Assembly: GCA_950097015.1 (NCBI GenBank)
Contig: CATNEN010000039.1
Span: forward strand, 20,026,001 to 20,090,000
Origin: Macrostomum hystrix
Lineage: Eukaryota > Animalia > Platyhelminthes
Reading direction: 5' to 3'
DNA: 64,000 bases
The notes beneath the pieces are model-generated. The model had not been told where the DNA came from, searched no databases, and saw nothing but the letters and a program-made list of their open reading frames with translations. Below are positions 1 to 64,000 of this stretch, piece by piece. Each line of letters opens with the position of its first letter. The first letter of the stretch is position 1. Made by a program: the position numbers and the translations under genes.

Positions 1-1161
1 GCGGATCGACAACACAATCAACATAGATTATCTAAAACCTGAAAACATTGCTACAGCCAGAATATGCATTGCTACAGCCAGAATATGCGCATCCGCCTCT
101 ATAGGTTGACATTTTTCTTGAAATTAAAGTTTTTTGGAAGCATCAGACGAAAATTTTTAATGGGAAACGTGGCGAAACGACCTCATTGGGCAGGTTCTTT
201 AATCGCGCCGCACACAAGCAATCTTTATTGATTTTCGGCGCAGAAAGTGTCCATATTTGAACTGCCGAGGCCGAGGGTTTTATGACAGAGAGATATATAC
301 CTACAGAATGGATTCGGCAGCCCAATCAACATTAGATTATCTAAAATCTGAAAACACTGCGCATCCACTTCTATAGGTTGGCATTTTTCTTAAAATTCAA
401 GTTTTTTGCACGCATCAGATGGGCTACTCTTACACTGCTATATCCCGCACACCATATGCGATAATCTGTTTTTGCGCAGCCATGATGAAAGCATTGTGCT
501 ACGAGCGAATATGAATCAGAGGCCTGGGGAGCCTTTATGTCTAGGAACTAAGGACCATGGGACAGAAGTCTATAATTAAAAGAATAAATTTTAGAAATTG
601 TAAAGCCGTTATCCAGGGTAACCAAAACAACCAGTGTTGGGCATCGTTAACTTTTTTTAACGGATTAAACATCGATCCGTTAAAGTTAAAATTACAAAAA
701 AGTTAACGTTTTACAACATAAGCCGTTAATTTCAGAAAAAGTTAACGTTTCAGCGTTAAAAAAGCGTTAATTTGAAAGCGTTAAAAAATAAAATTAATAA
801 AGGGCACGAGAAACCAACACGGCAACACATGATTTCCAAAGTAATTTTCATGAGACACCATTTTCAAGTGGTGTTTCCAGAGTCAGCTGATGTATTAACA
901 GTGTGACCACTGACCCCCGGGTAAAATATCAAAAGTAGCGCAGCAGTGAATAAAAGCCAAACCACACTACCAGGCAGTGCAGGCACTAGTCACAATCACA
1001 ACCGCACTACCAGTCTACCACTATACTAAAGTATACACTGATAGAACGACTCTAATATTGTAGAGACTTTTAACCAGTATATTGCACACCTCATCTATCT
1101 CAACTTCTGTAACTTTATTCTTTCCGTAAGAGAAACCAACATCATGCGTAGAAGCGGTTTG

Positions 1162-2147
1162 TGTGTGTGTTGGTTCAGATCCCTCGCTAGGCATACGGGG
1201 GGCGCGCCAGCGCGCCCGACGCCTCGACGAAGGCCCGCACCCCTTCTGGGTCGTTCTGCAGTGGGGACATAGAGCCTTTGATAGCCTCTGGGATGTGAAG
1301 CCGGCGCTCCTCCGCCCACCTGGGGCAGTCTAACAGGAAATGCCGGGTGTCTTCTTAGCGGCTAGGTCGGCCTGGTTGTTAACACCGACAAGACGGAGGT
1401 CCTGACGGTGCCAGCTGAGCTGCCTGCCAATATCACCTGCCGCGGCGCAAACGGTCACGCGGCCCCTCTACCCCGCTGCACGCGTTTCACATACCTCGGC
1501 GGGCTGGTACCCAGCGTTCAGGAGGACCTGGCGCGACGCAGAGGCCTGGCTTGGGCGGCCTTCCGCTCAGTCCGGGTTGTTCTGCAGAGCGCCGCGCTGC
1601 CAGATTGCCTGAGGTCTCGGCTGTTTCAGGCGGTGGTCGAGACCGTCCTGACCTACAACGCCGAGACGTGGACGCTGACCGAGACGCTGGAGAAGCGGCT
1701 GGACGCGGCCCACTCCAGCCTGTTGCGCGCGGCCTTCGGCATCTCTTACTCCGAGGTTGTCTCGAACGCGGCCCTCTACCGATGAGCCGGCCTGCGACCA
1801 CCCAGCGAGACCATCCGGCGGCGGCGGCGGCTGCAGCTGGCGGGCCACGTGATCCGCGCGGAAGCCTACTGCCCTGAAGCGGTGCAGGACGTCCTGCTGC
1901 TCACGCTGCGGGGCCCCTGGCGCCGGGGGCAGGTCAGGACGCGCCGTTACGTGGACTGCCTGCTTGCTGATGCCGGTGTCATCGACCGGACCAACGCTGC
2001 GGCTGCCTTCAGGGAGCGAGCCATGAGGAGGGTGCTCTGACACTGCCGCCATGCTCTCACTTTTCCCCTTTCTTTCCCCATTTTTCTCTTTCGCCTCATG
2101 CTTCCCCTCTTTGCCTTTTTCTGTGGCAGTGTAAATGTATGTATGTA
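1162..2147 (+). mobile_element. RTE-like non-LTR retrotransposon remnant (GC-rich leader, RT C-terminal region, 3' tail)
   Basis: ORF ~1360-2040 reads GLVVNTDKTEVL...FTYLG...RLFQAVVETVLTYNAETWTLT...LQLAGHVIR, typical of the RT thumb/C-terminus of RTE-like LINEs. It has an in-frame stop at 1783-1785 and a (TGTA)n tail at ~2136-2147. The 5' boundary is uncertain. Confidence 0.8.
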
Positions 2148-4494
2148 AAGTAGGAAGAACCGTTTGAACCGGTTTGAAAATTATTACAAATCCTGGAGTT
2201 AAACAAATTATTTATTCAAAATATATCATTCGCAACACAAAACAGGCATCTAATTTTTTATCATGAACATAAATTCTTTACTAACGCATTTAAGCGGTTT
2301 TCTAAAATATATATTTGTTGTTTCGTTATTGTTCAAAAAATTAATTTTGCGCTCTCCGGGCACTGTGTATTTGTGCATTGTGTAAATAATAGCTATTATT
2401 TAATATCACTATTGTATGTAAACATAATCTGTATAAATTTTTGTTATTTTTGGTGAATAATCGAATGTAGATTGCTTTTTTCTGTCAGTATTTCTAATGG
2501 TGTGACTTGCCAACGGACAACATAGTCTATAATTTGCTTGAATGAAAAAATACCTTTTCTCAAAATATTACATTCCTATCTCACTTTATAGAAGCCAAAA
2601 TTTCTTTTCTTTCAGTAAGATTCATTTTATGAGGTACTAAATGGTTTTTACTTCTAGCAAAATCTATGTGGGCTAAGATTTTAGTTATTTTCAAAACTTT
2701 TTGTGAGCTAGATACTTGATGGAAAGCTTTACCTATGTATACTTATTAAAGACTAAATATAGCTAGTATTGCTTGCTGTTGTGGTAATTATAGTTTTGTT
2801 TTCAGCATATAAAGCGATACTAAAAGTCATATATTGAACTGTTATTCAATGTGACAGTAGACACACTTACGACACATGTTACTGTTTCATAAAGACATCA
2901 GTAAGTAAACAATTCTTAGGGCCTAATCAAGTTTTTAGCTTGTTATGGTTTTAAGGAAGCTAACTAGCTACATTTATTAAAGAATATAACTATTGGCTAT
3001 AGGCCTAGCTAAATGTTTATGTCATAGTTACATCAATGCTATCACTATAAACTTGTATAGGGCCTAACTTGATTATTTTCAATAGCTAAATTCCTTTTTA
3101 CAAATAAGTCTAAAGACTCACATGTATTATCTTATCAGTACTTGTTCTTCAATAAATTCATTTTTTACTAATACTGTAACATTTTAACTAGACTAGTGGT
3201 GATTAGATTAGCTATGCCTTTGCTACTATATAACAAACTATCTATAAAACTTTGGAATGGCATTAATATTATTTATAGTTTTTGCTTGCTGCATAATATA
3301 ACTAATGTTAAGCTTTAAAATATAAATGAATAGAGCTAATAACAAGACTTTTGCTTTAGCTTCTATAAAAGACTGTTTGTTGAATATACTTTATAATTTA
3401 TACTACTGTTTTTTATATTGGCCTCAATATGCTAATAGTAGGGGCTCCAGTCAGAAGTTAAAAATAAATAATTCCATATTTTTTGTTTTCTTGTGTTACA
3501 AATCTTGCTTGTCTGAGTTAAAATACACCTCACTCATCAAAATTGGTCAAGTAAAAAAGTTATAACAATTTTTATCAACATTTTGCTCAAAAGATTGCCA
3601 CACTAAGCTAACAATAGCTTTGGCTGGTGCAGCTGTATTTTAAAATATGAAATCAGGGTGCTGCACTAAGCCATGTAGACAAATTACACACCATGCCAAA
3701 TAAAACTTTCAAAAAATGTGCCAAACATGAATCCTTAAAATGTAGACTTTATTTCTATAGGGCTAAAGACTAGTAAATACATTTGCTTATTTTAAAAAAC
3801 ATTTTATAAGCTATTAATATTGATAAACTTTTTAAACTTCATCTATATATATAAAAGTGAAAACTCTGTCTGTCTGTCTGTGTGTGTGTGTGTGTGTGTG
3901 TGTGCAACCTTTTGTCTTTATAGACGCCGAAACCGCTCAACCAAATCGCACCAAACTTTGCAGATACCTAAAACCACCTACGCTGAGTGCAATAGGCTAC
4001 TCAAATTCCCGAAAAATCATTTCCTTCCTGCTCAAAAGTGCAAAAAACTGCTCAAAAATCGTCAAAAAATCACTCAATTCGACATATCGTCGCTCCACTT
4101 TGTCAGATTTTCTCCAAATTTGATCCACTTACACTTTACATGTTTTCCAACAATGCTGTCAATTTTGAACATCTCTACTCAATCCAGAGCAAAGCTGCAT
4201 CATCTCAAAGTGAGTCACTTTTTGTTTTCCGAGGACAGCCACCCCAACTCCCCTCCGCCACTCTGCGGGCCAAATTTTATTACAGCCACCCCCTCCCTTC
4301 CCCGGGCGCCGAAGCCCCAGACTGTACATTGTATTTCAAGCCGTGAATGTACACAGCACAAACCCCTAGACTGTCTACTGGCCCCCAAGCAGCACTGAGA
4401 CTGAGTGCGGTGAGTGCGGTGGCGTCCCAGTGCGCAGGGCTCTCCGGTCGATATTTCTCTCCAGCCAGCCTGGGATAGAAGAAAGACAGAGGCT

Positions 4495-5453
4495 GGCGAT
4501 CAACTGATGGGTGGTGTCACTCTGCTGCTGTCTGGAGACTTTAGACAGACGCTGCCTGTAATTCCGCGTGGCACTCCTGCTGATGAGATTAATGCTTGCC
4601 TAAAATCATCTCACCTGTGGACATCGGTTGTGAAGTTGCACCTACGAACAAACATGAGAGCTACAATTCAAGGAGACGAAACAGCTCATGAAACATTCTC
4701 TGCCAATCTGCTGGTCTGCTGGAGATTAGCACCGAGGATGGGCAGTCATCGATCGCTACAATCGGAACCATTGTGCAGTCAGTGCAGGAGCTCAAGGCAA
4801 AAGTTTACCCGAACCTGATGGTTCGATATGCTGACGTTGACTGGCTGTCAGAGAGGGCAATTCTGTGTCCTAGAAATGATGCCGCCAACGAAATTAACTA
4901 CCAACTGCTTCAGGGGTTGCCAGGTGCAGTTTTCACCTACAAGTCAATTGATACAACGTTGACTGATGACACCGCTGTGGAGTATCCTGTTGAGTTTCTG
5001 AACTCTCTAGATTCTCCTGGAACTCCATCGCACAACTTGCAGCTGAAAGTTGGGGCACCAATTATGCTCCTCCGCAACCTGAATGCGCCAAGGCTGTGTA
5101 ACGGCACCAGACTGATAGTCAGGCGGCTCTTCCCACACGTGATTGAGGCCACGATAATGACTGGATCTGGCAGAGGAGAGTCTGTGTTCGTTCCCCGGAT
5201 TCCAATTATCCCCACGGACCTGCCATTTCAGTTCAAGCGACTGCAGTTCCCTGTGAGAGTGTGCTTTGCGATGACTATTAACAAGGCTCAGGGACAGTCG
5301 CTGAAGGTGGCTGGCATCAACCTGGAGACTCCTTGCTTCTCGCATGGGCAGCTTTATGTCGCCTGCTCCCGTGTTGGAACTCCAGCTGGCCTATTCATTT
5401 TCGACCCAAGGGGAAGAACGAAGAATGTGGTGTATCCCCAGGCCTTGAGGTGA
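4495..5453 (+). pseudogene. Helitron RepHel PIF1-family helicase C-terminal fragment (frameshifted)
   Basis: Motifs GDFRQTLPV, LRTNMR, ILCPRN, LKVGAPIMLLRNL, LCNGTRL, QFPVRVCFAMTINKAQGQS and HGQLYVACSRV are split across two frames. The Rep domain and Walker A are absent. Confidence 0.9.
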
Positions 5454-5605
5454 CTCGCAAGCAATTAATAGAAAAGTAGTCACGAATTGACCTTGACCTG
5501 TCTAACTCTAAACTCTGAAACAGTTTAATTTTGTTTCTTTGACATTGTTATTGTTATGCCATGGCTATTTTCCTTATGTATACGCGTGTACATGCATACT
5601 GTATA

Positions 5606-5881
5606 CAGAGGCAGATTTGGGGGGGGGGGGCGGGGGGGCAGTCGCCCCCCTAAATTTTAATCATGGGAATAAGATGTCCCCACCAGGGGCGCCAGTCGCA
5701 GCACTGGCGCCCCTTTTCGGCCGCTGGCGCCCCTTTTTCAGCCGCTGGCTCCCGTTTTTCAGCCGCTGGCGCCCTTTCTTGGCTCCTGGCGCCCTTTTTC
5801 GGCCGCTGGCACCCCCTCTGTGATTCTCATGGCGCTCCCCTGACAGACCGCCCCAAAACAAAATTCCTGGATCTGCCACTG
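5606..5881. mobile_element. hAT-type MITE nested in the Helitron
   Basis: Imperfect TIRs CAGAGGCAGAT / ATCTGCCACTG. Perfect 8-bp TSD ACTGTATA at 5598-5605 and 5882-5889. Internal GCCGCTGGCGCCC repeats. Confidence 0.9.
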
Positions 5882-6534
5882 ACTGTATAGAGGAGTGGCT
5901 AAGAGACATGTTTCTAAAGAAGTAATCAAGAGGGGGCTGTTTGGACAAACTTTTCACTTATTTTTTACTTAAAACGCCCTTAAACAAACTCTTCACTTTT
6001 CATTAATGCAGTAAATAAATAAATGGTGACCTTCACTATAAAGTTAATACAGAGACGTGAATTGCTTACTGCTTTGCTTTAAATTTCTGCCCCAAAAACA
6101 ACGGGCAAAAAAAGCTAGTAATACATAAACTTGTATGTGTACATATATTCAGCAATTCAATTAGAGCTTTTTATAGCCCATAAAACTCATGTAGAAGTAA
6201 AGGTTTGGTTTCTAGACCTTTAGCTAGCTATCATATTGAAATTTTAGGCAATTGAGCTTAGGCATTTGTCTAACTTGGCATTAGACAATTGCTAAATTAT
6301 GGTCATGGCTTATTGTAATATTTTATTATCATCTGCAACTTTTTAACTCTATTAAAATGCTATTTAGCCCTGTCCCCTGCTATTAGCTGGCTACAACTGG
6401 AAAGGAAGATGATTATTTACTGTTAAATTCATTAATTTTTGGTTTATGTATAAACACTTTCCTATTTCTAGGACCCTTTTTGATGTTTTATAAACATTTG
6501 AGCCACTAAAATTGCTTGTTAAATTATCTAAGCC

Positions 6535-9500
6535 ATGTTATTCCAGAGTATGATTATTGACAATGTTAAAGTTCTGGTTAACTATGACAAGACATGCATC
6601 TGCAAGCTAAATTCTAGCCAGCACATTTCTAATGGCTTTGTTAAAAATGGGGTAAGTATGCAGTTATTATTTAATGTATAATTATGTGCTCTGATATAAA
6701 TTTTCTTAGCAGAAGTATCTAAAAATTGTCTTCTCATTGCAGATAGTTTATGCATCTACAGACCAAAATGGGCAAGTCTATCTGGCCTGCTCCATTGTTT
6801 TGACCAACACAAGTTCACTATTATCATCAATTAGCATACCGAATTTTTTGTTAAATAAACTACAATTTAAAGCTGACGATTTTGTAAGCAGAAAGTCTTT
6901 GCTTTGTTATAAAATTTAATAATACAAGAAAAATATTATAGTACATTGATCTCTTTGGTTTGGTTTTAGATCACATTGTCCATCCTAGATCCAAGCACGA
7001 TTCCACTGCTCTCCTCAGTGTCATTAGATGTGTCATCATTTGGTTTGGACTTACTGGTATGTGGATATATAGATATTGACCATGTGTTTAAGTCTATTAC
7101 AAATGTTTTAAGTAAATTCTCTTTGTTATCTGCAATTGCAGCGCAACAATGAGACCCAGCTTGAGCAGAGCTTTCTATTGCAGTGCTCATTCGTCTACTT
7201 GAACATGCCGCTGCCAGTTTGGTGCGGCAATCAATTAGTATATTGCGTCGTTGATAATTTTCATCCAATCAGCATTGAGAGTCGTTGCGGCAGATTAGAT
7301 ATCAATACTACTCTGCATTTGAACTGCAGACAGCATGGCCGGGCTAGTCCTGGCAAGGCTGTGGCATTTAACAAAGGATTAGCACCAGACTCTACAGCGA
7401 CAAGTTCCCATCGTAACTGTGACACTGCGGCGTTAGTTTCAACTAGACTTGATGACAGTGACGTGATTGGCGGTGCAGTTAACTGGCTGCCTAGATTTAT
7501 TTTGCCCCTAGTTGATTTCATCTGCCGCTGGTTGCTGGGCTACGGTATCGGATTAGCCCAGCTGTTGCGTTTGCGAGCCGGTTGTAGGCGCTGTTTGAAA
7601 CGTGTCACAATTGGGCCAGTATTATTGTCGCCACTCGGTACCAGAGTTGGATTTCAACGACCTCTATTACTGCAGGCGAGTTTTACTTGAGACAAAGACG
7701 CACTTAACGTGCAATACTGTTTAGCGTATATTATTTTACTAAATTGATTATTCTACTGTTAAACACTAAACATCATGAATAAATATGCCTCGAAAAAAAA
7801 CAATACAGGTTCGACCAATTTCTGAGGCTGAGACACTATTGGTATTGGCAGAGCCAAACAGCTGTTTAGTAAATCCACGCCATCTACCATTGTCAAGCCA
7901 AGACAGTTCCGAACCTCGCTGGTGTCTAGTCCAAGTCCAATCATTGGGTTTGCGAGATCTAGCCGATTCTTCAGATAACAATGCCAAATCAAATGAGGGT
8001 CCACTGCTTCTTAAACTACTGCCTAGCGACTCGGTGCCTATCGATTGCCTAACAATTGCGCCGTCTACCGCCGCAGCTATTGGTCTAGCCAGCGGCGCGT
8101 GGGTTCACTTGTCTCGTCCGCTACTTTCAACTGAGAATAATTCAACCGAGGCGGCAATTTTCAACGGTTGTATTCGACTTAAAGGGTTGCGACTGATCGG
8201 CTCCTCTAGCAGCTTGAATGTTAGTTAGCTCTCATTTTTTCGATAATTGGTGTGTTTACATTTTACGTCCCTAAAGATTATCCAGTTTTTTTTCGCAGGC
8301 TACAAAACAAGAATTGGAGAGATTTATTAAAACGCGCACAGTCGACAATCCTGCCCTGGTTTTGCACAATCGAAAGTTAGCTTTTGTTGGTGAGTCATCG
8401 TTAAATAAGAAATTGCTTGCAAATACACGTTTTTACATCTTGAATTTCATAATGATACCATCGTAAATAATACTACTTACAGCCTCGGACGGTACACGTC
8501 ACGCCTGCTTCACTGAGTTGCTTTTCAACTCAAACGGACGCTCTCAGTCGTTAAAAGAATCTAATCAACAGCAGCAACCGTTGCCATGCGCTCTGCTCTG
8601 TCGCGAGTTGAGTCCAAAGTTAAGCATTACTCTCATTAGTGAGTCGTCAGTGAATTCCTTGGATACCAAAAATGAGGATCTTCAAATGCCGGACTGGCTA
8701 AGTGATGTTCTGGATCCTCTAATTACGAGTTTAATGCGTCAATTTCTTAGCGCTATTGTCCAAGGTTCCAATATTCGGCTAAATTATCTTGCACTGCTCA
8801 GAGACGATAATAGCTCTGGTGCTTCCGGTAAATCTGCTCTACTGCGTAGTTTCGCTATTAGATTGCGTGACAACGGTTTCTACGCCGGCGATCCCGTCGA
8901 TTGTCGACGCTTGACCCGGCTAGAATTCGACTCGGCGCGAAAGCGACTGTGGCGAATGGGCCGTCTGGCTGCGGCTAGAGCGCCGGCCTGCCTACTGCTA
9001 GATAATCTTGACGCTGTCTGTGCGCCTATCGAAGACAACATTATTGGCACCGGGGTCGAGGTTGGTGACTAGTCGTGCACTCTTGATTTTGCTCTTTGTG
9101 TATGGGGCGAATATTTCCTAGTAGTAGCGTCCGGTGTGGAAATTCTCCCTGACTATAAAATAAAGATTTCCGCTGACAATACATTGTGTCAACGAATTCG
9201 TTTAGCAAACAAATGGATATGTCCATAACCTATAAAGTAAAAAATTCCATAAACTATAAAGTAGAGATTTCCACAAACTATAAAGTAGAAATTTATAAAC
9301 TATAAAGTGGAAATTTCCATAAACTATAAAGTGGAAATTTCCATAACCTATAACGTGGAAAATTCCATAAACTATAAAATGGAAATTTCCATAAATTATA
9401 AAGTGGAAATTTCCATAAACTACAAGTGGAAATTTCCATAAACTATAAAGTGGAAATTTCCATAAACTATAAAGTGGAAATTTCCATAAACTTGAAGATC

Positions 9501-12500
9501 TGAAAACTTGAAGAATGTGGAAGACTTGAAAATAAAATGAAGATCACGAATTCATGAATTAAGCTAAAATTCTAAACTTCGTTTAAGCAACATGTTTTGC
9601 AAAATCTATTTAAAAAACAGCATCGCATCTGCTTCCAAACAAGTTATAAACATTGAAATCTGAAAAGTAATGTAAAAAGTTCCTATCTTGCTAGTTAGTT
9701 ATTTTCTTGACAATTTGCCTTAAATTAATTTTCTAAAAAAAAAACAAAATGTCCCATCCTTTTTTGTGGTCATTGAAAGCTATATATGAGTCATATAGCA
9801 TCGAAAAACGGTATAGACTTAGTTCCTTTCTGCATTCGCACCAAAAATATTAATAGTCGACGCGGTAGCTGTATTGTATAAATTTGTAATATCCTAGAGG
9901 TTGTAGCCTAGTGGTTAGAGCGTCGCAATCACGACTCGAAGGTCGGGGGTTCGATTCCCGACTCCACTGGAATGATTTGTGTATTTTAGCAAGACACTTA
10001 ACTCTGCATTGCTTCAGTTCACCCAGCTGTTAAATGGGTACCAGCATCAGCTGGGATAATTGAAGGTGGTTGTGGCGTCCCCCCCAGGCCCAGTCCATGG
10101 ACTGAACAGCCGTACGCAGCCCTTCAGATGCGCTAACGGTCTAACGGTCTACCAGACTAAGGGTTGGTCACAGTCAGTCAGTCTGCTCTAAGTGAAATAT
10201 ACTGTGCACAGTGCACACATACGCCATATAGCTTTGTGTTCAACTGCATATGCGCCACTCTTATCTACTTCTTTTGCTCATAGTCAAGCCCTACGCTCGC
10301 AGGTTTCTATTCTAGAGGTCAGGAAATAAGGTTCGTAATACACTGAAGATATGTTAATTCTTTGCCTCTGTGCTAAGCACCGACTCTTCTGTGTCTCTCT
10401 AATTCTGTTCTGTTCTAGTTTAGTTTCTATTGCTGTTGGAACCTAGCTACACTAGGTTAGTTGCGTTTGCTCTGGTAAATTAATAACTTGTCAGTAGCTA
10501 TGCAGCTTTTTTTAAAGCTTTTAACCGGGCGCAAAAGTACAATTCGTAGTTATATATTGTATACTTTCCTGGGTGTAATGCATGACACATCATTAGTCCT
10601 GTACTAGGTGTAATGACCAATCATTAGTCCTGCACTGGGTGTAATGACCAATCATTAGTCCTGTACTGGTTGTAATGACCAATCATAAGTCCTGTACTGG
10701 TTGTAATGACCAATCATTAGTCCTGCACTGGGTGTAATGACCAATCATTAGTCCTGCACTAGGTGTAATGACCAATCATAAGTCCTGCACTGGGTGTAAT
10801 GACCAATATTAGTCCTGTACTGGTTGTAATGACCAATCATAAGTCCTGTACTGGTTGTAATGACCAATCATTAGTCCTGCACTGGGTGTAATGACCAATC
10901 ATTAGTCCTGCACTGGGTGTAATGACCAATCATAAGTCCTGCACTGGGTGTAATGACCAATATTAGTCCTGTACTGGTTGTAATGACCAATCATTAGTCC
11001 TGCACTGGGTGTAATGACCAATCATTAGTCCTGCACTGGGTGTAATGACCCATCATTGGTCAGCAATCTATGTGTTATCGCGTAACAAAACAGTAAGTAA
11101 CAGTAACAGTTTGTAACAAAACACAAATATCTCACTGCAATTCTGTCCAGGTTCACCAGCTGCGCCTCTGCCACTTAGTACGAAGCCTATTGAAATGGAT
11201 ACGTCACCAACCAGGTGTCATGCTATTAGCCACATCGACTGGTCAATTGAATGCTCAACTAATTGACTCAGCTACCGGGCAGTGCTTATTTGATTCTGAC
11301 ACTAGATTAGATATTCGTTTAAATCCAACCGATGCTATGCGCCAATTGTTGTCAAAATCTGGCGACGGTTTAGACTTCTCTAACAGGTGTTTAACAATTG
11401 GCGAATATTCTCGCTGCAGTCACATTCTGGCCTATTGCCAGCCGGAATTAGCTGAAAAACTCAATTTGGATGTCACTCTAGGCGCTGTTCGACAGGTTAA
11501 GGATGAATGCGATCCGGCTAGGGCTAGACTGGCGCTGGAGTATGATCAGGTATGTTTGAGCCGCTGCAAGCGCAGAAATTCAGAAATCAATGTTAATCCT
11601 GAGTGGGGAATCGATTCCAAATCCCTAACTGTTCAATTCTAAATCCCCAACAGTTTGATTGCAAATCCCTAGCTGTTCGATTCCAAATCCCTAACTGTTC
11701 GCTTCTAAATCCCCAACTGTTCGATTCCAAATCCCTAACTGTTCGTCTCCAAATCCCTAACTGTTAGATTCCAAATCCCTAACTTTTCGTCTCCAAATCC
11801 CTAACTGTTCTATTCCAAATCCCTAACTGTTCGATTCCAAATCCCTAACTGTTCGACTCCAAATCCCTAACTGTTCGATTCCAAATCCCTAACTGTTCGC
11901 TTTCAAATTCTGTTCGATTCCAAATCCCTAACTGTTCGATTCTAAATCCCTAACTGTTCGACTCCAAATCCCTAACTCTTTGATTCGATATCCCAAGCTT
12001 TTGATTTCGAATCACAAAACTGCATTTAAACCGCAATTGACAATTTTAATCCCAAAACCCTTTTCGATTTCCAATCCTAAAAACTTCGCCTTACGCAGAT
12101 CTGCGGCCTAGACTCAGCTAAGACAGTTCTAGAGCGCGCCATCATTTGGCCACTTCGTTTTCCTCGCCTTGTTCAACGCGTTCGCGGAGTCGCCGCCTCT
12201 GCCGCAGACGCCTCCGTTCAAGTTGCCACAGCCGGCGTGTTGCTAACCGGGCCATCCGGATGCGGCAAATCCCTCCTGGCTATGGCTCTGGCTCGCAGAC
12301 TCCGCCTTCGCCTGCTGGCTGTGCGCGGACCAGAACTGCTTAGTAAATTTGTGGGCGCCAGCGAACGAGCCGTTCGAGACTTGTTTGCCAAGGCAAGACG
12401 ACTGCGACCGTGTCTCGTGTTTCTAGATGAGGTTTGCTGGCGAAATGTTATTCTTAATTATTAATTACACGGTCATTTGGTTACGAATAACCCACTAGCC

Positions 12501-13718
12501 CTTCAGTTAATTAGTCATTACTCTTGTAGTCTGGTCATACTCTTCAACCATTCATTCTAGTCTGGTCATTACTCCTCAATCATTCATTCTAGTCTGGTCA
12601 TCACTCCTCAATCATTCATTCTAGTCTGGTCATTACTTCTCAATCATTCATTCTAGTCTGGTCATCACTCCTCAATCATTCATTCTAGTCTGGTCATCAC
12701 TCCTCAATCATTCATTCTAGTCTGGTCATTACTCCTCAATCATTCATTCTAGTCTGGTCATCACTCCTCAATCATTCATTCTAGTCTGGTCATCACTCAA
12801 TCATTCATTCTAGTCTGGTCATTACTTCTCAATCATTTATTCTGGTCTGGTCATCACTCCTCAATCATTCATTCTAGTCTGGTCATTACTTCTCAATCAT
12901 TCATTCTAGTCTGGTCATTACTCCTCAATCATTCATTCTAGTCTGGTCATTAATACTCAAGCATTCATTCTAGTCTGGTCATCACTCCTCAATCATTTAT
13001 TCTGGTCTGGTCATCACTCCTCAATCATTCATTCTAGTCTGGTCATTACTTCTCAATCATTTATTCTGGTCTGGTCATCACTCCTCAATCATTCATTCTA
13101 GTCTGGTCATTACTTCTCAATCATTCATTCTATTCTGGTCATTACTCCTCATTCATTCATTCTGTACTGGTCATTTCTCCCCTATTTTTCTGCTCCCAAA
13201 AATAGGTGGACGCCCTGGCTCCCAGACGAGGCAACGACAGCACAGGTGTCACAGATCGAGTTGTCAATCAACTGCTCACCGAATTAGACGGCCTTGACAC
13301 GGACGGTCTGGCTGGCATCGCTCTTTTAGCTGCGACAAATCGTCCAGATCTAGTCGACCCGGCCCTGCTTCGTCCAGGCCGCATCGGTCTGCGAGCCAGC
13401 TGTCCGCAGCCCGAACGTGACGATCGGCGAAGCATTCTAGCGTCACTGCTGACTGCTGACGGTTGCATCGAGGCAGCCAATGATCAAGATCTATTAGATT
13501 GCCTTGCCGACGCCACCGAGGGCTATTGCTCGGCTGATTTCAACGCTCTTCTGTTAGCCGCCGCAGTAGAAACTAGCGAAGGTTGCCGATACGGTCGACG
13601 CGAGCTGACTTCGGCTTTAGATAAAGTTCGGCCATCGTTGCTTTCGTCTAGCAATGTTGGCAATCTAACTGCCGGTTTGGCCGCACTGCAGCCTGGTCGG
13701 CGGTTGATGTTTGCTTAA
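6535..13718 (+). CDS. PEX1: Peroxisome biogenesis AAA ATPase PEX1 (~1070 aa, 10 exons)
   Basis: Exons approx. 6535-6651, 6743-6883, 6970-7056, 7142-7675, 7809-8219, 8299-8389, 8483-9060, 11151-11549, 12099-12431, 13206-13718. N-domain-like [22 protein letters not shown]. Degenerate D1 (GASGKS, LLLDNLD). Canonical D2 ([26 protein letters not shown]). PEX1 signature [25 protein letters not shown] and [17 protein letters not shown]. Confidence 0.9.
9225..9491. repeat. Intronic minisatellite, ~24-bp unit (TTTCCATAAACTATAAAGTGGAAA)
   Basis: About 11 tandem copies in PEX1 intron 7. Confidence 0.9.
9899..10182 (+). mobile_element. tRNA-derived SINE with CORE-like domain, (CAGT)n tail
   Basis: A box TAGCCTAGTGG and B box GGTTCGATTCC. 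CORE-like GCAAGACACTTAAC...CTGTTAAATGGG. Several further copies in the window. Confidence 0.85.
10569..11060. repeat. Intronic minisatellite, 31-bp unit (GTAATGACCAATCATTAGTCCTGCACTGGGT)
   Basis: About 15 tandem copies in PEX1 intron 7. Confidence 0.95.
11611..11995. repeat. Intronic minisatellite, 22-bp unit (TCGATTCCAAATCCCTAACTGT)
   Basis: Tandem copies in PEX1 intron 8. Confidence 0.95.
12525..13175. repeat. Intronic minisatellite, 32-bp unit (TCATTCATTCTAGTCTGGTCATYACTCCTCAA)
   Basis: About 19 tandem copies in PEX1 intron 9. Confidence 0.95.
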
Positions 13719-13849
13719 TTCTGTTTGTTAGAATTAGCTCGTCATTTTGTCCGTTTTTTCATTTACTTCAGACATTTCTTGCTCATTCGCTATCAGTTTT
13801 ATGTTTTTTGTTATTTTATATGCACTTTTAGACACAAAAAATACTACAA

Positions 13850-14016
13850 GACACCTGAAATATGTCTCCGATAATTTAGATCTATCTTGGACACTTTTAG
13901 ATGTGTCTCGGACACTTCATATCTGTCTCGGACACTTTTCAGATCTGTCTCGGACACTTCAGTACTGTGTCGGACACTTTTCAGATCTGTCACGGACACT
14001 TTAGATCTGTCTCGGA
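13850..14016. repeat. Short ~20-22-bp minisatellite (GGACACTTTTCAGATCTGTCTC) downstream of the PEX1 stop
   Basis: About 8 degenerate tandem copies. Confidence 0.8.
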
Positions 14017-14405
14017 TTTTCTGTTTCGAACAATTCAGATCCTGTCTATAACACAAAAATCAGTCGATATGGCACTTTAAACATGTCTAGTGCGCCGCCT
14101 TTCTGCCAATTAGTTTCGTGAGCAATATACAAGTATATTTTGACAATGCTCCAATTCCTTTGTATCATTTACATATAAGTGTTTTTATAGTCCACATTGT
14201 GAACCTTTTGAAATGATTAGGTACTTTAAATAGATGATTATTGAATTGATTTGTTACATTTTTACCAAATTGTTATATTGTCTTTTGAACTTTAATTTCT
14301 GAGATATCAACAATGCTTATATAATCTATAAGTTTAGATTTGTTGAAATTATTATTATCGGGATAACTACGAGCGTATTATTGCCAGGCTATTTTAACAA
14401 AAATA

Positions 14406-15070
14406 CGAGGGTTGTCCGGCCAAAAATAGGACTGCTTTAATAACTCAGCAACAATGGATGTAAACAAAACGAAACTTGAGTCACTTCTCAACGAAATTGC
14501 CACCTTTCTCCAGACACCGCTCCCACCTCACCAGCCACTTGTCGAAGGCCTCTGCGAAGCTAGACGCAGGCATATTGGTCGTGACCCCCTCCCAAGCATT
14601 CTTGACCTCCTGCAGGGAGTCAAAACGGGCGCCAGCGATCGCGGCTTTGACTTTGAGAAATAGCCAAAAGTCGCATGGGGCCAAGTCCGGGGAGTACGGC
14701 GGATGTGGAACAGTCTGAATGCCTCGCCTCTCCAGGAACTGCTGGGTCAACGCTGACACGTGGGGCGGGTATTTTCATGATGGAGGAACCAGCATCTTCG
14801 CGTCAGCTGCGACCTCTTGCGGCTGATATGCTCTTGCAGAGTGTCCAGGACCTCGCAGGAGTACTGGCTGTTAACTGTCAGCCCATTTGGCGCATAATGC
14901 GTGTACACCAGCCCGCTCGAGTCGAAGAACACAATGGCCATGGTCTTCTTGGTACTGCGCTACACCCGCGCTTTCGTTGGGGCCGCAGCTGCACGCGGAA
15001 CCCACTGCTTCGACTGAACCTTGGTCTCTGGCGTATTTGAGCAGTCCTATTTTTGGCCGGACAACCCTCG
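14406..15070 (-). mobile_element. Internally deleted mariner (Tc1/mariner) element
   Basis: Perfect 31-bp TIRs CGAGGGTTGTCCGGCCAAAAATAGGACTGCT with TA on both sides. Minus-strand transposase remnant: QWVP, MAIVFFD, FLHHEN, HPPYSPDLAPCDFWLF, WERCLEKGGNFVEK. It has a stop and a frameshift, and the N-terminal half is deleted. Confidence 0.95.
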
Positions 15071-15122
15071 TAGTAAGCGTATGCTAAAACCTAGAGAAAT
15101 TAAACCTTAATTTCAGCCGCCA

Positions 15123-18100
15123 ATGCTGCGACTAGCAGTTGCACCATCGGGCGCATCGGCTGGCAATTCCATCGTTGTCGCCTGTAGACGCTGTCTTCAG
15201 TCAATGGCTGCGCCGGTGACCTCGCCGTCTCGCCGACTAATTGCCATCGCTTCGATTAGTCGTCAATCGCGCATTGTTTCAAACTCGTCACCTAGTCTAA
15301 TGTTTTTGCCTATGACGCCGACGCGTTGCTATGCAACCACAATGGACATTCTGCGCACCTGGTTCACCGAAGGTCCGGAAGCCGCGGCGCCGTCGCAGCC
15401 GTTGGCAAATAGCCAATTGGACTCTACAGGCGGTTTCGCTGCGTCATCAGCGGCTACGCCGCCTCCCCCATCGTCGCCTACATCGTCATCGTTCTTCGTG
15501 GACGAAGGCGACGCGACAATCGAGGTGGGGATTCTTAATAATAAAAAAAATAATAATTGCAGGAGGGCTGCGGGCAACGGCACATCATTTGGTGACCCGC
15601 AGCCAGCAAGGAGGCAATTCTGCCCATTTTGCTGACTCCTGAGCACACTCACACAGGTGTGTACATCTGCCGTCTTTCTCATCTTCTGGCAGTGTACACT
15701 CTCACTGTGCCTTGGAGGTTGGCCCCCAGGGCGTAGATTGCACAAATAAATATGGCCTCGCCGTGGAATCGAACTCAGAAACCTTGGCGCGAGAGACAAA
15801 CGCGTTAACCGCTCTGCCACCGACACCACCCCCCCGGTGGGGATTCTTGCTTTCGTGTTATAAAAAATCCTTTTTTGAGACCTCTGCCTCCTTTGTTTGG
15901 TTCAGGAGCTGGTGGAAGGCTCGTCAGCTGACGTGCTAGCCTCGTCCCTGATCGAGCCAACCTTCTCTAGCCTGGGCCTCGGCACCAGCTTCTCACCCGT
16001 TAGCCTGCAATTGAAACTATTGGAGACTCTGCACGTGACCCTGGACACACCCTGGTGGCTGTGCGCCATCCTAATGGGTATCACTGTGCGCCTAGTCATC
16101 CTGCTGCCCAACATGTACATGCAGAGGGTTATAAGAGTGGACTCTCCGCGCTTCCTGAGGATTGTCAATTTTTTTGAGCGCGTTAGATTCTTTAGCCGAT
16201 CCGGCAATATGCAGGAGACGCTGCGATTGCAGCAGGAGGTAATTTTATGCTCGCTTCTATGTTCTTGTGCAAATTTCTGTGTCTTAATGTGGATAAGTTT
16301 CCGCCGAGAAGATGGAGTGTCTGTAGAAGAGATTTGGCGCCCTCTGAATTGAGTGGGCATCCACTGAAGAAAGTGAGTGTCTACTGAAGGGACTGGGCGT
16401 CTACTGAAGGGACTGGGTGTCTACTAAAGGGACTAGGTGTCAACTGAAGGGACTAGGTGTCTACTGAAGGGACTGGGCGTCTACTGAAGGGACTGGGTGT
16501 CTACTGAAGGGACTGGGTGTCTACTGAAGGGACTGGGCGTCTACTGAAGGGACTGGGTGTCTACTGAAGGGACTGGGCGTCTACTGAAGGGACTGGGTGT
16601 CTACTGAAGGGACTGGGTGTCTACTGAAGGGACTGGGCGTCTACTGAAGGGACTGGGTGTCTACTGAAGGGACTGGGTGTCTACTAAAGGGACTGGGTGT
16701 CTACTGAAGGGACTGGGCGTCTACTGAAGGGACTGGGCGTCTACTGAAGGGACTGGGTGTCTACTGAAGGGACTGGGTGTCTACTGAAGGGACTGGGCGT
16801 CTACTGAAGGGACTGGGTGTCTACTGAAGGGACTGGGTGTCTACTGAAGGGACTGGGCGTCTACTGAAGGGACTGGGTGTCTACTAAAGGGACTAGGTGT
16901 CAACTGAAGGGACTAGGTGTCTACTGAAGGGACTGGGCGTCTACTGAAGGGACTGGGCGTCTACTGAAGGGACTGGGTGTCTACTGAAGGGACTGGGTGT
17001 CTACTGAAGGGACTGGGCGTCTACTGAAGGGACTGGGTGTCTACTCAAGGGACTAGGTGTCTACTGAAGGGACTGGGCGTCTACTGAAGGGACTGGGCGT
17101 CTACTGAAGGGACTAGGTGTCTACTGAAGGGACTGGGTGTCTACTGAAGGGACTGGGTGTCTACTGAAGGGACTAGGTGTCTACTGAAGGGACTGGGTGT
17201 CTACTGAAGGGACTGGGTGTCTACTGAAGGGACTAGGTGTCTACTGAAGGGACTGGGTGTCTACTCAAGGGACTGGGTGTCTACTGAAGGGACTGGGTGT
17301 CTACTGAAGGGACTGGGTGTCTACTGAAGGGACTGGGTGTTTCACTAAAGCAAGTTACTGTATGCAGTGAAGCAGAGCTCCAAAAAAGCAGTTTTATGTT
17401 CTCAATGCTCCGCAGGCTCTGGACGAGTTTCCCGAAATTTTTGACGAGAAAAAATTAAAGAAGAACCGCAACCGCATGCTTGGCATCTTTGCCAGCAATT
17501 TCTTTGTCATGAGCTTCGCCCAAATAGCCAGCATCAGGGCCCTTTATCGAGCTGCCGAGCTGCCAGTCGAAAGCTTTCAACAGGGCGGCCTGCTCTGGCT
17601 AACAGATCTGACCTCCATTGATCCCTACTTTATTCTACCGACGGCAATCACCAGCCTATTAATGCTAAATGTGCATCAGTTCTTTAAGAATACTTTGCCG
17701 TCTAGTCAGGCCTCGGTAATTATCTTCTTTGACTTGAATTTTTTTATTCTAGATTTTTATGTTCTAACGGAAAATTATTTTGATTGATTTTTGTTTTTTT
17801 CAGATGTCGCAAGTGAAGCCTTTGGCTTACACTCTATTGCCAGCCTGCGCGTTCACCTTTCTAATTAATTTTCCCGGCGCTAATTTGTTATACTTCTTTG
17901 CCACCGGTTGCACCGCTCACCTGTTGCATCAGTTAAACAAAACTGCTAAAGCTAAGGCATTCTGGAAGGCTAAGATTGGCCTGCCGCCAGTTGAAGAGTT
18001 GCCGTTTAACAGCGCCCAGATCAATAACGCCGCTATGGATCGTATTAGGAATCAGATAATGCCGGCTGTTAATAATGACGGTTATCGGGCTGCAAGAATG

Positions 18101-18202
18101 ACTGATCAGACTGATCAGGTGCCTAAGACCTTCCGGATTCGACAGCGAAGTCAGTCTCAGCAGCAGCAGCGTCAGTCTCAGAGTAGTAGGAGGCTTATCT
18201 AA
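15123..18202 (+). CDS. OXA1L: Mitochondrial inner-membrane insertase, Oxa1/YidC family (~477 aa)
   Basis: Exons 15123-15524, 15906-16238, 17416-17715, 17804-18202, all phase 0. Arg/Ser-rich presequence. LETLHVTLDTPWWLCAILMGITVRLVILLP and LPVESFQQGGLLWLTDLTSIDPYFILP. A long basic C-tail favours OXA1L over COX18. Confidence 0.85.
15537..15835 (-). mobile_element. tRNA-derived SINE (second family) in OXA1L intron 1
   Basis: Minus strand has A box TGGCAGAGCGG, B box GAGTTCGATTCC and an (ATT)-rich tail. 13-bp TSD GGTGGGGATTCTT at 15524-15536 and 15836-15848. Confidence 0.85.
16360..17340. repeat. Intronic minisatellite, 20-bp unit (CTACTGAAGGGACTGGGYGT)
   Basis: About 48 near-identical copies in OXA1L intron 2. 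Confidence 0.98.
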
Positions 18203-18319
18203 AAAGCGAGGCTTTGGTTACTGCCAGTTTGTCTTCGGTTACGAAAATTCATTTTTTTCTTATTCTTGTGTTCATTAAATCAAGTAAAAGGTTCGATATT
18301 TTTAGTGGCCTAAATCTTT

Positions 18320-19337
18320 TACCATAGTTCAGTGGACTACTGAATCAGGGACCATTGTTCAGTGGACTACTGAATCAAGGACCATTGTTCAGTGGTCTCC
18401 TAAATCAAGGACCATTGTTCAGTTGTCTCCTTAATCAAGGACCATTGTTCAGTGGTCTCCTAAACCAAGGACCATTGTTCAGTTGTCTCCTAAATCAAGG
18501 ACCATTGTTCAGTGGTCTCCTAAATCAGGGACCATTGTTCAGTTGTCTCCTAAATCAAGGACCATTGTTCAGTGGTCTCCAAAACCAAGTACCATATTGT
18601 TCAGTTGTCTCCTAAATCAAGGACCATTGTTCAGTGGTCTCCTAAACCAAGGACCATTGTTCAGTGGTCTCCTAAATCAAGGACCATTGTTCAGTGGTCT
18701 CCTAAATCAAGGACCATTGTTCAGTGGTCTCCTAAATCAAGGACCATTGTTCAGTGGTCTCCTTAATCAAGGACCATTGTTCAGTGGTCTCCTAAATCAA
18801 GGACCATTGATCAGTGGTCTCCTTAATCAAGGACCATTGTTCAGTGGTCTCCTAAATCAAGGACCATTGTTCAGTGGTCTCCTAAATCAAGGACCATTGT
18901 TCAGTGGTCTCCTTAATCAAGGACCATTTTTCAGTGGTCTCCTTAATCAAGGACCATTGTTCAGTGGTCTCCTAAATCAAGGACCATTGTTCAGTGGTCT
19001 CCTTAATCAAGGACCATTGTTCAGTGGTCTCCTTAATCAAGGACCATTGTTCAGTGGTCTCCTAAATCAAGGACCATTGTTCAGTGGTCTCCTTAATCAA
19101 GGACCATTGTTCAGTGGTCTCCTTAATCAAGGACCATTGTTCAGTGGTCTCCTTAATCAAGGACCATTGTTCAGTGGTCTCCTTAATCAAGGACCATTGT
19201 TCAGTGGTCTCCTAAATCAAGGACCATTGTTCAGTGGTCTCCTAAACCAAGGAATATAGTTCAGTGGTCTCCTAAACCAAGGACCATTGTTCAGTGGTCT
19301 CCTAAACCAAGGAATATAGTTCAGTGCTCTCCTAACT
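18320..19337. repeat. 30-bp minisatellite (GGACCATTGTTCAGTGGTCTCCTWAATCAA) between OXA1L and ATP5F1A
   Basis: About 33 copies. Produces spurious (GPLFSGLLNQ)n ORFs. Confidence 0.98.
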
Positions 19338-19888
19338 AAAAAACGGCTTAGTTTAGCGGCTTGAATTTTGTTCACCATTGATTTATGGCCGAGTTTGTTA
19401 CAGTAGTCAGAATTTTAGCGACATTATCTTTAGATTAATTTTCCATTTGTTTGTTTACATTTCTCTGATCCCTTTGGTAAAGAATTGTTGGCTTTGCATT
19501 TTTTCAAGCTGAATTTTGTTGAACTTCACAATGTTTGCTTGGAATAACATTGGTTTCTATAAAATAATGAAATTAGCAAGGTTTTGTATTTCAGTTCTGT
19601 CTGCAGTAACACTTGAATATATTCAATCAGTATAGATTCGAAGGAATATAATGTTTTAGGCATGGCTAACTAATGGTTTCTACTGTTTTTGTTTGTAAAT
19701 TATTAAATCTATGTTTAGTTTTGCTTCCTTAATTTAGATTTTGCAATCTCGGTGATAAAACCGGTGTTTCGTTATGATTTATTTTCTACACATTGAAGTA
19801 AGACATAGATTATAAAATATAACCTATTAGTAGCTGGACTCACTAAACCTCATTGAAATCTGTCATAAAACCCTTAAGTCCTAATTAC

Positions 19889-20047
19889 TGGGGGGACGCC
19901 ACTCCCATACCCAATTACCCCAGCTACTGCTCGTGAACTGAAGCAATACAGAGTTAAGTAGCTTGCTGAATGACTAAAAATGTTAGTCGTGAATCGAACC
20001 CCTGACCTTCTAGTCGTTAGTACGACGCTGCAACCAAAAGGCTACAA
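19889..20047 (-). mobile_element. Degenerate CORE-like tRNA SINE copy
   Basis: Reverse-complement similarity to the 9899 element (GAATCGAACCCCTGACCTTC, AACTGAAGCAAT, GGGGGGACGCCAC). Confidence 0.75.
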
Positions 20048-20234
20048 TGTATTTAGTATAGTTGGTCTCTAGTATAGACCCACTTGAACACAGATCATTA
20101 GTTGAGTTGAGCTCATTTTATATGGAATTAACCAATCAATCCTTCAATTCCTCACCCGCAGCTGTTCAGCTTCAAATCTCTCTCCCTTACAATTCTTTAT
20201 TGATCTCCGAAATTACACCAAAGCTTAATCAACA

Positions 20235-23724
<3,490 letters not shown>

Positions 23725-24514
23725 GGCCCCCCTTCGAGCATAGAGTTAAAAAACAGAAGAGAGTAAACGGCAAACTTTGAGAACTCCGCGAGACCGGCTA
23801 GCTAGATCGTGGACTGAAATACTTTGACTAAATAAATTTGTTGCTAGACCTTTTTTGTGGGACTTTTGTCTTCTTAGTTCGTATCAAGAATTCTAATATT
23901 ATATTTATTCTCTAAGCAGTTTCTTTTCAAAGATAGCTTATAATGTTTTGTAGAACATCCTAATGTGACTACTCACATTTGTTTTAGTTCTAAGTAGGCG
24001 TGTCGGAAACCGTGTGTAGTGTTTATTGAAATCCTATAACAAAAATAAACTGATTATCCTGTAGCGACCGTGTCCTTCGAATCCTAGCTCGTAAGCCTAA
24101 TTTAGCACAATATAAAATTATTTTCGTGTAGGCAAATCTTCATGTTAGCAGTTTTCTTTATTTGTATGGCCGCGCAGCTAAGAATAGAATGACAATGGGT
24201 TAACAGAAAAAAATAAATTTATTCGTTCAAAAATCTATCAGCCTTTTTCAACCACAAACAGAAAATCGTCGACCGAAAAAGTATGCGATTTGAAGAAATA
24301 TTAATCCGAAAATCTTTTTGTCTGGCGCGCACAAATTTTTTTTCGCTTGGCCTTTTCACTTCATTATTATTATTATTATTATTTTCCGTATTCAGTTACG
24401 TCTATTAAGGAAAAATGGTAAAAAGTGCTTCTCTCAGTCAAATTAAAAAAGTCAGTCTGGTGAGTCTTGTTAGCCTAGCTCACAGATACTAAATACCCTA
24501 AATGCCCTACCCTA

Positions 24515-24645
24515 CACGGAAGAGATAAGACAGGGGATAGATGAGACACGGAAGAGATGAAACAGGTGTTGGAAGGGGCAACGGGCCGGATTTAGGAGCT
24601 TCGAGGGCCGCATCTGGCCCGCGGGCCGGAGTTTGCCGACCCCTG
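24515..24645 (-). mobile_element. Partial hAT MITE (same family as 32285-32671)
   Basis: Reverse complement of CAGGGGTCGGCAAACTCCGGCCCGCGGGCCAGATGCGGCCCTCGAAGCTCC. Confidence 0.9.
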
Positions 24646-24722
24646 CACTTACTGGATTCTAGCTCGCTGGAACCTAATTCCAAAGACCTGCCCCTTTAGA
24701 ATCTGCTTCCACAGAGATCAAG

Positions 24723-25281
24723 CAGTCTGGTGAGAGTCTTGTTGGTCATGGAGATCATACTCCTACAGTCTGGTGAGAGAGTCTTGTTGGTCATGGAGAT
24801 CATACTCCTACAGTCTGGTGAGAGAGTCTTGTTGTTCATGGAGATCATACTCCTACAGTCTGGTTAGAGAGTCTTGTTGATCGTGGAGATCATACTCCTA
24901 CAGTCTGGTGAGAGAGTCTTGTTGGTCATGGAGATCATACTCCTACAGTCTGGTGAGAGAGTCTTGTTGGTCATGGAGATCATACTCCTACAGTCTGGTG
25001 AGAGAGTCTTGTTGGTCGTGGAGATCATACTCCGACAGTCTGGTGAGAGAGTCTTGTTGGTCGTGGAGATCATACTCCTACAGTCTGGTGAGAGTCTTGT
25101 TGGTCGTGGAGATCATACTCCTACAGTCTGGTGAGATAGTCTTGTTGGTCGTTGAGAACAGACTCATAAAGTGTGCTTAAAGTGGTTTTATTATTGAGAA
25201 CAGACTCATAAAGTGTGCTTAAAGTGGTTTTATTATTGAGAACAGACTCATAAAGTGTGCTTAAAGTGGTTTTATTATTGA
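24723..25281. repeat. 45-bp minisatellite (CAGTCTGGTGAGAGAGTCTTGTTGGTCRTGGAGATCATACTCCTA) followed by a 3x ~42-bp repeat
   Basis: Tandem copies between the convergent 3' ends of ATP5F1A and the EF-hand gene. Confidence 0.95.
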
Positions 25282-25405
25282 AGTCTTAAAATGGAATATG
25301 AAACTTTAACCTCGCAGTTAACCAGTTTTTTGGTTGAAAATTCTAAGAGAAGCCATTATTTATCGTACATCCTCATTACGATGGAGAAGTCGGTTGCGCA
25401 ACATA

Positions 25406-27434
25406 CTACTTCTTGCCGCCGGCTTTACCTCTAGCTGTCGACTTGCCAGTTGGACTGCGTATTTCGCAATTAACGGCATCATCAACAAATTCTAAAATGT
25501 TTTTCATTGTTAGTTTTGATTATTTTTTATGCCCTGTTGGATACGAGATTTAAAATGTTAGTTAAAGAACATTGGTCTCACTGGCGTAGTCAACTTTGCC
25601 ATCCTTGTCCAACGGCAGCTCCTTGAGCAGCTCCTTGATGTCCGCTGGGCTGAGCACCTCGCCGACGCTGGCTAGAATGGAGGTTAATCGGTTCACCTCG
25701 ATGCTGCCGCTGTTGTCCTTGTCCAGAACCTTGGCAATAAATTAGAAGGTAGAATGATTTTTTGGGAAAGGTTTTTGGTAGAGCTCAAACCGACAGCCAG
25801 AAAGACAAGGCTGGAGTTCTTGTTAATAAGAACTGTCGATCTGTTCTCACCGAGAAGGCCTCCAGAACTGACTTTTTTACTTCGGCTTTGCTGGTCTTGA
25901 ACTCCTGGGCCGCCTGATAAAACTCTTGAAATGTTAACTTGGTGTAGCCTGAAAAAAAACAGTTGGAAAATGTCTAATTTTGGGTAGCTAAGCCAGTCTC
26001 CGTATCGTAATCCAGCACGCGGTAGGTCACATCGTTTTAATTCGATTTTTATTGACCTTCGAAGAGGTCCAGTTTAACAAACAAAAACATAATGCTCTTT
26101 AGCACGAGTGCATCATGCACAAACCTCGATCGTACAGTTCAGTCTGTTCCAATCGGTCCGTAATGAGGCGCACCTCGCGTTCGCTTGGCGTCTGTCCCAA
26201 GGCTCTCAAAGCTGAGCCTAGATCTCTGCTGAGCAGGAAACCGGAGCCGTTCTCCAGTTCTTGGAACACCCGCCGACACTGGTCTGGGTGGGGATCGATT
26301 TGCTCTCATAATTTCCTGACACCACAATGTCCCGACACCGCAATTACACGACACCACAATTTCCAACACCATAATTACCCGTCACTATAATCACCCCACC
26401 AAAATTTCCCGGCACCACAATTTCCCGACACCATAACTTCCCGACACCAAAATTTCCCGACACCACAATTTCCCGACACCATAACTTCCCGACACCAAAA
26501 TTTCCGACACCACAATTTCCCGACACCATAACTTCCCGACACCACAATTTCTCGACACCATAACTTCCCGACACCAAAATCTCCCGACACCATAACTTCC
26601 CGACACTACAATTTCCCGACACCACAACTTCCCGACACCACAATTTCCCGACACCACAATTTCCCGACACCATAACTTCCCGACACCACAATTTCTCGAC
26701 ACCATAACTTCCCGACACCACAATTTCCCGACACCATAACTTCCCGACACCACAATTTCCCGACACCACAATTTCCCAACACCATAACTTCCCGACACCA
26801 CAATTTCCCGACACCATAACTTCCCGACACCAAAATTTCCCGACACCATAACTTCCCGACACCACAATTTCTCGACACCACAATTTCTCGACACCATAAC
26901 TTCCCGACACCACAATTTCCCGACACCACAATTTCTCGACACCATAACTTCCCGACACCACAATTTCTCGACACCACAATTTCTCGACACCATAACTTCC
27001 CGACACCAAAATTTCTCGACACCATAACTTCCCGACACCATAACTTCCTGACACCACAATTTCTCGACACCATAACTTCCCGACACCATAACTTCCTGAA
27101 ACCACAATTTCCCGACATTAAAATTTTGCAACACTTTAATTTTATAACGTTGAAGTTTCTCAAATTTCTTAGAAGACACAAAACTTTTCGTGCTTTACTC
27201 ACGCATTAGTTCCTGATTCAGTTTACTTTCATCGTCACCTTCAGCGACAACATCGTCCTCCAACGTTTTTACCTCAGCCGTGGCTGCAGCTGCTGCTGTT
27301 TCTTCTTCATTTTCTGGTTCCGCGCGAACCTCGTCGACGACAATAAATGAGGCCGAGTCGGCCACCGAAGATTCAACTTCGTCCGAGGATGCTGTCGACG
27401 ATGCAGGTCGAGAGTTCGATTCCGTTTGTTGCAT
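25406..27434 (-). CDS. Calmodulin-like EF-hand protein with acidic N-terminal extension (~240 aa)
   Basis: Exons 27434-27203, 26283-26125, 25948-25851, 25729-25582, 25491-25406, all phase-compatible. RVFQELENGSGFLLSRDLGSALRALGQTPSERE; EAFSVLDKDNSGSIE; GEVLSPADIKELL; LDKDGKVDYAKF. Confidence 0.88.
26308..27120. repeat. 19-bp minisatellite (CCCGACACCAYAAYTT-type) in EF-hand gene intron 1
   Basis: About 42 copies. Source of many spurious ORFs. Confidence 0.97.
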
Positions 27435-28281
27435 TGTGTATCTACTGGATCAGCAGGGCAAAAAGCTAATCAAGGTAAACAGATTTTGCACCTTAAATAT
27501 CTCTGGCCCAGGCAGCTTTGAAGTGTATTAATTGAACGACAACCAGACAAGGCTAGCAGTGTGACTTTCTTGATTGACAGACTGAATGATTTCAGTGGCA
27601 TCGGGCCGCTGTACATTGGGGTAGTGAAAGGGAAACAGCGGACTGCCAGTATATGAGGGGAGAATAATTATGAGAGATTGGCTGCCTTCTAGACCAGCCC
27701 AGGAGCTGCTCAAGTTGAGCACACAAGCAGTGCGGAGCATATTAGACACACAAATTGGGTAGCGGGGGTGGACAGAATGAAGAAAAAGTGCCGGATGCTG
27801 CTCCGGTAAGAGCTCATGGAAGAGAGGAAACCGCGGAGCGACTTCTGAATAGTTGCTGCGCGGAAGTATAGAAACGGACTTGGGTAAAAAAAGTAGCTGG
27901 GAAAAGTTGCTTTTTGGCTTGGACTGTTTTATAAAGAATTGAATGCTTGAGTTCTTTTTTTGCCAAGACGGTCGTTGCATGCCATGGTACTTTGTCATCA
28001 TCGATTGTGCCACGCTTCAGGTTTTCCTGATGATTCTATACTCCAATTGGCTTGTAAAAAAATTTACAAGAGAGGGGGGCACTTGCTTTTGGAAGTTCAG
28101 TTCATGTGGTTGCATTAATATTAATCACAAATTTGCACTAATCAGTCGTTGTGAGGACATCATTGTTTGCACTCTGAGCTTTTGTGTGGTTCATTGTGGC
28201 CTTTTAGGTGGTTTATTGTGGCTAGTTGGGTGGCTCATTGTGGCTAGTTGGGTGGTTGTTTGTGGCTAGTTTGGTGGTTGA

Positions 28282-28830
28282 TTCTCGACACCATAACTTC
28301 CTGACACTACAATTTCCCGACACCACAACTTCCCGACACCACAACTTCCCCACACCACAAATTCCCGACGCCACAACTTCCCGACATTACAATTTCCCGA
28401 CACCACAACTTCCCGACACCACAACTTCCCGACACCACAACTGCCCCACACCACAACTTCCCGACACCACAACTTCCCCACACCACAAATTCTCGATGCC
28501 ACAACCTCCCGACATTACAATTTCCCGACACCACAACTTCCCGACACCACAACTTCCCGACACCACAACTTCCCGACACCACAACTGCCCCACACCACAA
28601 CTTCCCGACACCACAACTTCCCGACACTACAATTTCCCGACACCATAACTTCCCGACACTACAACTTCCCGACACCACAACTTCCCGATGCTACAATTTC
28701 CCGACACCACAACTTCCCGACACCACAACTTCCCGACACCGCAACTTACCGACACCACAACTTACCGACACCACAACTTCCCGACACCACAACTTCCCGA
28801 CACCACAACTTCCCGACACCACAACTACCT
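28282..28830. repeat. Second array of the same 19-bp minisatellite, upstream of the EF-hand gene
   Basis: Unit CCCGACACCACAACTT in the same orientation as the 26308 array. Confidence 0.97.
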
Positions 28831-29219
28831 AATAATAGTGGCACGTGGTAATGTTTATCTTCGTCCCTAATCTTTTTATAATACCTATACCTGTCACTCA
28901 GTTCAGAGCCCTTTATTGCGGGGGTTCTCCGTTTTTTTTCTGAATAGATAGCTAGTCTCAAGAAAACAGTATTTCTATTCTACAGGAGAGATTGGAGCTG
29001 CGTGCATTGACCAAGGCAGTTGTGACCGCTCGCTAGCACAGCTCAAGTTCATGTCACTTTGTGTGCGCTTAAGCAACTGTGTTCACTGGGTGACACTAGA
29101 TTTAAAGTTTATATTTACTCGATAGATTTATTTCCAGCTAGTTAAATATCTGAATTGTAGCACCTGAAAACGGCTATATAATTTAGATAATTAAGTTACT
29201 TCAACTACAAATACTCATG

Positions 29220-29376
29220 ATAATAATTGATTACACCTGCCCCAATTGGGTTAGATGCGCAGCCGCAGCTATTTGCTGGGGACGCCACATTCCACCCTCA
29301 ATTACCCCCAGCTAATTCTGGTACCACGGACCTTGAAGTCATGAGTCCGACCACTACAACTAACCATTAGGCTACA
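29220..29376 (-). mobile_element. Internally deleted CORE-like tRNA SINE copy, ATT-tail type
   Basis: Reverse complement of both the head (TAGCCTAATGGTTAG...GGACTCATGACTTCAAGGTC) and the tail (CCAATTGGGGCAGGTGTAATCAATTATT) of the 43222 copy. Confidence 0.75.
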
Positions 29377-29869
29377 TTCCACAATACTCATGATTTCAAC
29401 AAGTACATGAAATTTAATTCGATATCGTATATCAGGATTTTGCAAAAACTTTAATAAAAGATTAATATCAAATAGGTTAATCTTGAACTTGTTTATTTAC
29501 AAACGTAAATTAGCATTTGTCCCTAATGCATTAGCATTTCCAGCTACAAACTACTCGTATGTCTGTGCGTTCTAAAAACAAGCTCATGCAGCTGCATGTC
29601 TAGTGGCTTTTTAATCTAATTTAAGCTTGAAAACAATCTGATGCAACAAATAAAATACAGATTTTCTCTTTCGCTTTTTGGGAGAAGGAATAACAGTTTC
29701 AAATTAACTTAACAATCGATTTCTTATCATAAGGACTCTAGAATATTCGTGAATGATAAACTTGTACTTAGGCCAAAAAGTTTTGTACACCACGTTTGTT
29801 ATTCTGGTTATTATATAAATTTTAAATTTGTTTAAATAAATATACTACTGCAATTCATTCGACAACCTA

Positions 29870-31294
29870 CTACAGCAGTTTGGAGACATCCAGGTCGCCA
29901 AGGAATTCAGCAAATGACTGTGCATCGAAGCAGTCAAAGTCGTCAAATATCTGAGCCTCGCTGTTGCTGCTGCTGCTGCTGCTGCTGCTGGCAGCAGTGG
30001 CTTGCACCTGTCTGTGGCTCTCGTCGCACTTCTCCGACAAGCCAGCGCAGCATTCGAAGCAGCTGCAGTAGCAGCTCGCGTTGAAGCTTTCGATAACCGC
30101 TTCTTGATAACTTTGCTGTTTGATATCGATAAGTTCCTGAAACTGCTGCTGCTGCTTTCGCTTCCTTCTAGGCTGATACTTGTAGCCGGGATGGTCAGCC
30201 AGGTGCTGCTGCTTGAGCCGGTCAGCTTCAATGATGAAGGGCAGTTTCTCAGCCTGGGACATTGCGCGCCATCTGTCGCCTTGACAAAGCAAACACGAAA
30301 CAAAGTTGCAGGGATTACGATGAACATCTTACGTTTACTTTTTAATTAGAGACAATAGGCATAGCTCATGTTTTTCGGGACATTGAAAAAGACTGTCTCT
30401 TCTTACAAATAGGCTCTTCTTAGAGGTGACTTGAAAAAATTGGCAACTAAAACTATTGGTACTGTAGCGTTTAACGCCTGAAGTATAATGTATGTTTACG
30501 AAACATTGCGTTACAGCTGGAGTTCATTACAACTTGACTTGATGTTAAATGTGTTTAACGCAACACATGGCGTGTTAATTTACATCCACAAGGCCTTACG
30601 TTAAGGTTCGCCATTTAAACGTGACATACATTGTGATGTGTGTATGCGAGAATGTGAGCACACCAGACTGCTCTAAAAACCTGACGTTAAATTTATTTTA
30701 CAAAACCTGACGTTAGAGGTATTCTACAAAACCTGACTTAAAGGGTATTATACAAAACCTGACGTTAAAGGTATTCTACAAAACCTGACATTAAAGGTAT
30801 TCTACATAACTTGATTTTTAAGGTATTCTACAAAACCTGACTTAAAGGGTATTATACAAAACCTGCCGTTAAAATTATTCTACAAAACCTGACATTAAAG
30901 GTATTCTACAAAACTTGACGTTTAAGGTATTCTACAAAACCTGCATGGCGTTAAATTTGTTCTATAAGGCTTGAGGTTGAAGTTATATATTCTAAATTTC
31001 ACTTGAACATTAAATCTCACCCAGTATTCTGCTGAGCTGCACATTGTGCACATCTGGATTAGCTCTGGACATGCGATGCCTCTCAACTTTAGCCCACACC
31101 ATAAATGGATTCATTGGACGCGGTATGTGATTTTTCTTTCGCCTCCGAGGCTGTTGCTTAAACTGCTGCTGCTGCTGCTGCGGCTGCAGAGTTGGAGTTG
31201 GGAAACGATACTCCGAGGTCCACTTGTAGCCACCAATGCAGATTGAACCTGCATTGCTGACCCGATAGCATTGCCAACAATTGCAAGCTGTCAT
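29870..31294 (-). CDS. Sox-family HMG-box transcription factor (SoxE/SoxF-like, ~227 aa)
   Basis: Exons 31294-31021 and 30279-29870. [37 protein letters not shown]|[39 protein letters not shown], with a phase-1 intron inside the HMG box. Confidence 0.92.
30675..30943. repeat. Intronic ~27-bp minisatellite (AAAACCTGACGTTAAAGGTATTCTAC)
   Basis: About 10 degenerate copies in the Sox intron. Confidence 0.9.
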
Positions 31295-31904
31295 GATCAA
31301 AATTGGTCAGTTATCGAAAATGAAATTTTTTAAATTGAAACTCTAGAAAGGACCAACGCAACTCTTTAAATAGGCTGGTTACAAAAATTTTGCGAGTGGT
31401 AATTAAGATAGTTCAGGACTTATCTGTCTGCTCAACCTGCTCCTCAGGTTCCATGTCAAATCATTACCTTTCTATCGCTTGTCTCTCAGTACAACCCAGC
31501 TCAGCTAACTTGTCACACCTGGAAGTTTGATAAGAAGTGAGATTATAACATTTTACCGTGCGAAATTGTCGAGTTCATTTTAGGATTAGGAATTTGCAAC
31601 AGAGATTGCACACCACTTGCCTGGACATTACTGACACGGTTGATCCAAGTACTAGTTAATGTTTCGATGCCTTCTGCTGAACTATTTCAGCAGACTAGAG
31701 CTATAGAAGTCAATGAAATATTTTTGATTTGATGGATTTATAACGTTTTACCATTCTGTTCGAACATCGTTACTTTTATCGTTGCAACATCGAAAAAGAG
31801 TTTGAGATGAGCAATTAACAGTAGTAAAAGGACCAGGCTTTTAACCACCGGGGAGAGACCACGGTTCAAATGGATAAAAAATTTCCACACTTTGCGATGA
31901 ACAA

Positions 31905-32258
31905 ATCTTAAAGGTCGTCCGAGTCAGCATCGTCGTGCTGTTCAGCCGACTCTTGTCGAAGACCCTGGTGACAACAAGGACAACTATAAACAAGTTGCTC
32001 TGTATAAACTTCTATGGCAAATCCAAATTAACAATTCAATCAATCCAAAATAGTCAGCAATAATTTAGCCGACATGATAACATGATGCAATTTTCTGAGC
32101 AGAAAAATATGCCTTTTTTGGTAGCTAATGCCACTTGACACTCCGAAGAGGACAGTTGAATATCGATCTCGACAATGCGATGTTTTGTGATTCTGGAAGT
32201 TGTTTAATAGGATGTTTTGGGAGATACAGAAAAAAGTGGGTATTTGAAATAACCCCTG
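31905..32258. repeat. Dispersed repeat, probable old Tc1/mariner-type non-autonomous element
   Basis: GAGTCAGCATCGTCG...GACCCTGGTGAC..AAGGAC and GATYCTGGAAGTTGTTT...GGAGATACAGAAAAAAG recur at ~62990-63372 (+) and ~45698-45790 (-). The 63372 copy ends CACCCTG. Confidence 0.65.
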
Positions 32259-32284
32259 GTCTTTCTACTGTTGACGATCTAAAC

Positions 32285-32671
32285 CAGGGGTCGGCAAACT
32301 CCGGCCCGCGGGCCAGATGCGGCCCTCGAAGCTCCCAAATCCGGCCCGTTGCCCCTTCTGACATCTACAGTGTCCTGTTTCATCTCTCTCGTGTCTAATC
32401 TCTCCCGTGTCTCATCGCTCTCGTATCTAATCTCTCCCGTGTCTAATTTCTCCCGTGTCTAATTTCTCCCGTGTCTAATCTCTCCCGTGTCTAATCTCTT
32501 CCCTGTCTTATCTCTCCCGTGTCTCATCTCTCTCGTGTCCCATCTTTCCTGTGTCTAATCTCTCCCGTGTCTCATCTCTCCCCTATCTCATATTTATACA
32601 GTTAATGCGGCCCGCTGTCGTCTTTTAGGTTCTCTCTTTGGCCCGCCAGCAAATAAGTTTGCCTACCCCTG
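32285..32671 (+). mobile_element. Complete hAT MITE
   Basis: TIRs CAGGGGTCGGCAAACT / AGTTTGCCTACCCCTG. Perfect 8-bp TSD ATCTAAAC. Subterminal GGCCCGC motifs and an internal (TCTCATCTCTCCCGTG)n tract. Confidence 0.95.
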
Positions 32672-33497
32672 ATCTAAACAGTGTGCGTCTGAAGGTCGAT
32701 GGGGCACACTTACTCTTAATTGCCCGTTTTGTAACTGGTTGAACAACATAAATTAATAATTAATTCTTAAGGTCAATGACACTAATTGTTTGAGTGGGGA
32801 CGGGAATCGAACCTCCGACAGTAAATTTCGGATTTCGACAAACTTAATAGTTAAACTATAATATATCGATTAATTCATTATTGAGAATTAGATTCACAGC
32901 AAAATCTTCAAAAAACACGACAGAGTAAAGAAAATTGAGTAAATATAACTTCAACAGTGCAAACACACTGTAATTTTCTGATGTTAAAAATTACTATCAC
33001 GTGAGTGAGCTAACGGTAAACTTTATCAAGTCCGATTTGTTTTTCAACGCGTTTTTCTTTATTATTAATACTTTATTTAGCCCTTAACTCGCAACGAACA
33101 ATTTTATGACGTACCTGTCTGGGTCAAATTATCAAAGAAAAATGGTCGGTTTTTTCAACAAAAATAAACAAAAATATTTATGGTGAACTCATATAAACGG
33201 ATTTCATAGAAAGGATACCGCCTCCCTTGAATAGCTGATAAAACTGCGTCAGGAATTTTTACCATTCGCATTTACGACTAGACTCCTGCACTGATTAAGA
33301 TTTTGCAGTTTTTTGCTGTAATTTAAAGTTGCCACCGTCCATTTTTAAGCCTTTGACGGCGGCAATTTGTGCCGAAATTTTTACTGCTTTATACAGCTTT
33401 GCAGCTGCAGGAAATTATAAAATTGTACAGTTAGAATTATATGGTGTCTGTGAGGCTTAACTTATAGACTTTCAACTGGCTATCAAATATTAAGTCT

Positions 33498-33664
33498 AGG
33501 GGACCAGGATTTTAGTCAAAGAGGTCATCGGGACAGGGTTTTTGATCAAATTAGGTCATGGGGACCAGGATTTTAGTCAAAGAGGTCATGGGGACCAGGA
33601 TTTTAGTCCAAGAGGTCATAGGGACCATGCCAGATTTCAGTCGGAGAGGGACCAGGATTTCAGT
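33498..33664. repeat. Short 30-bp tandem repeat (GGGACCAGGATTTTAGTCAAAGAGGTCATG)
   Basis: About 5 degenerate copies. Confidence 0.85.
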
Positions 33665-33791
33665 CGTCAGACGCCTCGCCGCCCTAGAGAATCTGCAGAC
33701 CCGGAACCTCGGCGGACGTCGAGCTCTAGCAGTGCAGATGGCAAACATCACGGGCGTGCCAGTGCGATCATCATCACGAACAGCTCGGCAG

Positions 33792-34980
33792 GGGAGCCTT
33801 CGCGACCCCGAGCGCGCCTGGCGCGCTTCCCAATGCTGCCGCCTTCACGTGGCGGGACCGTCCGGACTCACCCCCGGCGAAGTGCAGCGCTCACCCTGGA
33901 CATCGTCTGGGGACAGGACACCTCGGGTTTTTTCGCGGGATCCAAGCGCGAAGCTGACAACGTGCCACCGCCTCCCCTATCGCCTAACAACAGGATCCAC
34001 TTCGCAGCGGAACTCGCCAAACCGACCAACCGGGAGGATCCCCCGCACGTCAGACGCCAAGCCGCACTGGAGACGCTGGACCGGCTTCCGGAACCCGCAT
34101 TGGAACTCTTGACCGACGGCTCGGCCTCCGGAGGCACTAATAGAGGCGGATCCGGTGCGGCCCTGTTCATCCGCGGAGCCGCGCCAATCTACCTGACTGC
34201 TCCAGCGGGCGCTTTCAGCTCTAATTCTTTTAGGGCGGAGGAGTGTGCCCTCCGCATTGGTCTCCTCGCAGCCCTGGAGCGCGTCCCATGGCCCGGTACG
34301 GCAGAACTGCGTTGCGCCACTGATTCGCAGGCCCTCATCCGATCGCTCGAACAAGGCCCGCACTCTCACCTGTCCCCCTGCTGCCGGGACATCTGGCGTA
34401 TCCTCCTCAAAGTCCCCGCGGACCACCACGTGACTATCCAATGGGTCCCAGGACAACTGTGACCTGAGGCGCAACGATCTGGCGGACAACCTCGCAAAAG
34501 ACGCCGCTAGACTCCCACAAGACCAAGCGGAAATCGACCTAAACAGTGCCAAGTCCGCGATCCGCCGCACACTGGCCGCCGTGGCTCGCGCTGCCTACGA
34601 AGCGGACCCGCACTGCCGGACGCACCGCGCTGCCTTCCGCGACGACCGCAGATCCGAGGCGACTCTCAGCAGACGCGAGCTGATCACGCTAGCGCAACTT
34701 CGCACGGGCCACTCGCCTCTGCTGGCCCAGTACCGCCACCGGATTGACCAAGAACAGCCCGCGTCCTGCGGGCACTGCGGACACCAGGAGGAGGACCTGA
34801 AGCATGCGATGCTGGAATGCCCAGCTCACGCCCAGACCCGCAACCGCGTCCTCGGCCCTAACCCGACGCTGGCCATCCTCTCCGACGACAGCCCCCGTGT
34901 CCTGTCCTATCTCCAGGCGATAGGGTCGCTGACCCGACCCCCGGACAGCTGCCCGGCCAGGAACGTCTAACTAACTAACT
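33792..34980 (+). mobile_element. 5'-truncated RNase H-bearing LINE (I/Ingi-like group)
   Basis: RNase H motifs LTDGS, FRAEECA, TDSQA, QWVPG, then a frameshift, then NDLADNLAK. Also LAQLRTGH and zinc knuckle CGHC..EDLKHAMLECP. (CTAA)n tail directly after the stop. 13-bp TSD AACAGCTCGGCAG at 33779-33791 and 34981-34993. Confidence 0.92.
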
Positions 34981-35972
34981 AACAGCTCGGCAGCGGCACG
35001 CGCGTCGAGCAAGCCGTGCAGGAGAAACCGTCATGCACTGCATGGAGGCACTGCAGTTCACCCAGTCTTGTTTCAAACTTTTCAGACAAAGTAGCTCAAT
35101 GGACTACGCCCAGAGAAGTCGGGGCCGTGACCAGCCCCAAGGAACGAGTAAACCGTTGGAATCAAGCACCACCACCACCAAATGGACTACTAAAACGCCG
35201 AAAGAATTGATCTCGAAGAAAAAGACGACGTTGGCGACTTAGCGGACCTGCTCCCTTATTATGCTGACAAGCGAGCCTTAAATGGCGGCCTATAATTCAG
35301 TCCATTTAACCGTTAGTATGTGCATGGCCAGTTGATGTGCTTGGCCGTGCCAATGAAGATCAGAGTTTGGCCATTCGCTTGTTGTCGTTTTTTCTAATTT
35401 GGCCAGTTTCAACTGCAGTTTGACCGACAGTAAAATATTACACAGATCATCGTTTTTCATTTTTGGTAGAATTCTAAAAAGATTCGTTTCATATTAGAAT
35501 TAATAACTATATTTATTATAAAAAACTATAAACAGAAAAATCTAACCGCAATCCATCTATTCAATCTATTCCAAAAAGAATTTCTGTGATTCAGCAGTTA
35601 CAATATAAAATATACAATATACAATAATTGCAACACCGCTATTCTTCTGCGATAGCTATACTCAAACAAAGTGTTTAAAGTAACAGAAAGTATCTGATGA
35701 AAACGTGTGTTCTTAGTTGTTATAAAGAGAGCAGTGAAAATACTTACATGATATGTATTTACTGTATGAGCTATAGACTAAATATTTATTGTTTTTTTGA
35801 AACGGTCAACATCACCTGACAAATCCCACAACACAACACGAATGAATAAAGTTAGGACACGTTAGGGATACCTTTATCTGTGCAGTTTTACAGTCTGTTA
35901 ATTTACAGCTTTTTCGCTTTTTGCTAGATTTTGGTTCTTTGCTACTAACATTCTCCATTAACATTCATACAA

Positions 35973-41937
<5,965 letters not shown>

Positions 41938-43221
41938 AAGTACATCCTTTGGATTCCGCCACAGTCCGGACCAAAGCGGAGGACGTTTGAATCAATAAAA
42001 AATTAAAAAATCAATCTGATAATTGATGATTTATTTTACTCTGGGGAGGAATGTGAAGTGGGATTTCATTTTACTGTTTCCTTCTGGTTCTCATCTTGTT
42101 TCTTTAACAAACTGGAATTTTCAATGTTTCCTTTGATTTTTCTTCCTTTTATTCAAATGGATTGATCAAGTGCAGTGATTAAAAGACAACTCGGAACAAA
42201 AAGTTATTGAAACCTTTCTAATCTTCAGTCAACAGAAAAATTGACATATTCTTCAATTATTTCCACCATTTGACTTTAAGATCTTTAATATCTAGGATTA
42301 ATATTTTCTGCTCTTCTGCTTTCTGCTTCTTCTCTGATCAGTTTTTTTCTTCATTCTAGTCAAAGGATTGGCTTCTGGAGTCTCCTTGGGTTTTTAAATG
42401 GGTTTTGTGTTTTTCGAGTCGTCTACCAGCGGCATGTCAGATGAATGTCAAACTGAGTCACTCACTTGTCAGTTATCTAAAGTGTCCGTTTGTGTTTTTT
42501 TTCTTCATTTGTTTTATCGTGTTCATGCAGTTCTCGCACTGTTTGTTCTATAAATAAATAAATATATACATACATATACCTATGCAAAACAACTTATAAT
42601 TTTTGTCTCATTTTTGTTTCTGCTGCTCTGGCTAATTCCTTATAAATAAAGTGCATATTATAATTATTCATACGCGTATAATGTTGTCATTGTATGCTGT
42701 TGTGCCTGCCTTGTCAATAATTATATCTTAGGATTAATTTTTATTACTGTTTATAAACTATTGTTTAAAGATTTAGTGGGATATTTTAATTTTGGTATGT
42801 AAAAAAGAGGAAAAACGAAGTTTATTCTAATTGGAACAGAAAAAATATTGTATGTCCTACATTATACGAGCTGGTGTTTGGCTATTCCTTTAGTTATTAA
42901 ATTTTAGTTGTCAGTTTTTTTTCGTTTCTCTACAATATTCCACTATGTTCATTGCTTTATTTTTATCCTGGTCTGTTGTTTCCCTTTTTTGCTGAGAAAC
43001 CCTTACTATTTTTTATTCTTTATTGTGCTGTCGTTTCGTCCGATTAGGAGTCCTTCCTGTTTAGTGTTTTTTTTAGTTTATTATCTAGTTTTTTAAGTTC
43101 AACCATAGAACTGTACGGTCTTAATCTTACCTAGCAATGAGTTTTTAAGTGTCGGAAAAATCAATTATTGTTTTGGGAATAGGTCGGATAGACAATAGTC
43201 AAATTATTTTGAGTGGTAAGA

Positions 43222-43527
43222 AGTTTTAGCCTAGTGGTTAGGGCGTCGGACTCACGACTTGAAGGTCAGGGGTTCGATTCCCGACTCCACTGGAACAATT
43301 TGTGTACTTTAGCAAGGCACTTAACCCTGCATTGCTTCAGTACACCCAGCTGTTAAATGGGTACCAGCATCAGCTGGGATAATTGAAGGTGGGTGTTGCG
43401 TCCCCCCAGTCCATGGACTGAACAGCCGTACGCAGCTTTCAGATGCGCCGCTCAATAGCTGCGGCTGTGCTGTCGGCTGCACATCTGGCCCAATTGAGGC
43501 AGGTGTAATCAATTATTATTATTATTA
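43222..43527 (+). mobile_element. Full-length CORE-like tRNA SINE, (ATT)n tail
   Basis: A box TAGCCTAGTGG and B box GGTTCGATTCC. Body is nearly identical to the 9899 copy up to TTCAGATGCGC, then a different tail. Confidence 0.88.
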
Positions 43528-44098
43528 ATAAAAAATATTAATTATTTTAGTGGTAATATGGTAAAAGTTCAATATAATTTATCGTCTCACCAAACTGTTC
43601 AGCTGATGTGCTTGTGACGTAACTGCGTACATTATTATTCTTCAATAGTTAAGCTTGCTCGCCAGCTGATCTGAAAACTCGTGTCTTGTGTTATTTTAAA
43701 AGTTCCTGTCGCTTCAATCTCCGCTTATTTAATTAGCTATTTAAGCTTTCGTTGTTGCATTCCTAATGTTTTCTGGGAAATATTGGCACATTTTTCAAAA
43801 TTGGTAGATTCTTATTTATATAGATTTTTTGAGGCTTCGTTTGATGATTCTCTTGTTTCTGACTATTGTTAATACGATTGATTTTAACGTAGTAAATTAA
43901 TATTTAGTAGGGGGCAGAATCACTATTTGTCCAGAATTTCAAAATGCGTTATAAGCTAGTTGTTTGTGCAAATAATAATACAAATTAATATTTCATTGTT
44001 AATTACGTCTCTCTGTTTATTGATGGCCGTCATTGGAAAAATTACTATAATTAAAAAAACTGAGTAATCAAGTGCTGCCTTGTGTTTTTCGTCTTGTT

Positions 44099-44368
44099 TA
44101 TTTAATCCCCAGCTTGGCCCGGCCTATTGGCTATTACGAGTCTGTGCATTTATTATTTAATCGGCCTAGGCCGATTAAACATATAGTCTATGGTTACAGT
44201 TGCTGTAAGCAGTTTTAGGTTTGCAATCTCGTGAGCCGGGCCAAGCTTTAGGATTAAATACTATAATACCCCCCTGAAATCGGGGGGGGGTATCTCGGCT
44301 TCGCCTCGGCCAAGAAACGCGTCCTCAGCCTTTCCTAGGCCAAAGAAACGAAATCAGGGGGGTATTAT
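44099..44368. repeat. Two abutting inverted-repeat (MITE-like) elements
   Basis: IR1: TATTTAATCC..AGCTTGGCCCGGC (44099-44123) / GCCGGGCCAAGCT..GGATTAAATA (44235-44260), with central palindrome TTTAATCGGCCTAGGCCGATTAAA. IR2: ATAATACCCCCCTGA (44263-44277) / TCAGGGGGGTATTAT (44354-44368). Confidence 0.8.
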
Positions 44369-44455
44369 TCTATACTTCTCTGGAAACAAACAGTGCCAAA
44401 AGGAATTGTATGAATTGTACATGTATTTAGTGATCATGCATAACAAACTTTGCAG

Positions 44456-46750
44456 CAGCAGCAGCAGCAGGCAACTATTCGCGTTGCCGAATTCTTCTCC
44501 GGCATTGGCGGCATGCATTGCGCCATGCAGCTTCTGGCCAGCCGACTGGGCCAGTCGTCAGCAACAGAAAAAGAAGACTCAACAGGCTGTAACCATGGCA
44601 ACATCAGCTATACACTGGCCGGAGCGTTTGACGTCAACAATATCGCGAACTCCGTTTACGAAAGAAATTTTCCCGGCATTCGAGTCTGCACAGCCTCGCT
44701 TGAGTCGATCAGTGTGGCCAGAATTCGAACTCTGGCGGCCGACCTTTGGCTAATGAGTCCGCCCTGTCAGCCGTTTAGTCGCCTTGGCAACCGGCGCGGC
44801 CTCGACGACGCCAGATGTAAACCGTTGCTACGCCTGCTGGAGGTGCTGGAGTCCCTGCCTGCTGAAGAACGGCCTCGCCGTGTACTACTGGAGAATGTGC
44901 AAGGCTTCGAGTCTAGCGAGGCTTCTCAACGACTGCTGGAGTGTCTGGATAAGTGCGGGTGAGAAGAGAGCAGGAATTCCTATTATAAGATCTGAGTTAC
45001 TCCCAAATGTTGTACCGGTCGTCCTGCTAACAATGCGGGATCCGGCGAACTCCAATATGAAGTCCAAGAATACTAGGTAGTGTAGTAGTAGCGCTGCCAC
45101 CACGGCGTCAGGACTTCTGCCTTCGGTGAGGTGAAGGATCCTTGGCCCATAGGGTCAGTGCAGAGTTAGAAAACACGTGATGGAATCACGTGGTTTATAA
45201 AAATAGCAACTGACGTCAGTGGCGCCAGAAACGTCACTCCTACGTAGGCTCCTGTCCCATAATCAAAGCCTTAAGTGCAGTAAACATGTTTACGTGCACT
45301 TTAAAAGACAAAGAGAGAGGCCAGTCACATGAGGAGAATCACGTGCTGACTGAGGGCAGACAAACACACAAAGAAAAAGTACAGGGAACAACGAAGCCAG
45401 CGCGGGACAAAGAGGTGATGACTCATCCCTGGGGGGGAGGAGACAGCACACTCAAAGTACAGGCGCGGCCAGGGAAGGGAGGGGCAGAGAGGGACAGACC
45501 AGACAACGCCAGAGAGGACGGGCCGGGCAGCCACTCAATGCCAGCAAAAGGGCACCTAAGCTACCTTGCAGGTGGGGCTACTGACAGCTAGTGAGACACC
45601 AATAGGCCCCTAAGCAGTGGCTCACTACACAAAGCAACAGGCCATTTTTATTTTAATTAAAACAGCTTCGCTATTGAGTATCTTACTGAGCAGTGTTAGG
45701 ATGTCCTTGTCACCAGCGTCTTCGGCAAGAATCGCTGAATATCTTGACGATGCTGACGTTGGACGTCTTTGAAAATTAGTTCATCGTTTAAAATGGTGGA
45801 AATTTTTTATCCATGTCGTGGACTTTCACTAAAATCGGTCCTTCTGTTTGGGAGCTATACCGTTGAAAATATTCAATCGTTGCAATCCGACCCGCGTCCA
45901 GTGTACATCAGCCCTTAATTCGAATCCGCTCCTCAGCTACGAGTATCGCCAGCTGCTACTCAGTCCGCTGCAGTTTGGCGTGCCGAATTCCCGTCTTCGC
46001 TACTACCTGCTGGCCTGGCTGCCGCCTACAGCCGGCTTGTCGACTAGGCCTGCGGCAGCTCGAATCCTGCCGGCTGGCGCCAAGATTATCGATCGGCCGC
46101 CAGCTTGGACGTCGATGCCGGCCTGTCCGTGCCCTGTCTGCACCGGCCGATTAAATCCGGATCGTCTAGATCACGATGCCCACCTGCGCTGCTACCGGCC
46201 CTACGCTAGGCCACTGTCTGACTACCTGTCAGCTGACGCAGACGCCGACTCTGCTCTGTACCTGAGCACACGCCAGCTTAGCCAGTTCTTTCTGGCGCTG
46301 GACATTCGTCAGCCTCGCTCTAGATCAACCTGCTGCTTTACTAAAGGCTACGGCAAACGAGTCGAGGGCACCGGCTCATTCCTGCAGACTAAGCGGCTTG
46401 GCTGCGGAAAGCCTAGTCACGATCGGGTCAAGATTGGCGGGCTGGCGATCGAAGGAGATACGGTTGCTTCTACTCATCAGAGTTCTTTGCCCGATGATCT
46501 TAGCGACGACGACGCTGTCGATGTCGAAGGCGACGCCGCGGGTCCTATTGATTCGGCAGGCCGGCTAGACTACGCCGAATCGTTGGGTCTGCGCTATTTT
46601 GCACCGGTAGAAGTGGCCGCCCTAATGCATTTTCCATCCGGCTACAGCTTCCCGGATCATTTGAGCCGGCGTCAGGCCTACCAGTTGCTAGGCAACAGTG
46701 TCAATGTGCTGGTGATTGCCCACCTGCTGACCTACCTGCTTTTGCCGTGA
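44456..46750 (+). CDS. TRDMT1: tRNA (cytosine-38-C5)-methyltransferase DNMT2; start codon not locally encoded
   Basis: Exons ~44456-44958 and 45937-46750. Motif I EFFSGIGG, IV SPPCQPFSR, VI ENVQGF, VIII PNSRLRYY, DNMT2 signature CFTKGYG, IX LRYFAPVEVA, X LLGNSVNV. Confidence 0.95.
45008..45629. mobile_element. Probable solo LTR in the DNMT2 intron
   Basis: 622 bp with termini TGTTGT...ACTACA, flanked by the 4-bp direct repeat CAAA (45004-45007, 45630-45633). TATA-like TTTATAAAAATA at ~45194. No recognisable coding content. Confidence 0.7.
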
Positions 46751-46787
46751 ATTTAACCTATTAAACTAGACAACTGACAATGCTGCG

Positions 46788-47679
46788 GTCTGTGGGATCT
46801 GGGATCTTGAGGGTAGGAACAGCTGACAGGCTGTGGAATCTTGAGGGTAGGAACAGCTGACAGGCTGTGGGATCTTGAGGTTAGGAACAGCTGACAGGCT
46901 GTGGGATCTTGAGGTTAGGAACAGCTGACAGGCTGTGGGATCTTGAGGTTAGGAACAGCTGACAGGCTGTGGGATCTTGAGGTTAGGAACAGCTGACAGG
47001 CTGTGGGATCTTGAAGGTAGGAACAGCTGACAGGCTGTGGAATCTTGAGGTTAGGAACAGCTGACAGGCTGTGGGATCTTGAGGTTAGGAACAGCTGACA
47101 GGCTGTGGGATCTTGAGGGTAGGAACAGCTGACAGGCTGTGGGATCTTGAGGGTAGGAACAGCTGACAGGCTGTGGGATCTTGAGGGTAGGAACAGCTGA
47201 CAGGCTGTGGAATCTTGAGGGTAGGAACAGCTGACAGGCTGTGGGATCTTGAGGGTAGGAACAGCTGACAGGCTGTGGGATCTTGAGGGTAGGAACAGCT
47301 GACAGGCTGTGGGATCTTGAAGGTAGGAACAGCTGACAGGCTGTGGGATCTTGAGGGTAGGAACAGCTGACAGGCTGTGGGATCTTGAGGGTAGGAACAG
47401 CTGACAGGCTGTGGGATCTTGAGGGTAGGAACAGCTGACAGGCTGTGGAATCTTGAGGGTAGGAACAGCTGACAGGCTGTGGAATCTTGAGGGTAGGAAC
47501 AGCTGACAGGCTGTGGGATCTTGGTCGAGGGTAGGAACAGCTGACAGGCTGTGGAATCTTGAGGGTAGGAACAGCTGACAGGCTGTGGGATCTTGAGGGT
47601 AGGAACAGCTGACAGGCTGTGGGATCTGGGATCTTGATTGTAGGAGGCTGTGATATCTTGAGGGTAGGAACAGCTGACA
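46788..47679. repeat. 37-bp minisatellite (GGCTGTGGGATCTTGAGGGTAGGAACAGCTGACA-type) just after the DNMT2 stop
   Basis: About 24 near-identical copies starting ~40 bp after the TGA. Confidence 0.97.
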
Positions 47680-48482
47680 AAATTCAGTTTCTTGGCTGTC
47701 TGCAATAGCAAGAATTTTTTTAATCAGCTAGCTCTAATAATACCTTAAGGTAGTTTACAGTCATTGATTGTTGTGCATTTAAGCAACAATCTTTAATGTA
47801 GAATTTCTTTTTTTAAGAGATTTAAATGATTAGCTTAAAATAAAATTGCACTTTGTATGGACGAGAGACCAAGATGGATGGTGTGTCGTTAATGTATCTG
47901 GCATTTGGTGTCTAGCTACTGCTCTTAGATAATTTTTATGGTCAAGAATTTCTATAAAGTTATTTTTGAAATCTTAAAATCTATCCTTACGCTCGTACTT
48001 GGTTTGTCAAGTGCAAGTCACGTCGGGATTGGGTTTCACAGAAAATCTGATACGCTCCTGACAATTTTAATCGAGCTATAGTAACTACTCAAAATCGAAG
48101 ATCGACTTTAAAGAATTCGATACCAACATCAGCCAACTGCTGTGCAAAAGCAACTGCGCCTTTTTAAATCATTCAGCAAATTTTAGAACCGACAGGTGTG
48201 TGTGAATTCAAGCGGCCTTGAGGTGCAGGTAAAACACACTAAATACTGTCGTCGCGAATTGGTCAACGAAGCAGTTTCAGTGTTGGATTTCTTAAACGAT
48301 CGACGACATTTCTGAAGTGAAACTAAAAACATGAAAAATCGATTCTAGGTAACAGCTGGGGTCTTTGTTGTGTTAAGGAACACATTTAAAGTAACGGAAA
48401 TTTCGCCACAACCATTTCACTCGGCAATTCTTTACAATTTGCCTGATAACATAGCTCAATAGCAATCGGTGTATTCAAAACG

Positions 48483-49502
48483 ATGGCAAAGTGTGCCGCG
48501 TCAGTTCTGTTGGCGGTCTGCCTGACAATTGCACTGCCGCATGGTGAGTTTCACTTTAGCGAGTTTGAGAAGCTGCAACACAGTTTTGACAACCGCCATT
48601 TTGCTGCATGGTCAGCCACTGATCTCACGGCTGTTTCCAGCTGTTGCCCTGCTATGGACACTTGGGTACGCGTGCCGCGTTCGGACAGGGTCGTTCGTCG
48701 CGTTTCATACGTATATTTTGCCGCGGCCTGATGTATGCGTGTCCGTGAACTTGCCCTTAAACCTGCGATTTCACTGATGCTCGACTTATTATAGTACTAT
48801 AGTAACTGCATAGGCTAGTATACTTAAATGTACATGTCACATATGTCGCCAATCCACAGCCTCTCTATCGTCTAGCCCGAACATCAGGTCGAAGATGTCG
48901 GCTAAGATTCGGTCAATGTACACGTCCATCCCTGGCGGCGTTGTCTGCTCCAGCTGTCTGGTCAGTTCATTCCGCCGGCAGAGAGTCAGCCACAGCAGCG
49001 ATGATTTCCCAGTCAGCGAGCTGAATGCCAGGCTGTCCCGCTACCCGGCCAAGGCTAGGGACAAGCTGCGAGTGCTGCAGTTTGGCTCCAACGCCAAGAC
49101 AACCTTCGAGGATTCCCAGTGAGTAACGATCGAGTCTTAACGAGCCAATTATCAGCTTGTTCGAAGTTGAACAGATATGACTTTAACGTCCGATATTTTT
49201 TCAGCATCAACATCAACCCGAACCACGCGACCAAGAGTACATACTTTGGCATCGCTGAGCGAGTTGGCAGCCGTGTCCACCTTGGCATGGTCAGCACCGA
49301 CATTGTGGCCACCCTGGTGCACAAGTACAATGTATACACTAGGAGGGTGTGCCGCAGAATCATTTTCTGGAAGAAGTGCAAGAACCACACTATCCGCGAG
49401 CGCCGGGGCTACCATGGCGACGAGATTCGCAAGATCGACACCGCCCTGCAGTCTGAGACGTTGAAGGTGTTCCTGGAGAGCCTCAGCCGAATTAACGTGT
49501 GA
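48483..49502 (+). CDS. Uncharacterised secreted basic protein (~205 aa)
   Basis: Exons 48483-48543, 48860-49118, 49205-49502 with canonical, phase-compatible GT-AG sites. Hydrophobic signal peptide MAKCAASVLLAVCLTIALPHA. GC3-rich codons like neighbouring genes. Confidence 0.8.
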
Positions 49503-49779
49503 GCTGCAGCTGCTGATCGTCAACTGCAGCTATAGAGACAGCGAAGATTTATAAACCTGGAAACTTGAAGAAATTTTACAAAAATCTTGGTGGACTGGGC
49601 TCTTAATTAAAATATATTTTCAATTTAATCAAAGTTGAAACAGGTCGTCTCTTCGTAATGAACAGATATATTATTTTACAAAGTGGTAAAGTTTTACCTT
49701 CAAGTTTTCCGTTGTTTTTTTCACCTCTTGATCGACCAACAAATATCCCTCATCCCTATATGAACTCGGCAAAATTAAT

Positions 49780-50130
49780 GTTCCTCGATGAGGCAGTTGA
49801 ATCCGTGTTGCCTAGCGATTGACACATCCGCGTCACATTTGGACGCTGAAACGCGCGGTCGTCGGCTCAAAGGGTCGTCAAATCGTTTGTTCCCAAAAAA
49901 TATCGCCTGCAGCTCCTGTACGTGATGGTAAAAACTTTTTTTACTTTGGTGTATAACCACGCGCGCGTACATGTAAACGACAAAAGGCGCGGGACGTCAG
50001 AGCGTAATTCAGTGAACTTTGTCATAAAGATGCATTAGCCAGACAAAAAATGCGTTGCCATGAAAAAAAGCGCAAAATTTTTTTGAAATCTTCGACGATG
50101 TAGGTGCGATATCGATACGCCCTAAAACAA
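49780..50130. promoter_or_regulatory. CpG-rich putative promoter upstream of the abLIM-like unit
   Basis: Non-coding CpG-dense island with GGCGCGGGA (E2F-like) and GACGTCA (CRE-like) at ~49986-50000, followed by a CpG-depleted AT-rich tract. Confidence 0.4.
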
Positions 50131-52209
50131 CTAAAGTTCTCTATGCAAAGGCGAGAAATTTTTTACCCTCTTTTAGACTCAGTCGGAAATGTAGTATATT
50201 GTTGTTTACCATGCAACCGTCTGAAACTATATTCAAAACTAAAAAAATATTGTAAAGCCTTCTAAAGTAATGAGGAGGTGCGCCCCGTCGGAAATGAGAG
50301 GATGACAGAAATCCAAAAGGGCACCTAGTTTGTGCAGTACGATTTTGAGTTTATATAAATTCCCTTGTATTGTATTCCAGTAAGCTAGCCACTGCTTCAC
50401 TGATATTTTATAGCTGCTTTTGAGAAAGGTATTTCGGTTTCAAATATGCCTTTTTGGGGTTAAAGATTACGTTTGCCGTAACGCCAAATTTTTGTTGTTC
50501 AATGTTTTTTAAATTCTGAATTCTAGGAAATTGACAAAATATGTTCATAGAGCGCCTCAAGGTTACGATGGGTTCCTGACAGCCTTTGTTGCAGTATAAA
50601 CAATATTTAACACATATAATAGACCATTTACCTGATACTAAAGTACTGATTAGTTTAATGCCCATCCAAATTTTTATAATAAGCACAGCGCAATTTGTAT
50701 TAGGGAGCTAAGGGTAGGCAGGCTTACTGTGCATTTCCCGCTTTCTGTGGCAGTGGCTGTACCTCCGCTCCTTCATCTGACTATTTACATAGTTCAGTTA
50801 TATTATTATTATTATTATTATTGAGGTGCGCACGCCGATTGGGTGCTGATTTTTTTATTTATTTTATGTTTGAGGCTGAACAATTCGGTTTTTTTAAAAG
50901 AAGGCGATAGGAAAACAGGAGCATGCATAAGATTAATTTTAGGTGATTAAAATAAAAAAAACTAATTTTTTAAATAAACAAAGCCATTAAAACAAAAAAT
51001 GTAATATTCAAATTTAAAGAGAAAAAAACAGACTGAATGAAGAATAGGCCTAGCTATTGTGTTTTTGCATTCTAACTATGGGCCTCAGGGCAGTGGCTTT
51101 TTTATCTAGCTTTAAGTATGCTTTCTATGAAGTCCACAAAACTTTCTGTTAAGTCTGTGCTTTCCTGTGCCATAAAATACACAATTTTGTCATCAGCTGT
51201 TAGGCTTGATCGAGATTTCGAACAGTACCTTCCACTTTCTCTATGAATTTATTTCTAATTGGAACATAAATCGACCAATCACATCTAAAGTTATAGGCCT
51301 AACCATAAGTATTTTAATATATTGAATACCTATCTATCCATCCTCCTATTGATTTTTGGCCTTGTGTTTCGATGGAACAGTGATACAAATGGTGCAAATA
51401 CTTCTATTGAACTGAGCATTTTAGTCAAGCCACATGAGTTTTTGACACGTTACCAGGTCCAGTAGGCCTAGGCTAAATTGTAGACTATTTTTATTACTGT
51501 GGCTATAAGATCTGCTTATTGGCATGGAATATACTGTGTTAATAGACTAATGATAACTCTACACTACTGTACAGTACAGGACATTCCTGCATTTGCATGT
51601 TCTAGCTTTAATGCCTATGTCATTGTTGGGTGATTTCTAAACTTATTATTTATTAGTGCATTTTAATTAAACTATTAAGCTATAAGGCCCACATATTTTC
51701 ATTTACATGATATATCTAACTGATCTAATAGTTATAGGCTATTATTATATATTTAATACAATTTTATAATGACACTCACATTTTTTTGGATTGGGTCCTG
51801 AATTTTTTCAAGGGTGTTAGGATTACATATTAGCACTTATTGTATGATAAGTAGGCTAGGTGCTTTTTCAAAACATTATTTAAATTTTAGATTTAAATTT
51901 TAATTGAAAAAACTACTAGTCCCTAAAATCCAAGAAATGTCTTGCAAGGACAGGTTTGAATTATAAAATACTAGAGTCTAGTTGACCACAGTCCTGTTTC
52001 TATGGCTATTGCCTAATATATATATTAAAAGTCTAGATTGTTACATTTTTTTAATATTATGTTTCATACTTGAACTTCAATCCTTAAAATATTATGCATT
52101 TTTTGTTTTATTTATATTCTTCACATTAAAAGCCTTAACCACTATATCAAGAAACAAGTTGAAAATTTATTTCTCAATATTTTAAATAGCTAGGCTATTG
52201 TGTCTATTG

Positions 52210-52509
52210 CAGGGGTTGGCAAACTCTAGCATCTAGCCCACTGGCCTGATGCAGCCCTCAAAGCTACCAAATACAGCCCATTTCCCCTTCCTAGACACAT
52301 AGTTAGGCCTAAGGTATCCTGTTTAGTGTTTCATCTCTCCCCTGTCTCATCTTCTAACCCCTGTCTCATCTCTCACTGTGTCTCAACCTTCCCGTGTCTC
52401 GTCTTTCCCCATCATATTTCTATGCCGATGTCGTCTTTTCGGTTCTCTCTTTAGCCCTAATAATAAGTTTTTTATATACTAAGCTAGCTAATATGTTTGC
52501 CGACCCCTG
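52210..52509 (+). mobile_element. Degenerate hAT MITE (32285 family) with CpG decay
   Basis: Termini CAGGGGTTGGCAAACT ... TGTTTGCCGACCCCTG, colinear with the 32285 copy. Confidence 0.85.
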
Positions 52510-52728
52510 CTTTATAGGCACCAAAATTTTACTTAAAAAATCAATTTCAATACTTGGCAATAGTCAATTACTCTTTTAAAAGAAATAATCTTTCTTTTTC
52601 AGTGTGAAATTTCCTAACGACATTAAACTAGAAGGTAAAATTTCATTACCAAATCCTGCAGTTTGAAGGCCTACTTCAGCCACAGTCAGTCAGTGAAATA
52701 GCACTATTAATTTAGCCAACCATCTAGC

Positions 52729-55068
52729 ATGAAAGTGCTCTGCCTTGTCTGCAGCAAGCGCTGCAAAGGCGAAGTTCTGCGCGTACAGGATCGCTATGTG
52801 CACAAAGGCTGTTTCGCCTGTTGCCAGTGCAGGCGCAGTCTGGAACGCGGCGGCTTCTTTCTGCGCGACGGCAAGCTTTACTGCCCGGACGACTTCGCCC
52901 GACTACACGGCGTCCGATGTCGAGGCTGCGGCGGCGCCGCCACCGGCGAGGTAGCCACCGCCATGGGCGCCACCTTTCATCCGGCCTGTTTCCGCTGCGA
53001 AGGCTGCCAGGCGCCGTTCAGGTTGGCGTGGAATCCTGATATTGTCCAGACAGGAGGGATTGGACGGGACACATATAAGACACGGGATAGATAGATAGTG
53101 GAGGGATGGAGACACTGGAGGATAGAAAACGAATAGGTAGATGGATAACAGCGGAGAGAAGACCCAGTTTATCTAGTTTCCTCTCGCCACCTCCATCCTC
53201 CCAATCCGGCAGTCCCGGAGACCGAGTGGTCCTCTGGCCAGAGCGAGACGCCTTCCTGTGCCGCGACTGCGCCCAAACTGAAACTGCCCTGCGCCAGCCG
53301 CTGTCCATCGCCACGGACAACAATGGCCTTAGCAACGAGGAGCCTAGCATTGCGCCGAAACTGGCGGCCCCGGTGTCGGCCGAGGCGTCAGGTAGCAGCC
53401 GTCGCTATAGCAACGACGATTTCGATAGTTCAACTCGACGCGATCTAGTCGGCTCTGTGGACGGCCTTAGCAACGGCGGTGCTCGCAGCGTTATTAGCAA
53501 CGCCGGTGGTGGTGTCAGCGTTACGCCGGCTACGTCAGCTAGTCGAAGCGTCGCCGCGTCTCGTAGCGGACCGCAGCGGAGGACGCGGTCCTACCTCAGC
53601 ATCCAGTCCGAGATCGAGTCCCGACTGCCGCCGAGTGATCGCTACCGACGTGGTCTCTCGCCCTGCGGCTCGGTTCGTTCGCTCAGTCCGCGACGACAGC
53701 TGCGCCAGCAGCAACAGCAGCAGCAGCAGCACTTTCACGTGCCTCAACCGCAGCAGACTCACCCGCCGACTTCGCGATCGACAATGTCGATAACAACGGC
53801 TCCGTCAACGCCGGCCTCCCTGGCTTCGATGTCGCGTCGATCGCGCAGCGTCGCCGGCGGCGCCTCTCGACCCGGCAGCATCGGCGGCGGTCGTCGACGA
53901 CGCTCCCCGTCGGTTGGCGGCGGCGGCGCAGTCAGCGCCGACGAAGACGAGAACGATCCTGTGCTTCTAAGCCAATTCCCGGGCGCATCCAAGCCCGACC
54001 TAAGCCGGCCGGCGCCAATTGAACGCGACGACTGGCCCTGCCCGCCGTTGGCCGCCCTGCTGCCTGATCGACGCGGCCGGCAGCGAAATCGACAGCGCTC
54101 TCCGGAGCCGGAGACTCCCAGCGGCGATCGCTCGTCGACTAGAGCTACTCGCCAGCTGGTCGCAGGTCAGTTGGAACTGGGCTGCCTGGGCTCCGCTCTA
54201 TTGCTCTCCGGTGACAGCGGCATGGGCGGCGGTGTCGGGCGCAGCTCCGGCGGCTTGTCGATGCGATTCTCGCCATCAATTGGTGAAGATTGATTCATAG
54301 CTGACCACTTGATTCTTCCCCGTTCCTTAATCTTAGAACTCGATTCTTCCCAGATCCCAAATCTTAGAACTCGATTCTTCCCAGATCCCAAATCTTAGGA
54401 CTTGATTCTTCCCAGATCCCAAATCTTAGAACTCGATTCTTCCCAGATCCCAAATCTTAGGACTTGATTCTTCCCAGATCCCAAATCTTAAAACTCGATT
54501 CTTCCCAGATCCCAAATCTTAGGACTTGATTTTTCCCAGATCCCAAATCTTAGGACTTGATTCTTCCCAGATCCCAAATCTTAGAACTCGATTCTTCCCA
54601 GATCTCAAATCTTAGGACTTGATTCTTCCCAGATCCCAAATCTTAGAACTCGATTCTTCCCAGATCCCAAATCTTAGGACTTGATTCTTCCCAGATCCCA
54701 AATCTTAGAACTCGAGTCTTCCCAGATCCCAAATCTTGGGACTCGATTCTTCCCAGATCCCAAATCTTAGAACTCGAGTCTTCCCAGATCCCAAATCTTA
54801 AGACTTTGATCCACGGAACTTAGTCTTGCTTTAATTCGTCGTCATTTAGGGCTAAAAGTTTTTGGAAGCCAAGTTAAGAAAACCAATTATCTGCTGTCGC
54901 ATTTTAACTATCACAGACTCTTCGCTGCATAATCAACTTCTGCAACAGCGGCCAGACAACGAGACAACGTCGGAGTTGGGCGATCGCCGATCATTGTCTA
55001 GCGCGGCGTCGCCCCGACCCGGCTACACAATGGGACTGTTGGCTAGCAGCGCTGGAATTTCCGACTAA
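52729..55068 (+). CDS. Actin-binding LIM (abLIM/UNC-115)-like protein, short form (~504 aa)
   Basis: Exons 52729-53021, 53213-54282, 54917-55068. Two LIM domains (CLVCSKRCKGEVLRVQDRYVHKGCFACCQC...YCPDD; CRGC...FHPACFRCEGC...LCRDC). abLIM/dematin-like LSQFPGASKPD..PIERDDWPCPP. Confidence 0.85.
54308..54808. repeat. Intronic 31-bp minisatellite (GATTCTTCCCAGATCCCAAATCTTAGRACTY)
   Basis: About 15 copies in abLIM-like intron 2. Confidence 0.97.
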
Positions 55069-55732
55069 TTAAAAAGTGGCGTGTAAAATTATAGACTTAT
55101 TTTTGTTCAGAACGCTACTCAGATACTCTCGGCATATTGGAACCTTTTGGACAGGTGTCATTCACGCATTCGTTGCTGTAAGATATAGTCGAGATTCTAT
55201 TTTTAGAAAACTCAAAATCGGGGAATCCCATTGAAGAGTTACTCATTAAAAACGCCTTAAATCATAGAAATTAACTTTATCGAAGATCCTGGAAATTCCC
55301 TTTGCTGGAAATCCTGGTATTTCTATTTTTGGAAGTCTAATATAGGAATTCCCCTTGCTCGGGAATGATAGAAGTTTATTTTTTTCAGAAAACCCACCGT
55401 GTCAGTGCTCGGGAAATCCCGTTTTAAGAAATCCCCTCCCTGTCACTTTCTCACAATTTTCGTCTTGACTTTTGGTATTCATGACTCATTCTATTTTCAT
55501 TCTTCAAATTTTATGTAGCTGTACCTGTACCCATGTCTTAGTTTATTTTGTCCTATTAACTGTTGTTTTTGCCTCAGCTACCTTAGAAACATTTGCAAAT
55601 TTATTTTTTTCTATAAAAACTCTGCGTTAATTTTATCTGGTTTCTGTTTATTATGAAGCAGATGATTTCGCTACTTTCTTTAATCAGCTTTTATATTTTC
55701 CTTTCGAAAATTATAACATGCACTTTCCAACA

Positions 55733-56345
55733 ACTTCAGGCAAGTAAAACTTCAGGGAAGTGAAACTTTAGGGAAGTGAAACTTCAGGGAAGTGAAACTT
55801 CAGGAAAGTGAAACTTCAGGAAAGTGAAACTTCAGGAAAGTGAAACTTCAGGGAAGTGAAACTTCAGGAAAGTGAAACTTCAGGGAAGTGAAACTTCAGG
55901 AAAGTGAAACTTCAGGAAAGTGAAACTTCAGGAAAGTGAAACTTCAGGGAAGTGAAACTTCAGGGAAACTTTAGGGAAGTGAAACTTCAGGAAAGTGAAA
56001 CTTCAGGAAAGTGAAACTTCAGGAAAGTGAAACTTCAGGAAAGTGAAACTTCAGGAAAGTGAAACTTTAGGGAAGTGAAACTTCAGGGAAGTGAAACTTC
56101 AGGAAAGTGAAACTTCAGGGAAACTTCAGGGAAGTGAAACTTTAGGGAAGTGAAACTTCAGGAAAGTGAAACTTTAGGAAAGTGAAACTTTAGGAAAGTG
56201 AAACTTTAGGAAAGTGAAACTTCAGGAAAGTGAAACTTCAGGGAAGGTGAAACTTCAGGAAAGTGAAACTTCAGGAAAGTGAAACTTCAGGAAAGTGAAA
56301 CTTCAGGAAAGTGAAACTTCAGGGAAGTGAAACTTCAGGGAAGTG
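55733..56345. repeat. 17-bp minisatellite (GTGAAACTTCAGGRAA-type)
   Basis: About 35 copies downstream of the abLIM-like gene. Confidence 0.97.
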
Positions 56346-56798
56346 TTGGGTTGTGTTTAGTCTTAGCATATTCGTTACTGTAATTTTTTACACTTCTGTT
56401 AACAGCTTTTAGCTGCCCTGATAATATTTTTATTAGTTATATTTATTTGCAATTCGTTTTGTCTCTTTGCAACAGGCAATCTCCTTTAGATGTATGCAAA
56501 AAAATCTTTTTTTCTGAACTAAGATAGGCCTTTTGATATTGAAAATCTGTTAGCGAATACCTTGTATTAATTGAAGCAGTCTTTTATATATTTTTTGCTG
56601 CAATCTTCAAGTGCTGTGCGCTAGCCTAAATGATATTTTGCTACTATTTAGCTTGTAATAACTTCGCTTAACGCGCGCTTTTTGCTTTGCACATATCTTT
56701 TAGCAATATTATTGTACTTTTATTATTTAACATGAAAGCTACACTATCACAAATCTATAAATTTTTTGTTTAGCTATGAGGGTTTATTCACCTATAAC

Positions 56799-57533
56799 AG
56801 ATCTAGTTAATGGATCTATTGCAGATCTAGTCGAGATCTATGGCAGATCTAGTCAGATCTAAGACAGATCTAGATGAGATCTATGGCAAATCAGACGAGA
56901 TCTATGGCAGATCTAGACGAGATCTATTGGTAAATCTAGACGAGATCTATTGTTAGATCTAGACGAGATCTATTGGTAGATCTAGACGAGATCTATTGGT
57001 AGATCTAGACGAGATCTATTGGTAGATCTAGACGAGATCTATTGTAGATCTAGACGAGATCTATTGGTAGATCTAGACGAGATCTATTGGCAGATCTAGA
57101 CGAGATCTATTGGTAAATCTAGACGAGATCTATTGTTAGATCTAGACGAGATCTATTGGTAGATCTAGACGAGATCTATTGGTAGATCTAGACGAGATCT
57201 ATTGGTAGATCTAGACGAGATCTATTGGTAAATCTAGACGAGATCTATTGGTAAATCTAGACGAGATCTATTGGTAGATCTAGACGAGATCTATTGGTAG
57301 ATCTAGACGAGATCTATTGTAGATCTAGACGAGATCTATTGGTAGATCTAGACGAGATCTATTGGTAAATCTAGACGAGATCTATTGGTAAATCTAGACG
57401 AGATCTATTGGTAGATCTAGACGAGATCTATTGGTAGATCTAGACGAGATCTATTGTAGATCTAGACGAGATCTATTGGTAGATCTAGTTAATTGATCTC
57501 TAGTAGATCTAGTCAAGGTCTATGGCAGATCTC
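56799..57533. repeat. 23-bp palindrome-rich minisatellite (AGATCTAGACGAGATCTATTGGT)
   Basis: About 30 copies, each with two AGATCT and one TCTAGA. Confidence 0.97.
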
Positions 57534-58231
57534 ATTAAGGTCAATCAATCAGTCTGATCAATAACTTGTGATATGCTTAATCCTCTGTGACATATTTATT
57601 TAAACCCATCTAACGTTATACTGAAGTATTGCGTAGCGCTTTTAAGATACAGAATTGATTATAATTGATGTCTAGTCTAGCCAGGTTAATCTAGTTGCTA
57701 AGCAATCATAGTCATTCCATCTGCCGCTGTGTTTGACTGGCGAGGTTATTTTATCAGCTTGTTTGTGTATTTTTGTCCAGTTTTTGCTAGCTAAACTATA
57801 TTCAGATATTTTTGTTAATTTTCTTTTGCGAATACCGTAGCAGATTTAGTATCCTGGCTAGGCAATTTATTTTGAAACCCTGAATATGCATTCTCTGTTG
57901 TATTTGGAATAATTAATTTATATTGCTTTTGCAATGCTATTTCCCACGTAAAATTCCCCACTCAATACCAACTTTCTCGCCGCGCTAAAACTTCTTAAAT
58001 GAAATAGATATTTATTTATGTTAAATATTGTCTCTTCTGCTTCTTATTTTCCTTAGCGAATAAAGAAGAGAATGTGGTGAAAGAAAAATTGGAGAGACAA
58101 TGTGTGTTCATTGATTCTTCTTTGTTTACTTGCTATGTGGATAATAATAATAGACACCCAGAACTGACACATAAAGACACAGGACAGAAAGAAAGACAAT
58201 AAGAACTGATAGACACTCAGAAGAGCCCTTT

Positions 58232-58612
58232 GGACACCCTGAGGACAGGCAGAGAGACACCCAAACCTGACTTTAGGACACTCTGAGGACAGGCAGAGAG
58301 ACACCCAAAACTGACTTTAGGACACTCTGAGGACAGGCAGAGAGACACCCAAAACTGACTTTAGGACACTCTGAGAACAGGCAGAGAGACACCCAAAACA
58401 GACTTTAGGACACTCTGAGGACAGGCAGAGAGACACCCAAAACAGACTTTAGGACACTTTGAGGACAGGCAGAGAGACACCCAAAACTGACTTTAGGACA
58501 CTCTGTGGACAGACAGAGAGACACCCAAAAACAGGCTTTAGGACACCCTGAGAACAGACAGAAAGACACCCTGAACAGGCAGAGAGACACCCAGGACAGA
58601 CAGAAAGATACC
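58232..58612. repeat. 44-bp minisatellite (GGACACTCTGAGGACAGGCAGAGAGACACCCAAAACTGACTTTA)
   Basis: About 8 copies. Confidence 0.92.
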
Positions 58613-59518
58613 AAAACTTCGTAATACGAAGTCTTAAAACACTTTGGAATCTACGAGTAATTAAGCGCTAAAACAATGTTATTATACTCAATTACTTAAA
58701 ACCGTGAAGGTTGTGTTTTTGAACGCGTTTTTTGAACCCTGGATAAAAATTTCTATACAGATAAAGCAATTGTACTCAATAGTACTCAATGTTTAAATAG
58801 GAAATTGCTTGGAGTTTGTCTTCTGGTGTTTTTAATAAAAAATGCACATTTTGTAAAGCACCAATCAACTTTGCAGAGCAAGGAAAGACTTAGACTTAGC
58901 TCGTTGTTATGGAGACTAGCCGCTAAAAACCAAGTGTTTGTTTACCCGTCCTAGAGAGAGAGAGACAGACCCACCCGACTATGACTACGACTCAGTCACT
59001 GACTGACTGTGCAATGCTCACTTTGCTCCATATCCCATGCTTTCCCATTTCTAAACTGATCTCAAATTCTGATCGATTCGATATGCCTAATTTCGATCAG
59101 TTTTTTTATTCATGCATATAAGCTGCGTTTATAGTAATGCAGAAGACACTATGGTCTCTGCCTTATATAATTTGCACTGTTCTACCAGGGCTTTGAAACT
59201 ATTAAATTGGATCAATTTCTTTGGGCATTAAATAATTTACGTACGTATTACTAATATATTTTAATCTAGTAGTATGTACTAGTAGTATATATAGAAATCT
59301 CATGGAAAATTGTGTGGTAAAATTTATAGTGATTATTTTCAATTTGCTGAGTGCTTTTAAGCACTTAAATACTCAAATATTTTATCTGATCTTCTGCAAC
59401 ATTTTAAATTGTACAGATAAATTACACTATTGTTATTTCCATACTACTGTTAAATATATTGGTCGACTGAAATTATTAAAATTGCACAAAATACGATGGG
59501 GCTTTAGATCTATAAACG

Positions 59519-59627
59519 AGTGGTTAGAGCGTTGGATTCTACGACTTCAAGGTCTTGGGTTCGATTCCTGACTCCACTGAAACAATTTGTGTCCTTTAGC
59601 AAAGACACTTAACTTCTGCATTGCTTC
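59519..59627 (+). mobile_element. Partial CORE-like tRNA SINE (another fragment at ~60330-60385)
   Basis: GTGGTTAGAGCG...GGTTCGATTCCTGACTCCACTG...AGCAAAGACACTTAAC. Confidence 0.8.
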
Positions 59628-60052
59628 TGAATCGCATTAATTTTATGAAATCAGGAAGTACAGTTAAACAGTTTCCGTTATCAAAAACGGCCAAAACAAA
59701 ACGAAACGAAATCCGGCACTGTGGTTCGCCGCTTTTCAAGGGACGCATTATCAACGGGTCCCGATAGAATATTAGGCGAATATTAGTTGCAAATATTAGC
59801 CAGTTGCACCAGTTTAGCGAAATGCAAAACGATGCGCACGACAAAAACTTCCAGTTGAAATTTAGTCAGAACTACCTGCTTGCGGAGTCACTCAGGCCGT
59901 CTTGTCCTGCGGTTTATCTGCAGTCCATAGCGGCTTGTTCAAACCGCAGAGACTTTGCCTGTGTCTGCGGAACTCTGCACTTTGCTCAAACAGGCCTGCA
60001 CTGCTCTCCTATCGATCATAGAGTCTGGCAGCCAACGCACTACGCCATCGTC

Positions 60053-63000
60053 ATGGCAACCTCGACGTCAACAAACGTAACCGCTATGGACGACTCGGTG
60101 GCAGTTGCGGCAGCTGCTGCGTCAACTGGACCGAAGATCAACTTCAGTCGTTATCAGAGCATCGAGCGGATTCACACCGCAAGTCGCAACGAACGAAGGA
60201 GGACCAATGTAAGCCGAGGGCCCTCTTAATTTATGCATCAATTAGGGTCCAAAAAACTGACGGGAATAATTTGAGCGTTTTTTGAGAATCTACTCTTAAT
60301 TGGCTGCTCAAAAACTTCGCTCGCTCAGTTGTTGTAGCCTAGCGGTTAGAGCGTCGGACTCCACTGAAAATTTTGTGCCTTTCAGCGCCTTTATTATTAT
60401 CATTAAAACTAACTCGGCATGATAGCCCGCCAATGAGGACAAAGCACAATATCCGATAGGAGGAAGACACAGGCTAAAAGCTAAAAGCAGACACCGGGTC
60501 CTTTCCACGTGCTCAAAAAGGGAGAATTGACGAATTCCTCCGATAAGAGATAGTATTGCAGTCCTCAAACAAGAGCAGAGCATGCTGAGCAGCTGATGCT
60601 CGAAGATCCCGCTGACACACTCGGCGACCTACCGTCGTCACCGTGCTGAAACAGCCGCGTTCGACGCTGCAAAAAGCTGCCACCGCGGCTGGCCTCATTT
60701 CAGACCGGCCAACAGCGGCCGGCAGTCGAGGCTTCCAGGCGAAGATGCTTCAGCAGAGGATTGCAGATGTCGGCGTCCAACACTGGCACAAGATGCAAAC
60801 AAATTTTCGCTTCTCTCTCCAGTGACGTCATCGGTGCTGACGCCAGGTTTGTCGGGCCGTTTGGCAGCAGAAATTGTAAGTGTCGCTTTTTTCCTCCATA
60901 GCACCGCAATTCCATTCAGTGCAGATGGGAATTTCTCATCGAACAACCGCTTCGAATTCCAGTGCTGTACTTCGATTTTGTCGCTTCCGGCAGGTAAGAA
61001 ATGTGATTATCGCTTGAAAACTTTCAAAATTTCTATCGAAAGTTCGGCAGTTCGAATCTGCAGATAGTGTTTGAACTGCAGACTAGGCTTTATAGTACAA
61101 GAACCTCTCTAACAAAGCAAAAGGCTTCTCTGTTTAGTAGTTGCTACCCGAGATTCACTCGCCTCACCTTTTGCGAGTGCAGCATCTCAAGTTTCATGTA
61201 TCTGAGCCCATTTCTGAGCGCCTAACGAGCGCGTAGCAATAAAAGTACTTTTATAAGAGCGATAGAACCTCGTCAGACATCCGACAAAGAAAGTTTGACG
61301 AGAGAAAACAGCTAGGCATGATCGGGTCGATGGCTTGTTCCTAATTCCCTATGATCTCTAGTTATGTCTTGACTATACTAATGTGTCTTGGCAGACTTTT
61401 GCATCTGGGTTTTAGCAAAGACTGTACACTTGTTTTAAAACTGGAACAGCATATTGTGGCTTGTATTGAATTAGCAGTGATGAAGATGAGAGTCTGCAGG
61501 TCGGTGACCTCCGTCTCGAACACATACTGGGCCTTATCTCATCTCTCCCCAGTCTTATCTCTCCCCAGTCTCATCTCTCCCCAGTCTCATCTCTCCACTG
61601 TGTCATCTCTCCACTGTCTCATCTCTCCACTGTGTCATCTCTCCACTGTCTCATCTCTCCCCTGTCTCATCTCTCTCCAGTCTTATCTCCCCCTGTCTCA
61701 TCTCTCCCCAGTCTTATCTCTCCCCAGTCTCATCTCTCCCCTGTGTCATCTCTCCACTGTGTCATCTCTCCACTGTCTCATCTCTCCACTGTGTCATCTC
61801 TCCCCTGTCTCATCTCTCCCCAGTCTCATCTCTCTCCAGTCTTATCTCCCCCTGTCTCATCTCTCCCCTGTCTCATCTCTCCCCTGTCCCATCTCTCCCG
61901 TGTCTCATCTTTCCACTGTCTCATCTCTCCACTGTCTCATCTCTCCCCTGTCTCATCTCTCTCCAGTCTTATCTCCCCCTGTCTCATCTCTCCACTGTCT
62001 CATCTCTCCACTGTCTCATCTCTCCACTGTCTCATCTCTCCCCAGCGGCGCTCAGACTTGCTTGTCGAAGCTTCGGTGTCACGATTAGCGTCTGCTGTTC
62101 AGATTGCATATTGAATTCGTTCTGAACCCCTCTGGACAGAAGCGTCCGCAGCATCGAGACCTACCTCCAGTCGACCGTGCTGCCATTATATGGTAACACG
62201 CACAGCTCCGGTTCAGCCGTGTCGCGCCAGACAACCAGCTTTCGCGAGGAGGCCCGCCAGCTGATCAGACGAAGCGTGAACGCCGGGCCCCAGGATGCCG
62301 TTGTCTTTTGCGGCTCGGGCGCCACCGGCGCCATTCACAAGCTCATCGGCGTGCTAGAGGTCAGCCGCAAGCAGACCGTTGTTCTCTACGGCCCATTCGA
62401 GCACCACTCAAATATGCTGCCTTGGAAGGAGGCCGCCAGTCTTTGCGTCCGAGTGCCGGAGAACGCCGATGGCGGTGTCGACATGGCCTTCTTGGAGGCG
62501 CAGCTGCGGCTTCACTCAAGCAGTGGCTCTACCGACCTGCTGCTCATCGGGGCCTTCTCAGCTGCCAGCAATGTCACCGGCATCCTGACTGACACGCGCG
62601 CCGTCACCCGACTGCTGCACTCTTACGGCGCCCTGGCCGTCTGGGACTTCGCCTGTGCCGGGCCCTACGTCGGCATCGACGTTAACGCCGAGCCAGACTG
62701 CAGCTTCGACGCCGTGTTCCTGTCGCCGCACAAATTCCTCGGCGGCCCTGGCACGCCCGGCCTGCTGGTTGCTAAGCGACGCCTGTTCGGCAACGCCATA
62801 CCGCATCAGGCCGGCGGGGGCACCGTTGTCTACGTCACCAAAGACAAGCACCAATACGAAGCTGACATCGAGGTCGGTGGTAGAATAAGTAGAAGGACCA
62901 TGGGGGGATTTTAAATAGCCAAGTGCCTACTTCAAGATAGCTCCAAAAACCGAATGACCGAGTTTCTGAATCTACATTTTCCGCCCATTAGGATGAACTA

Positions 63001-63892
63001 GCCTTCAAAGCCGCCAGAGTCAGCATCGTCGAGATATTCAGCGATTCTTGTTGGAGACCCTGGTGACAAGGACAAATAAAAGTTCTCTGATTTATGCAAA
63101 ATAGTCAAAAATGATAGCCGGCAGCTACATGATGAATATTTTGTGAGCGGAAAAATTATGCCTAGCTCGTACATTGGTGATTTTTGCCACCAAACACTCA
63201 ACGAGAAATCTTTGAATATCTCGACGTTGCCGATGGTTTGTGATCCTGGAAGTTGTTTCATCGGATAGAGCAGTAAATTTTAGCCTGTGTTCTGTATTTT
63301 CACGGCGATTGGGTGAATATTTTAGGAGATACAGAAAAAAAGAAAAATGTGGTTTTTTTTAATAACACCCTGTGCTCTTTCTGCTGTTCATTACGCGATA
63401 CTATAAGGTTACCCAATAAAATAGTTTGTTGAAAAAGTAAAACTAATTCTGAACCCAATCACCTCATTCGTCACTAGGTTAGAGAAGAGGGTGGCACCCC
63501 CGCCATTGTGGACTGTGTCCGGTGCGGCCTAGTCTTCCAACTCAAGTCGAAAATTGGAGAAGCCACCATTCATTCGCGAGAACTGGAGCTAGTCAGGTTC
63601 GGAACTAAACTCTGTGTTAACTGGTGGGAAATAGATGGATCTTCTTACCCTAACAAGAGTTCAGCGAGCTACTGTTTTGAATTTTAGTTGGGCCTGGCGA
63701 GTGTTTCCCAACATCAAGAACCTGGTGGTACTCGGTAGTCGACTGCTGCCAAGGCTGCCAATTTTTTCATTCCTGGTGCGCCATCGCCAGACTGGCCGAT
63801 TTGTGCATCACAACTTTGTCGCCACTCTGCTCAACGATCTCTACGGTATCCAGTGCAGAGCCGGCTGCGCTTGTGCTGGGCCGTACGCCGCG
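60053..63892 (+). CDS. Class-V PLP-dependent aminotransferase / probable cysteine desulfurase-like protein (3' incomplete)
   Basis: Exons: 60053-60208 (tentative), 60704 or 60767-60875, 60963-60993, 62140-62872, 63478-63596, 63688-63892. DVIGADARFVGPFGSRNLLYFDFVASGR, YGNTH, GSGATGAI, EHHSN, ASNVTG, WDFA, SPHKFLGGPG (PLP lysine), REEGGTP and RAGCACAGPY. Confidence 0.88.
61533..62045. repeat. Intronic 17-bp minisatellite (TCTCATCTCTCCMCTG)
   Basis: About 30 copies. Unit resembles the internal tract of the 32285 MITE. Confidence 0.95.
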
Positions 63893-64000
63893 GTGAGTCT
63901 GTTCTCATCGATCGATTCGAGTTCTTCTTCTTCTTATTGTTGAAATGGTCTTCTTTGATAGTTTGCGCATCAAGGAATGTATTGTTCGATATTTTGTGCA

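Follow-up and report, generated by a model that had tools for sequence, protein, structure and literature searches.

Why should a single copy of a transposon lose every CpG of its 5' half and keep those of its 3' half? The question is raised by a 300-bp element in a 64,000-nucleotide stretch of the Macrostomum hystrix genome (contig 39, positions 20026001-20090000; hereafter the window), which is 44% G+C and has an overall CpG observed/expected ratio (o/e) of 0.78 with strong local swings. A preliminary description of the window, made from its letters alone, attributed the loss to deamination of 5-methylcytosine (5mC), and proposed that methylation follows genomic position rather than transposon identity and that the edge of the methylated domain falls inside the element. 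Here we examine these propositions by comparison of the element with its relatives in the genome (220,453,370 bases in 42 contigs), with its flanks, and with the gene that lies downstream.

The element and its family

The element occupies exactly the interval assigned to it in the preliminary description and is an aged, non-autonomous miniature inverted-repeat transposable element (MITE) of the hAT type (Table 1). Terminal inverted repeats are present as CAGGGGTCGGCAAACT-type ends on both strands, at 52212/52494 in this copy and at 32287/32656 in the intact copy of the window. Members of the family consist of a 5' unique part of ~95 bp, an internal array of 16-bp units of variable length, and a 3' unique part of ~75 bp, and the copy at 52210 follows the same layout with a short array. 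We assign the family to hAT because of its 8-bp target-site duplications with the consensus nTnTAnAC, a form that we take to be the hAT signature; 7 or 8 of the 8 positions match in 44 of 47 MITE copies. The family is both large and young. It comprises ~1000 copies scattered over the genome, many of them identical, with 982 genome matches to a 35-nt pattern of non-CpG positions at up to three mismatches, and at least 40 copies are 100% identical across the 68-bp 5' end that contains eight CpGs.

The two other copies in the window are far younger than the one at 52210, with 0-1 non-CpG differences, and part of the contrast between it and them is due to age alone. The internal array was left unscored, since CpG-free variants of its unit (CCCCTG, CACTGTG) occur also in intact copies and in a separate array at 61537-62043. 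The latter consists of 32 copies of the MITE's 16-bp internal unit in a CpG-free variant, and a class-V aminotransferase ORF (62177-62914) follows shortly downstream of it.

Table 1. Features of the window discussed in the text, in positions of the window
Feature	Position	Strand	Remarks
CpG-free stretch, non-satellite	2871-3924		0 CpGs vs 21.6 expected; followed by Pif1-like ORFs
CpG-free stretch, non-satellite	6103-6839		0 CpGs vs 18.6 expected; ~300 bp before PEX1 N-terminal exon
Young MITE copy, truncated to 5' part	24514-24645	-	8/8 CpGs kept
Young intact MITE copy	32285-32671	+	All CpGs kept; perfect 8-bp duplication; CpG-normal flanks
CpG-free stretch, non-satellite	36422-37110		
CpG desert	50906-52392	.	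5 CpGs vs 38.5 expected; unique AT-rich DNA
Left target-site duplication, decayed	52202-52209	+	5/8 match to the right one, 52510-52517
Aged hAT-type MITE copy, non-autonomous	52210-52509	+	300 bp; terminal inverted repeats start CAGGGG
5' unique part of this copy	52210-52285	+	0/8 consensus CpG sites left: TG, TA, CA, CT, CA, CA, CA, CA
CpG-retaining 3' part of this copy	52393-52509	+	6 CpGs vs 4.4 expected
Spliced-leader trans-splice acceptor, cag/T	52600-52603 (52602/3)	+	Transcript contigs start here after leader letters
LIM-domain gene, exon 1	about 52602/3-53018	+	First ATG, 52729, opens LIM-domain protein
LIM-domain gene, later exons	53210-54281, 54916-55256+	+	Transcript contigs

Loss of CpG sites within the element

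The seven changes previously listed for the 5' part are all seen when this part is aligned with the two other copies in the window and with copies from the genome. They are real, with two amendments: in a CGCG pair the second CpG fell to a G>T transversion rather than to a transition, and TCCGGC>TACAGC, in which the CpG transition stands, contains a C>A transversion as well. In the 5' 72 bp no CpG survives, as had been claimed: compared to the family consensus, seven of the eight sites were lost by C>T or G>A and one by G>T. The nine transition events at these sites (2 C>T and 7 G>A) affect both strands; the 7:2 excess of G>A is not significant, and it is absent from other decayed copies. Equal transition rates at CpG and non-CpG sites, which the preliminary description regarded as incompatible with its reading, were not found, as transitions changed 9 of the 16 CpG bases and none of the 36 non-CpG G/C positions (Fisher p = 3e-6). 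The 56 non-CpG positions of this segment, said to be mostly kept, carry four changes, every one a transversion. The confinement of transitions to CpG, as in a footprint of 5mC deamination, is therefore observed in this copy. It also contains two insertions, one of 7 bp and one of 12 bp.

CpGs were said to persist after ~52390; they resume at 52393, and the six found from there to 52509 are three retained consensus sites in the 3' unique part, one site of a tandem unit, and two that were newly created. Three of the four alignable consensus CpGs of the 3' unique part are kept, compared to none of eight in the 5' part (p = 0.018, or p = 0.006 for 0/8 against 3/3). Judged by its non-CpG differences (7 of 54 positions, vs 4 of 56 in the 5' part) the 3' part is no younger than the 5' part, and therefore neither gene conversion nor a chimera of two copies explains why the two differ in CpG retention.

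A CpG desert in front of a trans-spliced gene

The decayed part of the element continues a CpG desert that starts at 50906, and the element straddles the desert's edge. The last 944 bp of the desert (51449-52392), which run into the element, have no CpG at all, vs 24 expected from base composition. The left neighbour (50001-50905) is equally AT-rich, yet it contains 28 CpGs vs 29.6 expected, and therefore the depletion marks a bounded domain and is not a property of AT-rich DNA. No tandem repeat structure was found in 50906-52392, and the sequences beside this MITE copy have no homology to those beside other MITE copies; a repeat shared between flanks was thus rejected, the desert flanks being unique DNA. 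Nor was any asymmetry between TG and CA found in the deserts. A short repeat lies inside the desert at 51054-51230, and the five residual desert CpGs are located at its end and just beyond (51211-51448). High-depth transcript contigs match this repeat with several differences, and therefore other copies of it must be strongly expressed elsewhere.

The gene downstream of the element could be delimited with four public runs from two studies, which yielded transcript contigs over the exons listed in Table 1; the contigs are joined at GT..AG, and therefore the runs are transcriptomes. In three runs (X3, X5, X8) the contig starting at 52602 is preceded by ~22 letters that have no match anywhere within the 64-kb window. 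Followed by GT, the same letters occur at 20 exact places in the genome, in units that recur in tandem on contigs 15, 17 and 42, and they are a spliced leader. The spacing of leader plus GT is regular, ~11.6-11.7 kb (e.g. C17:2763-120872), so the SL RNA genes sit within a long tandem unit; single leader copies in which GC replaces GT were found on contigs 7, 24 and 38.

The element ends 93 bp, and the desert ~210 bp, before the spliced-leader acceptor. The desert thus lies in the outron or the promoter region of the LIM-domain gene, and may plausibly represent the 5' part of the LIM transcription unit. The exons of this gene between 52759 and 54300 have a CpG o/e of about 1.0-1.5. The depletion across the transcribed body that is expected of canonical gene-body methylation is not seen in the LIM gene, so the pattern is a different one.

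Does the right-hand limit of the domain really fall inside the element? The contrast of 0/8 vs 3/4 sites speaks for the edge proposed in the preliminary description, but it involves few sites (p about 0.01-0.02), and the DNA is CpG-poor again after the element: the 249 bp of 52510-52758 contain 1 CpG vs 6.8 expected (p = 0.011), before the DNA turns G+C-rich and CpG-rich at 52759. Therefore the CpG-retaining 3' part may be a protected patch of ~120 bp and not the outer limit of the domain. It is possible, if rather doubtful, that this patch is a protected core promoter with decaying or methylated zones on both sides, which would make the edge within the element the border of promoter protection. 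The renewed scarcity of CpGs downstream and the location of the patch, 93-210 bp before the trans-splice acceptor, agree with this; on the other hand, the CpG-poor stretch that follows the element is short and AT-rich, and the coding exon from 52759 is CpG-rich. A protected patch refines the explanation by a CpG-decaying domain that we favor below and does not contradict it. Across the family, the tendency of the decayed end to face the CpG-poor flank is weak (rho -0.20, p = 0.10). The copy at 52210 is the most extreme case of a decayed end facing a desert in our sample, and a similar one is L045, in which the first four sites were lost beside an upstream desert.

Minisatellites with a CpG-free unit account for most of the other CpG-free stretches in the window. 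We excluded them as evidence of methylation and discarded them as supporting domains: stretches of this kind mimic deserts and must be masked in scans for methylation footprints. They have units of 16-45 bp in up to 192 copies and are found at 10582-11061, 12527-13180, 16377-17340, 18321-19335 and 20647-21304, and further on at 37440-41237, 46800-47627, 55732-56345 and 58228-58571. Among the non-satellite stretches (Table 1), 2871-3924 and 6103-6839 are each followed within 0-300 bp by the first large ORF of a plus-strand gene (Pif1-like and PEX1, respectively). The placement of the non-satellite deserts fits a position next to gene starts, for three cases only and with partial gene models.

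Genomic position or transposon identity

The family allows for separation of the two factors. We scored 78 non-redundant loci against the consensus and computed the CpG o/e of the flanks of each; the set was made up of 30 intact copies, the 20 nearest to the decayed copy, 30 (before duplicates were removed) in which one or more of three test sites read CpA, and the copies of the window. The lower the CpG o/e of the flanks, the more CpG sites were lost by transition (rho -0.42, p = 1e-4 for the 78 loci), and the correlation is stronger with the o/e of the poorer flank among the 48 loci not selected for intactness (rho -0.65, p = 5e-7). Non-CpG divergence shows no correlation with flank o/e (rho -0.08). 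Picking of loci by sequence patterns biases the CpG states of the 5' part, and for this reason CpG/non-CpG rate ratios from that part are not used as estimates and the test was repeated on the 3' end only, the analysis of which is free of the bias. Where the downstream 500 bp have an o/e below 0.25, 15 of 32 CpG sites of the 3' end were lost by transition, vs 15 of 223 in all other copies; non-CpG divergence is 11% in the former copies vs 6-7% in the others. In three copies (L058, L065, L081) the 52-56 non-CpG positions of the 5' part are all unchanged, yet 5-6 of its 8 CpG sites are lost, and therefore the process must be fast and recent; the target duplications of L058 and L065 are perfect. 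In L051, which lies in a deep desert, all twelve CpG sites are lost. Together, the correlation with the flanks and the CpG-free unique flank of the copy at 52210 bear out the proposition that decay follows genomic position and not transposon identity, and we regard a position-dependent, CpG-specific decay as well supported.

Could the changes at 52210 have been inherited from an older subfamily, or reflect the mere age of the copy, with no regional cause? The copy is certainly old, as indicated by its non-CpG differences in both parts, its indels and its decayed target duplication, and the TG at the first CpG site recurs in other copies. However, nothing else in the genome matches its decayed 5' end at more than 78% identity. 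These changes are thus not those of a subfamily, and their fixation in an older subfamily, which had been named as evidence against a positional effect, was not found. Their combination occurs in no copy with 0-2 mismatches to the 35-nt test pattern. Age alone does not account for them either: copies with similar non-CpG divergence in CpG-normal flanks have lost 2-5 of 12 sites, and at a per-site loss of 0.25 the loss of 8 out of 8 has a probability of 1.5e-5. In addition, the unique flank is also CpG-free. We therefore consider this explanation scarcely credible.

Methylation aimed at the transposon itself, e.g. by small RNAs, and spreading from there into the flank, appears very improbable. 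Many MITE copies do reside at desert edges, and the desert adjoins the 5' side of the element in 10 cases and its 3' side in 4, but this imbalance falls short of significance (p = 0.18). CpGs persist in the majority of copies, among them the 40 or more that are identical over eight CpGs, and therefore transposon identity does not attract the decay process; in the 100 copies that match the test pattern at all 29 of its non-CpG positions, 274 out of 300 CpG sites remain intact. Moreover, very young intact copies are found inside deserts (e.g. L012 and L010), and the deserts are unique DNA and much longer than the element.

Two further observations on the family deserve mention. The CTCGAA site of the 5' part is changed in 15 of the 100 copies without non-CpG mismatch, to both TG and CA, so it has been hit recurrently; its two neighbouring CpG sites are changed in 5 and 7 of these copies, and CTCGAA looks like a site-specific hot spot. 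In six copies (L036, L042, L058, L060, L075 and L009) a CpG-free flank on one side gives way to a CpG-normal flank on the other exactly at the element. The MITE may favor desert borders, close to the starts of genes, as insertion sites, or the element itself may move such borders.

DNA methyltransferases and the probable cause of the decay

DNMT1 and DNMT3 have been lost in most flatworm models. M. hystrix encodes both: DNMT1, with pieces of the replication-focus (RFD), BAH and methylase domains, on contig 2, and DNMT3, with an ADD finger and the methylase motifs I and IV, on contig 11 (L055, C11:3924061-3927312). The maintenance and de novo CpG methyltransferases required for a 5mC footprint are thus present; DNMT2 is encoded within the 64-kb window itself. 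None of the 44 genome-wide matches to the PWWP domain lies near the DNMT3 locus, the nearest on contig 11 being at 0.93 and 1.64 Mb. The DNMT3 of M. hystrix may be devoid of PWWP, or this domain may be too diverged or too split to be detected.

The element probably sits at the edge of a ~1.5-kb domain of fast CpG decay, for which dense germline CpG methylation followed by 5mC deamination is the likely cause. The scenario we propose is as follows. A hAT-type MITE would have inserted long ago ~100 bp upstream of the trans-splice acceptor of the LIM-domain gene, at what was the right-hand margin of such a domain. Within it, CpG would turn into TpG or CpA tens of times faster than other sites mutate, and the part of the element inside would have lost every CpG as the part outside evolved at an ordinary rate. 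DNMT1 and DNMT3 would most likely be responsible, by dense methylation of germline CpGs in short domains beside the 5' ends of genes, and deamination of 5mC would then deplete these domains of CpGs.

The CpG specificity, the involvement of both strands, the lack of TG/CA asymmetry and the very high ratio of CpG to non-CpG rates all fit densely methylated germline CpGs; the same features are at odds with single-strand deamination, with repeat targeting of the RIP kind and with biased gene conversion. From them we strongly infer that the mutagen is 5mC. A CpG-specific process of another kind, such as a local deficiency of repair, deamination associated with transcription or R-loops, or selection against CpG near promoters, is unlikely. 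It could appeal to the deserts adjoining gene starts, where transcription-linked processes act. However, deamination of single strands would hit all cytosines with a strand bias; the 36 non-CpG G/C positions without a single transition argue against it, as do the balance of TG and CA in the deserts and the occurrence of both C>T and G>A, and both DNMT1 and DNMT3 are at hand.

If methylation is the cause, we infer that the promoter or the transcription unit determines where the domain lies. Tentatively, and with less confidence than in the decay domain as such, we suggest from these footprints that DNMT1 and DNMT3 of Macrostomum may confine dense germline methylation to ~1-kb domains at gene starts (outron or promoter flanks), with a border determined by the distance to the promoter, and spare gene bodies and transposons. 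Such borders would ignore sequence, so that a border may cut an inserted MITE in two. A DNMT3 with ADD but no detectable PWWP would be in keeping with an enzyme guided by the chromatin of promoters and not by gene-body marks.

Comparison with known systems

The one-directional changes C>T and G>A in a repeated element are reminiscent of fungal RIP. However, RIP acts on the duplicated length and prefers CpA, whereas the changes in M. hystrix concern CpG only, stop inside the repeat, and extend through the unique flank; mutation that spans the duplicated sequence, is confined to it and prefers CpA was not observed. Another analogy is offered by mammals, where the CpG decay of Alu and other repeats serves as a clock for methylated DNA. 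In both cases copies are compared with a consensus, and CpG transitions are more than 10 times faster than other changes. Nearly all repeat copies decay in mammals; in M. hystrix only a minority does so, in special domains.

In insects, gene-body methylation is 5'-biased and covers first exons and introns downstream of the start. Proximity to the 5' end of transcription units is shared with M. hystrix, as far as methylation can be read from CpG decay there, but in the latter the domain precedes the trans-splice acceptor. The patterns known from arthropods have been summarised in a review (PMC9246332); for free-living flatworms, the review states, no genomic pattern of DNA methylation is known. 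Methylation is not mentioned in the paper on the M. hystrix genome (PMC10468722). M. lignano, a species of the same genus, is reported to keep DNMT1 and DNMT3 and to have a low global level of 5mC (PMC11292947, PMC10658182; Wasik et al. 2015, as cited there and in PMC9246332).

With ~1000 near-identical, CpG-rich copies, the MITE family constitutes a built-in reporter, in which the same sequence decays or persists depending on where it landed. To this the present locus adds a dated internal control (a MITE with a known consensus), a mapped trans-splice site, and a reporter family that extends over the whole genome. If our reading is true, methylation is to be expected at young intact copies within deserts, but not at identical copies in other places.

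The pattern in M. hystrix can also be compared to the mosaic DNA methylation of invertebrates, as read from CpG depletion, e.g. that of Ciona, in which transposons are reportedly methylated only by virtue of their location. Common to both are the bimodal CpG content, a footprint that follows domains rather than transposon identity, and the possession of DNMT1 and DNMT3. In contrast to mosaic invertebrates, the depleted domains of M. hystrix extend over no more than about 0.7-1.5 kb and immediately precede first exons; its coding exons and gene bodies are CpG-normal or CpG-high, and it is gene bodies that form the depleted compartment of canonical mosaic genomes. The footprint points to short methylated domains beside gene starts, with gene bodies and transposons presumably unmethylated, an arrangement that would differ from the usual pattern of invertebrates.
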